IMG/VR virus record: IMGVR_UViG_3300012943_000002
Coordinates: 1 to 64,000 of that record
Reading direction: 5' to 3' (one strand)
Length of the DNA stretch: 64,000 bases
Source: a virus
Of this stretch, positions 1 to 64,000 are shown piece after piece. The notes beneath the pieces were generated by a model. That model made no database searches, had not been told where the DNA came from, and saw nothing but the letters and a program-made list of their open reading frames with translations. How positions within the stretch are numbered: position 1 is the stretch's first letter; each line of letters starts with the position of its first letter. The position numbers and the translations under genes are program-made.

Positions 1-2
1 CA

Positions 3-200
3 ATGCAATTGCATAATAATGGTAGTATACCTTCAATGATAGATACTGGATCATTATCAGGTGAATTTGATACTAAAAAAGTATTAGAAATAATGCAACA
101 GCAGAATATAGTGTTTGCAGAACAAAATCCAGAGATTACAAGTACTATAGATTTCATATTAAAAGATGCAAAGAAAATATATAATTGGATAATAGAATGA
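3..200 (+). CDS. Hypothetical protein, probably truncated by the window edge
   Basis: ORF track; overlaps the next gene, on the module strand. Confidence 0.5.
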   Translation: MQLHNNGSIPSMIDTGSLSGEFDTKKVLEIMQQQNIVFAEQNPEITSTIDFILKDAKKIYNWIIE

Positions 201-475
201 TAAAATCAGTTAAGAAAACCAATAGAATATCTCTACAGGACTTACAAACTCTTAATACAGAACAAGAGAGATGTAAGAAAAGTCCTTTATACTTTTATAA
301 TACTTATATTAGAAAAGAAGGACAACCTGTACTCACTCAAGAAGAATATGATAAATTAATGAAAGAGTGGGAAGATGCTAGATATTCTACTACTTTGAAG
401 AAAAGAGATGGTAATACTATATACATGAAACCTATAAATATTAAAGATAATGAACAACAGAAAGAAAAAGAATAA
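185..475 (+). CDS. Hypothetical protein (likely start ATG 197)
   Basis: ORF track; ATGA overlap with the previous stop; ERCKKSPLYFYNTY resembles the terminase N-terminal 'KCxxDPxYF' motif. Confidence 0.6.
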   Translation: MDNRMIKSVKKTNRISLQDLQTLNTEQERCKKSPLYFYNTYIRKEGQPVLTQEEYDKLMKEWEDARYSTTLKKRDGNTIYMKPINIKDNEQQKEKE

Positions 476-578
476 AAGAGGTAAGAATCCTAGACAATGG
501 GTAATACAATATATTAAGGAAAATCTAGAGAAGAATCAACCTAGATGTAAAGTACTTCATCTAACAGAAAATCAATAA
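450..578 (+). CDS. Small basic hypothetical protein (42 aa), not in ORF track
   Basis: Manual translation MNNRKKKNKRGKNPRQWVIQ...ENQ*; fills a gap in a tightly packed operon. Confidence 0.5.
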   Translation: MNNRKKKNKRGKNPRQWVIQYIKENLEKNQPRCKVLHLTENQ

Positions 579-579
579 T

Positions 580-717
580 ATGAAACCACAGGTATTAATA
601 GATTTAGAAGAATATAATGAATTAATTAGAAAGTCTAATAGAGATGTATCTGAAATAGATATGGAAGGACTAAAGAAACAAATTAAAGAAGATATAGAGA
701 AATTATGCCATCAATAG
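580..717 (+). CDS. Small hypothetical protein (45 aa), not in ORF track
   Basis: Manual translation MKPQVLIDLEEYNELIRKS...LCHQ*; starts 1 nt after the previous stop and overlaps the next start. Confidence 0.55.
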   Translation: MKPQVLIDLEEYNELIRKSNRDVSEIDMEGLKKQIKEDIEKLCHQ

Positions 718-1073
718 ATACTGATAAATTAATTAAGGAATATTGGGAGCAAGTAAAAGAAAAATATCCTAACTTTACTTTTGAACAGTTTGAGAAGGTA
801 TGTAAAGCTCCTTTTTATTTCTTTAAAAACTGTATGGAGAGTGAAGGAACTCCTGTAATTCATATAAAGTATCTAGGCAAGTTTAGATTGTTTCCTAAAA
901 GTATTAGATGGTTAATTAGGGTTAACAATAAGAGAAAGGATAGAGGATTTATAACTGAGGAAGAGTATTTGAAAAGAGATGAAGACTATCAATTTAAACT
1001 TAAAGAAGCTATAGAGTATGAAAATAGTAGAGGAAATAAAAAAGATATGGAAGGGGGAGAGGAGGAAGATTGA
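705..1073 (+). CDS. HU/IHF-like DNA-binding protein (crAss type)
   Basis: Helical N-terminus, then VIHIKYLGKF resembling the HU/IHF 'V.l.gfG.F' strand; such genes are common in crAss-like virion modules. Confidence 0.55.
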   Translation: MPSIDTDKLIKEYWEQVKEKYPNFTFEQFEKVCKAPFYFFKNCMESEGTPVIHIKYLGKFRLFPKSIRWLIRVNNKRKDRGFITEEEYLKRDEDYQFKLKEAIEYENSRGNKKDMEGGEEED

Positions 1074-1365
1074 TATATGGTACTACTTGCAAGGCATGTA
1101 TCGGTATAAGATATATTATTCTTCTAAGTTAAAAAGGGTTGCTTTAAGGAAACATATAAAGGAACAAATAGATTATAGGATCAGGATAATGAATCCACAG
1201 TGTTATTTTAAGGGATCATGTGTGATGTGTGGATGCATGACTACTGCTTTACAAATGTGTGATAAGCCATGTGAAGGAGATTGTTATCCATCAATGATGA
1301 ATAAAAAACAATGGAAAGTATATAAATTATATATGCACTATAAAATTAAAGAAGATAATGTTTAG
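1018..1365 (+). CDS. Cys-rich putative Zn-binding protein
   Basis: C-x4-SCVMCGC-x7-CDKPCEGDCYP cluster. Confidence 0.6.
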   Translation: MKIVEEIKKIWKGERRKIDIWYYLQGMYRYKIYYSSKLKRVALRKHIKEQIDYRIRIMNPQCYFKGSCVMCGCMTTALQMCDKPCEGDCYPSMMNKKQWKVYKLYMHYKIKEDNV

Positions 1366-1660
1366 AGAACCAAAGACACTAAGTATTAATGCAAAGGTAG
1401 GAAAGGAAGAAACATTTTATTTTTACTATGATAATATCTCTTTAGTAACTAAGATAGTATCAAGTTGTGGATGTACAGGAGTTAAGAATCAGGTATATGA
1501 GAATAGAATAGTAGCTCATTATCTACCCAAAGAAATACCAGTACATTTACAATCTCAAGGACACTATAGTACTATACAAACTATTACAGTTACTTATAAA
1601 GATAATGAAGATAAAGAGCAAGTAGAGGATTTAGTATTTACAGCTAAAGTATCAAGATAA
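1358..1660 (+). CDS. DUF1573-like Ig-fold protein
   Basis: VTKIVSSCGCT matches the DUF1573 'SCGCT' signature; beta-rich, ~100 aa. Confidence 0.6.
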   Translation: MFREPKTLSINAKVGKEETFYFYYDNISLVTKIVSSCGCTGVKNQVYENRIVAHYLPKEIPVHLQSQGHYSTIQTITVTYKDNEDKEQVEDLVFTAKVSR

Positions 1661-2103
1661 TGGAACTAGTATTAGAAAGAAAAATCCATAATGCAGATAG
1701 TACCGAAGGTAATCTGTATATAAATGGTAAATGGTTTTGTAATACTATAGAAGATGTAGTAAGAGCAAAGCCCGGTGAGTGGAAAGCTAGCTTAAAAGTG
1801 TATGCTAAGACAGCTATACCTTATGGTATATATCCTGTATTAGTTACATGGAGCAATAGATTTAAAAGAATGCTTACAGGAGTATTTAATGTGCCTGACT
1901 TTAGTGGTATTAGAATACATAATGGAACTAGTGAATTATCTAGTGCAGGTTGTATAATAGTATCATACAAAGATGATGATGAAAACAATAGACTTATTAA
2001 TGACAAAGGGGCAATGAATGATTTAGTAGATATAATAAGTAAGGTGCAGCAAACAGAAAAAGTAACTTTAAAAATAGTAGATAAATTTATACAAAATGGA
2101 TAA
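1660..2103 (+). CDS. DUF5675-family L,D-peptidase-like protein, putative endolysin
   Basis: STEGNLYING..FCNTIED, TAIPYGIY, FSGIRIHNG..SSAGCIIV (His/Cys motif of DUF5675). Confidence 0.8.
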   Translation: MELVLERKIHNADSTEGNLYINGKWFCNTIEDVVRAKPGEWKASLKVYAKTAIPYGIYPVLVTWSNRFKRMLTGVFNVPDFSGIRIHNGTSELSSAGCIIVSYKDDDENNRLINDKGAMNDLVDIISKVQQTEKVTLKIVDKFIQNG

Positions 2104-2323
2104 CGTAGTATTAGATGTGTATGATAAGGGTGTAATATTATCACTACTTAAATGGTTAAGAAATGATAATACAGCTAATAGAATATTTAATTATCAGATA
2201 CTTAAAGAAAATATGGAAGTAGCTACAGAGGAAGATATTTTAGAATTGTTTACTAAAAATCATCATACTACTACTAAAAGTTATAGTGTAGAGTATTCAA
2301 TATTAAAAGATACAGAAAATTAA
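2096..2323 (+). CDS. Hypothetical protein
   Basis: ORF track; packed in operon. Confidence 0.55.
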   Translation: MDNVVLDVYDKGVILSLLKWLRNDNTANRIFNYQILKENMEVATEEDILELFTKNHHTTTKSYSVEYSILKDTEN

Positions 2324-2327
2324 ACTT

Positions 2328-2879
2328 ATGGATTTATTTGAAATAGTGAATGGATATGTAGTTCCTAGTGTACATGCTTTGCTTATAGAGCCTTTTAAAA
2401 GTATGTGGGAAAAAGATACTTCTAATAATAATGAAGATAGTATAAAGATATTCACTTATATAGAATTAATGTGTTCTCCTAAGAAATCTAATCCCTTTAT
2501 AGGCTATTTAGAAGAAGAGAGACCAGCTAAAGTAAAAAAGCAAGTGTGGGGAGATGAGGAGTATCCAATAGATACAGACACTGTATTTGCTATACTTAAA
2601 TATAAGGAATTACTGTCAGAATCTAGTCCTTCCTATGATTTATATATAAGTGCTGTTAATGCAGTACAGAAACTAAGAAGTTTTTTAGATACTTTTGATC
2701 CAGATGAGAGAAATAGGTCTGGAACATTAGTGTTAAAACCTAAAGATATAACAAGTGCATTGAAAGATTTAGATGAAGTAGGTAAGAATATGGAATCTGC
2801 AAGAGATAGAGTACATACAGAATTAATACAAAGTTCAAAGACTAGAAATCAAAGAGAAATTGGAGACTACGAAAGATAA
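2328..2879 (+). CDS. Conserved crAss-like protein upstream of terminase (candidate small terminase)
   Basis: 183-aa helical protein directly before TerL; function inferred from position only. Confidence 0.5.
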   Translation: MDLFEIVNGYVVPSVHALLIEPFKSMWEKDTSNNNEDSIKIFTYIELMCSPKKSNPFIGYLEEERPAKVKKQVWGDEEYPIDTDTVFAILKYKELLSESSPSYDLYISAVNAVQKLRSFLDTFDPDERNRSGTLVLKPKDITSALKDLDEVGKNMESARDRVHTELIQSSKTRNQREIGDYER

Positions 2880-2899
2880 AAAACACAATTTTAGTTAAA

Positions 2900-2925
2900 A
2901 ATGGCTACCAAAAACGGTAGCCATT
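2900..2925. promoter_or_regulatory. Perfect 10-bp inverted repeat upstream of terL
   Basis: AATGGCTACC-AAAAAC-GGTAGCCATT; no U-tract on the + strand. Confidence 0.55.
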
Positions 2926-5176
2926 GGTGTATATAGACATAGATGATATGAAAAATGTAATATTACCTACTGAAAGAATTAGAGATAGCGATGGCAAATG
3001 GCTAAACAGTAATGTATTTAGGGAGGAAGCTATTAAATTTATGTCTACTAAGTCTTATTGTAGAGACCCTAAAGGTACACCTTCTTATTTGGAGTATTGG
3101 GACGAGCAATTAGAGAGATGTAAGAAAGGTTATAGTGTAAATGGACATAAAATTACTGGACATCATTATTCTTATCTTAATTTTTCAGAGATACAGGTAG
3201 TTAAACCCGGAGAAGACCCGGAAAGTAGAACATCTAAGAAGATAACTAAGTGTCCTGACTTTTGGGATGGTGATTATGATTACTATTGGGCATTAGAGAT
3301 AGCTAGAAATGGTTTATTTACTAGAGATGCACTAGCTACTACTGACTTAGAAAAAGATGTATATAGGCATCTACCATTGGAGCAGCAAGCTAAAGAAAAG
3401 CAGAGAATACTTAAAAGACTAGGATTAAGAGTAGTACCTCATCCAGATTTTCTAGATGGTGGTTATCACATGATTATAGGTAAAAGTAGACGTAAAGGTT
3501 ACTCTTTTAAGAATGCAGATATATGTAAGAATGTATACAATACAGTAAGAGAATCTTTAACTGTAATTGGTGCATTTGATAAGAAGTATTTATATCCTAA
3601 AGGAACTATGGGTATGGCTTCTAAGTATCTATCTTTTCTTAATAAGAATACTGCATGGAGTAAAGCTAGAGAATATGTAGATAAACAAGAGCATAAGAGA
3701 GCATCATTCGCTGAAAGTAGAGAAGGTGTTAAGATAGAGGCAGGATACATGAGTGAAATAATGGCTGTTACCTTTAAAGATAATCCACAAGCAGCTAGAG
3801 GTAAAGATGCTGTATATGTATTGTTGGAAGAAGCCGGAGCTTTTCCTAATCTTAAAGATAGTTTCAATGCTACTGCTCCGGGGCTATCAGCAGGTAAATA
3901 TATTACAGGTCAGATACTTATATTTGGTACAGGTGGAGATATGGAAAGTGGAACAGTAGATTTTTCTGATATGTTTTACAATCCTATACAGTATGGATTA
4001 ATGCCATTTGTAAATATATGGGATGAGAATGCAGAGAATAGTTATTGTGGATTCTTCCATCCAGTTAATCTTAACATGGAAGGATTTTATGATGAACAGG
4101 GTAACAGTGATGTAGAAGGGGCTAGAGCATACGAGTTATCTATAAGAGCTAGCATTATAAAGAACTCTACTTCATCTAATGCTATTCAATCTAGAGTACA
4201 AGAGTATTCATTGTGTCCAGCAGAAGCTTTTCTAACTGTAAATACTAATGATTTTCCTGTAATAGAATTAAGACAGCAATTTAATAAGGTAAAAAGAGAG
4301 AACCTTAATTTGGTAATGGGACAACCTTGTTATCTAAGTAGAGAAGGTAAAGCTGAACTAAGTAATGTTAAGGTAAATCCTGATGGTACTATATCTGATT
4401 ATGGAATATATAAGTCTGGTATTAAAATTAATATAGATTTAGATAATCAACTAGAACCTATATGGGATTATAAAGTAAAAAGTAAAGATTTAAGAGGTTC
4501 AGTTATAATATATGAACAACCAGTATATAATCCTCCGAAAGGTTTATATAAAATAGGATTTGACCCTTATAGACAGGTACTTGGAACTTCACTGGCAGCA
4601 GTATATGTGTATAAAACAGTAAGAAGAGGAGATGCTACTATGAATATTATAGTAGCTCAGTATATAGGAAGACCATATTCTCCTGACGAGGTAAATAGGA
4701 TAGCTGAAATGCTTGCAGAGTTGTATAATTGTGAAATAATGCATGAAAATGAGGTAACTCATGTTAAAGGATACTTTGAAAAAAGAAAAAAATTACATTT
4801 ATTAGCTGCTCAACCTGATACTGTTATATCTGCTAATATTAAAAATAGTGGTGTAGCTAGGGTATATGGTATACACATGGTAGAAAAGCTTAAAGATGCA
4901 GGTGAAAAGTATATAAAAGAGTGGTTATTGACTGTTAGAGGCTACGATAGTGTAACTGGAGAGGCAATTTTGAACCTACATACCATTTATGATCCCGGAT
5001 TGTTAGAAGAATTGATACTATATAATAGGAAAGGTAACTTTGATAGGGTGATGGCTTTCATGATGGTGATGTTTCAAGTAGAGGAAGACACACAAGAGTC
5101 CTACTCTGAAAATTATATTAATGAAAATGCAAAAGATTTATTAGATTTGATAAAAAATCAGTTTACTAATGGATAA
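2924..5176 (+). CDS. terL: Terminase large subunit (likely start ATG 2948)
   Basis: Walker A GKSRRKGYSFK, Walker B LLEEAG, FGTGG coupling motif, nuclease IGFDPY and C-terminal GNFDRVMA. Confidence 0.95.
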   Translation: MVYIDIDDMKNVILPTERIRDSDGKWLNSNVFREEAIKFMSTKSYCRDPKGTPSYLEYWDEQLERCKKGYSVNGHKITGHHYSYLNFSEIQVVKPGEDPESRTSKKITKCPDFWDGDYDYYWALEIARNGLFTRDALATTDLEKDVYRHLPLEQQAKEKQRILKRLGLRVVPHPDFLDGGYHMIIGKSRRKGYSFKNADICKNVYNTVRESLTVIGAFDKKYLYPKGTMGMASKYLSFLNKNTAWSKAREYVDKQEHKRASFAESREGVKIEAGYMSEIMAVTFKDNPQAARGKDAVYVLLEEAGAFPNLKDSFNATAPGLSAGKYITGQILIFGTGGDMESGTVDFSDMFYNPIQYGLMPFVNIWDENAENSYCGFFHPVNLNMEGFYDEQGNSDVEGARAYELSIRASIIKNSTSSNAIQSRVQEYSLCPAEAFLTVNTNDFPVIELRQQFNKVKRENLNLVMGQPCYLSREGKAELSNVKVNPDGTISDYGIYKSGIKINIDLDNQLEPIWDYKVKSKDLRGSVIIYEQPVYNPPKGLYKIGFDPYRQVLGTSLAAVYVYKTVRRGDATMNIIVAQYIGRPYSPDEVNRIAEMLAELYNCEIMHENEVTHVKGYFEKRKKLHLLAAQPDTVISANIKNSGVARVYGIHMVEKLKDAGEKYIKEWLLTVRGYDSVTGEAILNLHTIYDPGLLEELILYNRKGNFDRVMAFMMVMFQVEEDTQESYSENYINENAKDLLDLIKNQFTNG

Positions 5177-7610
5177 AAATATTTATTCTACCAAAATTAA
5201 CAAGGCTAGACTGACTCAAAGAGAGAAAGATGCTAATGATTTCCAATATTATAAGGATATGGCTGATAATCTTGACAGATTTTCTACCGGAAGCATCTTT
5301 GACAGCTCTTATGGGGCTTACAGGCGTATGAATAAGAAGGTAAACTATGATCTTTTTAATGATATTATAGATAATAAGGATTTTGCTTACGTTTGTCAAC
5401 CTTTTGGAGCAGAAACAGGGCAGTTACCAGCTAATTTTGCTAATAGAGACATCTGTTCAGGTAAAATAAAGGTTTTGTTAGGAATGGAGATGAAAATGCC
5501 ATTCTCTTGGAAAGTAATAGCTGTAAATGAGGAAGCTACAACTAGAAAAGAAAAAGAAGAGTATGGTAGGATAAGTCAATTTGTCACTAATGAGATAATG
5601 AGACCTATTCAAATGCAAATAGCTCAACAAGCACAAGAACAAGCTAAAGGACAAAAACTAACACCAGAAGATCAACAAAACTTACAACAGCAGATAGCAG
5701 AGCAGACACAAGCTCAAACTCCTGATGAAGTTAGGAGATATATGTCTAGGGAACATCAAGACCCTGCTGAGGTAATGCACCAACAACTGCTTAGGTACTT
5801 GATACAAAAGGAAAGAATACCAGAAAAATTTAATAAAGGGTTTAAACATCTTAACTTAGGAGCTAAAGAAGTATATCACATAGGTATATTTAATGATGAA
5901 CCTAAACTTACTGTAGTTAATACATTAAGATTTAGACATGATGAATCACCAGAGCTAGATTATATAGAAGATGGAGATTGGGCAGTTAATGAGCTGTGGA
6001 TGACTCCTAATCAAGTACTTAATAGTTTTACTACTGAACTAACACCTAAGCAAATAGATAAAATATTTTCTTCTGAAAGTTCAAGAGGGGCTGGAAGTAT
6101 AACTAATGCAGATTTTAGTCCTATGTATAATGGAGAAGATACTATTAATACTATTAGAGTACTGCATAGTAACTGGAAAGCTCCTCAAAAGATAGGTTTC
6201 CTATTATACTTGGATGAACAAACTGGAGAAGAAGAGTTAATGTTAGTAGATGAAAACTATAAGTTTAATCCTGAACATGGAGATATAGAATTATCATGGG
6301 AATGGATACCAGAGGCTCACGAAGTATATAAGATATTGGATGATATATATGTATATCCTAGACCAGTTCCGGGACAAAATAGAGATTTAGATAACCTATT
6401 TAACTCCAAGCTGTCTTACTATGGAGCATCTTGTGATGATCTAAATAGTACTGCTACTTGTCCTATGGATAGAATGAAACCTTATCAATACTATTATGAT
6501 GTAGTAATGTATAGGATAGAGTTGCTTATGGCTAGTGATAAAGGTAAAATATTAGCTGCTAATATAAATGCTATTCCAAAGTCAGCAGGGATAAATATTA
6601 AGAAGTTTATGTATTATATGGAGGCTAATAAAATAGCTTTCTTTAATCCTAAAGAAGAAGGTAATAGAGCAGGAGGAGATATAGTTAATATGGTTAAGGA
6701 AATAGATATGGGTCTGGTTAGTGATATAATGAAATACATTAACTTTGCTGAATACCTAGAAAGAAAATGTGGAGCTAGTATGGGTATTACACCACAGATG
6801 GAAGCTCAAATTGGTCCTAATGAAGCAGTACAGAATACTCAACAGAACTTAATACAATCTTCTCATATTATACAGCCTTATTTTGAGCTACATAATAATG
6901 TAAAGAGGAATGTATTACAGGGTTTACTAGAAACAGCTAAAGTAGCTTATAGTACTGGCAGACAAAGAAAGCTTTCTTATGTATTAGATGATTTATCTGT
7001 ACAAATACTAACTGTAGATCAGGGTATGTTAGATGCTACTACAGTAGGATTATTTGTATCTAATAGTTCTAAAGCTGATGAAGCTAAGAGAGCTATAATA
7101 GGTTTGGCTCAAGCTGCTATGCAAAATCAACAAGCTGATTTGTTAGATATAGTTAAGATTATTAAATCTGATGATATTAATGAAGCAGAAGAATGGTTAG
7201 AAGTATCTCAACAAAAATCACAAGAACAACAGCAAGCTAGTGATAGTGCTAAGATAAAACAGCAGAAAGATGCTGAAATAAGAGCAGATACTTTAATGAG
7301 AGATGGATGGCAACATGAGGAAGATATGATAATCCTTAAAGCTACTGAAGAAAGAAAAACTAAGCTACAAGTAGAAGCTATGGCAGCTATGGGATTCGAT
7401 GTTAATAAGGATGAAGATAGTGATGGAGTACCTGATGTGTTAGAAGTATATAAATATGGTTTAGATGCTGATATAAAGAACAAACAAGTACAGCAGACTG
7501 ATAGGAAGCTTAGTTTAGAGGAAGATAAGTTTGCACACCAGAAGGCTAATGATAAAGTAAAAAATCAATTAGAACAAAAGAAGATAGATAAACCAGCTAG
7601 CAAATCATAA
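5169..7610 (+). CDS. Portal protein
   Basis: 813 aa directly after TerL; GKIKVLLG, Q-rich coil and MGITPQMEAQIG..EAVQN typical of crAss-like portals. Confidence 0.9.
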   Translation: MDKNIYSTKINKARLTQREKDANDFQYYKDMADNLDRFSTGSIFDSSYGAYRRMNKKVNYDLFNDIIDNKDFAYVCQPFGAETGQLPANFANRDICSGKIKVLLGMEMKMPFSWKVIAVNEEATTRKEKEEYGRISQFVTNEIMRPIQMQIAQQAQEQAKGQKLTPEDQQNLQQQIAEQTQAQTPDEVRRYMSREHQDPAEVMHQQLLRYLIQKERIPEKFNKGFKHLNLGAKEVYHIGIFNDEPKLTVVNTLRFRHDESPELDYIEDGDWAVNELWMTPNQVLNSFTTELTPKQIDKIFSSESSRGAGSITNADFSPMYNGEDTINTIRVLHSNWKAPQKIGFLLYLDEQTGEEELMLVDENYKFNPEHGDIELSWEWIPEAHEVYKILDDIYVYPRPVPGQNRDLDNLFNSKLSYYGASCDDLNSTATCPMDRMKPYQYYYDVVMYRIELLMASDKGKILAANINAIPKSAGINIKKFMYYMEANKIAFFNPKEEGNRAGGDIVNMVKEIDMGLVSDIMKYINFAEYLERKCGASMGITPQMEAQIGPNEAVQNTQQNLIQSSHIIQPYFELHNNVKRNVLQGLLETAKVAYSTGRQRKLSYVLDDLSVQILTVDQGMLDATTVGLFVSNSSKADEAKRAIIGLAQAAMQNQQADLLDIVKIIKSDDINEAEEWLEVSQQKSQEQQQASDSAKIKQQKDAEIRADTLMRDGWQHEEDMIILKATEERKTKLQVEAMAAMGFDVNKDEDSDGVPDVLEVYKYGLDADIKNKQVQQTDRKLSLEEDKFAHQKANDKVKNQLEQKKIDKPASKS

Positions 7611-7690
7611 AATAGCTATATACAAAAGCACAGATTACATTTTAAAACTGTAAAAAATTCAATTTTTAAACTTAAATTTACTTCAAGATT

Positions 7691-8917
7691 ATGGCAACAG
7701 AAAACAAGGGCACAGGAAACACATTACTAGATGATTTTTCCTTAGATGATGGCGATGAATTTGATTTCGCCAGTTCAAGTGGAATACTACAAGATAAAAA
7801 GAAAACAGTAGTAGTACCTAAGAAGGTAGAAGATAAACAGGATGAAGATGAAGATGAGAACGAGGAAGGTACAGAAGGTAAAACAGTTGAGAAAGGTACA
7901 AAAGCTAAAAAGAAAGTAGAAAAGACAGAAGATGAAGATGAGGATATAAACTTTGATGAGGAAGATGATGATGATGACAAAGTTGTTAAAACTGAAAAGG
8001 TAGAAGGTAAGAAAGCAGATGAAGATGCGGGAGATAAACAAGAAGGTCTTTCTTTTACTGATTTAGCTGCTGATCTAAAAGATAAAGGAATATTCAACAA
8101 TGTTGAGATAGCCGAAGACAAAGAGTTAACAGAAGAAGAGTTCTTTAAAATGCATGATGATGAAATAGAGAGCAGAGTAACTGAAACTTTTGAGGCTATT
8201 TTTGAAGAGTTAGGTAAAGAAGGTTCTGATTTCTTAAAGTATGTTGGAAATGGTGGAAATCCTAGAACATTCCTTGCTAAAATTAGTAATAGATTTAACC
8301 TAGATGAGCTAGATACAGATAATGATGCACAGGTTAATAAAACACTAAAACATTATCTTATCAACTTTGAAAAAATAGATGATGAAGATATTGATGATAA
8401 AATGAAGTGGTTAGAGGATAGTGGCAAGAAAAAAGCTTACGCTACTAAATATTTCAAGATCATTAAAGAGACAGAAAAGGAAGAAGAAGCTGAAGCGTTG
8501 GCATTACAAGAGCAAGCATTTAAAGCTAAACAGGCTCAAGTAAAAGAGTTCAATGATACATTAAAAGAGGTTGTAGGTAATATAAAAACTGTAGGTTCTT
8601 TTAATGTAAATAAAACAGAACAAAAAAGTTTAGTAGATTATATCACTAAGCCAGTAGTTAAGGTAGGTAAGAATAAATACATACCTGAGTTTCAAGCTAA
8701 GTTGAGGAAAGTATTAGATGGTAAGACAGATAAGGATATGGAAAAGCTTGCTGTACTAGCTAAAATACTTAAAGAGGATTTTAAACTAGAAGACTTGGAA
8801 ACTAAGACAACTACAAAAGTTCTTGCAAAAACTAAATCAAGACTTGCTAGTAAGGGTAGCGTTATAAAAAGTATATCTTCTACTCCTAAATCTCTAGCAG
8901 ACTACATGGATTCATAA
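7691..8917 (+). CDS. Acidic protein between portal and MCP (putative scaffolding protein)
   Basis: D/E/K-rich N-terminus, helical C-terminus; conserved syntenic position in crAss-like phages. Confidence 0.7.
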   Translation: MATENKGTGNTLLDDFSLDDGDEFDFASSSGILQDKKKTVVVPKKVEDKQDEDEDENEEGTEGKTVEKGTKAKKKVEKTEDEDEDINFDEEDDDDDKVVKTEKVEGKKADEDAGDKQEGLSFTDLAADLKDKGIFNNVEIAEDKELTEEEFFKMHDDEIESRVTETFEAIFEELGKEGSDFLKYVGNGGNPRTFLAKISNRFNLDELDTDNDAQVNKTLKHYLINFEKIDDEDIDDKMKWLEDSGKKKAYATKYFKIIKETEKEEEAEALALQEQAFKAKQAQVKEFNDTLKEVVGNIKTVGSFNVNKTEQKSLVDYITKPVVKVGKNKYIPEFQAKLRKVLDGKTDKDMEKLAVLAKILKEDFKLEDLETKTTTKVLAKTKSRLASKGSVIKSISSTPKSLADYMDS

Positions 8918-8940
8918 AATAAAATTTTAAAAAATAAAAA

Positions 8941-10401
8941 ATGAGACTTAATAACCAACTTATAACAAAGCAGATGCCTTGGCACGCTAACATGACAGAG
9001 CTAAATCATTTAGGTGCAGCTCTATTAACTAAACCTACATTGTTTGAAGGTAAAATGAATCAGTTATTTACTGCTCATAGGTATTCTGACAACCCTCTAA
9101 CTACTTTGTTAAGTGGTAAGTCTGAGAAAACTATTAGTACAACTGAATGGGAATGGAAAATGAAAGGTGCTACTACAAGACCATTGGTTGTTGTAGAGAA
9201 TGTAGAACCATCTAGTAATACTACTCCTGGTAAGTTTAAGTCTTTATTTAAGATCAAGTTAGATGAGGATTGGTATATTCCCGGAGATGTAATCACTCCC
9301 GGTACTTCAAATAAAAAGTATCAGGTTAGGATACAATCTCAGCCAGTTAAACAGGGTAAGGGTACTGTATATGAAGTTAGAGGTAATTGGGATGATCCAC
9401 AGACATTTCTACCTGTACAATATTTGAATCCCGGACAGCAGTGGGCTAAACTCTTCTCTCAATATGAAGAAGCTGCTGAACAGTCAGGTAGTACTCAATA
9501 CGCTGGAGACATCGCATTGACAAGTAGGATGGGTAGGTATCGTAAACAATATAGAATCACAGGTGATGCTGCTCAGGAAGTTCTTGCAGTTAAAATGATG
9601 GATTCTAAAGGTAAGGCTCATTCTGGATGGATTGGTTATGCAGAAGTTGAATATTGGGAACAATGGTATCGTGAACTTGAAAGAGGTCGCTGGTATTCTC
9701 GTGCTACTACTACAGTGTTAGGTGCTAATGGTAGACCTACATATAGTGGATCTGGAGTACAGGAGTTACTGGAAGATTCACATCAGCATAGTTACTCTTA
9801 TTTGAGTGCTAGGTTGATAGAAGAGTTCTTGATGGATATATTCTACAGTAGGATTAAACCCGGTAAGCAACGTAAGATCAAAGCTTGGTCTGGTGAGTAT
9901 GGAATGGTTCAGTTCCACAGAGCTATCAATGATCTTAATGAAAAGAGAAAAGGATTTTTTAGTGTAGTAGATACCAACTTTATTGGTAAAACTACTTCAG
10001 AATATAATGAAAATGCTTTAGTAGCTGGATACCAGTTTACTAAGTATAGGATGGCTAATGGAGCAGAATTGGAATTGATTCACTGTCCTCTATATGATGA
10101 TAGAGAAATCAACTTTGAAATTGATCCTTTAAGTGGCTATCCTGTAGAATCTCAGAGAATTACATTCTTGGATTTCTCTAATCAAATGGGTGCAGATAGT
10201 AACATCACACTTGTGAACAAAGCAGATAGCTTTAAACTGGCTTATATATGTGGACTTCAAACTCCTTATGGTCCAGCTAACAAAGGCTTCCAAGCTCACA
10301 GTGGAGACTACTATGAAATGCATGTACAGAAACAAGAGGGTATTACTATAGAAGATATTTCAAGGTGTGGTGAATTAATACTTGAGAGATCAGCAGCATA
10401 A
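8941..10401 (+). CDS. Major capsid protein (crAss-type HK97 fold)
   Basis: 486 aa; MTELNHLG, EWEWKMKG, GSGVQELLE, GYQFTKY..NG..L.LIHCPLYDD motifs; synteny. Confidence 0.92.
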   Translation: MRLNNQLITKQMPWHANMTELNHLGAALLTKPTLFEGKMNQLFTAHRYSDNPLTTLLSGKSEKTISTTEWEWKMKGATTRPLVVVENVEPSSNTTPGKFKSLFKIKLDEDWYIPGDVITPGTSNKKYQVRIQSQPVKQGKGTVYEVRGNWDDPQTFLPVQYLNPGQQWAKLFSQYEEAAEQSGSTQYAGDIALTSRMGRYRKQYRITGDAAQEVLAVKMMDSKGKAHSGWIGYAEVEYWEQWYRELERGRWYSRATTTVLGANGRPTYSGSGVQELLEDSHQHSYSYLSARLIEEFLMDIFYSRIKPGKQRKIKAWSGEYGMVQFHRAINDLNEKRKGFFSVVDTNFIGKTTSEYNENALVAGYQFTKYRMANGAELELIHCPLYDDREINFEIDPLSGYPVESQRITFLDFSNQMGADSNITLVNKADSFKLAYICGLQTPYGPANKGFQAHSGDYYEMHVQKQEGITIEDISRCGELILERSAA

Positions 10402-10464
10402 TATAGTTAGGTTAGGCAAAAAATCAAACTATAATTCAAAGATTATTAACTAAAACGATTAAAT

Positions 10465-11268
10465 ATGTTAGTAGAAGTTAAACCCTTGCCCTTAAAGAAG
10501 TGGCATGGAAAACAAGGTAGAGAGTCTTTTGGACAACCTAAAATAGTAGAAGTATTAATAAATACTGAAACTGGTAGGTATCAAACAGGCTTAACAGAAG
10601 AAGAGGCAGCGCATTATGGTAAGCTATTAGGTGTAGATTTATCAGATACAGTAGAATTTGAAAAGCCTCATCCATATTGGTCAACTAAACCATCTTGGAT
10701 TTCATTACCTAATAGTACTGCTATATTTAATACAGATAAGCCATCAGACTATGTAAAAGTAAAGAACTTGAAGGCTAGTCATAAAGTAGCAAATAGTATG
10801 GAAGCTTGGGAGAATGGAGAATTTCCAAACGCTACTCATGTGATCTTTGATGAAACAGAGGAAGTAGAAAATAAAGCTACAAAAATTGCATTACAACAGA
10901 ATGCAATTGCTTTACTCCCTAAAATGACTCAAGAAGATAAAATAGCAATGGTTACTATTCTATCTGATAAACATAAATCTGTAAGGAATCAAAGCGAAAG
11001 CTTTATTACAGTAGAACTGGATGAGTTGATTAAGAATAAAGCAACAGAGTTTATTAGAGTGGCTAAAATGGGTAGAGAAGAAGTTTCTTTGAGAGCAAAA
11101 ATACTTGATCTAGTAAATGTAAATGTTCTTACTAAGGAAGCTGGTTCTTACTACTACATGGGAGAGCTAATAGGTATGGACTATGAGGATACAGTAGATT
11201 GGTTTAAAAATCCTCAGAATGCCAAGATGAGAGTTATGATGCTTGAAAAACTTGAAAAGAAGGTATAA
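10465..11268 (+). CDS. Conserved crAss-like protein downstream of MCP
   Basis: TGLTEEEA..LGVDLS..PYW motif; position after MCP. Confidence 0.7.
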   Translation: MLVEVKPLPLKKWHGKQGRESFGQPKIVEVLINTETGRYQTGLTEEEAAHYGKLLGVDLSDTVEFEKPHPYWSTKPSWISLPNSTAIFNTDKPSDYVKVKNLKASHKVANSMEAWENGEFPNATHVIFDETEEVENKATKIALQQNAIALLPKMTQEDKIAMVTILSDKHKSVRNQSESFITVELDELIKNKATEFIRVAKMGREEVSLRAKILDLVNVNVLTKEAGSYYYMGELIGMDYEDTVDWFKNPQNAKMRVMMLEKLEKKV

Positions 11269-11278
11269 ATGATATATA

Positions 11279-12001
11279 ATGACTATAAGAGAAATGCATT
11301 ATGATGCTAAACAAAAGCTTAATAAGATAGATAGTCAAAAGTATAGAGATTTATTAATACCTGAGTTAGATTGGAAGTTGAATGAAGCACAAGAGGTCTT
11401 TGTAAAGATTATAGCTGAACCTAGAACAAAGAATGAACTAGGGTTTGAAGTAAATCAAAGGACTATAGATGACATAAGAACTATAGTAGTAGATCAAAAA
11501 CCTACTGAATATATAGTCCCTAGTCAATATGATGATAGTTCTTATATAGCAACCTTACCAGATGATTACTGGTTCTTAGTAAAGACTAAGATAATGGCTA
11601 GTAAAGGTAATTGTAAAAATGTTTTACTGTATGATTCTTCACCTGTTCAACATGATGATGAAACACAGTATGATAAATTTAATAATAGTTCTTTTGAATG
11701 GAGATGTTCTAACTATAGATTTAACAAAGAAGGACTAAGAGTTTTCACAGATGGTTCTTATACTATAGACAAAGTAGGACTAGAGTACTTACAGAGACCT
11801 ATAACGATGTATAATGCAGCAGATTGGGAAGATGGAACTTATAATGGTCTAGATGGGCAGGTTTACACAGGAACACAAGACTGTCAATTGCCAGTAGGAG
11901 TACATAGAGAGATAGTAGATTTAGCAGTACTTATAATAGCTAATGATCTTAATCTACCAAATTATAGCTTAAAGATGAATAAAATAAAAATAATTAACTA
12001 A
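11279..12001 (+). CDS. Tail ring / tubular protein (P22 gp4-like)
   Basis: MH..K.KLNKIDS..ELDWKLNEAQ N-terminus, LPDDY and CQLP..HREIVDLAV C-terminus. Confidence 0.75.
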   Translation: MTIREMHYDAKQKLNKIDSQKYRDLLIPELDWKLNEAQEVFVKIIAEPRTKNELGFEVNQRTIDDIRTIVVDQKPTEYIVPSQYDDSSYIATLPDDYWFLVKTKIMASKGNCKNVLLYDSSPVQHDDETQYDKFNNSSFEWRCSNYRFNKEGLRVFTDGSYTIDKVGLEYLQRPITMYNAADWEDGTYNGLDGQVYTGTQDCQLPVGVHREIVDLAVLIIANDLNLPNYSLKMNKIKIIN

Positions 12002-12014
12002 TAAATCAAGTAAA

Positions 12015-13448
12015 ATGTCAACAGAAAATCCAGTTTTTAAAATACTAGTAACAGCAGGTAATACTGCTCCCTTAGCAGCAGGATTAGGTTTATCATCTCT
12101 TACAGCAGGTAAGATAGGTATATTCAATTCACATACCAATTTATCTGTTGATGGTACTGTAGCTGCCGATTGTAGAGATATTTACCTAGCTGTAGGAACT
12201 AGCGATGGTGATATTGTAAGATCAGCAGGTCAGCTTATACAGAATGTAAATATGAAGGCTATTACATTTAAACCATATCTAGCTTCTGTTCCTAAAATAG
12301 TAGAGATAGGTGGATTTAAAGCAAAATGTAATACAGACTATGCTATTAAAATTGAGTATAGAAATCAACAGGCTTATGGTTCATTTGGTTATAATGGATT
12401 GAAAAATACTTATAACTATACTACAGGCTGTTGTGCTGATACTTGTGATACTTGTGATTCATCTAACAGTAATGGTGCTGAGTTGGCTACAGGTTTGGTA
12501 GCAAATATCAATGCTGATCCTAATCAGTTAGTTGTAGCTTCTCTGTTTGCTTATAAGATTAATTGGACTGTAGGTGCTGCTGCCGCTGCCGCTGGTACAG
12601 TAACATTTACAGTAGGTTCTGAGACTTTCAATACAGTAGTTGCAAGTGGTGATAGTGTATCAGTTGTAGCTGGTAAAATGGTAGCAACCATTAACTCTAC
12701 TACTACTTCTGGATATACTGCTACCAATGTAGCAGGGGTAGTAACTGTATATCCTAAATCTACTAAAACCGCTGACACAGCTACAGCAGCTTTAGTATCA
12801 GCAGGTGGAACTTCTGTAACAATGACTACTATTACTCATGCAAATGGAGATATAGCAGATGGAGCAGCTTTCCAAGTTTCTTATCCCGGTGCTGGTTTAG
12901 CAATCAGGCTTACTACAGCAAATGGTACTAACACACCTTTCAATGGTAATATACCTGTTAAGTTCTATAATGCTAAAGAAACTGATATTATTGTTTCTTT
13001 GGTTGAAAACTTTAGCTGCAATGGTACAGTAACTACTATCCAGAATCTACAGTTTGAAGATGGTAATGGAATTAACTTGGCTTATGATGAATATGTTGCA
13101 GGTGGATGGGATGGTAAACCCGGACCTTATAGGACTAGTGCTGTAACTGGTTTACAAAAAGGTAGTTATGATGGCTATGTAGATAAAGCAGCTAATTACA
13201 ATACAATAGTACTTGAATACGATCAGTTTTCAGTAGGTGGATGGCAAGAATACCGTAACAATTTAAGAACTGTTATAGCCATTCCTTGTGCTGATGCTAC
13301 TACACTAGCTGGCTTAGTTGGATTCTTAGATGCTATCTTTACTCAGTTTGGTCCAATGACCAATGATGCAACTGGTATAGATTGTACTAATACAAATGTT
13401 ACAACGATAAATGACTATACTAAAGATGGTATCGAAATTCTTGCCTAA
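12015..13448 (+). CDS. Structural protein, probable auxiliary capsid protein
   Basis: 477 aa, beta/Thr-rich; last gene before a strong terminator in the capsid block; synteny with crAss-like auxiliary capsid genes. Confidence 0.55.
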   Translation: MSTENPVFKILVTAGNTAPLAAGLGLSSLTAGKIGIFNSHTNLSVDGTVAADCRDIYLAVGTSDGDIVRSAGQLIQNVNMKAITFKPYLASVPKIVEIGGFKAKCNTDYAIKIEYRNQQAYGSFGYNGLKNTYNYTTGCCADTCDTCDSSNSNGAELATGLVANINADPNQLVVASLFAYKINWTVGAAAAAAGTVTFTVGSETFNTVVASGDSVSVVAGKMVATINSTTTSGYTATNVAGVVTVYPKSTKTADTATAALVSAGGTSVTMTTITHANGDIADGAAFQVSYPGAGLAIRLTTANGTNTPFNGNIPVKFYNAKETDIIVSLVENFSCNGTVTTIQNLQFEDGNGINLAYDEYVAGGWDGKPGPYRTSAVTGLQKGSYDGYVDKAANYNTIVLEYDQFSVGGWQEYRNNLRTVIAIPCADATTLAGLVGFLDAIFTQFGPMTNDATGIDCTNTNVTTINDYTKDGIEILA

Positions 13449-13477
13449 TCTGTGTTTTTAATCTTTGAATTTTGAAG

Positions 13478-13502
13478 AGGGGGAGGTAACTCCCCTTTTT
13501 TT
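13478..13502 (+). terminator. Rho-independent terminator
   Basis: AGGGGGAG-GTAA-CTCCCCTT with a GNRA loop, followed by a T run. Confidence 0.9.
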
Positions 13503-13513
13503 AAATCTTTAAA

Positions 13514-14061
13514 ATGACAATAAACTATTTACCTTAGATAAAATAATAACTGTAGTAGCTACGGAAATAGAAGATTTCATAACTAATATAGTAGATTATA
13601 CTGGACTAACTTTAAATATAAATATTAATTGTGTAACTAGTAGTACTGAATTAGTTATTAATACTACTGATATACTAGATAACACTAAGAATGTATATAT
13701 AGAGAATAATATACTATATATTAAACCTGAATCCATAGGTGGTGCTTCTTCTTTTATAGATGGTATCTATGATCTAAGTATTAAGTTTAATAAGGAGAGT
13801 GGTTATATAAAAATATCTAACTGTTACTTCGTAGATGTTACTTTTAAATGTAAGGTAGCAAGTCTTTTACAAAATATTATAGCAGAAAATAAGGCTGGTA
13901 ATACTGAAAAGGTATCTACTATAGTCCACTTATTGCATTATAGTTTAGTAAATGGAAGTAATTGTGGATGTAATTGTCAAGAACTGTGTGATGTTTTCTA
14001 TGGATTATCAGACTTACTATTAAATATTGACACTAAATTAGTTAATGACTGTGGCTGCTAA
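13514..14061 (+). CDS. Tail-hub-like Cys-rich structural protein with a -1 frame discontinuity after codon 7; not in ORF track
   Basis: ATG 13514 reads MTINYLP*. The -1 frame is open 13513-14061 (LDKIITVVATEIEDF...FIDGIYDLSIKF...NCYF...CGCNC...DCGC*). Confidence 0.75.
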
Positions 14062-14626
14062 ATGTAATATAACTTCTTCTGCATTAAAAGTACTTAATGA
14101 ATTATATTGGGGAACTAAGGATAATACAGTAGATGATGTGATACTAGAGAATTATGCAGAAAGTTTAGGTTGTTCAGTAATGAATATATGTAATGAAGAT
14201 AACTGTATTAATTTAACAGAGACTCTCAATTGTGCTTTAGTTCTTAGTAAAATATCAGTAACTACAGACTTAAATACAGCTACTTTTTTTATAGCCGATG
14301 GAGATTTAACAGGAGGAAAAAGTCCATATAAATATACTTGGAGCTATGAAGAAGAAGATTTTGATAATAGTGGAGAAGTAGATATAGATGAAGCTGTATT
14401 AACAGTTAAACTAGGCAAAAAGTTGGATTTACTTGTATCTTTAGTAAGTGTAAACATAGTAGATGATAATGGGTGTATAGTTAATAAGGGTTGTTATATT
14501 ACTCCAACTGGAATGCAATGTGCTACAGACTATGTAAGTTGTCCTAATGTAACTGGACTTGTAGTTAATAATAAAGTAACAAAATGTTTTGGTGTAAGTG
14601 GCTTAATAGTAAATAAAAAATTATAA
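14045..14626 (+). CDS. Cys-rich structural protein (tail hub region)
   Basis: GGKSPYKYTWS and VDDNGC (SprB/Ig-like strand motifs); many Cys. Confidence 0.6.
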   Translation: MTVAAKCNITSSALKVLNELYWGTKDNTVDDVILENYAESLGCSVMNICNEDNCINLTETLNCALVLSKISVTTDLNTATFFIADGDLTGGKSPYKYTWSYEEEDFDNSGEVDIDEAVLTVKLGKKLDLLVSLVSVNIVDDNGCIVNKGCYITPTGMQCATDYVSCPNVTGLVVNNKVTKCFGVSGLIVNKKL

Positions 14627-15238
14627 ATGGCTCAATTTACTCTTATATGGAATAGTGATAGTTTAGCTACTAATGCTAACGCAACTAGCCAGAATGCATT
14701 ATATAGATATAGATTAGTAGGTGGAAGTTATATATCAGCAGGATTTACTCCTTCTAACCCATTAGGTATTTCTGCTACTACTTCTGATTCTCCTGTACTA
14801 GATACTAATAAAGTAATACAATTTAAAGTACAAGCTATTTGTACAGCTAATGGACCAACAGATAATGATAATGGAGTAGTAGAAGTGATAGAATTTGCAG
14901 CTATAGTACCGACTATAACAAAAGATACTGATTCATCTGATATAGTACTAAATGTAACTGGATTTGATATAACTAAAGCTAAGTTCACACTTAGGAAAGC
15001 TTCAGATAATTCTATAGTAGGAACACCTACAATTGTAAATAAATCTGGCTCTTCAATATCTTTTTCTCAAAGTTCATTATCATATAGCACAAACTACTAT
15101 TGGCAAGTAGAATTATATGCTACTGTAAATAGTATAGATACAGTTAGTGAAGTATTTTCACCTTACCCATTTACTACAGATGCGCCAGCAGTTTGTGATC
15201 CTGTAACAGCAATGACAATCACTTCTATTGAAGTATAG
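14627..15238 (+). CDS. Tandem FN3-like structural protein
   Basis: FTLIWN...YRY...IQFKVQAIC and LSYSTNYYWQV..FTT fibronectin-III-like patterns. Confidence 0.6.
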   Translation: MAQFTLIWNSDSLATNANATSQNALYRYRLVGGSYISAGFTPSNPLGISATTSDSPVLDTNKVIQFKVQAICTANGPTDNDNGVVEVIEFAAIVPTITKDTDSSDIVLNVTGFDITKAKFTLRKASDNSIVGTPTIVNKSGSSISFSQSSLSYSTNYYWQVELYATVNSIDTVSEVFSPYPFTTDAPAVCDPVTAMTITSIEV

Positions 15239-15249
15239 AAAATAAAATT

Positions 15250-15426
15250 ATGATACACATATTAATAACAATTTTAATAGTTTTGATAATAATGGGTCTT
15301 TTAATTTATATTGTTAAATTATTGCCTATACCTGATCCATCTTACTTAAAAACTTTACTTATTATACTAGTAGTGATAGCTACTATAGTGTATTTATTAA
15401 ATGTAATGGGATATAAACTTAATTAA
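15250..15426 (+). CDS. Small two-TM membrane protein (Thivi_2564-like), not in ORF track
   Basis: Manual translation MIHILITILIVLIIMGLLIYIVKLLPIPDPSYLKTLLIILVVIATIVYLLNVMGYKLN*; abuts the next ATG. Confidence 0.7.
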   Translation: MIHILITILIVLIIMGLLIYIVKLLPIPDPSYLKTLLIILVVIATIVYLLNVMGYKLN

Positions 15427-16449
15427 ATGGTAGAGATAACATTAGATAATATAGTTCCTAGTGCAGCCCCTACAGATGGCTGGATAGTTAAATATAGAAT
15501 TAAAGGTTCTACTGGAGCATTTATAACTGCTACAGGCTCTCCATTTAGTGCCTTCCCTATAGTTTTTAATACTACTGATCCAGCAGGTACTCTGTATGAA
15601 GTAAATATACAGAATGATTGTGATTATGCTCAAAGTACAGTTTTTACTGGAACAACTCCATGTGAATGTGTTGGTAGTGGATACACTCCTGTTGTAGATG
15701 GTTCTAAATGTGGTAAGACTACTACTATAGGAGCTACTGTTACTAATTCAGGATATTGTTTAGCTTCATCTACTAATTCAGCTTATTCTAATTATGGTGC
15801 TAGAATATATAATACAGGTTTTACTTTGTCTACAATATTATTAAACCAAGGTACACCTGATACTCATATATATGGTAGTATGAACAATAATCCTCAGTGG
15901 GCTAATCCTGCTGTGAATACTACTAGTGGACCTATGAATAGAGAAGGGGTATGGATAGATAGTGATTGTGACGGAAATAAAGATGCTCTAGGTTCTGGAG
16001 TGCAAACTACTATATCAGCAGTATATAATAATATAGGAGCAGCTAGAACAGTATTTATAGGAGTAGGAGCAGACAATCAGTTTAAGATAGTATTTAATGG
16101 AGCAGTTGTAGTAGATACTGGTACATCTGGTGGAGTTAACCAATTTAAAATATGGCATTTAATTCCTGTAACTTTAAATGTTGGAGCAAATTATTTTAAC
16201 CTTATAGCTACAGGAGATGGAAGTATAAACGATTCTATGGCAATGGTTATATATGATAATACAGCAGCACAGCTATTAGCTTCTACATCAGATTCTTCTT
16301 TATCCATACTATTTAAAAGTAGTAATTTAAGAGGAACTACTTTTGATGTAGCTACCTGTCCATCAGGATATTCTCTAGATAGTTCAGGTGGTAGTGGAAG
16401 CTATGTATGTGTTAAAACAGAATTTAAAATTTGTAATAGCATAAGCTAA
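15427..16449 (+). CDS. Structural/fibre-associated protein: FN3-like plus lectin/PA14-like domain
   Basis: WIVKYR..YEVNIQNDC; IGVGADNQFKIVFNG; flanking CxxGY..C motifs. Confidence 0.55.
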   Translation: MVEITLDNIVPSAAPTDGWIVKYRIKGSTGAFITATGSPFSAFPIVFNTTDPAGTLYEVNIQNDCDYAQSTVFTGTTPCECVGSGYTPVVDGSKCGKTTTIGATVTNSGYCLASSTNSAYSNYGARIYNTGFTLSTILLNQGTPDTHIYGSMNNNPQWANPAVNTTSGPMNREGVWIDSDCDGNKDALGSGVQTTISAVYNNIGAARTVFIGVGADNQFKIVFNGAVVVDTGTSGGVNQFKIWHLIPVTLNVGANYFNLIATGDGSINDSMAMVIYDNTAAQLLASTSDSSLSILFKSSNLRGTTFDVATCPSGYSLDSSGGSGSYVCVKTEFKICNSIS

Positions 16450-16679
16450 TGATGAACTTAGAAAAAGAATTAATAACACTTAAATACAAAATATGCTTAC
16501 TTGAAAATCAGTGTGGCAATTGTATTGATGTAGTTTTTAATTTTGCAGAAATAGTAGTAGTAGGTGGCAAAAGGAAGTTTATATATGTTATACAGGATGA
16601 AATTAATAATAACGATTCCTCTTTATATATTTATACAGGAGTAGAGCTTAAATTTTTAATGACAGTTCCAGTAATATGA
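16449..16679 (+). CDS. Small hypothetical structural protein
   Basis: Coiled N-terminus, CGNC, short beta domain; overlaps both neighbours. Confidence 0.55.
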   Translation: MMNLEKELITLKYKICLLENQCGNCIDVVFNFAEIVVVGGKRKFIYVIQDEINNNDSSLYIYTGVELKFLMTVPVI

Positions 16680-17659
16680 AAAAATTAGTATTAAACATAG
16701 TTCTTATACTTATTTCTATACTAGCTTATAGTCAGGCAGAAACTATATATAAAGTTGAAGATATACCAGCATTAAAACTTTATTATGGTAATTCTACTAG
16801 ACTTAGAGTAGTAGTTGAAAATAGAGATTATACACAATGTTCTAGTTGTATAGTTAATGATAGTACTATATATGCTGGAGCTAGTGGTAGAAAATGGCAA
16901 AGAATGAGTACAATAGATAGTAGTCATGACTTTGTTCCCGGTGGACCTATAACTTCTAATGATATAATAGGATTTAATCCAGGCACTGGTATTACTACTA
17001 GTACATTTATACAAAATGTTTTTTATCAATCACAAGCCCCTATAGCTACTTTAACAGGTGGTTTAACTCTTGAACTTAGAAGTAGCCAAACAATGAATTA
17101 TACTTTGAATTGGTCAGCAGGTAGATTATTAGCAACAAAAACATTACAAAATATTATAGTAGCAGGACAAACAGAGTCATTTACTCAACCTTCTGCTCCC
17201 GGAACAGTGTCAGGAACACAAGATGTTTCATTCCCTGCAAATACAGATATTACTTATAGTAATGTAGTGACTACAACAGATAGTAAAAGCACAACAGCAA
17301 CAACAACATTTGCATTTTTACCTAAAAGATATTATGGATGGATAAGTACTTCTGATACAGCAGGAATAGGAACTTTTGGATATGATGATTCAAAGATAAC
17401 AGCTTTAAATGGTGAACTTTCTCCATCAAAAATTAAGACATGGAATACAGGAAATCCAACAGGAACACAGATTTATGTGTATGCTTATTATTATACAGCA
17501 GGTAATCTAAACAATCTTATTCTGAATGGATTTAATTCATTAGATGCTTTTAATGTGATTCAGAGACAATTTACTAATGCTTTAGGATTTACAGGTCAAT
17601 GGATAATATATTGGAATAAAAATGGACAAACCTTATCAAGTGATGTAATCGCAAATTAA
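16676..17659 (+). CDS. Signal-peptide-bearing fibre/spike-like protein
   Basis: MKKLVLNIVLILISILAYS|Q; VEDIPALK...GRKWQR resembles tailspike N-terminal domains; FLPKRYYG beta domain. Confidence 0.65.
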   Translation: MKKLVLNIVLILISILAYSQAETIYKVEDIPALKLYYGNSTRLRVVVENRDYTQCSSCIVNDSTIYAGASGRKWQRMSTIDSSHDFVPGGPITSNDIIGFNPGTGITTSTFIQNVFYQSQAPIATLTGGLTLELRSSQTMNYTLNWSAGRLLATKTLQNIIVAGQTESFTQPSAPGTVSGTQDVSFPANTDITYSNVVTTTDSKSTTATTTFAFLPKRYYGWISTSDTAGIGTFGYDDSKITALNGELSPSKIKTWNTGNPTGTQIYVYAYYYTAGNLNNLILNGFNSLDAFNVIQRQFTNALGFTGQWIIYWNKNGQTLSSDVIAN

Positions 17660-19534
17660 ATGAAAAGACTATTAACTATACTACTATTATTATTTATTGT
17701 AAATCTATCTTTTGCACAGGTAAAAGTTGGTAGTCAAGGTGATATAATTGCAACAGGTAATTATCCAGTTGTAAAAAGTGGTGCTGTAAAAGGTGGCTTA
17801 CACCTATTCCACACTATAATAGAAAGAAATTCTTTACCCACCAATTTTAGAGATACAGGAATGCTTGCTTATGTGATAGATTCTGCAAAATTTTATTATC
17901 TAAATAATAGCATTAATAATACCGCATGGACTGAATGGCAAGGAAGTGGTGGTGGAGGCGGTAGTGGATGCACTACATTTTATGTTACTGCTGATAGTCT
18001 TTATTTTGTTAGGGATAGTTGTGGGGTATTGGATAGTACAGAGATTGTCGGAGATGGAAGTAGTGGTGGTGGTAGTAGCGTAGATTCAACTACTGCAAGT
18101 AATGGATTAACATTAATAGGTAAAGATGTACAATTGGGGGGAGCATCATCTATTGGAGCTACAATAACTTTTTCTAATAATAAGGGACTTTTATTAAGGA
18201 GAAGTGGTGTAGGTGATGTCTCTCCTATTACTCTGGATATACTAACTCCATCATCAACCGCTATAAAAGTACAATCAGGAACCGGCACAGCAATTAATGC
18301 TATATCAACTTCAAATACAGCTATCAGTGCTATATCTTATTCTGGAACTGGAGGTATGTCAGCAATTCAAGGTATCGGAGATAACACTGCTACTGGCGTT
18401 GTTGGTCAATCCTATAATGGTATGGGCGTGGCTGCATATTCGAGTTTCGGAGTACCTCTTTATGTAGGTTCATTAGGTGGAAATAGTCCTTTGATTACTC
18501 CTTTGATTAGTATAAATAGGGTTACAGGGGTGGGTGTTAATGGATTAGGAGCATCCATTGATTTCACTATTAGTAAGACAGACGGTTTTCCCGGATTATC
18601 TAATCAATTGATTTCAAAGTTAACTGGTGGAGGAAGTAACCCAACATCCGAATTTTCAATCACAGGAGTAAATAGTGGAGTTACAAATACTTTAATAACT
18701 CTTAATGGAGATGGTTCTGCTAAATTAAATAAATACGGGCAAAATTTATTCACGGGAACACTTGCAAAATCATTAGGTGTAGATGCAAGCGGAAATGTTA
18801 TTGAATATGATGTAAGCGGTGGTAGTGGAGAAACTACTCATGCCAATAATGGAGTAAGCCTTTCTGGAGACACTGTACAATTAGGTGGAACATTAACTAA
18901 AAATACTACAATAACTTCTAATGGTTATAGTTTAACTATAAATAATACTACAAACAATGTTACGCCTTTTGTGGTTACTACAAATGCAACTTCTGCAAAC
19001 GCTATTGAAGGGATAGGAACAGGTACTTCTTCAACTGGAGTATCTGGAACTGGAGCGCAAAAAGGTGTTTACGGTTTTTCATCTGGAGGTTATGGATTAT
19101 ACGGTGAATCTACAGGGGGACCGGGGTTATTCGCGAGGTCAACTAATCAATCAAGTGGTCAATTTTCAAGGGTTAATTCTTCTACAAATACAGTATTACA
19201 AAACTTATATTTAGAACGTACTACAACAGGAACTGCTGGAAATGGTATTGGTCAATTGATAGGATTTACTACTTCAACATCAAACAATTTAAGAGTATCA
19301 AATGAATTAATTTCTAAATGGACTGATGCTACTGATGCTACTCGCACTTCTGAGTTTTCAATTACAGGTGTAAATTCTGCAACAACAACAACCTTACTTA
19401 AAATATCAGGAGCAGGTGTATTTACATTAGTACAAGGGCTTACAAATTATACAGATAATGCAGCAGCAATAACTGGAGGATTAACAGTAGGTCAGTTATA
19501 CCGAAATGGAGATATAGTTCAAATAGTTCATTAA
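17660..19534 (+). CDS. Signal-peptide-bearing fibre-like protein with internal duplication
   Basis: MKRLLTILLLLFIVNLSFA|Q; KGG..ERNSLP..GMLAYV phage fibre motif; Gly linkers; beta-roll repeats; C-terminal NAAAITGGLTVGQLYRNG. Confidence 0.7.
   Translation: MKRLLTILLLLFIVNLSFAQVKVGSQGDIIATGNYPVVKSGAVKGGLHLFHTIIERNSLPTNFRDTGMLAYVIDSAKFYYLNNSINNTAWTEWQGSGGGGGSGCTTFYVTADSLYFVRDSCGVLDSTEIVGDGSSGGGSSVDSTTASNGLTLIGKDVQLGGASSIGATITFSNNKGLLLRRSGVGDVSPITLDILTPSSTAIKVQSGTGTAINAISTSNTAISAISYSGTGGMSAIQGIGDNTATGVVGQSYNGMGVAAYSSFGVPLYVGSLGGNSPLITPLISINRVTGVGVNGLGASIDFTISKTDGFPGLSNQLISKLTGGGSNPTSEFSITGVNSGVTNTLITLNGDGSAKLNKYGQNLFTGTLAKSLGVDASGNVIEYDVSGGSGETTHANNGVSLSGDTVQLGGTLTKNTTITSNGYSLTINNTTNNVTPFVVTTNATSANAIEGIGTGTSSTGVSGTGAQKGVYGFSSGGYGLYGESTGGPGLFARSTNQSSGQFSRVNSSTNTVLQNLYLERTTTGTAGNGIGQLIGFTTSTSNNLRVSNELISKWTDATDATRTSEFSITGVNSATTTTLLKISGAGVFTLVQGLTNYTDNAAAITGGLTVGQLYRNGDIVQIVH
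18090..19420 (+). repeat. Two diverged tandem copies of a ~240-aa module
   Basis: ASNGLTLIGKDVQLGG (~18095) vs ANNGVSLSGDTVQLGG (~18842); SNQLISK..TSEFSITGVNS (~18600-18676) vs SNELISK..TSEFSITGVNS (~19298-19378). Confidence 0.8.
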
Positions 19535-19542
19535 AATATAGT

Positions 19543-19791
19543 ATGAAAAAAAATTTAATCATAGCAGCGATTTTATTTACTCTTTCAGCATCAGCACAAA
19601 AGAAAGATAGCACCTATGACATTAAGCTAAATGAAAGCCAGATTCAGATGTTCTATAAAACATTAGAAGTGAGTAAGCAAGCTATTCAGCAATCAACAAT
19701 ACTTATGAACACAGGAATCGAAACTATAAAAGAAGTGGATAGTTTACAGGCGGTAATTCGTAAAGTTTATATTGATAAAAATAAGAAATGA
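19543..19791 (+). CDS. Small exported helical protein (possible fibre chaperone)
   Basis: MKKNLIIAAILFTLSASA|Q; YDIKLNESQIQMFYKTL helical hairpin pattern. Confidence 0.6.
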   Translation: MKKNLIIAAILFTLSASAQKKDSTYDIKLNESQIQMFYKTLEVSKQAIQQSTILMNTGIETIKEVDSLQAVIRKVYIDKNKK

Positions 19792-22313
19792 AAAAACTAA
19801 TATACATACTTCCTCTTTTATTCTTTGCCCAAATATCCATGGGACAACAACGAGGCACTTTAAAAACGTGGAAGGTGCAAGGCGGTGGTGGTGGCCATGT
19901 TGATACTACAAGTTTAAGCAATAGAATTAATTCAAAGCAAGACACTTCTGTTCATACCAATTTCTTCTTTGAAGCACCTCTAAATGGACGTGATACGATA
20001 ACAATAGATGATGGAGATACAACTAATGGAGTAATAAGCAGCTTGAATGGTGCATTAAAATTTAATCCAAATTTTGCAAAGGCATCCAACGCAGCAACAT
20101 ACCTGACAACACCAACTTATGACGGAAGCGGGCAAGCTGTTCATCCTGATGTATGGTATGATGCAGATGGATGGAATGGATATAAATGGTGGATGGTAAT
20201 GACGCCTTATCCCGGAGGCGTTGATACATACGAGAACCCTTCGTTGCTATGTTCAAATGATGGAGAAATATGGGCAGTTCCTCCCGGAATTACAAATCCG
20301 ATTGTTGACTTACCGGGTGGAGGACAGCATTATCTTGATCCGGAGATTATACCTCCAAGTTCATCTTATGATGGTAAGATGCGAATACTATACGGGTTTT
20401 ACAATGGAACATCCACGCAATTTTATACAAGAACATTTGATGGCACAACGATAGGTGATTCTGTTTCAACTGGATTTACACAACCAAACATGGTCGCGCC
20501 TTGCGTGATTTTACGAGGCTCAACTTACATGATGTATTATGTTGTTCGCGGGACACCCAATGTTTTGAAATTACGAACTGCATCAACACCAGAAGGCCCG
20601 TGGAGTGACCCCACTATATGCAGCTTGAATATGGGAGTAACAAATGAGGTATGGCATGTAAATTCAAATTTGGTTGACGGCAATATCATCTTAATTGTTA
20701 CATCAACATTGAAAGGACAGAACGGTGCAGGTACGCAATTATATTTTGCATCTGCAATCAATGATTCTTCCTTTTCTGTTAGTTATACCCCGATGCTAAA
20801 CAGGTCAGATACCGGATGGGACAATGATTTAATTTATCATTCAAGTGCAGTTTTCAAAGGAGATAGAGATTTTGATTTGTATTATTCCGCAATGGATAGC
20901 TCGAATATTTGGCACATAGGAAATACGTCATTCACAATGCCATCAACAACAGTATCAACAGTTGCAACAACTGGAAACTATACAGATTTGGCTGGAGTAT
21001 TTCCCGGCACTTACGCAAGTTTACCTGATAAGCCAGCGACTATTTATGATTCTGCAACTTATACGCGAATAACGAATCCTGTGGGCGGAGTTTATACAAG
21101 TATTGCGAGTTCAAGTACAGGAGCAATAGCAATAACATTGCCATATAAGTTTAATTCTACCATGTTTAGAATGACAGTGAAAGTGTTTGATTACACAGAC
21201 ATGAGTTCTTTTGATGTGACTTTTGGGGGGTACACTTTCTCGACTGGTTGGGTAAGAACATTCGCATACATAATCGCAGACCCAACTATTGACAGGCAGC
21301 TATCAGTAAGATTTGGAAGTGACGCAAATCATGCGATAGTGTACATTGGTGAATTAGCATCAACATGGGCTTATTTAAAAGTTTTTGTAACAGATATTGA
21401 AGTTGGTAGCAACGGATTGGCAGCATGGACAAACGGATTAAGCATCGGATTGGAAGCATCGGCATTTCAAAATGTAACGCAAACAAAATCTAACAAGCAA
21501 ATCGGATATGGTAAAGAAAATTCATTAGGCAATCCAGCATCAAACGGGTATGTATTATCATCAACAACAGCGGGAGTAAGAAGTTGGATTGCGCCACCAA
21601 CAAGTGGTATAAGCGGAACCGGAACCTCAAACTACATACAAAAGTCAACAGGAACCGGAACAATAGGAAATAGCTTAATATATGAAAATGGATTAAGTGT
21701 TGGAATCGGAACTACGACATCAACAGCGAATTTACAGGTAACTGGCACGGGTGGACTTGACATACTAAGATTAGTAAATTCAGGTGGTAACACAGCATTC
21801 CAAGTAGATAACAGTACTTTAAATGCAAAATTTTGGCAATCTTCATCGGCAACAGCGCCTTCCATATCTTTTATGACGGATGTAAATACTGGCATATTCC
21901 ATCCAGCAGTAGGCGCTATCGGGTTTACAAATGCAGGAGTTGAAGGAATGAGATTAGCAAGTGGTAAATTAGGCGTTGGTATCACTTCCCCGACATCTAC
22001 ACTTCAAAGTGGTGGTTCTTTTTCAGCAGCTTATATTTCAAAAACAACAACATACACAGCGACAATAAGCGATTATGCTATTGATTGTACAGGCGGCGGA
22101 ACTTTTACAGTAACGCTTCCAACAGCAGTAGGTATAACAGGAAGAGAGTATGTAGTAACAAACAGTGGGACAGGAACTATTACTATCGCAACAACAAGTA
22201 GCCAAACTTTCACTAATGTAACCGCTACTCCAACATCATTGACAATAACAAGCTATGGTACATATAAGGTTCAATCAACAGGTGCAGCATGGATTGTAAC
22301 AAGTAAATTATGA
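19788..22313 (+). CDS. Signal-peptide-bearing mosaic fibre with glycosidase-like beta-propeller
   Basis: Signal peptide; VHPDV..WNGYKWWMVMTPYP..ENP propeller; TGAIAITLP..VRFG..YIGE fibre domain; IGNSLIYENG.SVGIGTT and APSISF..D.NTGIF repeats; FTVTLPTA..GREY C-terminal domain. Confidence 0.7.
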   Translation: MKKLIYILPLLFFAQISMGQQRGTLKTWKVQGGGGGHVDTTSLSNRINSKQDTSVHTNFFFEAPLNGRDTITIDDGDTTNGVISSLNGALKFNPNFAKASNAATYLTTPTYDGSGQAVHPDVWYDADGWNGYKWWMVMTPYPGGVDTYENPSLLCSNDGEIWAVPPGITNPIVDLPGGGQHYLDPEIIPPSSSYDGKMRILYGFYNGTSTQFYTRTFDGTTIGDSVSTGFTQPNMVAPCVILRGSTYMMYYVVRGTPNVLKLRTASTPEGPWSDPTICSLNMGVTNEVWHVNSNLVDGNIILIVTSTLKGQNGAGTQLYFASAINDSSFSVSYTPMLNRSDTGWDNDLIYHSSAVFKGDRDFDLYYSAMDSSNIWHIGNTSFTMPSTTVSTVATTGNYTDLAGVFPGTYASLPDKPATIYDSATYTRITNPVGGVYTSIASSSTGAIAITLPYKFNSTMFRMTVKVFDYTDMSSFDVTFGGYTFSTGWVRTFAYIIADPTIDRQLSVRFGSDANHAIVYIGELASTWAYLKVFVTDIEVGSNGLAAWTNGLSIGLEASAFQNVTQTKSNKQIGYGKENSLGNPASNGYVLSSTTAGVRSWIAPPTSGISGTGTSNYIQKSTGTGTIGNSLIYENGLSVGIGTTTSTANLQVTGTGGLDILRLVNSGGNTAFQVDNSTLNAKFWQSSSATAPSISFMTDVNTGIFHPAVGAIGFTNAGVEGMRLASGKLGVGITSPTSTLQSGGSFSAAYISKTTTYTATISDYAIDCTGGGTFTVTLPTAVGITGREYVVTNSGTGTITIATTSSQTFTNVTATPTSLTITSYGTYKVQSTGAAWIVTSKL

Positions 22314-24241
22314 AAAAATTATTAATCATTATACTATTTATTTGTTCGTTACAAAATCTGTTCGCAGGGAATAATATCTATGTATCTGAATTTGGTAATG
22401 ATGGAACAGGTAATGGCACTTTTGGTAATCCTTATGCTACACTTCCAAAAGGTATTTCTGTGGCAGTATCAGGTGATAGTATTCAAGTTTTATCAGGTGG
22501 CTATACGCTCACAACAATCTTAGATGTACCTATTGGTATAAGTATTATTGGGCAAGATAGTGCAACGGTTATAATAGTTAGTTCATATTCGGGAACCAAT
22601 AAAGACCAAGCAGCAATAAGGTTACAAAGTGCAGATGAGACAGCAGGCAATCAGGTAATAAAAAATATAACATTATCAGGCAGCTTAACAGCATGGGCAG
22701 GTATATTGGTAATGGGTAGAAGTAATGTAACAGTACAGCATTGTTTTATCTATAATTTTTATGCAACGGGAATTTATTTCAGTGGTGCAAATTCAGGCAT
22801 TCGACCAAGTATATATGCACATGGGAATATTTTAGAATATTGTACGATTCAAAATTGTGCTGACAGGACTGCGATAAATAATTGGGGTAATGTTGCAGTA
22901 TCAGGATTCAAGCCATTAAGTGGTGGTGATACGGGCATGATTATACGAAATTGCATTATAAGACAAACAGAAAGAGCGCTTGGACAAAATGGTAATAACT
23001 TTACTATTCCGGCAGGCGACAGTTCAAGTGTAGAAGGTTTGAAATTCTATAACAATAAAAGCTATCGTAATCCTGACGATGTAGGTGCGGATTGGTCTTT
23101 CCACATGGAAATTTGGGATTGTCAAGGTGGTATGGAAATATTTAATAACGAGTTTTACGGTGGCAATCAACAGATTGATTTAGCCGGAACAGACACGTCA
23201 TATCGTAGCTTTGGATTACATGGTAATTATACCTACAATTTTTATATTCATAATAATTTATTTCAGATAGATACACCTTTCCCAAGCGCAACAACTCTAT
23301 TAGTATTAGGTGTAGATATAGAAGCTGATAAATCTGATATTATAATAAGAAATAATCATTTTGTTAATATACCTTATGCTGTTCAAACAAGCCTAAACCA
23401 TGCAGGTGCAAAAGGACAAAGAAGGATTCAAATAGACTATAATCTTATTGAACATGGTGGATTTGATAACGGTAATTTCTGCTTTGATTTTAGCATTATA
23501 GGAAGCAATCAAGCTGCTTTGGTAAGAGATTATTCAGTGGACAATAACACTTTTGCCAACACACGCACACGGGCTGCATGTTATATAACGTTAGGTAGTT
23601 TAGATAGCCTTATAAACTTTTCTTTCTCTAATAATATTGTAACAGGTGTGCCAGCGACAGGATATGGAGCTATTACATTTTCAGAAAGTACTGGACTAAA
23701 AGATAGTATTAATATGAAGAATAATATAATTTATAATTGTACTAACAGTAATAATATTTTTTATAGGAATGGTGCAATTCCCCCTATAAATTTTGATAAT
23801 GCAGGAACACAAAAAACTGACCCAATTTTTAATGGGGATTTTACATTAAAAGTTACAAGTCCTGCTATTGGAGCAGGAACAAATGGGCAAGATGTTGGTG
23901 CATTGGGAGTAATGGACTATCCTATCATAAATGTAGGTAGTGATACTACAACTTCTTTAACTACCATTACTTTATTAGGCTCTTTAGTATCTGACCCTAC
24001 TGATATTGCAACTATAACATGGATAAAGATAAGTGGAACTGGAACTCAAACTATTTTAAATAATACTACTCTTACACCAACTATTACAGGACTCGTAAGT
24101 GGGCAATATGTATTCAGAATGACAGCGCAAGATAGTGATGCAGGAAAACATGAAGATATAATAGTAAATGTTACTGGTATTAGTCCACAACAGCCTTTTG
24201 TAAAAGCTCAGGGTAGAATAATTTTTATAAATATAAACTAA
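22310..24241 (+). CDS. Exported right-handed beta-helix protein (putative depolymerase) with C-terminal PKD-like domain
   Basis: Signal peptide; YVS..GND..GNGT..NPYAT cap; repeated I.NN.F beta-helix rungs; ITW.KISG..GL..GQYVFRMT..D PKD-type domain. Confidence 0.8.
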   Translation: MKKLLIIILFICSLQNLFAGNNIYVSEFGNDGTGNGTFGNPYATLPKGISVAVSGDSIQVLSGGYTLTTILDVPIGISIIGQDSATVIIVSSYSGTNKDQAAIRLQSADETAGNQVIKNITLSGSLTAWAGILVMGRSNVTVQHCFIYNFYATGIYFSGANSGIRPSIYAHGNILEYCTIQNCADRTAINNWGNVAVSGFKPLSGGDTGMIIRNCIIRQTERALGQNGNNFTIPAGDSSSVEGLKFYNNKSYRNPDDVGADWSFHMEIWDCQGGMEIFNNEFYGGNQQIDLAGTDTSYRSFGLHGNYTYNFYIHNNLFQIDTPFPSATTLLVLGVDIEADKSDIIIRNNHFVNIPYAVQTSLNHAGAKGQRRIQIDYNLIEHGGFDNGNFCFDFSIIGSNQAALVRDYSVDNNTFANTRTRAACYITLGSLDSLINFSFSNNIVTGVPATGYGAITFSESTGLKDSINMKNNIIYNCTNSNNIFYRNGAIPPINFDNAGTQKTDPIFNGDFTLKVTSPAIGAGTNGQDVGALGVMDYPIINVGSDTTTSLTTITLLGSLVSDPTDIATITWIKISGTGTQTILNNTTLTPTITGLVSGQYVFRMTAQDSDAGKHEDIIVNVTGISPQQPFVKAQGRIIFININ

Positions 24242-24247
24242 ACAAAA

Positions 24248-24613
24248 ATGAAACGATTATTACTTATTTTAGCAATAGTATCTACTAGTACCTTTGCAAT
24301 TGCACAATCAGGAACTACAACCGTTGATGTAACAGATAGTGTTGGTGTAACTGGGGGAGATCATACAGGTTATATAGCAAGTGTTCTATGGAGTATGCAA
24401 TCAGGACCAGGAACTATGTTATTTTCAGATGCAACTAAATTAAAAACAAGTATTACAATTGATAAAATTGGTGACTTCTATGCTTTATTGACAATAAAAG
24501 ATAATCTAGGTAATATTGCTACAGCGGTTTATCATATTGTAGGAACTGTAAAACAAGGTATATTTATAAAAGTAACACTTACACCGATATATATTACAGT
24601 TAGTAAACCATGA
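24248..24613 (+). CDS. Exported single PKD/Ig-like domain protein
   Basis: MKRLLLILAIVSTSTFAIA|Q; WSMQSGPG..LTIKDNLG. Confidence 0.65.
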   Translation: MKRLLLILAIVSTSTFAIAQSGTTTVDVTDSVGVTGGDHTGYIASVLWSMQSGPGTMLFSDATKLKTSITIDKIGDFYALLTIKDNLGNIATAVYHIVGTVKQGIFIKVTLTPIYITVSKP

Positions 24614-24885
24614 AATTAATAGTAATATCTATATTATTCATTGTTAGTTGTACATCATCTGAGACTACAGCTAGAAAACCTGCAACAACTTTTATAGTTG
24701 ATTGTAGAGGTAGTTATGTAACTGGTGGGGATGGTACTGGATATTTAAAAGGATATGAATGGAAGGCTAATAATAAAGTTATAAGTACAAAACCTTATGA
24801 TACTATAACTGTACAGGGAAATTCAAATATCGTTGTTACAATAACTGATAATCTAGGTCAAACTAAATCAGAAACAGTAAAATGA
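24610..24885 (+). CDS. Putative lipoprotein, PKD/Ig-like; paralogue of the preceding gene
   Basis: MKLIVISILFIVS|C lipobox; shares VTGGDxTGY and TIxDNLG with 24248-24613. Confidence 0.6.
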   Translation: MKLIVISILFIVSCTSSETTARKPATTFIVDCRGSYVTGGDGTGYLKGYEWKANNKVISTKPYDTITVQGNSNIVVTITDNLGQTKSETVK

Positions 24886-24995
24886 AAATAATACTATCCA
24901 TAATAGCGTATATAATAATACTTATAATATCTGTATTCTGTATTATATTATCATTTATACCTGAAAAATATATTAGATGGAAGATTCATATATAG
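24882..24995 (+). CDS. Small single-TM peptide (37 aa), not in ORF track
   Basis: MKIILSIIAYIIILIISVFCIILSFIPEKYIRWKIHI*; ATGA overlap with the previous gene. Confidence 0.45.
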   Translation: MKIILSIIAYIIILIISVFCIILSFIPEKYIRWKIHI

Positions 24996-25165
24996 TAATA
25001 GGTATAGTAGTTGGAGCAATGACACTAATGTTAATGTTAGATGATCTGTTAATAGACTACTGTTATGATATTGGATTACCAACTAATTCTAAAAGGATAG
25101 GAAATGTTGTTTGGATTATAATGTTATGTGTTATAGTATTCTTAATAATAAAAAACTTTATATGA
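24977..25165 (+). CDS. Small two-TM membrane protein
   Basis: Two hydrophobic segments. Confidence 0.55.
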   Translation: MEDSYIVIGIVVGAMTLMLMLDDLLIDYCYDIGLPTNSKRIGNVVWIIMLCVIVFLIIKNFI

Positions 25166-25548
25166 TATATTTAGTAACTCTTCTCTATACATTTTGCTCA
25201 GTATTTTATACCAAATTTCAAATAGAGGATGAAAAAGCTGGATTTGAAAACTCTAAAGGGAGATGGCATCCATTTAGATTGGCAATGGCAGTATTATTAT
25301 TTGCTGCATTGTTAGTATACCAATATTTTCCTTTTGATAAGTGGGATTTTATTATATGTATAGGGCTAAATGTACTATTTGATATGGGCGTAAATAAGTT
25401 TGCATTGCATGTAAAATTATTCTATAATGGTGAAACTGCAAAGCTTGACAGGATATTTGGTAAGTTTAAATGGTATGGATATGCTGTTATATTAGCTGCA
25501 TCTATCACAGGAAAAATTATTGCCTACTATAGAAGGAAAAACAAGTAA
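25162..25548 (+). CDS. Multi-TM membrane protein (start moved to ATG 25162)
   Basis: ATGA overlap; four hydrophobic segments; WH and FYNGETAKLD motifs. Confidence 0.65.
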   Translation: MIYLVTLLYTFCSVFYTKFQIEDEKAGFENSKGRWHPFRLAMAVLLFAALLVYQYFPFDKWDFIICIGLNVLFDMGVNKFALHVKLFYNGETAKLDRIFGKFKWYGYAVILAASITGKIIAYYRRKNK

Positions 25549-25581
25549 TTTAATTTATCTTTAATAATAAAATCTAAAATC

Positions 25582-25794
25582 ATGAATCTATTATCAATTT
25601 TTGGGCTTTCTCAGACAGAAGTTTTCATTTTTCTTATTGGTGTGCCGGGTTTTGCAGCGATGATCCTATTTATTGTTTCAATTAATCCCTCAAATTTGAA
25701 AAAGCAGAGATTTATAAGACTAATTGCATGGATACTAGCTATATACTTTGTAGCTGCATTAGGATATGGATTTACAGTAGGAATACCAAAATAA
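25582..25794 (+). CDS. Small two-TM membrane protein
   Basis: Two hydrophobic segments; A-rich start context. Confidence 0.6.
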   Translation: MNLLSIFGLSQTEVFIFLIGVPGFAAMILFIVSINPSNLKKQRFIRLIAWILAIYFVAALGYGFTVGIPK

Positions 25795-25809
25795 TTCAAT
25801 AATATATGA

Positions 25810-26154
25810 ATGTTAACAAAAGAGACAGGAAGAGCTATTTCAAAAATAAAAGACCCTTATGGGAGATTAACTGTTATTGCAGTAATAGTTTTATCAGGTG
25901 CAATAGTAGCAATGTTTTGGATCATGAGGGATGATAGGTCTGAGAAATTAAATGATAACCTAATAGAAATTACTCAGCTAAAAATAGACTTGACTACTGA
26001 AAGACTTAAAACTGATAGCTTAAAGGGAATGGTTCAAGATTTAAAGGTAGATACTGCAATGCTTAGAGCAAAGTTTATCATTGAACTATATAATCAAAAT
26101 CAGAATTTTGGAAAGATTCTTGATAGTATTAAAAATAAACTACAGACAAAATGA
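25810..26154 (+). CDS. Single-TM coiled-coil protein (holin- or spanin-like)
   Basis: One TM segment followed by a long coiled coil. Confidence 0.5.
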   Translation: MLTKETGRAISKIKDPYGRLTVIAVIVLSGAIVAMFWIMRDDRSEKLNDNLIEITQLKIDLTTERLKTDSLKGMVQDLKVDTAMLRAKFIIELYNQNQNFGKILDSIKNKLQTK

Positions 26155-26570
26155 AGTTATATCCCTTTTTAACACTATTAACAATAACATGCATTATTAC
26201 TGCATTTGTTATGGGTCAAAATGATAATAATAAAAATACAGGGTGGGAAAATAGTAGGTCTGATTCTGTTAGAGCTTTAGATAAGATAGAACAGTGGCAA
26301 TCAGTATCTTTGATAACAAACTACATGAAAGCACAGGGAATGAAAAAAGTAAATAACAATGTAGATACTATATTTAATTTACTTAATAAAAAGAAAAGAA
26401 GAAAAGTAAATATAGTAGTTAAATACATAGCAATTCCTATATATGTACCTATAACAGATTCACTTACTTATGTGAAGAAAAGATATGATACCCTTTCTGA
26501 TTTGTATATTGATACAGTAAATACAAAAAGAAAGAGTATATTAAAACGATTATTTAAAAAACAAAACTAA
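26151..26570 (+). CDS. Exported or membrane-anchored protein (possible lysis accessory)
   Basis: Hydrophobic N-terminus ending VMG|Q; basic C-terminus KRKSILKRLF. Confidence 0.5.
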   Translation: MKLYPFLTLLTITCIITAFVMGQNDNNKNTGWENSRSDSVRALDKIEQWQSVSLITNYMKAQGMKKVNNNVDTIFNLLNKKKRRKVNIVVKYIAIPIYVPITDSLTYVKKRYDTLSDLYIDTVNTKRKSILKRLFKKQN

Positions 26571-26575
26571 CTAAT

Positions 26576-26935
26576 ATGTCAGAAACAGCAACATCAATAC
26601 CACAGAAAGGCTTAGGTACTGTAAAATGGCACGATGTACTTAAAGGATTATACTATATTTCTATAGGTCAGATATTGGCTTTAGTAGGATTTTTAGTATC
26701 TAGTTTATTACAGGAACATCCACATTTCCCTACTTGGGCAGAATGGCTTCCTTATGTAAAGGTAGCATGTTATAGTATAGGTGGATATATAACTGGAAAA
26801 TTTGGTGTTAATAATGTAGGTCAAATATTAAAGAAAGATCAACCTGTAGTTCATATAGGAGCAGATCAATTAGATGAATTGCAGCAGAAAGCAGACATAC
26901 TAGATTCACATGACATGGCAAAAAAAAACTTGTAA
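26576..26935 (+). CDS. Putative holin
   Basis: W.D.LKGL..TM..P.W.EW..TM..GY..KF..N pattern, two TMs and a charged tail. Confidence 0.55.
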   Translation: MSETATSIPQKGLGTVKWHDVLKGLYYISIGQILALVGFLVSSLLQEHPHFPTWAEWLPYVKVACYSIGGYITGKFGVNNVGQILKKDQPVVHIGADQLDELQQKADILDSHDMAKKNL

Positions 26936-26964
26936 ACAATTTTCAATCAATAAAAACAACAAAC

Positions 26965-27225
26965 ATGAAAAATTTCGATTTGGTAAGTATGCTGATTACA
27001 GCATTCAAGTTAGTAGGTAAACAACCTATAGTAGATGTATTACAAAGTTTGTATACTAATAACCCTAGTTTGTATGGGGCAGCTATTGGTGTAGCTAACT
27101 TTGGTCTTAGTGAAGCTCAGATTGCTGCTGCTAAAACTACTACTACTATTGATGATAATGTAGTAGCAGCACTAAGAGAAGTTATTAAAGCTTCTGCTGC
27201 TAAAAATAATGTAACACTTCTCTAA
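26965..27225 (+). CDS. Hypothetical amphipathic protein
   Basis: A-rich start context; KTTTTIDDNVV motif. Confidence 0.6.
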   Translation: MKNFDLVSMLITAFKLVGKQPIVDVLQSLYTNNPSLYGAAIGVANFGLSEAQIAAAKTTTTIDDNVVAALREVIKASAAKNNVTLL

Positions 27226-27234
27226 TCATAAGAA

Positions 27235-27960
27235 GTGAAGACTGAACAGCAGATATTACAGATGTTTTCCGATTTATCTTTTGATAGTCGGAAACATTTG
27301 TATTATTGGAAAGGTATAAAAGTACCTTATTCAGTCAGTGGTATAGTTAATATGTTTGTGAATAAATTTGATGCAGAAAAGATGTTACCGGGATCAGCTA
27401 GGAAAGCTAGTAAAGAAGAAGGTAGAGAAGTTACAGTACATGAATTAAGACATAGGTGGCAAACTATTAATCAGACAGCATGTACTTTAGGTACAAATGT
27501 GCATGATTTTATGGAGAAATTTACTGGTATAGAATCTCCTAGATGTCCTCAAGAAGTAGCTGGAATCAATTATATAAGAGATTTAGCAGGTAAATATATA
27601 ATATCCTTTAGAGAGCTTAGAGCATATAGTAGGGAGTTTAATTATGCTGGAACTATGGATATACCTCTAATGGCAGTAGGAAAGAATGAATATGTTATAG
27701 ATGATTATAAAACTAATGGTGATCTATTTAAGTCCTACGACACTTTAAAAGAACCATTTGAATTTTTAACATCTAGTGCATATAATAAATATCAAATACA
27801 ACTTCCTCTGTATCAGATAATGTTAGAGGAAATAGGGTTAAACGTAGTAGATAGAAGAGTAGTTCATCTGAAAGCTGATGGAACATATACTATATACCCA
27901 CTACAAGATTTTACTAGTGATTTAAGACATTGGCTAAAACATAATAGATGGAAAATTTAA
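27235..27960 (+). CDS. PD-(D/E)XK exonuclease-like protein
   Basis: H.Y..G..SVS, GTNVH, AGTMD, IDDYKTN and YQIQL..Y motifs. Confidence 0.88.
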   Translation: MKTEQQILQMFSDLSFDSRKHLYYWKGIKVPYSVSGIVNMFVNKFDAEKMLPGSARKASKEEGREVTVHELRHRWQTINQTACTLGTNVHDFMEKFTGIESPRCPQEVAGINYIRDLAGKYIISFRELRAYSREFNYAGTMDIPLMAVGKNEYVIDDYKTNGDLFKSYDTLKEPFEFLTSSAYNKYQIQLPLYQIMLEEIGLNVVDRRVVHLKADGTYTIYPLQDFTSDLRHWLKHNRWKI

Positions 27961-28661
27961 CTATAAGAGAGGCTATAAATGGAGTACAAGAAATGTACTC
28001 TAAAGGGGCTAAATCTAGAAATAGTAGAATGTCTTCTAGGTATATCTATAGTTTATTGACAAAAAATAGAGCTACTGTATTAAAACAGCAAATAAATAAG
28101 AAACAGGAGATTAATGAATGGAGCTATCAAAGTATAGAGTGTATACAGTTAGAGAGTGTCAAAAATACTATTAGTAATAAAATACTATTAAGGACAGTAG
28201 ATACTATACCCACACCTATTACTGGTTTAAATAGTAAAAGCATAACTGATATTACTACTATAGATGGTAATATAAAATTTGACCTTACTTCATTTAGTTC
28301 ATTAAAATACAGTTCTGGCAAGAAATATACAGCTACAAAGCCAAGTGCATACATACAGGATCAGCGGATTTACATTAATTTTTATTCTAAGTTAAAAGGG
28401 ATTTCTTTAAGAGGATTGTTTTACGATCCTATAGAAGCTATTAATTTTCCTTCTTTATGTAATGATTGCGAAGAGTGTAAATGTAAGGATGTTATGGACT
28501 ATATTTTTCCTTTAGATGGAGATACATTGAATACTGTAAACAAACTTTGTATGAATGATTTAATGATATTCCTACAAATGAAAGAAGATAAAAACAACAA
28601 CTCAGATGATGATATATCAATAGGTAATCAGATGATACATAGACAACCACAAGAACAATAA
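27948..28661 (+). CDS. Tail ring protein (crAss R1-like)
   Basis: SSRYIY..L..R..L.KQ, YQSIECIQL, KYT, GLFYDP..C..D.FPL pattern; synteny before IHF/ring/muzzle genes. Confidence 0.65.
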   Translation: MENLTIREAINGVQEMYSKGAKSRNSRMSSRYIYSLLTKNRATVLKQQINKKQEINEWSYQSIECIQLESVKNTISNKILLRTVDTIPTPITGLNSKSITDITTIDGNIKFDLTSFSSLKYSSGKKYTATKPSAYIQDQRIYINFYSKLKGISLRGLFYDPIEAINFPSLCNDCEECKCKDVMDYIFPLDGDTLNTVNKLCMNDLMIFLQMKEDKNNNSDDDISIGNQMIHRQPQEQ

Positions 28662-28662
28662 G

Positions 28663-29160
28663 ATGCTAAAGACAGTTTGTATAAAAGATAGTTATACATT
28701 TTATAGGAAGTTTTATAAAGAAAGTATACCTAATTGCGATTATAGAGAAGGATTACCTATCTATTTGGATATAGTTAATGGTTTAATGCAGTTTATAATG
28801 GCTAAAGTATTCCAAGGATTTGAAGTAAGATTAGGAGCGAAAATGGGAGTAATTAGTATTATAGGTAAGAAAGTTAAACCTCTTATAGATAAGAATGGAG
28901 AGATAAAAGGTATAGCTCCTGATTGGGGAGAAACTAAGAAACTACAAGCTAGAGACCCTGTAGCTAAGGAAAATAAAACTATAGTTTATTGTTTTAATGA
29001 ACATAGCAATGGTATTAAATATAATTTCTCTTGGGCAAGAGAGAATGTAGTAATAAAGAATAAGACATTATATGGTATGTCTTTTTCTAGACAAAATAGA
29101 AGAGAATTAGTTAGACTTATTAAGGAAGAAAATAGGGAATATCTAATAGTAAAAACATAA
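28663..29160 (+). CDS. HU/IHF-like protein (crAss type)
   Basis: G.EVRL..KMG.I.I, DWGETKKL, YCFNEHSNG motifs; position among ring genes. Confidence 0.7.
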   Translation: MLKTVCIKDSYTFYRKFYKESIPNCDYREGLPIYLDIVNGLMQFIMAKVFQGFEVRLGAKMGVISIIGKKVKPLIDKNGEIKGIAPDWGETKKLQARDPVAKENKTIVYCFNEHSNGIKYNFSWARENVVIKNKTLYGMSFSRQNRRELVRLIKEENREYLIVKT

Positions 29161-29162
29161 TT

Positions 29163-29450
29163 ATGGATAGTAGAACTAAAAAATATGTAAGTACTAGAAC
29201 TAGTGTTAGTACTAGTTCTGAAACTAAAGAACTTAAACCTCCTAAAGGAGCTATAATAATAGAGAAAAACATTACTACTTCTACAGAGGAAATAGAAAAT
29301 GGTTTTATAATTACCAAATCTGTTGATGGTAGATATAAGATGAAGGAGGGTGGACCTAGTGAGTGGTTTAACTATAGTAAAAAGACATATAGTGAAGAAG
29401 ACCCTTTTATATTAAAGAGTGATAAATCATTAGCTGATGATTTTAATTAA
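29163..29450 (+). CDS. Hypothetical protein
   Basis: ORF track; EEIENGFII motif; packed in operon. Confidence 0.6.
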   Translation: MDSRTKKYVSTRTSVSTSSETKELKPPKGAIIIEKNITTSTEEIENGFIITKSVDGRYKMKEGGPSEWFNYSKKTYSEEDPFILKSDKSLADDFN

Positions 29451-29465
29451 ATAAACTACAAATAG

Positions 29466-30452
29466 ATGCATAAATTTATATCAATAAATAGGATATTTTC
29501 AAAACTATCAGATAATATACTTGAAACTGTTTCAGAAGATAAGATAGTGGAGCAAGTAGGAGAAGCTTTGGAGTTTATGGAAACAGAGAGGTCTTTTGAA
29601 GAGCATGTTGCATTTATAGAAGTAGTTAAACATGAATGTAATATACCTAGTGGTACTCAATCTATAATACAGATAGCTAGAAATAATAGATGGACTGGAA
29701 TTGATAATACAGTTAATTGTATAACTCCTACTATTCTACAGGCTGAATGTAAAGCTGAAAAGGTAAAAGGAGACTGTACAAACTGTCTTTCAATTTTGGA
29801 TGATGCTGTTTGGCTTGATTGTCATGGTCAGCCTATTGTGGAGTACGACCTAGCTTATTACAGACCATATTTTGACTTACAGATGGAATATTATGGCTGG
29901 TCAAATTCTCACTACTGTAGGCAAAATTTTACCCCTGTAATCCTAAAATCTCACAGTTTTTTTAATTCTATTGTGTGCAGTGAAGCGGAAAGCTCTCCAT
30001 ATCATGATAGTAAGTATAAAGATGAATATACTATTATAAATAGATCAAAATTAAGATTTAGTTTTGAATGTGGTCAGATAGCTATAGCTTTTAACAAGCA
30101 GATGCTTGATACAGAAAGCGGTTATCCATTAATACCAGATAGTATATCTCATACTACTGCTATAGTTGCTTATATAAACATGAAGAAAGCTGAGAATGAC
30201 TTTGATAAAAATAGAGAGGGTGCTGATTCTAGGTTGAAATATTGGTCTTCACAATGGGATTGGTATTGTGGACAAGCTTCTAATAATGATAAGATGCTAG
30301 TAGGTGTAGATGAACATGAGAATTTTAAAAGGCAGAGACAATATATGTTACCTAGAGATAACTATTACAATTTCTTTGGCAAGATGAATGAACCAGAAGA
30401 TAGATTTTGGAATCACAGGAGAGGCTTAGGTAGAAATATTTTTATTGATTAA
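29466..30452 (+). CDS. Tail ring / tubular protein (crAss R2-like)
   Basis: EQVGEALE, F..G.IAIA...D.ESGYPLIPD, W.WYCGQA motifs; directly before the muzzle gene. Confidence 0.7.
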   Translation: MHKFISINRIFSKLSDNILETVSEDKIVEQVGEALEFMETERSFEEHVAFIEVVKHECNIPSGTQSIIQIARNNRWTGIDNTVNCITPTILQAECKAEKVKGDCTNCLSILDDAVWLDCHGQPIVEYDLAYYRPYFDLQMEYYGWSNSHYCRQNFTPVILKSHSFFNSIVCSEAESSPYHDSKYKDEYTIINRSKLRFSFECGQIAIAFNKQMLDTESGYPLIPDSISHTTAIVAYINMKKAENDFDKNREGADSRLKYWSSQWDWYCGQASNNDKMLVGVDEHENFKRQRQYMLPRDNYYNFFGKMNEPEDRFWNHRRGLGRNIFID

Positions 30453-30461
30453 TACTTAATA

Positions 30462-33400
30462 ATGGCTAAAGAAGAAATTTATAATAGTTCAGCTTCGGAG
30501 GTAACTAAAGGTATATTTATGGACTGTGATCCATTAAATCAACCTAAAGGTACTAGTAGATTTGCTTTAAATGCTATTAATGAAGTTATAGATGGTAAGA
30601 ATAAAACATCTAATGAACCTTCTAACTTTGCTTGTGATAGTTTTACTAGTGGTTATATACCTATAGGTAATAGATATATAGGCAATAATAACAAACTAGT
30701 AATATTAACTAATCCTACTACTGGAGGAGATGAAATAGGTATAATAGATAAGAATGATAAATACACTCCTATAGTAAATACTTTTGTATTAGGTTTAGAT
30801 ATAGCTCACCAATGTGATATTGAGTTTAGGATTAGAAAAGGTAAAGAGAGAGTTATATATTGGGTAGATGGAAAAGCTTTACTAAGAACATTTAATCTGG
30901 ATAGACCTCAAAATTTCTACAGTCCTGATTATCAGTTTTACTTAAAGTCTGGTGGTGATCCTGATACATTTGTAGGTGAGAAATGGGATGTAAATTCATT
31001 TAATTTAGTAAAGACATACTCTAAAATACCTTTCTTTAGTAATCCTCAAATAATAGAGACAGGTAATGTACTATCTGGCTCTTATAATTTTGCAGTACAA
31101 CTAGTGGATGAAGACTTAAATCCTACTTCTTGGATTACTACTTCCAATACAATAAACGTATATAATGATAGTACTAGTAATTCTTATGGTAAAATAAGAG
31201 GTAGTAAAAATATAACTAGCATTGCACAGAGTTTTCCTAGAAGTAATAAGTCTATTAAGCTAAATATAACCAACTTAGACCAAAGTTTTCCTTACTATAG
31301 AGTAGCTATTATTAGAGCATCTAATACTAATGGAGAAGTAGATAAGGTATTAGTATCAGATATATACTCTACCTATGATAGTAATTTTACTTATACTGGT
31401 AATGACTCAGAATTACTTGAGACTAGCTTGGAAGATATAGTAATAGATAATGAAATTATATTTGCTCCTCAGCATATAGAACAACTAGAGAACAGATTAA
31501 TAGTAGCTAATACCAAAGGTAAAGGTGTTAATTGGTGTGAGTTTCAAAAATTTGCTTCAAAAATACAGACCGATCTAGTTACAGAACAGGTTATATTAAA
31601 TAGTATTGATAGTAAACCTAATATAAAGAATCCTAGTAGTACATTTACAGATAGAGGATATATGCCGGGAGAAGTATATTCAATAGGTGTAGTATATTTA
31701 TTTGATGATGGTACTATATCTCCAACATTTCATATACCCGGTAGAAGTGTGTATAATACTACTTCACAAATGAAAGTATATGAATTGGATTCTAGCTATC
31801 TAGATATACATAATTGTGTATCTAATAATTATTGGGGTACTGATTGCGACAATAAAAGACTCTTAGGTACACCTGTTAGGCATCACAGATTTCCATTTAG
31901 AAGTGAAGTTAATAAACCATTGGTAACTAGCACAGGTAGTACTACAGATATTACTAAGTATAGACTAAAGGTTGTAATAACCCTTAATCCTGCTTACTCC
32001 CCTAGTCCAAGCTATCCAGATGATGGTGGTTCTCCTCCTGTTCCTCTTATAATACCTTATATATTTAATTATCAAATTACTGGTGCAGGTTCTACACTAC
32101 AATCTGTAGGAGAACTTACAGAAGATATGGTTACTGGAAGTAAAGAGATTATAGTATATAATGATACTCAAGCTCTTAGTCTCATATCTGGAAAATATGC
32201 TGAGTTAGATAGTGGAAGTACATTAGCTTCATATCAGCCCGGAACTAATGATAGGTTTATAATAACTGAAACCTATGAAAGTTATGTAGTATCTTCATCA
32301 ATTAATAGTGATGTATCTGAAATATTTGGACTTAGTTTTTCTAATATACAGAAACCTAGAGAAGATGTAGTAGGTTTTTATATAGTTAGGAACGAAAGAA
32401 CAGATGATGATAAACTAGTAGTAGATAGTGCTATATTAGGTACTAATGTAAAGAATGAACAATATGTATCATTTGGATTATTAATGCCTAAACAGTATTA
32501 TTCTGTAGATAACTGTGGTAGAGTTAATAGTTCAGGTAAGACATTGGTATATGATAATAAGAGTTTGTGGTTTTTTAATCCTGAATTTCAATTTTCCAAT
32601 AAAAAATTACAATTTGATGAGTTCAAAATAGAAGGAACTTATGCTCAAGATAGTGTAGATATGCCTACTATATCTGATACAGATGGTTCTGCATGTAATG
32701 GTGGAGGAGGAGTTACTTTTGCAGGAGGCTCTAAAGGAGTATTAATACAAGATGTACAAGCAGGTACATCTTATAATCCAGATATAAATAAGAAGAAAAA
32801 TAAAGATGATGATGGATTTAGCTTAATAATAGGTTATAGGAATAATAATATAACTTTTAGTCTAGATAATAGTGATGTTACTCTACCTTTGAAATCTAAT
32901 ATACTTTATCTAAATGCTGCATCTTATCAGAATATATCAGATTTTACCTACTATAATGTATCAGTAGATAATAAGATAGGTATGTATTTGTCTGATTCAA
33001 CTTATGATACTAATAAATTAGCAAATGTAGATGGAAGTAATGGTAATGCGTTATTCTATGCTTCTATGGTAAAAAGCAGTACTAGCTCATATAGTAATTT
33101 TCTTACTAGAGCATACTATAAAGAACATAACAATCCAGTTATGTTTAATGATTTGAATGTAATAAATGATTTTAGAGTGTATAATGGAGATGCTCAAATA
33201 TCTGCTTTAAATATGGTTAGTTCTGTATTTTATGATATAGTAGTGGCTGATAGACCTAAGAAAAGTAGTTTATGGAAAATTATAGTAGGTGCTGTATTAA
33301 TAGCTGCTTCTATTATTACTGTAGCAACTGGAGTATTAGCTCCTTTAAGTCCTGCATTAATAGCAGCAGCAACTTCCCTAACTACTCTTGCTATATCTTA

Positions 33401-35294
33401 CGGAGTTACTTTAGCTGTTAGTGGTATTAAATTTGAGCAGTTTAAAAATATGACTGAGACTGATTATGAAAAAGGACTAAAGGATACTGTAACAGATGGT
33501 GGAGTATATGAAACTGTAAGAGAAGGATTGAGTCAAGAAGATGACACTATAAGATGGTTTGCTGATAGAGTATCTAATGTTTATATAGAAACTAGTGTAC
33601 CATTTGGATTAAGAGTTGGACTTACTAGTGGAGTAAGTGATTTTGTAGATGCTCCACAGCCTTATAGTGAGCCTGAATTTAGGACATATCTGACTGAGAA
33701 AATGACTACTCTAGATAGAGATCAAGGTGCTGGTAGACTATATAAAGGATATGCAGGAGCAGAGTTTTATGATATAAACTTAGATTATACTAGATTTAAT
33801 AAACAGAAAATCTTCTTCCATTTACCTATAGAATATGATTGCTGTGCTGATTTTAACGAAGAATATCCTTTAAGAAGGTGGTTTAGTGAACAGAGTTTCC
33901 AAGAAGAAAAAATAGATAATTATAGAGCATTTTTACCTAATAACTATTCAGATATAGAAGGTGAACATGGAGAAATTACCAATCTATATAGATTAGGTAA
34001 TAACCTATTTGTACATACAACGGAAGCTCTATGGCAGCAACCTGCTAATATACAGGAAAGAGTTACTAATGAAATAGTTTCTTTCATAGGTACAGGTAAC
34101 TTTCTATCTATACCTCCTAGGAAAGTAGTGGATTCTACTTTAGGTACTGCTGGTACACAACATAAATGGGCTACCATAAAGACAGACATAGGGGTTTTTT
34201 CTCTAAGTGAACTAGAAAATAAAATATATCTACACTCAGAAGGAATAAAATATCTTAGTGTAGGCTTAGATAGCTATCTATCTAACACTATCACATCCTC
34301 CCTAGTTAAGCAGATGTATGATAGTTTTGGTATAGATTTTAAAAATAAAAATAATCCAGCTAATCCTTCTGGTATAGGTTATATATCTAGTTATGATAAA
34401 GAATATAATAGAGTAATATTCTCAAAGAAAGATTTTCTGATATTACCTGATAAATTAGATACTTTAATACTTACTACAGATATTCCTATAAATGATGATG
34501 GAGTATTTAGATATAATAGTACTAATGGAGTATTTTATGTAGGTATAGCTCCTTTGAGCTTTAATAATGTTGATTACTTTGAAAATAAATCTATAACATT
34601 GTCATATTCTATAAATAATAGAAGTTGGACATCATGGCATAGTTACTTACCTAATTTCTTTATTACTAGTAAAGATGCTTTGTATTCAGGTAGTGATAGT
34701 ACTATATGGAAACATAATCAAATAGGAAGTTATGGTAACTTCTATGGAGTACAATATCAATTTATAGTAGAGAGAGTAGCCATAGTTAATCCATTAATGG
34801 ATAATACTTATGAGGATATGACTATACAAACAGATGCAAGAGAGTGGGATAGTGTTACTAAGGATTTTATAAATAGGAGATTAGTAACATTCAATAAGAT
34901 ACTCCTATACAATAATTCCCAAAGTTCAAAAGAATTACTTCTAGTAGTTAAACAAACAGAAGCTAGTCCTGCAAATTGGTACTCTAATCAGATTAAAGTA
35001 ACTAATGGTTCTATTTTAATATCAAAAGAAGGTGAGAACTGGAATCTTAATGCTTTTAGAGATCAAGTTGCAGACTATAATAAATCTCTATTCTCATCTA
35101 ATTGGGAAGATATAAAGGATAAATACTTTATAGATAAAATTGTAAATGCTAATGTGGTAGCTACTAGAAAGCAATGGTATGAAAGGAAAACTTTCTCAGG
35201 TAAATTCGTTGTAATACGACTAATATTTGATAACTTTAATGGAATTAATTTAGGTCTTAACTATTCTATAGATACTCAACAAGTTTCAGAATGA
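30462..35294 (+). CDS. Tail stabilisation / muzzle protein (P22 gp10-like)
   Basis: 1610 aa; D.DP.NQPKGT.RFALN start, YMPGEVYSIGVVY, RHHRFP, F.PNNY.D...HGEIT, TLSYS....W.SWHSYLP. Confidence 0.85.
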   Translation: MAKEEIYNSSASEVTKGIFMDCDPLNQPKGTSRFALNAINEVIDGKNKTSNEPSNFACDSFTSGYIPIGNRYIGNNNKLVILTNPTTGGDEIGIIDKNDKYTPIVNTFVLGLDIAHQCDIEFRIRKGKERVIYWVDGKALLRTFNLDRPQNFYSPDYQFYLKSGGDPDTFVGEKWDVNSFNLVKTYSKIPFFSNPQIIETGNVLSGSYNFAVQLVDEDLNPTSWITTSNTINVYNDSTSNSYGKIRGSKNITSIAQSFPRSNKSIKLNITNLDQSFPYYRVAIIRASNTNGEVDKVLVSDIYSTYDSNFTYTGNDSELLETSLEDIVIDNEIIFAPQHIEQLENRLIVANTKGKGVNWCEFQKFASKIQTDLVTEQVILNSIDSKPNIKNPSSTFTDRGYMPGEVYSIGVVYLFDDGTISPTFHIPGRSVYNTTSQMKVYELDSSYLDIHNCVSNNYWGTDCDNKRLLGTPVRHHRFPFRSEVNKPLVTSTGSTTDITKYRLKVVITLNPAYSPSPSYPDDGGSPPVPLIIPYIFNYQITGAGSTLQSVGELTEDMVTGSKEIIVYNDTQALSLISGKYAELDSGSTLASYQPGTNDRFIITETYESYVVSSSINSDVSEIFGLSFSNIQKPREDVVGFYIVRNERTDDDKLVVDSAILGTNVKNEQYVSFGLLMPKQYYSVDNCGRVNSSGKTLVYDNKSLWFFNPEFQFSNKKLQFDEFKIEGTYAQDSVDMPTISDTDGSACNGGGGVTFAGGSKGVLIQDVQAGTSYNPDINKKKNKDDDGFSLIIGYRNNNITFSLDNSDVTLPLKSNILYLNAASYQNISDFTYYNVSVDNKIGMYLSDSTYDTNKLANVDGSNGNALFYASMVKSSTSSYSNFLTRAYYKEHNNPVMFNDLNVINDFRVYNGDAQISALNMVSSVFYDIVVADRPKKSSLWKIIVGAVLIAASIITVATGVLAPLSPALIAAATSLTTLAISYGVTLAVSGIKFEQFKNMTETDYEKGLKDTVTDGGVYETVREGLSQEDDTIRWFADRVSNVYIETSVPFGLRVGLTSGVSDFVDAPQPYSEPEFRTYLTEKMTTLDRDQGAGRLYKGYAGAEFYDINLDYTRFNKQKIFFHLPIEYDCCADFNEEYPLRRWFSEQSFQEEKIDNYRAFLPNNYSDIEGEHGEITNLYRLGNNLFVHTTEALWQQPANIQERVTNEIVSFIGTGNFLSIPPRKVVDSTLGTAGTQHKWATIKTDIGVFSLSELENKIYLHSEGIKYLSVGLDSYLSNTITSSLVKQMYDSFGIDFKNKNNPANPSGIGYISSYDKEYNRVIFSKKDFLILPDKLDTLILTTDIPINDDGVFRYNSTNGVFYVGIAPLSFNNVDYFENKSITLSYSINNRSWTSWHSYLPNFFITSKDALYSGSDSTIWKHNQIGSYGNFYGVQYQFIVERVAIVNPLMDNTYEDMTIQTDAREWDSVTKDFINRRLVTFNKILLYNNSQSSKELLLVVKQTEASPANWYSNQIKVTNGSILISKEGENWNLNAFRDQVADYNKSLFSSNWEDIKDKYFIDKIVNANVVATRKQWYERKTFSGKFVVIRLIFDNFNGINLGLNYSIDTQQVSE

Positions 35295-35318
35295 AAATAT
35301 AAATAATTACATTTAATT

Positions 35319-37280
35319 ATGAAAAGTAGAAAATACATTCTAAAAATGGCTTACGGTGGTGGTGATCCTAAAGAAAAAAAATCTAAACCATTACCCGTAT
35401 TGACACCGGAACAGTTAACTGAATTTAGTAACTTTTCAGGTTCAACTAATGTACCAGATATAAACAAAGCTTTAGATAGATATAACTTAAAGGGAGTAGA
35501 TAGGCTTTATCAAGCTTATGATGATGATGTAGCTAAAGGTGGTAATAATATTACAGGGGCTAGACAGGACTGGATAGGTAGTACTACATCTAGGGCATTG
35601 GCAAATGCTAGAAGGTTAGGTATTGCTCCAGAAGCTTTCTCTGCTAATGCTAAAACTATATTTGGTAATGATAGATATGCTGATACTATACTAAATAATA
35701 AAGACTTTAGTAGAATGTATCCTAATTATATGGAAGTAGCTTCTAATATTTATAGAGATAGGTATAATAATTATATTCCTAGTACAGAAGGTACAGCTAC
35801 TACAAAAGCTTATGGAGGAACTATAGATGATTTAGATGAAAATGAATTTGCTAATATACAGGAGATAGCTACTCAGGAAGGTATAACTCCAGAAGAAGCT
35901 TTACAAATGTATGAAAATTCAGAAGATGAAGACAGTGAGGATGATGAAACTATGGCTTACGGAGGGATACATATAAAGAAGAAAAATAGAGGTAAATTTA
36001 ATGCCTTAAAGAAAAGAACTGGTAAAACTACGGAAGAACTTACTCATAGTAAAAATGCTTTAACTCGTAAGAGAGCTATATTTGCTCAAAATGCTAGTAG
36101 ATGGAATCACGCCTATGGTGGTAAAACTGATAGTAATGTAGAAGTAGAAGGCAAAGAAGCTGTACAAACTCCAGATGGAAGAGTAGGAGTTGTAAAAGGT
36201 CCCAGTCATGAACAAGGTGGAGTAGATATGAACTTACCTAATGGTTCAAGAGTGTATTCTGATAGATTACAGATAGATGGAAAGTCTATGAAGGATAGGA
36301 AACTGGACAGAGAGAAAAGATTAAAGAGGGTAGAGAAAATACTTAGCAGTAAATATCCTAATCAACTATCTAAAAATACTGTAGATAGAACTTCTAGAAA
36401 TGTACATAGAGAAGAAGCTCAAGATATGATGTTACAAAAAGTAGCTAATCATATTTACAGACCACCACAAAGAGACAATAGTACTAGGGAGTCTAAAAGA
36501 TATGCTTATGGAGATATTGTAAAGGATGTATTACCAATAGAAGGTATGAATCCTGATATGGTATCTTCTTTAGGATATATTGATCCTGTAGCTGGAGTAC
36601 CTCCATATACTGGACCTACTGTATCATCTATTCCTACTGAAACTGACTACAGAGGTATGACAGCAGGAGATTATGTAGGTATGACTGGAACATTACTCGG
36701 AAGTATATTACCATTAATCAATACTAAAAATAATGCCAGAGCTACTCCTCCTAATATTAATAGATTTAGAGGATATGGACATAATGCTTTAGATGATAAT
36801 ACTGCTGCTCAGGATTATTTAGCTACTAGTGAAGGAAATGAATTAACTGATATTGATACTGGAGCTAATAGTGCTTACTCTAGAAATAATAATAGTGCAT
36901 CTAGTATCAATACTTCTAGAGCTTTAAATACTATTACTACTATGAATGCAGATAAAGCTAGAGCTAATGTTAGGTCTAACTATGCTAAAAATATGGTAGG
37001 AGTGTTAGGTCAAAGGTCTCAATTAGATAATATAGCAGATTATAGACAGATGGCTGGAGATGCTCAAGTAGATGCTGAAAATAAAATGGATGTGGATAAC
37101 TATTTTAGTAACTTGGAAGCTAATTATTCTAATCTGGCTACAGGAGTACAGGAGATAGGTAGAGACCTTAACATTCATCAAACTGGTAATGATGATGCAG
37201 ATTTACTAGGATTATTAACTAAGAATGGTATTAGAATAGGCAGGGGAAGTAATGGTAGATACAAATTAATGAATAACTAA
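35319..37280 (+). CDS. Virion cargo protein 1-like
   Basis: IHIKKKNRGKF..RKRAIFAQNA and EVEGKE..GPSHEQGGV motifs; five AYG(G/D) motifs; directly after muzzle. Confidence 0.7.
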   Translation: MKSRKYILKMAYGGGDPKEKKSKPLPVLTPEQLTEFSNFSGSTNVPDINKALDRYNLKGVDRLYQAYDDDVAKGGNNITGARQDWIGSTTSRALANARRLGIAPEAFSANAKTIFGNDRYADTILNNKDFSRMYPNYMEVASNIYRDRYNNYIPSTEGTATTKAYGGTIDDLDENEFANIQEIATQEGITPEEALQMYENSEDEDSEDDETMAYGGIHIKKKNRGKFNALKKRTGKTTEELTHSKNALTRKRAIFAQNASRWNHAYGGKTDSNVEVEGKEAVQTPDGRVGVVKGPSHEQGGVDMNLPNGSRVYSDRLQIDGKSMKDRKLDREKRLKRVEKILSSKYPNQLSKNTVDRTSRNVHREEAQDMMLQKVANHIYRPPQRDNSTRESKRYAYGDIVKDVLPIEGMNPDMVSSLGYIDPVAGVPPYTGPTVSSIPTETDYRGMTAGDYVGMTGTLLGSILPLINTKNNARATPPNINRFRGYGHNALDDNTAAQDYLATSEGNELTDIDTGANSAYSRNNNSASSINTSRALNTITTMNADKARANVRSNYAKNMVGVLGQRSQLDNIADYRQMAGDAQVDAENKMDVDNYFSNLEANYSNLATGVQEIGRDLNIHQTGNDDADLLGLLTKNGIRIGRGSNGRYKLMNN

Positions 37281-37281
37281 A

Positions 37282-39675
37282 ATGGGAAGATTTTATAGAA
37301 CATCTAATTCTACTCCTGTAGACTATATGTACAGAAATGATACTCCTCTCATGGCACAAGTGTTAGGAGCTAATGACCAATATATAGATCAACAATTAGA
37401 ACAAGGAAATAAAATAGGAGCATTTACTTTTGATTATGCTCCCGGTGATGAAGCCGGGGCTAATGAGCTTATGAATAACTATCATACTCAGGCAAATAAT
37501 ATTACAGATGCTATAAGTAAAGACCCTGCTAATTGGAGAAAACAACAAGGAGCAATTAGAGATTTAACTCAAAAACTACAAACTGACTATACAAGTGGAG
37601 CTATAAATAAATATGTAACTAACTATGGACTTAGGAAAAAAGCTTTTGATACTTTAGATCAACAACAAGAATTATATTATAAAACAGGTGGAGTAGATAA
37701 GGATGGCAATCCTATAGGATTAAGTCCAGAAGAAGTACAGAAAGCTAAAGCTTATATGGACAATAATTTTAATGGTAGCTTTAATAATGGACAATACAAT
37801 CCTTATAAAACATTATCTTTATCTAATTCTGTAAATGTTAATAAACTTGTAGGAGATGCTGTAAAAAATATAACCAAAGATAAGAACACTAAAGAATTTA
37901 CTAATATAGATGGGGCATATTTTGATGATGAAAAACACTCTTGGGAAGGTATTCCTCCTGAAAAGATATTAAGTGTAGCTACGAATGCAGTAATGACTGA
38001 TCCTAGGGTACAAAATTATATACGAGATAGGTCTCAAATAGGTTATATAAATAATGCTTATTACCCAAAAGGAACTGTTATAGATGGTAAAGATGTATCT
38101 GGTCAATTTAGAACACCATATACTGTATCTCCTAATGGAGAATTAACTGATGAAGAAAAAGTTAAAAGAGATACAGAACAGCATAGGATTAATTTATTAC
38201 AAAGAACTCATCCAAAGGAAGCAGCTATAGCTCAACAAAATCTAAATAATCAACTTAAAACCATAAGTGGGAGAACTAAATTAGATTGGGATAGTGGAAG
38301 TTTTCTAGCCCCATATTTACAAAATGCTATTACTCAATATGGAGGAACTTCTGTAGAGGACTCTCAGAAATATAGAAACAATAGTTATGCTAACTCCTTA
38401 ATGGTGCAAGGTAGAGAAGATGCTAGACAACAGAGAGGATTTGGTCATGATGTAAGTATGGAAGGTATAAAACATCTTAATAGACTAAGTGAAATGCAGG
38501 AAAAAGCTGCATTGAAGAGTAAAGGAGAAAAGAAAGATGGTAAAGGAGTTACAGAAGCTACTATCCTAGCACAGCCTACTAATACTCCTTATGGTTACTT
38601 AGGTACTAGTAAAGAAGATGTAGAAAGCAATCTACAGAGTAGACTAAAAAATAATAATAGTAGTCTTATTTCTATGTATAAAAGTAAGCATGATGCCATA
38701 AATAATGGAGATCAAGACCTAGCAAATTATATAAGTAATCAGATACAGGACAAACTGGCAGATCAAATGACTTTAGGACAGAGGATGGACAGAGCTAAAA
38801 CTGATGCTGTTAAGGAAGTAGTTCCAGAGAGCGATATGGACTTATATAATAATCAGAGAAAAATACAAGAGGACTTCTATAAATTTAAAACTAACTTAGG
38901 AGTACCAGATGCACAGTTGTATAGAACTAAAGAGGGACAAAAGTATTTAGTAGATAATGCAAAGATTAATAGATATAATAAAGCAGTAGATGATAAATAT
39001 AAGAATAATCTATTAGATGCTACTAAAGAGAAAACTAAAGGAGAATTTTTAGTACAAACTACTGATAATGATGATAAGTTTTTAAGATCAGCTATAAACG
39101 CTGATCCAGCTACATTTAAAATAATTGATCCAAATACAGGACAAGAAACACTTAGCTTTAGAGATGGTAAGTTAACAGGAGATGACAAAGATTTACAGAT
39201 AACTGGGGCTGGTCCTACTTCTAGTAATAGTGGTACTATGAATATATATGCTAAGTACAAAGGTAAAAATATAATTATAACACCTACAGGTAAATCAGCA
39301 GATATAGTAAGAAATAAATTAGTAGGAGATTGGGCAACTAGTGGAGATAAAGGAGTAAAACAATTAGTAAGTACTTGGAGTAGTCCTTATTTTAGTGTTG
39401 TAAATCAAGCTACTAATGAAATTATACAGGGAGATGGAGATGATCCTTCTAAATTAAGTAGTACTATATATAAAACTATAGATTTACCTAGCGGTAGTGC
39501 TAAAATAGGTATAACTAAAGTGGGAACTGCTGGATGGAAACTAGAGATAGAAAGTAAGGATGGCTGGAGAACTGTACCCAATATAGATGAGAAAGGTAAT
39601 ATAATAGGTAACTATTTTGCATCTAAAGCTGATATAGTAGATGTTTTAAACAGAGGTAGTAAAAAACAAAAATAA
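37282..39675 (+). CDS. Virion cargo / ejection protein preceding the RNAP
   Basis: 797 aa, helical, N/Q-rich; syntenic position. Confidence 0.65.
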   Translation: MGRFYRTSNSTPVDYMYRNDTPLMAQVLGANDQYIDQQLEQGNKIGAFTFDYAPGDEAGANELMNNYHTQANNITDAISKDPANWRKQQGAIRDLTQKLQTDYTSGAINKYVTNYGLRKKAFDTLDQQQELYYKTGGVDKDGNPIGLSPEEVQKAKAYMDNNFNGSFNNGQYNPYKTLSLSNSVNVNKLVGDAVKNITKDKNTKEFTNIDGAYFDDEKHSWEGIPPEKILSVATNAVMTDPRVQNYIRDRSQIGYINNAYYPKGTVIDGKDVSGQFRTPYTVSPNGELTDEEKVKRDTEQHRINLLQRTHPKEAAIAQQNLNNQLKTISGRTKLDWDSGSFLAPYLQNAITQYGGTSVEDSQKYRNNSYANSLMVQGREDARQQRGFGHDVSMEGIKHLNRLSEMQEKAALKSKGEKKDGKGVTEATILAQPTNTPYGYLGTSKEDVESNLQSRLKNNNSSLISMYKSKHDAINNGDQDLANYISNQIQDKLADQMTLGQRMDRAKTDAVKEVVPESDMDLYNNQRKIQEDFYKFKTNLGVPDAQLYRTKEGQKYLVDNAKINRYNKAVDDKYKNNLLDATKEKTKGEFLVQTTDNDDKFLRSAINADPATFKIIDPNTGQETLSFRDGKLTGDDKDLQITGAGPTSSNSGTMNIYAKYKGKNIIITPTGKSADIVRNKLVGDWATSGDKGVKQLVSTWSSPYFSVVNQATNEIIQGDGDDPSKLSSTIYKTIDLPSGSAKIGITKVGTAGWKLEIESKDGWRTVPNIDEKGNIIGNYFASKADIVDVLNRGSKKQK

Positions 39676-39678
39676 GTA

Positions 39679-42600
39679 ATGGGAAAGAGTAAAAGAGAAA
39701 CTTTACAACCTGTAGATTTACTAGGAGATATATTTAATAATGTTAAATCTTCACCAATGTCTTCATTAGAGAAATCAAATAATCCTGATTTTTCTTCTGA
39801 TTATAATTTTGATCCATCTAATAAATATTATGAATATCTGGATAATCCTAGTCCATTTGATACTAATATAGATAAAATATCTTCTGAGAAACAAAGTACT
39901 TTAACTAAATTAGGTAGAGGTACAGAACAGTTTGGAGCTAATGTTCTATCTTCTTTTGGTCAGGGATTAGCTAATACATTTGATTTAGTTTCCAATTTTG
40001 ATACAGCAAAAAGTTTATTAAATGGAGAAGATACAAATTTTGAATCATCTTTTTTGGGTATTACTAATAGAGATATGCAGAATTGGGCTAATGGTGTAGC
40101 TGAGAGAAATTAAATATTTGAAAAAGACCCAAATTCAGTTAATCTAAGTGATCCTGCATGGTGGTCAAAGCAATGGGCTAGCTTAGGTACTAGTTTAGGT
40201 ATGGGAGTAGAAGCTCTAGCAGAAACAGCAGCTATAGAATATGCTACTGGAGGTATGGGAACAGCAGCAGCTATTACTAGATTAGGTAAAGTAATTAAAA
40301 GTATAGGCACAGGAGCAGAAGGAGCAGCTAAACTTAATGAAGCTTTTGAAGCAGCTAAAGGATTAAAAAGCGCAGCTACTATATTTGGTGTAATGAATAG
40401 ACTTAATGAGTCTAAAATGGAAGGAATGCAGAATTATGACCAAATATACCAATCATTAAGTGATCCTAATCAAACTGGAGGTAAAGTATTTACAGAAGAA
40501 GAAAAGAAACATTTAGCCAGTGAAGGAGCTAAGTTAGATTATAAATGGAATCTAGCTCTGTTACCACTTGATATATTGTCCTATAGAACTATGGTGTTTA
40601 ATCCTATAAGTGGTTCTGCTACTAATTGGGTAGAAAGAGGATTAGAGGGTATAGCAGGAGTATTTGGTAAAAGTAAATTAGGTAGAGCTGCTGGATGGAC
40701 AGTAGATAAACTAATAGGAGCTAATATAGAAGGATTAGAAGAAGGTGTACAACAAGTAGCTCAAGATGAAGGACAGCATTATGCTAATGTACTAGGAGGA
40801 ATGGATGATGGTAATAATTTCATGCAGAGACTAGGTAAATCAACTAAGTCAGATGATTTTTGGAATAGTTATATAGGAGGTGTACTTGCTGCTCCAGTAT
40901 TAGGAGTTGGTATGAACATGATTAATAGAATTACTACTGGTAATAGAGTAGGGAAGATGAATGCTATTAATAAGAATTATGTGAAGGAAGCAGGTATGAT
41001 GAATGCAGGTATGCAAGACAAAATATCTGAGTTAGATAAAGCTGGAAAAGTACAAGAAGCAGCACAGTCAAGAAGAGTATACAATGCTTTAGATACCCTT
41101 TCTAGAATACATTCAGATGAAGAATTAGACAAAAATACAGCTTATACTAGTAGATTGAATTTTCTAGAAGCTACTCTAGGAGAACTTAATGAGGGTAAGA
41201 CTACTTCTTTACAAGATACAGGATTTTTTAATATTACTAAAGAAGATAATCCAGATACAGTAGAGATTAACAAGGAGTCCTTTAAAAATTATATTGATGA
41301 TACTAAACTAATGAAGTCAATATATGATAATGTAAAAGGAAAATATAATAAAAATTTCGTTCCTGCTATAACTTATGACCATTTCATGCTTAATAGAATG
41401 CAAAATGAGTTAGCAGATTCTAATGTAGAAGTATTAGCCAATAAAAATAAACTAGCAGAATACAATCAATTATCTCCAAGTGGTAAACAAATACATGATA
41501 TTGATTATGAATTACAAGCTTCTAAATTAGAACAAGATAGATTAAGTAGATTATATAAAGCAACTGTTGATGATAGAGAAAAAGAAAATATAAGCAAACT
41601 AATTGATAATAATGAAAATAAAAGGTCTGAATTATCTACTAGATTAGCAGAGGTACAAGCAGATGAGAATTATAATGCAAAAGATAAAGAAACAGATAAT
41701 GATATACTAAGAGCTAGAATAGGTGGTAATACTGATTCTGAACTTAATACAGAGTATCTTCAATCTTTATACAATAAAGAGAATCTAGAAAATTCCATAG
41801 CCTTAAAGAGAAAAAATATTGGTCTGTGGAGTAATCCTGAATATATAAAGGATAAGACTAAACAGGCTATAAAACATGCTAAAACTGTAGATCAAGTAAA
41901 AAATAATGTTGAAGCTCCTATTAAGAATAAAAAAGGTAAAGTAGCAAAACCTACTGCTGATATAGTAGAAGCAGCTAAACAAAAGGAAGTAGAGATAAGT
42001 GCTAGTGCAGATAGAAGTAATGAAGTAGCACAGAAATTAGGAGATGCCAGAGTAGATGATGAAGAAAGTAATTTTCTTGCAGATACTATAATACAAAATG
42101 CTAATAATAATGTAATAGATGGTAACTCTAGTTTAGGAGATGATGATACTGATTACCAAACTCCTATACAGACTGATAGTGCTTCTATACCTGATGTATT
42201 TGGAGAAAAAGTATTTCAATTAGCTCCTGTAGTTTACGATTTTAATAGTTCTAGTCAGGAAGCTAAAGATAAAATAAAAGCTGGTGTAGCTGGATTATTA
42301 AATAAACTAGGAGGTAAAAATTCATTTGAAGACCTAGTAAGAGAGTTTGCTAAACTAAAAGGTCTAGAAAATACAGAGAATATATATGAGGCATTGAAAT
42401 ATGGATATAGAGGGAATGGTAAAAGTTTATCAGATGAAGAAGCCAATCTTATACAAGATAAGATATTTGGTAATGTATATGCCGATGATATAATGACTGC
42501 TGCTAGTGATTTAATAGTAAACGATCCTAATAAATTGACTACAGCTACTAATGGAGTAACTGATGATATAGTAGAGAAACAAGGACAACCAGAAGGATTT

Positions 42601-45600
42601 GATAATAATAATCAACCAATATATGAATATAATAGTAGAGTATTAGATGAAACTGCTCCTACTGGTGCTTATGTAAGTAGACCTAGCCAAAGAACTTATA
42701 CAGATCAAGAGGATGGTACTAGAAAAATAAATTTTGAGTACACTGGGCAAATGGGAGAAGGTAATAACGAGTGGATTAATAGTGATATTATCCTAGACCC
42801 TGACTCAACTAATAAAGGTACTAGAACAGATATTAAGATTCCTATAGGAGTTGATAGAATACCTGTATCTATATTTAATGGAATTGGAGAGTATGTAAAA
42901 TCTATGCCATTTGGACAATGGGTAGCAGAAAAAGTTGCTGAACATGGGCAAGATTTTGTAAATTCTCAGGAGTATAAAGATAAAATACCAATGATCCATT
43001 ATCCTAGAGATTTTAGTAATGGAGGTAAAGGTATTATGTTTGTACATGATGTACAATGGATTTCTCCTAATAATTTTCTTCAAAGTAAGCCTGATGGTAT
43101 GAAACAGGCTATAGCTAATCTTAGAGCTATAAGAGAAGAAGTTATAAGTAGTTCTACACATTCCACTCCTAGTATTATTACTGGTAAGAGACAAACTACT
43201 TTTGAAGGTTTAATAGACAGAAATAAAGATAATCCACCTATTACATTAAGAGAAGCTAATCCTCAAACTCAATTAATGGTAGCCATGACTAATGGCTCTA
43301 CTCTTAATAGTAGCAGAAATACTATAGAATTTCCTAATGACAGTACAGCCTTAGTAAATGATCCTAATAAGCCTTTTACTAAAGGACAAATATTGGATGT
43401 GAGAAGGTATGGATTAAAAGATGGAGTAAAAACATTCATAGCTTCACCAATATTTAAAGGTAAGATAGATAAAACTACTCAACAGAATATATTTAATGCT
43501 ATATACATATATATAGATAGTAAAAATCCTAGTTATAAAACTATTATAGATAATATAAAAAGTGGTATGGGACTAGATATTACCACTAGAGACGGACTAA
43601 GAACTTACTTATCTCATTTTATAAGAGTACAGACTTTTAGTGGAGCTAATTCAAATGCTGATGTAGATAGGATGGCTAAAAGTTCTTTAGCTCACAGTAC
43701 TCCATTTATTACCTTTATAGGAGGAAATAATATAGTATTTGGACAAGCTGGTGTAGCTATGTATATAGATCAGAAAATAAGAGAAAAATCTTTTAGACAG
43801 TATATTAGTGAAGGTATAAATGTGGAGAAAGCTGGTCAACTAGCTGATGAGGATGCTAAGGTATATTCTAAATTTATAAATAGAGCTTCCGAAGCTACTG
43901 CTAAGAAAACAGTTTTAGATTTAATTAAACCTATCACAGTATCAGAAAAAATAGATAATAAGATAGTTAATACTACATACCCTAATAGATTAGCTTGGTT
44001 TGAAAATAATCTAGATATAGATAGCTATCCTACTAATTTAGCTGAACCTAAACCCATAATAAATATTGTTAGAGACCCCAAAACAGGAGTTCCTAGTACA
44101 GAGGTAGCTGCTAAAAGTTATCGTGATTACTTATTAGATAAATTTACCACTAATTTAAAGAGTTATAATATTGGTACAGAGGAAAAGCCTAACTATGTTA
44201 CTAATATGCAGCCAGTTATAACCTTTGACACTGAGAAAAGGCTTAATGCACAAATAAATGGGCAGATAAAAGAAGAAACTAAAATTGAAAAAACTGAACC
44301 TGTAAAAGTAAATCAGCCAGTTAATCCTATAGAAATAAATGTAATAGGATTAAGTGATGAAGCTAAAGCTAAAATAGATGAGATTAAGAAAAGACTAGGC
44401 ACAGATTTAGGTAGGAGTACTATCTATACTTTATCTCCTACTGTATTAGATGATGCTCAGAAGAATGATTTATCTAAGGAGCTAGATAATATAGCTGGAT
44501 TAGACCCTATAGAACAAAATACTATAGTGACTGATATTTATACTAGTATAATTAGTAAAGTAAATTTTGATAGTGGTAAAGTAAATAAAGCAGATTTACA
44601 AGCAGAAATTAAAAGGTCTTTTACTGATAATATACTATCAGTTAAAAAAGGAGACCAGGAAGCCATAGATTATTTAAATAGTATAGCAAATACTATGACT
44701 ACCGAGGAACTACAGAATAATGGTATACAAGGACTTATTAATGATGCAAAACTTAGAATAGAAAAGGTAGATTCTATAAATAGTAACTATAAGACCTTAG
44801 AGAATATGGCATTTACTTTTGTAGATAAGTATACAGGAATAAAGCAGAGTAGAGAAAAGCTGGAAGTAAATGAAAGTGAAGATAATTACTATGAGTATGC
44901 TGATAAGGATACTGAAAATCCTACTGATTTCTATACTGATGTACTTGCAGAATCCCCAAACAATAAGGTAACTTATGCAATGAGAAGATTTTTTGGTGAT
45001 ATAAGAAAATATGATAAGGAAGATAATTTAGCTGTAGGTTTTTTAGGTCGTCCTCTGTATACTCCTTCTGCTCAGATAGTTACTAGCTTACAAAATAGTT
45101 TAGTAGATACTCCTTCTGACTTTAAAACAATGTTAGATAAGTTAAGGACACTTACTGATAAGTACAATTGGATGCAAGCTGTTATTAATAAATTGGAAGA
45201 TACTAGTTTAAGTGAACAGAAAAAAAATCAGTTTGTTTCTGCTATGTCTTTTACTAGGCTTAGAATGATACATACTACACTAGCTTTTGATAGAAAGACT
45301 AGTTCTTGGAATGTAAGAGTAGAAAATACTAATACTAATGGAATAGCTGATAAAGTACAGGAAAACTGGAAAAATAATCTTACTAGTAACTCTAATTATA
45401 ATCTCTTTATAAGAGATAGTAATGGTAATGATATTCTAAATGTAGATAAGGCTAATAGTTTAATAGCTACTTATGAGGACTGGATTGGTCTTAATATCCC
45501 TGTTGTTCAAACAGATTTAAGTGGAATAAGGGAAGCTGTTAAAGCTGTTACTCTTGCTACTTCTATTACCCTTACACCTATTGGAAGCTTATTGAATGAA

Positions 45601-48600
45601 TTAAAGAGTAATATAATTAAGAAATCTGACAGAATGCAGTTCTCTATGTTTAATAGAGACTTTCAGATTACATCTCTAGGTAACGGTAAATATAAAATTA
45701 GTAGTCTAGATAGACAAATACTACCTACTAATAGTCAAATAGAGAAATGGCTAAATGCATTTGGTATAACTCTTACACCTAAAACACTGGAAGTACTACA
45801 AAGAGATGGTTTAATACATAATAAACAGAGAGTAAAGCCTAAGCAACTAATGGAAGTAGGTAATACTAATGGTTTATATGGTATCCTATATAACTCACTT
45901 AAAAACCTAGTTAATACTAATGGGCTAATTGACTTTACAGTATATGGTGGTAACCCTCTAGATAATAGTGTTATAGAATCTCTAGCTAATTTAGAAGCTA
46001 GGTATAATACAGAAGAAGTATCTAGTGGATTCAGAGCTAATAATAAAACATATTGGGGGTTAACTGCACCTAAATTTGCTACTGATAGGGCATTAGATTT
46101 GGTAGATATAAATAGTCCTATAAGAGAACAATTAGGTAAAGTATCCTTCTCAAAGGATTCATTATGGCTATTTTTATTAGATGATAATAAGTTTAAAGAA
46201 CAGTTTGGAGTAAAGACAGATGGAGCAGAAACTCTAAGGGAAGAAGGTAAGAAGTCTTATAGAAATAGGGCTAGTATAATGGATCTTTCTCCAATGGATC
46301 ATGAATTGGCTAAGTGGGAAAAGTTTGCATTTATGAATGATAAGGTTATCAGATATGGTAAAGCTGATAACAGTAACTATCCCGGTACTACTATACCTCT
46401 TAGAATGTCTACAATGGCTGGATTAACTTCTTCTGATAAATCTATAATGCTAGACTTTGAAACTGCTGTATTGAATCTAAATACTACGGATTTACAAGAT
46501 GGTATGTCAGATCAATTAATTAAAACTATATATGAGCAAACTGTAAAACCTGAACTAGAAAGAATGTCTAAGTTTGCTTTGAGAATGAAAGAAAAAGAAG
46601 TTAATAATATTACAGATTATGAGAAGGGAGCTAAGATGTTCTTTATTATACCTGAGATGAATAATGTTATGGCTAAAGGAGGTCTTAAACTTACAGATGC
46701 TATAATGTCAAATCCTTATTATTATAATACACAACTAGTAGAAAGTAGTGAAATTAAAGATGCTGTATATGATACTATAAGGAAATCTATAGATGGATTA
46801 GTAAGTAAGAAATTACAAGTATGGAATGAAATAGGTATAAAAGAAGTGCAGGATAGACAAGGAAATAAATATATAGACTTTATGGATAAGAAGTATGCCA
46901 ATAAATTTGGAGATGCTTCTAATGCAGATAAATTAAAATATGCTGCTATGGATTATGAGATAAACTCTCTCATAGCCAATGCAAATAATATGATGCTATT
47001 TGCAGGTGATCCAGCTCTATATTTTAAATCAAAGTCAATAGATTCTATACAAAAAATAAAAGATAGTTTTAATAACGTAACTAAAAGACTAGCTAATCAA
47101 GTAGCTCCTGCACATAAACTTGCAAACTCTAAAGGAGATAGGTATAAACAATTATTTATAAAAGATAAAGTATCTTCTGCCAGTAACATAGACTACTTAG
47201 AGAAACTATATGGTAAAGATAAAGTAGATGCATTTAGAGAAATTAAAAGTGCAGATGCTCAGGAATATACTACATGGAAAGAACACCTAGATAACATTAC
47301 TAGACTTGGTAAAACTGCTGATTTTCTAATGGATATAACTCCAGAAGATATAGACATAGCCAGAAAATTAATATCTTCTGGTAAAGATTTTTCTGATAGG
47401 GAAATGGAGATAGTAAGAAAAGTAATGCAGCCATTAAAGCCCAGATATACAGGACAAATATATGATCCTGAACAAGATGTAATGAGAACTGTATATATTA
47501 AATCTTCTAGTTTTCCTCTAATACCACAGCTTACTAAAGGTTTTGAAATAGATAAGTTAAGGAAGAAAATGGAACAAATTGAGAAGAAAGGTCTTAATGT
47601 AAGAGCTTCTTATCAAACTGCTAATAAAGTAGGTAGTATGAATAATGCTGCTGATATATGGAATAAAGATGGTACTATTAATCAAGAAGCTTTAGATAAA
47701 ATAGAAGATAGTTCTTTAGTTCTAGATAGAGAAGGCTATGGTATTCAGCAAGATGTTCCTTATAAATCTTATAAGAATAAAGTAGATACTGTTACTTTAG
47801 GTACTCAGTTAATGAAAATACTATTTGGTGATGGAGTAATGGATATAGACGGATTTAATCTAGATGGTAAAGAGTATACTGGAAAAGAGTTATATGAGCA
47901 ATATACCAATGCTTTCATGGATTTAATTGATCTAAAACAAGGAGAAATATTTGATGAACTAGGATTAAAAGAGAATGGCGTTCCTATTGATGAAGCAGAG
48001 ACTACTAATAAATTACAGAATTTATTAAATAATGAAGCTTTAAAAAGGAATTATCCACTACAAGATATTAAAGCTTTAAAATTAGATACTAAGACTGGAA
48101 CATTTACTTTACCTCTTTGGGCTAGTGCAAATAGTAATAGATTTGAAGCTATGCTTAATTCTATTATTGGTAATAGAATGGTGGCTATGAAATTACCGGG
48201 AACTAGTCTAGTTACAGGTTCAGAAGAAGGATTTATACAAAGGAAAGGATTAGGAGATTTAACTCAAAAAGAAAAATCAAATATTGTATTTACCTCTGCA
48301 TGGGATGGACAGAGATTGAAAGCTACTAATACTATAGATGGTAAATTACAAATGGCTCAGGTATTTTTACCTTCAAAGTTTAGAGATAATAATGGAGAAC
48401 TGATAGATTTGTTAGATAGTAAATATACTAACAATGATAATGGGCATCTTACTCTTAAAGAAGAGATGTTTGATAAGGAATTATTATCTAGTTTATCCTT
48501 TAGAATACCAACTTCAGGACATCAATCAGGTACTAGAATAGAAATAGCTGGTTTTCTACCACATACTATGGGAGATTTAATTATAGTACCTAATACATTT

Positions 48601-51600
48601 GTTACTCAAAAAGGACTGGACATTGATATTGATAAAGAGAATCTCTATAATCTATGGACTAGAGTTAATAAAGATGGTAAGTTTGAAGTATTAAATGAAA
48701 AACATAAAACAGAGATATTAGATGAAGCTATTAATACTAAAGAAGGACTAATTACAGATTTAGCTAACGAATTAACTCCAGAGTATAATGAAGAAGAGAT
48801 CAATGAAGATAATAAATTAAAGAAAGCTAATTCTTCTTTTAATGAGAAACTATTACACAATAAAATTATTAAGATTACTAGAGCTGTGTATGAAAATCCT
48901 AGTAATAAAATGCAATCTAAGATTAATAAGAGCTTGGGTACTCAATATGCAGAAGATCAAGCTAATTTTATTAATAGTCTTATTAGTGATAAAGATAAGA
49001 ATGAAATATGGTCTCCTTTATCTACTGAATATCAGAAGGAAGCTATGCTTATGGGAGCTAGTGGTAAAATAGGCAAAGGTATATATTCATTAGACGTAGT
49101 AGGTCACTCTCTATTTCAACAGGCTAAATCTAATGGTAGACCATTAATCCTAAGAGAAGCAATAATAGAAGATGAAAATACTAAATATATAGATAAGGTA
49201 TTTAAGTTTGGTAATGTACAATCTACTGGTATTATGGGTAGCTCTATGACTATAGATGGAGATAGAAGTAATTCAGAAGTAATCTCAGAAAGACAGAACA
49301 TTGCAGTAGATAATGCATCTTTAAATGTAATGGGTAAGGTAAATCTTAATAACCTTACTATGAATGTAGATAAAGTATTTATACATCAAGGTATAGATAA
49401 AGGAGATAAAGTAGATATAGGAGATGGAAAAATCGTAGATTCAATTCCCTTTTTATTCCTAAGCCAGCCCATAATTAGAGAATATGTAAGAAATATGCAG
49501 AATGGTGGTTCTATTATGGCTAAATATGATAAGAATAAAGAAGCTAAAATAATTGATAGTCTTATTAGAAAATATGATCCTAGAGAAGTAGAAGAACTTG
49601 AAGATAACTATGATGAACTTATGTCAAGTCAAATGACTAACAGTAATTTTATAGAAGCTATTAAATCAGAAGCTCCTAATGGTAAATTGCAAGCAGCAGT
49701 ACTTAGAAGATTCCTAGAAATGAAAACTTATGGTGAAAAGATAGGTAAAATAGAATCTGCTATTAACTTTAAGAATAATAGTTTAGGTAAATCATTCTTT
49801 GATGTTATAGAGAAAAAAAATACTATAAATGGATTAGGCTATCCATCAGGTATAATTATTAATGCAGATACTTTAATAGGAGATTATATAGATAAAGCCA
49901 ATGTAGAAGAAGCTCCAGAAGGATATACTCTTATGGGAAATTTCTATGTAAAACCTAATACAGTTATGGGGGCTTTTAATGTAAAAGCTACTATGACAGC
50001 TTATAATCTATGGAGAAGGTATTTTCCTTATGATACTGATATAATGCAGAATATATTTAAACAAGTAATAGACAATGTAGGTTCAGAAGATATGTCATCT
50101 ACTAGAGTTGTAGAAACTAAACAAGAAGTATTTAGACATATTAAAAAATACCTATCTAGTTCTAATAAAAATGGTATAGTTTCTAATACAGATAATGTAA
50201 ATAGAGAAAGAGAGAGATTATATATAGATAGTGATACTAATACATCATTAGCTAAGTATATGCAACAACTAATGCAGACTAGTGGAAATGATGTAATAGA
50301 TAGGTATATAAAAACTAATATGCTATTAAATAGTTTTGAATATAAAATTAATAAGGATGGACAACCTTCTTTAATTAAATATAATAATGCTTCTGGAGAA
50401 CAATTTGATGAACAATATTTATATGAAGGTCTTACACAGTTATTAATAAAGAATGGTAGAAATGGAACTTTAGAGCTACCACAGATAGGTAATAAGAAGT
50501 ATACATTAGATACTTTAGCTCAAGATTTAATAGCTTATACTTACTTAGGAAATTCCACACAGGAAGCTATACAATTTGCAAAGTATATTCCTGTATCATA
50601 TCTTAATATAGTAGGATACTCTAATTGGGTTAGTAATAATCTTGAAAGGTCTTTAGGTTTATCTATTAATGTAGCAAATCCAGAGAATCAGGAACATTTA
50701 TTAAATGAATTTCCAATGCAGTATGTACAACATACTGCCAATAAAGTTAAGACTAAATATGATAATGATAATTGGGATAAAAAAACTAAAGAACAAACTT
50801 ACACTGGAAAACATTCATTAGATAATCTTCAAACATTTAAGCTAGTAGATTATGAGAGTCCAGCTTTTGTTTCCATATACAATCAGTTTGGCAAAACTAA
50901 AAAAGATAAACAACAGCTATACTGGTTTGATGGTAATAAATATACTAGAGTAGCTACTTTGGGTACTTTTGGTATGGATGAGTATCAACTAGGTCAAGGT
51001 ATAGGTACTAGTATTATAAATGGTAATGTTAAACTACAGATACAGCCTCAACAATCTTCTGGAACTATAGTAGAACAGCAGAGAGATGTTGATCCTTTTA
51101 AAGTAGCATCTAAGAATATAGAGACTGTACTACAGAGTATTGTAGATAGTAATATAGCAGGATATTCAGAGTTAGCTACTCATCTAGCTCCATTTGTAGG
51201 AGAAACTAAAATAGACACTGCTACAGGTTTAGCAGGTAAAACTAACTTTTATGGAGTATATTTAGGTGATGAGGATACAATATATATTAATAATAAGAAC
51301 TTACAGAATAAGAACTTAGAAGAAAGAGCTAGAGTAATTCTAGAAGAGGTTACTCATAGCCTGACTGTAAATCAGATTAATAAATATATTACTCAAAATC
51401 CAAATGGTTCAGTAGATGTACAGCTAAATGCTCCTGCTTATGTGAGTGATATAGTTAGACTATATAATAATGTAAGGTCTAAAGTAGATACACAAGAGCT
51501 ACAAGATGTACTTAGGAAAGTTAATTCTAATAGTAATATCACTAAAGATGAATTAATGACTAAATATGGACTAATAAATATATATGAGTTCATGGCTCAC

Positions 51601-51942
51601 ACTTTTACCAACAAAGATTTTCAAAAATACCTCGCCAGAGACGAATTTAAGCAGTCAGGGAAAACTTTTCTCGAAAGATTCAAGGCTATCGTCCTTGATT
51701 TATTGAATAAAATGGGAATTAATTTCTCAAATGATACTGCTACAGTTCAGGCTTTTAATAGTATCTTCGAGTTTGTAGAAAATGAGAATGATAAGTCAAA
51801 TATCAGTAAAGAGAATCAGAAGATGAAGGATGATGTAGACAATTTTGAGGAGGATACTTTCTTTAATGATGAAGAACCTAATTTTAGCCCTACCACTTTC
51901 CCCAATAAGACACTTAATATCATAGAAGAAAAATGTATATAA
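39679..51942 (+). CDS. Virion-packaged single-chain RNA polymerase (4087 codons), interrupted by one in-frame TAA at 40111-40113
   Basis: ORFs 39679-40113 and 40201-51942 share a frame with one stop between. Beta-like ADAQ, MQPLKP and YIKSSSFPLIP; beta'-like RIPTSGHQS..GFLP..GD.IIVP..GLDIDIDK; C-terminal zincin-like region. Confidence 0.9.
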
Positions 51943-51943
51943 T

Positions 51944-54900
51944 ATGCCATGCTCTAGAGATGTAGAAAAAGCTATACTGGATAAGGTTTTCGATGAATTA
52001 ACTGATAGAAGATATACTTTTACCAGAGTAATGGATGATACTGTACAGATAAATGGTGTAGTAGATAATCCTAGGACTAAAGCTACTAGAAGAGATATAT
52101 CTAAAGCTATAGCTAAGGAATTAGTAGAAAGAACTAAACAATCTTTTCAAGGACAAGTAAGAGGTACTATTAATGACAGATCAGTATATGATCCTATTAC
52201 AGTTACATTTAGTGTAAACCCTGCTTACACTCAATATGAATTTAATAAATTAATTAATCCTACAATAGGTGATAATACCTTATTATCTGCTAGTTTAAAT
52301 GATGAGGAAGAAAGAGATGATGTAAACAATAATACTGGGCCTAATAATAGAGATAATAATAATGATAATATATTTGCAGGTATAACTGAAAAATATATAC
52401 AACATAAAACTATTCAGTTAGGAAATTATAAAGAGCAGTTAGGAATTATAAAAGGGCAGAAGAAAGTAGTAGGTATTAGTAAAGAGAGATTAGAAGCTTT
52501 AAATAAGAAAGAGAGAGAATTAAAGTTACTTATAAGTGGTAATGAGGAAATAGGAGTAAAAGGACTTGAGGATGAATTAGAGGAGATGAGGACTAAAGCC
52601 AAACCTGTTAGCTACTATATGGAAAAGGATTTAGATAGATTAAATGAATTATCTAAATCTAACAAGATTGAAGATATTACAGAGGCTAATAGAATAATAC
52701 AGTTTATAGAAAATTCAGGTAAATTTGATAGTAGTAATACTAATCCATTTTTTGATAGAGATGATATTTTTGAAACTAATGAAGATGGAGAGTATACTAG
52801 TACATATAAGATAGATGAAGATACCAGAAATGCTTTTGGAAAATGGGCAACTAAAGCAGTAGGATTTAAAAATATAGTTGAAGAAAGAGAAAAAGAATTA
52901 TCTGAAATAAATATAAATGATAATCCCCTAATTAAACAAACCTACGGAGACAAAAAACAAAAGTATAAAGATGTATTTCATACAGAAGAAGGTTTAAGGG
53001 ATACAGACTGGTTTTCTATGTGGTTCTTAGACCCTACTCATGGATTAGCTTCACATAATGGTTTAATTCCACAAGTTGCTATGTCTAATCTAATAGAAGC
53101 TACAGAAGCTAAGGAAAGATGGAGTAGAGAGATGAGTGATTATATAGATAATAATGAAGCAGCTATAAAGAAAGAATTAATTAGACTAGGGCATGATGTA
53201 AATAAATTAGGTATAACAGGTGTAAAGTCTGCCAGTTTTAATCTATTTAAAAGAGTAAGTAAAGAAGGAAATGAAAGCCATGATTTAGTTCAAAGAGAAA
53301 CAAAGGAATATGCTGATGAAAGAAGTAGAAAGCTATACATATTTGATAAGGCTTTCAAGAGAGCTATGTCATATACTGATTATGAACAGAGAAATAAAGG
53401 CATAAGTAAAGCTTTTGAAGAGCTTAAAAAGTGGAGAAGAGAATCTAGTATTATGGTTGATCCTAGTAGATTAACAGATGAAGACTATAAGAAAAAGTTA
53501 ATTAATCTACTTGGAGAAAAAGGGTATAATGAAGTGGTTGTAGAACAGGAAAAAGCTATCACTAATTATAATTCTTATAGACAAAGTAGTATAGAGACCT
53601 TATTAGCTAGAGAGAATGTAAATAGTTACGATGAGCTATCAGATAAAGCTAAGAATAGTATAAAAGAATGGGAAGTTTCCTATAGTCCAGAAAATGGATA
53701 CAAAGATTATAATTCAGTAGGTGGATTATATTTTGGAGATAAGAAAAGAGGTCACTTTAATACCTACAATATTTTTATACCTAGAAAATTTAAAGCAGAA
53801 ATAGCAGCTAATATTGATGAAGATAGGTATAGTATAACAGATACCAAGCAAGAAACAGGAAATTGGGATAAGAATTTTGAAGAAATACAATCTAGCCCTA
53901 TACTAGCTGATTTTTATAGTAAACTTAAAGAGTTCTGTGAAGTAATATATGAAAATTTACCTTATGATCTACAGGAAAGAACTAGTATGTATACACTTCC
54001 GGGTATAATGAAAACTACTGCTGAAATAGTTAATAGTAATACAGAGACTACAGGTATGTTAAGTAGGGTATCTAAGGCTTATCAAACTATAATGGATAGA
54101 TTTAGAACTAGTTTTGGAGTAGTGAAACAAGGAAATATAAGTTATTTAACGGAAGACCCTGTGACAGGAAAGAAAAACTATAAAGTTAATGATAGTTTTT
54201 TAAGAAACAATTCTAGAGCTATAGATGATAGAAAATTAATAGAGAATACTAAATTCTTACAGGCTTTTAATTCTGATAAACTAGTTCCTCTAGATAAAAT
54301 AAAGAAGTCTACTTCTTTATTGTTATCTCAATTTAATACTTCTTGTTTAATACAATTAGCTCAATATCTTCATGTTGATGTAGCAGGACAATTACAGATG
54401 AGTAATGTAGACGCTATTAGGGCTAAATTAGATAAGACCTCTGATGGTAATGACTATATAGTAGATATAGGAAGACTAATACATGATTTTTCTGTACATT
54501 CTGTAGTACAATCTCAATCATTTGATTTACCTAAGTTAATGAAATATTTCTCTGAAATGACAATGGCTTATGCAGCTAGGAGAGAAGCACTCCCTATAAA
54601 TGAAATACTAAAGAAACATTATAATAGAATACAATCTCCAGATACTAATAATGTAGGAGAGACATTATGGAATAGAATTACTGGTAAAAAAGGACAAGAA
54701 GTAGCTAAGGTAGGTGTCAGAACTGGAGCTATGAGACAGTTTGATAACTGGTTTGAAAGAGTATTACTAGATAACTATGGAAGTAAGCATGTGGGAGTAT
54801 ATGGTAAAGAAAATGGACCAAATGGTAAAATACCATTTTTAGGTAAGACTATATATACTACAGAAGAGAGACAAAAGTATAATGAATTACAAGAATTAAT

Positions 54901-56662
54901 TAGGGAAGAAGAGAATGACAAAACTAGGAAGGAACTTATAAATACTAGAGATAGTCTAGGTAAAACCAGAACAGCTACAGCAGCTATAGATAACTTTTTA
55001 AACTGGATTAGGACTTTAAGGTTAGGTTATAACCTATCTTCTATGGCTACTAACTTCTTACAGGGAGTTACTTCTAATATGATTCTAGGAGCTTCTGATG
55101 AATATTTTGATCCCAAAGAATTATTTTATGGCTACAGAGTTATGAAATGGTCTTTTGCTAAGAATATTACATTTGGCTACCTTGAACATCCATTGGCTAA
55201 AAAGAATAGATCATTAGTAGAGAAGTTTAATATTATTATTGATAATAGAAACGAGTTACAAAAGAGCTACTCTAATAAAATACTAAATGCAGCTAATCCT
55301 TATGCAGGTAATCAAAGAGTTGAATATATGAATCAAAGTCCTCTTATGATAGCTGTTCTTAGGACTTTGAAAATAAAGGATAAGGCTGGAAATGAGAGTA
55401 GTGTATGGGATGCTTATAATAGTGATGGACATCTTAAAGATGAGTTTCAAACACCTGAAAACACTAAGAATTGGGAAGCTTTAGATGGAGATCAATATAA
55501 AGCTTTCAAACAGAAAGTCAATGGTTTAATTACTCTAGGACATGGTAACTATGATAAACTAAGAGGTATGATGGTTAAATCTAATTCTATGGGTAAAGCA
55601 GGTATGATGTTTAAGACATGGCTACCAGAAGCAGTTTATTGGAGATTTGGAAATCCTCAAGATAATATATTTTTAGGTAAACAAGGAACTAAAGGTATAT
55701 ATAGAAGTCATAATCCTGGAAGTGGACTAGTACATGGAGCTGTAGTAGGAGCTGCTATGTTTGGTCCAGTAGGCTCTCTTATAGGTGGTGCTTTAGGACT
55801 AGGAGCAGCAGCAGGATTTGGTACTTCTTCTGGAGTAGGTTTACTTAAAGAGACTCTTGAAGCTACTAGACTACTAGTTAAGAAAGCTATAGGTATGCCA
55901 GTAAATCTTATAACTGGAAAACAAATAATAAATCTTCATCAAAAACAATTCTTTGGTAAAGGAGAATATTTTGATTATGTAGGTAAAGGTCAGAAATTTA
56001 CTATACAAGATAGCAAGAATTTACAAGCTAATATGGCTGATATTGGATTACAGTTGATGTGGTTAGGATTAATATTAGCCGTTAAACATTTCTTTTGGGA
56101 TGACGATGATGACCCACAGGACAATGAAAGAATAGCACATAATATTTTAATGAATAACTTAATGAATTTAGGTTCACAGGCTTCCATGTATACAAATCCT
56201 GTAGCTTTTAAAGCTAATACTATAGAGAGTATAGCAGTGATAGACTATTTAAAACAGGTTGGTAAGGAAGCAGATAAAGTACAGAATTGGTTTAATGGAC
56301 AGGATATTATACAATCTGGTAGTGATGCTGGTCACTCTGCATTGGCTATACAAAGTAAAAAAATATTACTTCCGGGTATATTTAAAGATACTAGATTAGG
56401 ATTTAAAGCAGCAGGAGAAAGAGTATATCCTCAAGAAAGTCCCTATCATAAATACTTTCATAACGAAGAACATGATGAAAAGGATAGTAATAAGAGAGCT
56501 AGAGCTGAAAGGAGAGCTGAGTTATTAGAAAGTGATGAATATAAAGATATGAATAAACTAAGTGATGATGAACAAAAAGAGAAGAAAAAAGCCATACAGA
56601 AGATCATAGATGAAGAATTACCTACACCTAGTATGATTAAAAAACAGAAAGAAAAAGAGTAA
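51944..56662 (+). CDS. Large virion cargo / ejection protein after the RNAP
   Basis: 1572 aa; LGYN..S..TNF.QG and HGNY..MMFKTWLP motifs; C-terminal glycine-zipper hydrophobic hairpin. Confidence 0.75.
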   Translation: MPCSRDVEKAILDKVFDELTDRRYTFTRVMDDTVQINGVVDNPRTKATRRDISKAIAKELVERTKQSFQGQVRGTINDRSVYDPITVTFSVNPAYTQYEFNKLINPTIGDNTLLSASLNDEEERDDVNNNTGPNNRDNNNDNIFAGITEKYIQHKTIQLGNYKEQLGIIKGQKKVVGISKERLEALNKKERELKLLISGNEEIGVKGLEDELEEMRTKAKPVSYYMEKDLDRLNELSKSNKIEDITEANRIIQFIENSGKFDSSNTNPFFDRDDIFETNEDGEYTSTYKIDEDTRNAFGKWATKAVGFKNIVEEREKELSEININDNPLIKQTYGDKKQKYKDVFHTEEGLRDTDWFSMWFLDPTHGLASHNGLIPQVAMSNLIEATEAKERWSREMSDYIDNNEAAIKKELIRLGHDVNKLGITGVKSASFNLFKRVSKEGNESHDLVQRETKEYADERSRKLYIFDKAFKRAMSYTDYEQRNKGISKAFEELKKWRRESSIMVDPSRLTDEDYKKKLINLLGEKGYNEVVVEQEKAITNYNSYRQSSIETLLARENVNSYDELSDKAKNSIKEWEVSYSPENGYKDYNSVGGLYFGDKKRGHFNTYNIFIPRKFKAEIAANIDEDRYSITDTKQETGNWDKNFEEIQSSPILADFYSKLKEFCEVIYENLPYDLQERTSMYTLPGIMKTTAEIVNSNTETTGMLSRVSKAYQTIMDRFRTSFGVVKQGNISYLTEDPVTGKKNYKVNDSFLRNNSRAIDDRKLIENTKFLQAFNSDKLVPLDKIKKSTSLLLSQFNTSCLIQLAQYLHVDVAGQLQMSNVDAIRAKLDKTSDGNDYIVDIGRLIHDFSVHSVVQSQSFDLPKLMKYFSEMTMAYAARREALPINEILKKHYNRIQSPDTNNVGETLWNRITGKKGQEVAKVGVRTGAMRQFDNWFERVLLDNYGSKHVGVYGKENGPNGKIPFLGKTIYTTEERQKYNELQELIREEENDKTRKELINTRDSLGKTRTATAAIDNFLNWIRTLRLGYNLSSMATNFLQGVTSNMILGASDEYFDPKELFYGYRVMKWSFAKNITFGYLEHPLAKKNRSLVEKFNIIIDNRNELQKSYSNKILNAANPYAGNQRVEYMNQSPLMIAVLRTLKIKDKAGNESSVWDAYNSDGHLKDEFQTPENTKNWEALDGDQYKAFKQKVNGLITLGHGNYDKLRGMMVKSNSMGKAGMMFKTWLPEAVYWRFGNPQDNIFLGKQGTKGIYRSHNPGSGLVHGAVVGAAMFGPVGSLIGGALGLGAAAGFGTSSGVGLLKETLEATRLLVKKAIGMPVNLITGKQIINLHQKQFFGKGEYFDYVGKGQKFTIQDSKNLQANMADIGLQLMWLGLILAVKHFFWDDDDDPQDNERIAHNILMNNLMNLGSQASMYTNPVAFKANTIESIAVIDYLKQVGKEADKVQNWFNGQDIIQSGSDAGHSALAIQSKKILLPGIFKDTRLGFKAAGERVYPQESPYHKYFHNEEHDEKDSNKRARAERRAELLESDEYKDMNKLSDDEQKEKKKAIQKIIDEELPTPSMIKKQKEKE

Positions 56663-56680
56663 TGGTAATGTAAATTTTTT

Positions 56681-56712
56681 AAAAACCCACTAAACTTAAT
56701 TAGTGGGTTTTT
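56681..56712. terminator. Bidirectional terminator between convergent modules
   Basis: AAAAACCCACTAA-ACTTAA-TTAGTGGGTTTTT, a perfect 13-bp inverted repeat at the strand switch. Confidence 0.88.
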
Positions 56713-56944
56713 CTTTATCTATAGTTAATAAAGCTCCGGGATTTATTATAGTAGGTACTTTCTTCTCATTTACAAACTTAGCTATCTTATCGTATATAGG
56801 TTTTAATTCCTGTCTATCCATTAAATCTGCGTAAGTATAAAGAGTACGAATTGAAAAAGCAAAGTCTTCTAGTTCCCATATAGTCCACAACCCCGGAGGT
56901 TTAGATTTAACATCTTTTATAAACCTCTCTATTATAATATTCAT
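56696..56944 (-). CDS. Hypothetical protein
   Basis: ORF track; stop codon lies inside the terminator. Confidence 0.6.
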   Translation of the reverse strand: MNIIIERFIKDVKSKPPGLWTIWELEDFAFSIRTLYTYADLMDRQELKPIYDKIAKFVNEKKVPTIINPGALLTIDKEKPTN

Positions 56945-57255
56945 TCTGCTTCTGTTTTACTATTATAGACTTCTCTTAATGAACTAAACTCTTCTCCTGT
57001 ATCTATATTGAAATAATGACCACATCTCATATTAGGGCATTTACCTAGCTTTAGATTATCCTCTGTAGTTAATACTTCTAAAGCAGTAAAATTACTTCTA
57101 TTAAACTCAGTCCATCCATATAGAGCAGCTATTTTATCTAGTTCATAGTCTGATTTGCCTGAAAAAGTCTCTATTTTTCTTAATACATTTCTTATATCCC
57201 CCATATTCCAATCTGTATCACAATTAGGACATTTTCCATATTTGTCTAATGGCAT
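56941..57255 (-). CDS. Putative Zn-ribbon protein
   Basis: GKCPNC ... KCPNMRCGH. Confidence 0.65.
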   Translation of the reverse strand: MPLDKYGKCPNCDTDWNMGDIRNVLRKIETFSGKSDYELDKIAALYGWTEFNRSNFTALEVLTTEDNLKLGKCPNMRCGHYFNIDTGEEFSSLREVYNSKTEAE

Positions 57256-57259
57256 TATT

Positions 57260-57481
57260 TTAAGATTTAATTTTCTTTAAAGTACTTTTCTCTATATAAT
57301 GTAGTCCTTGCATAGGATAATCACTTTCTCCCAATATGTGAAATCTAAGTTTACTACCATCATTCATTCTAGTTTCTGCCAATAGTATCTCTTCTAACAC
57401 TTCATGTTCAAGTAATAAGTGATTATTTATTACTTTTACCACAATATGTACTACTCCTATACCTTCTTCTATGCTACCCAT
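57260..57481 (-). CDS. Hypothetical protein
   Basis: ORF track; packed in operon. Confidence 0.55.
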   Translation of the reverse strand: MGSIEEGIGVVHIVVKVINNHLLLEHEVLEEILLAETRMNDGSKLRFHILGESDYPMQGLHYIEKSTLKKIKS

Positions 57482-57750
57482 TATTTCTTATGTTTAGTAG
57501 TATCAGATTTAGGTTTTGCTGGAGTAGGAGGAGGAGCTAGCTGTGTATTGGCTTGTACTTGTATATCGTTTATAAGCTGTGCTGATTCTTCATAAGGAAG
57601 TTTAGACAAAGCTTTTAAAACTACATTTACCTGTGGTACAGTCATTTTAATACTAACAGTTTGATCTTGATTATTAGTAGGTGGTATAAATGCAAAAATA
57701 GTTATACTTGCTATTACCAATATAGCAAAACCATAGATTAAATTTCTCAT
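57481..57750 (-). CDS. Exported small helical protein resembling phage fibre-associated small proteins
   Basis: Hydrophobic N-terminus; IKMTVPQVNVVLKALSKLPYEESAQLINDIQVQA. Confidence 0.6.
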   Translation of the reverse strand: MRNLIYGFAILVIASITIFAFIPPTNNQDQTVSIKMTVPQVNVVLKALSKLPYEESAQLINDIQVQANTQLAPPPTPAKPKSDTTKHKK

Positions 57751-57770
57751 GTTTTATTGTTTTTAATTAT

Positions 57771-58553
57771 TTAAAATTTGATAATATTATAATTAACCCC
57801 TACACCTATATATGGTCTAGGTCTTAAATCATAGCTTAATCCTATACCTGTACTAAATCCTATACCCCAACTTTTCTGTTTAGGTACACTTACTTGAAAT
57901 GTTCTTAATACAGTAACTTTAGAATAAGGATTATAATTAATTACATCAGCAAAAGGTACTTTCTTGTTATAGCCTAATACAATTGCATATTTATTAATTA
58001 TACTAAGTTTAAAATTAGTACTGTCTACATAAGTTTTTATATCATAATCTATCCACTTATCAGAATATCTACTTTCAAAATATGGAATTATATTATTACC
58101 ATGTATTACTAAATTATTTCTATTATAGTGATTACTATCAATACTAAATATAATACCACTACTTCTTATTGTATCATTAGGAGTAGTTTTATTGATCTCA
58201 GTTTTAACAGTAGTATTAGTAACTGAACTACCAGCTTTAAGTTTATTTTTATACTCTGAAACCATTTTCTGTAGATCAACTATTTGACTATCCTTAATTT
58301 TTAAATCTATAAACTGCTTGGCAGTCTCCATTTGTAAGGCAGCCATTTCCACAGTAGTTGAAGCAGCTATATTTTTTCTTAAAGTAACAAGAGTATCATA
58401 TAAAGCATTAATAAGATTCTGTTGACTCTTCACTTCTCCTACTTTTCTATTACAACCATCTATATCTGCTATGATAGCAAGTATAGCTACTATTGAAGCA
58501 ATTATCATTATAAGTAGAGAATTATCACGTTTGTCTTTTGTAACTGTTTCCAT
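57771..58553 (-). CDS. Spanin-like protein
   Basis: N-terminal TM followed by DGC, coiled coil, and C-terminal amphipathic beta-hairpin WGIGFSTGIG..PYIGVGVNYNIIKF. Confidence 0.6.
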   Translation of the reverse strand: METVTKDKRDNSLLIMIIASIVAILAIIADIDGCNRKVGEVKSQQNLINALYDTLVTLRKNIAASTTVEMAALQMETAKQFIDLKIKDSQIVDLQKMVSEYKNKLKAGSSVTNTTVKTEINKTTPNDTIRSSGIIFSIDSNHYNRNNLVIHGNNIIPYFESRYSDKWIDYDIKTYVDSTNFKLSIINKYAIVLGYNKKVPFADVINYNPYSKVTVLRTFQVSVPKQKSWGIGFSTGIGLSYDLRPRPYIGVGVNYNIIKF

Positions 58554-58563
58554 ATATTTGTTT

Positions 58564-59025
58564 TTAATCTATTACTGCATGTATACCAGCGGTTACTTGT
58601 ACTTGTCCCATTACATATTTACCTATTATATAAGGTCCACTACCATTTTCTTTAATTATAGTAATTGGTAGTATTATTTTAATAGAATAACCTAATCCTT
58701 GTGAGTTTTTATCTTTATCATCAGTACTTTTAACATTCCAATAGTATCCCATTTGAGGTACTATTAAATTATATATAGAGTAACCAACTTTTAAAGATAT
58801 ATAACTATTATAGTTACCACTATTACTATTATGTACTATAGGTAAATCAAAACAACCATCCATAACTATATTATTATAATTGTATCCCCAACCAAATAAA
58901 GAAGCTACATAGGTATTATTAGTAATATCATAACCAATTCCATTCTCGAAATATACTTTGTTTTTTTGACTTACAGCTACTATTGATATAGTAGTAGCTA
59001 TAAGAATTAATATTATTTTTTTCAT
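58564..59025 (-). CDS. Exported outer-membrane beta-barrel-like protein
   Basis: MKKIILILIATTISIVAVS|Q; repeated Gly/Tyr-rich alternating strands. Confidence 0.55.
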   Translation of the reverse strand: MKKIILILIATTISIVAVSQKNKVYFENGIGYDITNNTYVASLFGWGYNYNNIVMDGCFDLPIVHNSNSGNYNSYISLKVGYSIYNLIVPQMGYYWNVKSTDDKDKNSQGLGYSIKIILPITIIKENGSGPYIIGKYVMGQVQVTAGIHAVID

Positions 59026-59029
59026 TTGT

Positions 59030-59524
59030 TTATGTTTTTATATCTGTACTTCCAAATCCACCCTCTCCTCTTTCAGTTTCATCTAGTTCTTCTACTTCTG
59101 TAAATACAATATCTTTATATTCAGATAATACAGCTTGTGCTACTTTATCACCTATATTTACTCTTACTGCTAATCCTCCTTTATTAATAAGAATAACTCC
59201 AATTTCTCCTCTATAGTCACTATCTATAGTACCGGGACTATTGAGTACTATTAAACCTTGTTTAATAGCATTACCACTTCTACTTCTTATTTGTAATTCG
59301 TATCCTGTTGGTATAGCTAATGAAAAACCACAGCCTACTAATAGCCTATCATTAGGCATTAAATCAATAAAACTACCTCCATCTACTAATCCTACAGGTC
59401 CATTACTTCTATATAATATATAACTTTTAAAATTACTAACTATTAAATCTACTCCTGCACTATATTTAGTGGCATATTTAGGTACTACTGCATTCTTATT
59501 TAATTTTTTAATCTTTACTTTCAT
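59030..59524 (-). CDS. dut: Trimeric dUTPase (start moved to ATG 59524)
   Basis: SAGVDL, IRSRSG, NSPGTIDSDYRGEI, VAQAV and RGEGGFGST motifs. Confidence 0.96.
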   Translation of the reverse strand: MKVKIKKLNKNAVVPKYATKYSAGVDLIVSNFKSYILYRSNGPVGLVDGGSFIDLMPNDRLLVGCGFSLAIPTGYELQIRSRSGNAIKQGLIVLNSPGTIDSDYRGEIGVILINKGGLAVRVNIGDKVAQAVLSEYKDIVFTEVEELDETERGEGGFGSTDIKT

Positions 59525-59798
59525 TAGTCTGTTGTTTAGTATAACAAAATTTATTTGCAAATTCTTTTAGTGAGAGTTCTACTTGCATTTTAATATCTTC
59601 AAGAGTTTTACCATTCCCTTCTGGTGCACCAGCTTCTATAAAATCATAAAAAGAATGAAAATGATATAAATCTATCTCTTCTTTTATAGGTTCTGCTACT
59701 CCACAATATAACTGTCCTACATATATTCTAATAGAACCAGTTACATTATCTTCTCTATGTTCACCACTCCATTCCTTAGTCTTCTTTAACTGTATCAT
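59508..59798 (-). CDS. Hypothetical protein
   Basis: ORF track; overlaps neighbours. Confidence 0.55.
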   Translation of the reverse strand: MIQLKKTKEWSGEHREDNVTGSIRIYVGQLYCGVAEPIKEEIDLYHFHSFYDFIEAGAPEGNGKTLEDIKMQVELSLKEFANKFCYTKQQTNESKD

Positions 59799-60195
59799 CT
59801 GTAATATTTTTATTAAAATCTAGAAATATAATTTTAGAGCTTTCTATTTCAGAAACAAACTCATCACTAGGTTTATCAAATAACGGATTATATACCATAT
59901 CTATTTTAATTTCATATTCTTCTCCGTACTTACCTTTTTTATATAATGAGTCAATATATTGTTCATTTCTTATAGCTATTTCCTTAGAGTATTTATTGAT
60001 AGCTTCTTGATCTATAGGACTTATACCTTTATTTCTAAATTCAGAATTATAACTCCACCATCCATCAGAAGTATATACAGATATATCATTAGTACTTGAA
60101 CCTCCTCCACCATCATTAAAATAAAAGGCATATATAGACTCTAAATCATCTATACCCCTTTTACACTTAACAGTATATTCATTAGTTTCCATCAT
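59776..60195 (-). CDS. Hypothetical protein
   Basis: ORF track; overlaps neighbours. Confidence 0.55.
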   Translation of the reverse strand: MMETNEYTVKCKRGIDDLESIYAFYFNDGGGGSSTNDISVYTSDGWWSYNSEFRNKGISPIDQEAINKYSKEIAIRNEQYIDSLYKKGKYGEEYEIKIDMVYNPLFDKPSDEFVSEIESSKIIFLDFNKNITDDTVKED

Positions 60196-60508
60196 CTATT
60201 AATTTATGTATCTCCTTTTGTGTTGTATTATATTCATATTCATACCAAGGGCTATTCTTAAAAAACTCCATTATTAATTCTATAGGTAAATCTTCTGCAT
60301 TTTGAACATTGGATATACCAGTCATGTGCAGTTGTAATCCATCAGGAATACCTAGTATAGTAGCTCCTGTTCCTGCTAGCTGTTGTATAGTACAAAATAG
60401 GCTAGTCTGTTCAATCCACTCTTTGAAACCGGGTATAGATTGAAAAACCCTATCTTTTACAACAGGGTCTTTCTGATCTTGAATACCTCCTTTTATTAAA
60501 TCGTGCAT
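60182..60508 (-). CDS. Hypothetical protein
   Basis: ORF track; follows nrdJ. Confidence 0.6.
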   Translation of the reverse strand: MHDLIKGGIQDQKDPVVKDRVFQSIPGFKEWIEQTSLFCTIQQLAGTGATILGIPDGLQLHMTGISNVQNAEDLPIELIMEFFKNSPWYEYEYNTTQKEIHKLIDDGN

Positions 60509-60518
60509 GGTTCTTCAT

Positions 60519-63155
60519 TTAACATTTTGAGTATCCGCAACTACTACACTTCTTACATCCCTCTTCATATATCATAGTAGTATTTCCACAATTGCTACAT
60601 TTCTCTTTGGTTTCTTCGTCAGGAATATATTTCTTTAAAATACGAGATATAATTTTAGGAAATGAAACTATATTTAACTGACATTTATTTACTTGCTCTA
60701 CTACATATCTTGGATGAACTCCATGTCTTAATAGTTGAGAAGCCATTCTGGTAAGCAAAATTTCATCTTTATGATCTGAACTTAGTTCTAGATGCTCTAT
60801 AGTATAAGAGTTAGATATGAAGCTATATTGACCCTGTTTATTCTTAATAATCTTCCCTTTGAGTTCACAGGTCATTAAGGGATTAGCAAACGCAAAAATT
60901 TCATAAGGCTTTCCATTTAGTAATCCTACTATGATAGCATATTCATGTCCATTCTTTCCCCAATAATAATGAGCTTCTAATTCTTTAGGTCTCTTAGGTG
61001 CATTAGTATAATCAAATTCATCTCTAATAACCTTATTAGTTTCATTAACTAATACTCCTGTTCTACTTCCATCTCTATAAACTGTTACTCCTTTAAGACC
61101 TGATTTCCAAGCAGTCATATAAATATTAGCTACTACAGATTTATCAACATCTTTAGGAAGATTAATAGTACTACTAATAGCATTACTAGTATACTTCTGT
61201 ATAATAGACTGCATTAATACTCTCTTTTCCCAACTAATATCATCTGCTTCACTACCATACCAAGGTGACTGTTTAAAACATTGTTCTACAGCTTCTTTAC
61301 TCCATTCATCACTACTTATAGTTTGAAAACCATCTAATTTTGTTTCAACTATCCACTCTTTAAACTTAGGATGTAGTACTGCATATTCCATCCATGTATC
61401 TCCATTTTGATCTACAAAATCTACTCTACTACCAGATTCACTAGGATTAATTTTCTTCCTTCTAATATAATAAGCTTTAAATAGAGGTTCTAATCCACTA
61501 GTAGTCTGAGTCATTAAACTAACTGTACCTGTAGGAGCTACTGTTGACCATGATACATTCCTTCTGCCATATTTTTGCATTCTTACTGCCTGTTCTGTAA
61601 AATCTTGAATCAACATTGTATAGAATGAATTTACACCATTCATACAGAAATTTCCGTTTCCTTTATCTATCCATTCAAATTCTTTATCTCTATTCCATCC
61701 AGTAAATGTACCTCTTAATATAGCCATATCAATAGTAGCATCTAATTCAGCTTCCATTTTAGTTTTCATTACTATTTCAGTAATCTGTAAAGCTTCATCA
61801 CTATCATACTTTAAATCTAATGCAGCTAACATATCCCCTAATCCTGTAAATCCTCCACCTGTTCTTCTACCTTCTTGAGCTTTAAATTTAATTCTACTCC
61901 ACAGTTTTAATTCTACCTCCTTAATTTCCATAGGTTCAGGATCACTCATTATTTTTTCTAATATCCTATCTATATATTCTACCTCCAAATCAACTAAATC
62001 ATCACCTAATCTTTGCTGCATATATGATTGTTCATATAATCTTTCTAAGTTCACTTTAGCATCAGGAGTAAATGGATCATCTACTATAGTAAAAAAGTTC
62101 TGAGCTATTAATCTACAGGTCTCATCTGCACTAAACCATTGTTCTCCACATGGGTTACATACAGTTGGAGCATATATTTCGTAAACTCCATCGGGACAAT
62201 AATCTTTAACTCTATCTATAAATGCTACTCCGGGTTCTGCATTCTTATGAGCCATATCTACTACTAAATCAAATAACTCTTTGGTATGAATTTTCATAAA
62301 AGATATACTTGTACTATTATTAGACTCTGTATATATTTTATTATATTCGTAGATGTTATAATTAGCTTTTAAGTTTATGTTAGCATCCACAGGAAAAGTG
62401 CAAATAAAATCTCCATCTTTTTCTACAGCTTTCATAAACCCATCTGTAAACATTACACTTACATTAGCCCCTGTTACTTTAGTCCTATCATCTTTCATTG
62501 TGACGAACTTAAATATATCAGGGTGTTTACATGACAAAAGGAGCATTAACGCTCCTCTTCTACCTCCTTGGGCTACTTCTCTTGTGCTGTTTGAAAATCT
62601 TTCTGCAAATGAAGGTACTCCTGTTGAACTTTTAGCTGCATTGCTTGTAGATGTTCCTGATGGTCTTAATGTATCTAAAGTCATTCCAACTCCTCCTCTA
62701 CGCTTCATTAGTTGTACCAACTCTTGGTCTGTTTTTAATATTCCACCATAACTATCATAAGGACTTCCTATTCCAAAACAATTAGATACTGAACCAAATA
62801 CATAAGGATTACCTAAATTAGACATTATGGAACCTTGAGGAACAATCCTACTAAACTTATCAAAATAAGAGAATATCTCATCTTCTATATCTTGTTCTGA
62901 TTGTATATTTCTTTTATAAAGCAAATCTTCCCCAAATTCGGATAAGTCTCTTACTTTATCCATAGTAGCAAGATTCTCTGGCTTTACATAGCTCCATTCA
63001 ATTCTAGCAAACTCTTTTGCCATTCTCCTATGCATTTGTTTTGGCAACTGTTCTACTTGTATTCCTTCTTTGTTTTTCATGGCATATTTATCAGCCCAGA
63101 CATCTGCGGCCATAGTATCGCCTTTAAAGCAGTCAATTGCTTTTATTGTGGTCAT
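60519..63155 (-). CDS. nrdJ: Class II (adenosylcobalamin-dependent) ribonucleotide reductase
   Basis: SNCF, KRRGGVG, CNPCGEQ, TVAPTGTVS, KGVTVYRDGSR and C-terminal EEGCKKCSSCGYSKC; no adjacent beta-subunit gene. Confidence 0.92.
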   Translation of the reverse strand: MTTIKAIDCFKGDTMAADVWADKYAMKNKEGIQVEQLPKQMHRRMAKEFARIEWSYVKPENLATMDKVRDLSEFGEDLLYKRNIQSEQDIEDEIFSYFDKFSRIVPQGSIMSNLGNPYVFGSVSNCFGIGSPYDSYGGILKTDQELVQLMKRRGGVGMTLDTLRPSGTSTSNAAKSSTGVPSFAERFSNSTREVAQGGRRGALMLLLSCKHPDIFKFVTMKDDRTKVTGANVSVMFTDGFMKAVEKDGDFICTFPVDANINLKANYNIYEYNKIYTESNNSTSISFMKIHTKELFDLVVDMAHKNAEPGVAFIDRVKDYCPDGVYEIYAPTVCNPCGEQWFSADETCRLIAQNFFTIVDDPFTPDAKVNLERLYEQSYMQQRLGDDLVDLEVEYIDRILEKIMSDPEPMEIKEVELKLWSRIKFKAQEGRRTGGGFTGLGDMLAALDLKYDSDEALQITEIVMKTKMEAELDATIDMAILRGTFTGWNRDKEFEWIDKGNGNFCMNGVNSFYTMLIQDFTEQAVRMQKYGRRNVSWSTVAPTGTVSLMTQTTSGLEPLFKAYYIRRKKINPSESGSRVDFVDQNGDTWMEYAVLHPKFKEWIVETKLDGFQTISSDEWSKEAVEQCFKQSPWYGSEADDISWEKRVLMQSIIQKYTSNAISSTINLPKDVDKSVVANIYMTAWKSGLKGVTVYRDGSRTGVLVNETNKVIRDEFDYTNAPKRPKELEAHYYWGKNGHEYAIIVGLLNGKPYEIFAFANPLMTCELKGKIIKNKQGQYSFISNSYTIEHLELSSDHKDEILLTRMASQLLRHGVHPRYVVEQVNKCQLNIVSFPKIISRILKKYIPDEETKEKCSNCGNTTMIYEEGCKKCSSCGYSKC

Positions 63156-63235
63156 ATTTTCAAGATTTTAAGGTTATTTGGTAATTAAGAAAGGGACTAT
63201 GAAGATACTAAAAAAAGCCCATAAATTGTAGAAAA

Positions 63236-63276
63236 ATAGCCACTAAATTGAAAAAATTTTCAACTTAAATGGCTAT
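63236..63276. promoter_or_regulatory. Imperfect long inverted repeat between thyX and nrdJ
   Basis: ATAGCCA..TAA.TTGAAAA-AA-TTTTCAA.TTA..TGGCTAT. Confidence 0.55.
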
Positions 63277-63308
63277 AAATCAATCTGTAATAATCAAAAT
63301 TAAAAGTA

Positions 63309-64000
63309 CTATATCTGTGTATTATCTTCTACAAAATGACGGTATTGAATAAATCCACGATAGTTTTTGCACCAACCTTCTGCCTTATCATCCATATATG
63401 CATCAGCTTGAAATTGACTCATTGAACTTTCAGAAGGATGAAATATACCTTTAACATTAGTTTCATATTCTTCATCGCTCATAACTCTTGCACAATGTTC
63501 AAAAGGACTAGCATGAAATGGTCTTTGTGCAATCATTCTATCATGTATTCCTATTAATCTTTCATAGCTAATTTCTTTCTCATCACCTACTACAGTATAT
63601 GAAGTTCTTGCAGCCATAGCTGTAGCTACTTTAACCTTATCTTTTTTCCATTCTTCTCCTACGCTATGACAATTACTACCAACTGTAGCTAATAGTTCTA
63701 CTATTTTATCTTCAAAAGGTATATGCCATTCACCGGCTTTTAACTGTTTAGGTTTACTTTCATTCTGTGCATCCCATATAGCTTCTGCTAATGCCATCAT
63801 GTGTATTTCTGCCTGACCTGTATTATGAGATAAGGGAAATAATATAGGGTCTTCTATAGTTTCTCTTTCAAAATCATAATTCTTTAATACATCTTTCCAA
63901 CTTTTATAAGTTACTCCTTCAAAAGTATACTGTGGGCATCTCAACTCAAAGAAGTTCTCCCACTCTGTACCTGATATAAGTACTGTGTGCCACATAAAAG
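63309..64000 (-). CDS. thyX: FAD-dependent thymidylate synthase-like protein, 5' end beyond the window
   Basis: (F)MWHTV..TEWENFF.LRC, ARTSY and HASPFEHCA motifs of phage ThyX-like proteins; frame is open to the window edge. Confidence 0.8.
   Translation of the reverse strand, partial: FMWHTVLISGTEWENFFELRCPQYTFEGVTYKSWKDVLKNYDFERETIEDPILFPLSHNTGQAEIHMMALAEAIWDAQNESKPKQLKAGEWHIPFEDKIVELLATVGSNCHSVGEEWKKDKVKVATAMAARTSYTVVGDEKEISYERLIGIHDRMIAQRPFHASPFEHCARVMSDEEYETNVKGIFHPSESSMSQFQADAYMDDKAEGWCKNYRGFIQYRHFVEDNTQI

Follow-up and report, generated by a model that had tools for sequence, protein, structure and literature searches.

The Cassette and Its Neighbourhood

The window analysed here, the first 64,000 nucleotides of IMG/VR record IMGVR_UViG_3300012943_000002, is part of a complete genome of 100.7 kb with 121 ORFs, belonging to a crAss-like phage of Bacteroidota. 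Seven consecutive genes on the + strand, referred to below as P1 to P7, occupy positions 16676-24885, and the N-terminus of each product runs from a basic n-region through a hydrophobic core to a cleavage site. A preliminary description of the window had recognised these leaders and their cleavage sites from the sequence alone; all seven ORFs were recovered at the coordinates given below, and a leader screen concurs. This screen, a simple measure of hydrophobicity and charge applied to all 121 ORFs, flags the seven cassette ORFs in an unbroken row and just 10 more scattered over the rest of the genome. A row of seven is far beyond chance.

The cassette is preceded by signal-less tail genes (14045-16449, + strand), which encode proteins of 193, 203 and 340 aa together with a 58-aa protein with two transmembrane (TM) segments, and which are conserved with the closest relative, locus L005. 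Between them and P1 stands a signal-less stub of 76 aa (16449-16679, + strand), whose stop codon overlaps the start of P1 (ATGA), the cassette being in this way translationally coupled to a signal-less tail gene. The stub begins with a helix motif resembling the N-termini that canonical fibres without leaders have in relatives; a small beta motif (YVIQDEINNNDSSLYIYTGVELKF) comes next. In L005 homologous stubs of 86 and 107 aa stand ahead of each leader-bearing fibre. No terminator-like site was found from position 13494 to the cassette. Directly downstream lies a cluster of small membrane proteins (24977-27225, + strand), among them a holin-like protein and a 114-aa protein with a TM segment and a coiled coil, which is overlapped by a leader-bearing protein of 139 aa.

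Every cassette ORF begins at the first start codon past an in-frame stop, which lies 0-84 nt upstream, and three of the starts share an ATGA overlap with the preceding stop. The next in-frame start is 17-77 codons further downstream, or, in P7, absent altogether. The starts are thus forced and the leaders translated, and on these grounds wrongly assigned starts are rejected as an explanation; true starts downstream of the hydrophobic segments, which the preliminary description had named as evidence against export, were not borne out. The hydrophobic region measures about 10-15 residues and is followed by small residues at -1/-3 in P1-P6, as in Sec/SPase I substrates, and AF2 models place a helix at residues 2-18 of P1 and 2-15 of P2. 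Gln occupies position +1 at five of the six SPase I sites (Gly in P5), the arrangement known as the Q-rule of Bacteroidota (PMC10653852), while the seventh gene carries a lipobox. The T9SS C-terminal sorting domain (PF18962; TIGR04183/TIGR04131) gave no match in the seven proteins at Pfam E ≤ 0.1 and NCBIfam E ≤ 1, and neither T9SS nor another route to the cell surface was found for them.

Architecture of P1 to P7

P1 (16676-17659, + strand; 327 aa, AYS↓Q), always the first gene of the module, consists of the leader, a backbone-type N region, an Ig-like domain and a conserved C-terminal beta-sandwich. The N region contains an invariant CxxC and a D-S-(T/I) sequon. In the P1 family, 53 of 58 members possess both leader and Q site, and the remaining ones look truncated. 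The fold of the AF2 model (pLDDT 85) recurs in proteins of gut and crAss-like phages that are annotated as tail-fibre or baseplate components, and P1 may be called adaptor-like. A complex prediction pairing the 76-aa stub with residues 21-128 of P1 scored 0.00, a value that speaks neither for nor against contact between them.

P2 (17660-19534, + strand; 624 aa, SFA↓Q) has a leader, a conserved N-domain of about 80 aa, a Gly-rich linker and two fibre repeats with a conserved tip. Within its family, residues 20-75 hold invariant positions and the C-termini are unrelated; the fibre repeats themselves are common to 950 proteins, including leader-less fibres with classical N-termini. The best PDB matches of the P2 model, all weak, are T4 gp34 and Bdellovibrio fibres, the latter local and spanning 92-137 residues. 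The next gene, P3 (19543-19791, + strand; 82 aa, ASA↓Q), conserved in the related locus L062, probably encodes a small helical protein that is predicted to be exported, and its stop overlaps the start of P4.

P4 (19788-22313, + strand; 841 aa, SMG↓Q) is composed of the leader, a short conserved anchor, a Gly run, a beta-propeller domain of glycosidase-like type and a fibre-like C-terminal half. Met18 falls inside the leader and is not a conserved residue in the L062 homologue. P5 (22310-24241, + strand; 643 aa, LFA↓G) combines its leader with a right-handed parallel beta-helix and a C-terminal K319L-like PKD domain; the mature protein has eight Cys, and its best structural match is a viral cluster. 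P4 and P5 lie in an island of 40% GC in a genome of 30% GC. The domains proposed in the preliminary description were upheld in part, namely the P5 beta-helix, the P2 fibre repeats and the P4 propeller (homologues with BNR_2 or GH43 Pfam matches; PDB 6n1a at 1e-13); the structure-atlas scores for P4 were weak.

P6 (24248-24613, + strand; 121 aa, AIA↓Q) is a small PKD-like protein with an export leader, paralogous to P7 and to the C-terminus of P5. P7 (24610-24885, + strand; 91 aa, IVS↓C) is a small predicted lipoprotein with a PKD-like domain, and its sequence MKLIVISILFIVS↓C, with counterparts LLFVS↓C in L062 and LLLTS↓C in L064, conforms to an SPase II lipobox. A role of P7 as an outer-membrane spanin subunit was considered and rejected, as the protein is a PKD-like paralogue of P6 that travels with P5 and P6. 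A better spanin-like pair is found at 25810-26570.

The position in the tail module, the occurrence of the P2 repeats in leader-less fibres, the P1 fold and the P5 beta-helix are all features of fibres and tailspikes. A cytoplasmic fibre carries no export signal, whereas all seven proteins here have leaders. The complete genome contains no other long fibre gene, so that the earlier remark on the lack of a long signal-less fibre gene in the window holds for the whole genome, the signal-less proteins upstream being only the stub and the tail proteins of 193, 203 and 340 aa.

Sequence Signatures of Probable Export

The homologues of P1 and P2 were compared according to the presence of the leader. 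The leader sequence varies freely within families and its hydrophobicity is kept, as in signal peptides. A small residue followed by Gln is present at the expected site in all 53 leader-bearing P2 homologues, compared to 18.5% of control windows, and the Q-rule site is likewise found in 53 of 53 leader-bearing P1 relatives.

The second signature is the parity of Cys residues. Among proteins with any Cys, leader-bearing P2 homologues are divided into 31 with an even and 3 with an odd number, as opposed to 38 even and 36 odd for leader-less ones (Fisher p = 3.5e-5). The mature proteins of the window have 2, 2, 0, 4, 8 and 0 Cys. Cys residues are too scarce in the P1 family to test parity, and the P4 homologues, which come from mixed phyla, have no parity bias.

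The third signature is the motif D(S/T)(A/I/L/V/M/T), the O-glycosylation sequon of Bacteroidota, which is used solely on exported proteins (Veith et al. 2022, PMC8729774). The observed/expected ratio of this motif is 1.91 for P2 homologues with a leader and 0.87 for those without (Mann-Whitney p = 8e-10); control motifs stayed flat. The window cassette contains 21 sequons versus 12 expected, at least one in each of the seven proteins, and the other virion proteins contain 49 versus 46 expected. Taken together, the forced starts, the universal Q-rule site, the even-Cys bias and a sequon enrichment limited to leader-bearing homologues strongly support export of the fibre-like cassette proteins, as the preliminary description had proposed.

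Distribution and Mobility of the Module

Many unrelated phage backbones carry the same module, with signal-less tail genes before it and lysis genes after it. Two scans of one genome from each of 185,579 species of bacteria and archaea revealed no relative of the P1 family or of the P2 N-domain. The cassette is a conserved and mobile module, and apparently a phage-specific one. In a survey of related phages, suggested earlier as a check, 25 of 28 related crAss-like loci have conventional leader-less fibres in that slot. Leader-bearing cassettes are peculiar neither to the present phage nor to crAss-like phages.

Tblastn searches with P1, P2 and several relatives against 50,697 records of cultured or deposited phages returned no homologous leader-bearing cassette; the matches were leader-less domains only, in cr131_1 gp79, Flavobacterium phage 11b gp46 and Streptomyces phage tailspikes. 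At three loci (L063, L064 and L065) one and the same P1 type, and the module with the whole of P1, follows unrelated tail proteins. The N-region of P1 covaries only weakly with the C-terminus of the upstream protein (Spearman 0.24), although three pairs do co-vary in these parts (L067/L075, L068/L072 and the window with L005).

Relation to Known Systems

A close parallel is offered by cultured Cellulophaga baltica phages, which have leader-bearing runs in phi10:1 (gp091-gp095, NC_021802) and phi18:3 (gp085-gp087, NC_021794). Each run comprises three to five large proteins in succession, which start with MK(K/N/H) leaders and have A/S/G↓Q sites. The runs come after signal-less tail genes and before membrane proteins and the endolysin, and among their products are pectate-lyase-like enzymes and a "tail fiber protein". 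Of the eight proteins, seven (phi18:3 gp085-087 and phi10:1 gp091-094) are annotated as detected by virion MS/MS. However, their resemblance to P1-P7 in sequence or profile ends with the leader, the only part aligned by hhalign between the P1 family and gp091 and gp085; they have few O-glycosylation sequons; and phi10:1 and phi18:3 are a siphovirus and a non-crAss podovirus of marine hosts. No discussion of the leaders of these cassettes was found in the searchable papers.

Conventional crAss-like fibres, such as crAss001 gp22-gp26 and the 663-aa and 290-aa proteins of Flavobacterium phage Fpv1, occupy the same slot beside the lysis genes and share with the cassette the beta-helix, lectin-like/propeller and fibre-repeat domains, as well as modular exchange of C-termini. 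They differ by having no signal peptide and by cytoplasmic assembly.

A cellular counterpart is provided by the mosaic adhesive trimer (MAT) fibres of Bdellovibrio bacteriovorus (Caulton et al. 2024, PMC10769870), in which a signal peptide is followed by a conserved N-terminal domain, a phage-fibre-like shaft and swappable tips. The likeness is limited to architecture: P2 gave no sequence match to the MAT N-domain and only the local structural matches of 92-137 residues, and some MAT fibres carry S74 chaperone domains, none of which were found in the cassette. Moreover, MAT fibres are encoded by the bacterium and displayed on its own surface, with no link to a virion or a lysis cassette.

Phage-encoded proteins with Q-rule leaders are known from Porphyromonas gingivalis prophages, where they were read as phage use of the host general secretion (Matrishin et al. 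2023, PMC10367356). Unlike the cassette, they belong to temperate phages, have no assigned function, are thought to modify the envelope and are not described as a fibre/depolymerase cassette of the tail module (PMC10367356). The substrates of Bacteroidota O-glycosylation are likewise exported and sequon-bearing, and the enrichment in the cassette fits their reported periplasmic bias (PMC8729774); the known substrates are nevertheless cellular, and glycosylation of the cassette is suggested by sequence alone. Literature searches found no published description of such a system in a crAss-like phage, in agreement with the preliminary description.

Where the Proteins May Act

Judged from the sequences, the host-recognition gear of this phage very probably matures in the periplasm and not in the cytoplasm. 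The reading preferred here, to which a probability of about one half is assigned, is that the fibres and depolymerases encoded by the cassette are exported, mature in the periplasm and join the particle at lysis. The module would be expressed late and would supply an adaptor-like protein (P1), a fibre (P2), a small partner (P3), a propeller protein of glycosidase-like type (P4), a beta-helix protein (P5) and two small PKD proteins (P6 and P7). Translated with Bacteroidota signal peptides, these would be transported by Sec into the periplasm, where SPase I would cleave P1-P6 and SPase II P7. The new N-terminal Gln would probably be cyclised, the Cys pairs oxidised and the D(S/T)x sequons probably O-glycosylated by the general glycosylation system of the host. 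The matured fibres and enzymes are thought most likely to be the host-recognition and glycan-degrading appendages of the phage. The particle, otherwise complete and built in the cytoplasm, would meet them once the downstream holin/lysis cassette merges the two compartments, and docking would follow. We infer actual export, the modifications and above all the late docking to the virion from the sequences.

Three observations favour the virion route: the position in the tail module, a genome that contains no further long fibre, and the MS/MS annotations of the analogous Cellulophaga proteins. Virion MS/MS can also detect envelope proteins that co-purify. We know of no tailed phage in which parts matured in the periplasm are added to the virion, and the topological barrier to such a step is real. 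P7 counts against the preferred reading, since a lipoprotein suits a membrane anchor and not a part of the virion. Docking to the particle is also not indicated by the occurrence of the whole of P1 behind unrelated tail proteins and by the weak covariation.

These points lead to the foremost alternative, somewhat unlikely in our estimate, that the proteins are exported and never bound to the virion, but either act within the infected cell, in its periplasm or envelope, or are freed at lysis. P4 and P5 could then cut nascent or surface polysaccharide, destroying the receptor from within or stripping capsule from debris and neighbours, while the fibres could mask receptors or serve as adhesins, with P7 and P6 tethering P5 to the membrane by PKD-PKD contacts. 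All the export signatures are equally expected here, and P7, as a lipoprotein with paralogues in P6 and the C-terminus of P5, has a natural place. Portability over unrelated backbones with P1 unchanged is easy for a virion-independent unit, the MAT fibres are a cellular precedent for exported phage-fibre-like adhesins, and the P. gingivalis prophages encode Q-rule proteins of unassigned function. The true receptor binders could be the signal-less upstream proteins of 193, 203 and 340 aa or a 1610-aa muzzle-like protein. However, exclusion functions usually belong to the early genes, but the cassette shares its location, and apparently its transcript, with late tail genes; free non-enzymatic fibres would also compete with the progeny for receptors. 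Nor does this alternative sit well with the failure to find a T9SS domain or another surface route, with a genome devoid of other long fibres, or with the annotation of the Cellulophaga proteins as virion components.

It is improbable that the leaders serve no export during infection, and that the proteins remain cytoplasmic and enter ordinary tail assembly, either by a late shutdown of Sec or by use of the hydrophobic N-terminus as a docking or membrane-tethering helix. This would be the assembly route of all studied tailed phages, and homologous leader-less fibre domains exist. Nevertheless, it leaves unexplained the invariant small-residue-Gln site, the even-Cys bias and the restriction of sequon enrichment to proteins with a leader, three signatures that make sense only outside the Bacteroidota cytoplasm, as well as a leader free to vary as long as it stays hydrophobic.

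Finally, a recent capture of host genes for secreted carbohydrate-active enzymes or adhesins, forming a moron island unrelated to the tail, is highly improbable: the GC content of the P4/P5 island and the frequency of propeller and beta-helix domains in bacterial secreted enzymes would suit it, but P1 and P2 recur at the same place on phage contigs and have phage-fibre relatives, the 185,579 species genomes yielded neither the P1 family nor the P2 N-domain, and P5 is structurally closest to a viral cluster.

Implications for Bacteroidota Phages

Tail fibres and tailspikes decide host range, and textbook assembly places their folding and attachment in the cytoplasm; leader-bearing phage proteins are usually dismissed as non-structural. 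As a tentative generalisation, tailed phages of Bacteroidota may use a two-compartment assembly, in which heads and tails are made in the cytoplasm, and Sec-secreted fibres and depolymerases, capped by pyroglutamate, disulfide-bonded and O-glycosylated by periplasmic machinery of the host, dock on the tail when the holin opens the inner membrane. If so, the infectious virion would bear host-made glycans on its host-recognition organs. We know of no phage protein glycosylated by the Bacteroidota general O-glycosylation system, and this would be the first case of a virus decorated by the general O-glycosylation system of its host.

If the preferred reading, periplasmic maturation followed by joining the particle at lysis, is true, the annotation of such phages would change, as leader-bearing proteins could no longer be discounted as non-structural, and so would the view of assembly and lysis timing. 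For structural and applied work, expression of these receptor-binding proteins would need disulfides, pyroglutamate and perhaps glycans. Passage of fibres through the periplasm would then characterise a widespread class of Bacteroidota phages.

The cassette and its genomic setting

The complete virus record is 100,717 bp long with direct terminal repeats, and the window is its first 64 kb. The genome layout is crAss-like, with genes for the large terminase (2924-5176), the portal (5169-7610), the major head protein (8941-10401) and a 1610-aa virion protein (phrog_15100), together with large cargo-like proteins and a giant ORF of 3913 aa. Among cultured phages, the Fpv1/FPSV group of Flavobacterium psychrophilum phages is nearest, with about 40% amino acid identity in a 477-aa protein (12015-13448). 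The GC content is about 30% overall and reaches 40% across 20-22 kb, in an island that covers P4 and P5 (19788-24241).

The stretch of about 600 bp behind the 477-aa gene (13514-14061), apparently a gap, contains a real gene: its stop-free frame and the 247-aa first tail gene of the closest relative, L005, share 57% identity over 166 residues. No ATG exists in this frame (the one at 13514 is in the neighboring frame), and the YV.VDETNNGD...LKF motif at the C-terminus of the L005 protein is missing from its product; the start may be unusual, or there may be a frameshift or a sequencing error. The signal-less tail genes also enclose a gene (15250-15426) whose 58-aa product is predicted to span the membrane twice, and L005 keeps a 63-aa counterpart at the same place. 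The genes at 25810-26570 have the look of an inner/outer spanin pair: the first encodes 114 aa, with a transmembrane segment at the N-terminus and a coiled-coil-like remainder, and its stop is overlapped by the gene of a leader-bearing protein of 139 aa (…LLTITC…). The sole endolysin candidate seen, a DUF5675 protein like crAss001 gp30, is encoded far from this pair, at 1660-2103.

Leaders and start codons

The cassette consists of P1 (16676-17659), P2 (17660-19534), P3 (19543-19791), P4 (19788-22313), P5 (22310-24241), P6 (24248-24613) and P7 (24610-24885), all on the plus strand. The preliminary description had reported seven ORFs with signal-type N-termini here, and both their coordinates and their N-termini proved to be as it gave them. 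When all 121 ORFs of the genome were screened for hydrophobicity and charge, P1-P7 were flagged in a row, and the ten other ORFs flagged were scattered. Signal-peptide-like N-termini also occur in three small ORFs of the early/replication strand (57481-57750 and 58564-59025 on the minus strand, and 92747-93283, minus strand, of the complete genome), two of which have A/S|Q sites (VSQ, HAQ); these may be early proteins that are exported but have no relation to the fiber cassette.

Each start of P1-P7 is the first start codon past an in-frame stop, located 0 to 84 nt upstream. The starts of P1, P4, P5 and P7 share an ATGA with the stop codon of the gene before, and P2 begins at the base that follows the P1 stop. 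In P1-P6, another in-frame start is not reached for 17-77 codons; P7 has none. Furthermore, the P2 family has invariant residues just past the leader (Q20, K22, G27, T32, G33, Y35 and P36), so that its translation must begin upstream of these residues. The start-codon positions and the conservation of P2 thus exclude true starts downstream of the hydrophobic segments, which had been named as an objection to export.

Sequence signatures of probable export

Export was judged from three signatures: Gln at +1 of the SPase I site, cysteine parity and O-glycosylation sequons. Under the Q-rule of Bacteroidota, a Gln at +1 is left exposed in most SPase I substrates and is then cyclized to pyroglutamate (PMC10653852); of the six SPase I-type sites in the cassette, five have this residue. 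The P1 family comprises 58 clusters, 53 with a leader and all 53 of these with a small-residue-Gln site, while the remaining five look N-terminally truncated. Likewise, among the best 150 P2 homologues, a leader is present in 53, and each of them (53/53) has such a site, versus 18.5% of control windows. The leader sequences vary freely yet remain hydrophobic, which is a signal-peptide trait.

An even number of cysteines can be read as a mark of disulfide-bonded exported proteins. Among the P2 homologues with any cysteine, the count is even in 31 of 34 leader-bearing proteins versus 38 of 74 leader-less ones (Fisher p = 3.5e-5). The mature window proteins contain 2, 2, 0, 4, 8 and 0 cysteines, and the closest relatives of P1 all keep its CxxC pair.

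The Bacteroidota O-glycosylation sequon, D(S/T)(A/I/L/V/M/T), serves on exported proteins only (PMC8729774). It occurs 443 times in the leader-bearing P2 homologues versus 232 expected from shuffles (ratio 1.91), and 349 times versus 403 expected in the leader-less ones (0.87). The content per protein differs between the two groups (Mann-Whitney p = 8e-10), which are alike in other control motifs. The ratio is 2.65 for the P1 family, and 1.53 and 0.97 for P4 homologues with and without leader, respectively. P1-P7 themselves hold 21 sequons versus 12 expected, compared to 49 versus 46 in nineteen other virion proteins, and the conserved N-domains include invariant ones (D62-S63-T/I in P1, D74-S75 in P2). 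The three signatures are difficult to account for if the proteins do not live outside the Bacteroidota cytoplasm, and these sequence data make it very probable that the cassette proteins are exported. No T9SS sorting domain was found in the seven proteins, so that their default location would be the periplasm, or a membrane for P7.

Predicted structures

In the AF2 model of P1 (pLDDT 85), the leader forms a helix, the N-region (residues 21-95) is poorly defined, and the C-terminal part, Ig-like plus beta-sandwich, is confident. This part matches predicted structures from gut and crAss-like phages that are named "tail fiber", "tail protein" or "baseplate wedge". One of these matches, cr131_1 gp79, was leader-less when checked. 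In the same uncultured phage (L083, 10785-12025), the annotated gp75-gp77 carry in-frame stops under table 11, as expected of a crAss-like phage with stop-codon reassignment. The P2 model consists of the leader, a small confident N-domain, a low-confidence Gly-rich shaft and confident C-terminal domains, and its top PDB matches, all weak, are T4 gp34 and the Bdellovibrio fibers Bd2439, Bd1334 and Bd3182. The core of P4 is a glycosidase-like propeller. P5 combines a right-handed beta-helix and a PKD domain, and its nearest structural cluster is viral. P6 and P7 are PKD-like paralogues, the former soluble and the latter a lipoprotein.

A module shared among phage backbones

Searches with the P2 N-domain and the P1 family recovered loci across many backbones, and the order is the same in all: a signal-less tail gene, a P1-like gene, often with overlapping stop and start, one to five more leader-bearing fiber or enzyme genes, holin-like genes and the endolysin. 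As a module, the cassette is both conserved and mobile. The close relative L062 has P2-P7 and the same membrane proteins downstream; its P4 homologue keeps only the leader, about 20 further residues and a Gly run, with a different body, which suggests that modules were exchanged recently at a short conserved N-terminal anchor. L064, a different phage, has this gene order too, with P1-like, P2-like, 1009-aa, beta-helix, small signal-peptide and lipoprotein genes, and L004, L063 and L065 carry the P1-like and P2-like genes as a minimum. The loci L067-L078 have a GC content of 35-46%. In one of them (L075, 10813-17839), three paralogous leader-bearing fibers of 808, 1032 and 450 aa, with near-identical first ~40 residues and different bodies, directly follow the P1-like gene, and small signal-less genes in series make up the tail region upstream.

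The proposed survey of related phages covered 28 crAss-like loci, and long leader-bearing proteins occupy the fiber slot only in the window, L005 and a third locus, L058; the others have leader-less fibers, as in Fpv1 and crAss001. In L005, each leader-bearing fiber is preceded by a small signal-less protein whose N-terminal helix motif resembles the canonical fiber N-terminus, and the 76-aa ORF upstream of P1 (16449-16679, plus strand) is of the same kind. Among deposited phage records, no leader-bearing relatives of P1, P2 or two P1-like relatives were found.

Are the cassette proteins part of the virion?

The cassette proteins would be exported and then joined to the virion at lysis, a reading to which we assign a probability of about 0.5. 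A virion role is favored because the cassette occupies the fiber slot and is translationally coupled to the tail genes, because the single convincing terminator-like site between 12 and 28 kb (13479-13494) lies upstream of both, because its families display fiber homology and modular tip exchange, and because the complete genome has no other long fiber-like gene. The earlier observation that the window has no long signal-less fiber gene thus extends to the whole record, whose remaining large ORFs encode RNR, an rIIA-like protein, helicases, DNA polymerase, a muzzle-like protein and cargo. Analogous cassettes, with no detectable homology to P1-P7, occur in the Cellulophaga phages phi18:3 (gp085-087) and phi10:1 (gp091-095), between tail genes and endolysin; their leaders end in S/A/G|Q, and seven of the eight proteins are annotated as "structural" from virion MS/MS.

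Virion preparations can, however, be contaminated by envelope proteins, and the proteins may be exported without entering the virion. The lipoprotein nature of P7, an unchanged P1 behind unrelated tail genes with weak covariation, and signal-less candidate receptor binders upstream agree with this second reading, but the fiber slot, the tail-gene coupling and the lack of another long fiber-like gene make it less likely than the first. It is quite improbable that the leaders are not used, as the +1 Gln sites, cysteine parity and sequon enrichment fit poorly with a cytoplasmic life. Capture of host genes is very unlikely, since the P1 family and the P2 N-domain were not found in 185,579 bacterial and archaeal species (one genome each).

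For the preferred assembly route, from the periplasm to the virion, we know of no precedent, and this counts against it. A search of the accessible literature on signal peptides of tail fibers in crAss-like, Bacteroidota, Flavobacterium and Cellulophaga phages yielded no description, in agreement with the preliminary description as regards crAss-like phages. The closest published items are the Q-rule proteins of P. gingivalis prophages, of unknown function, and the MAT fibers of Bdellovibrio. The latter also combine a signal peptide with a conserved N-domain and exchangeable tips, but they are cellular. The parts of the cassette are ordinary phage fiber and depolymerase domains, and its unusual aspect is the export signals and periplasmic signatures that they carry.
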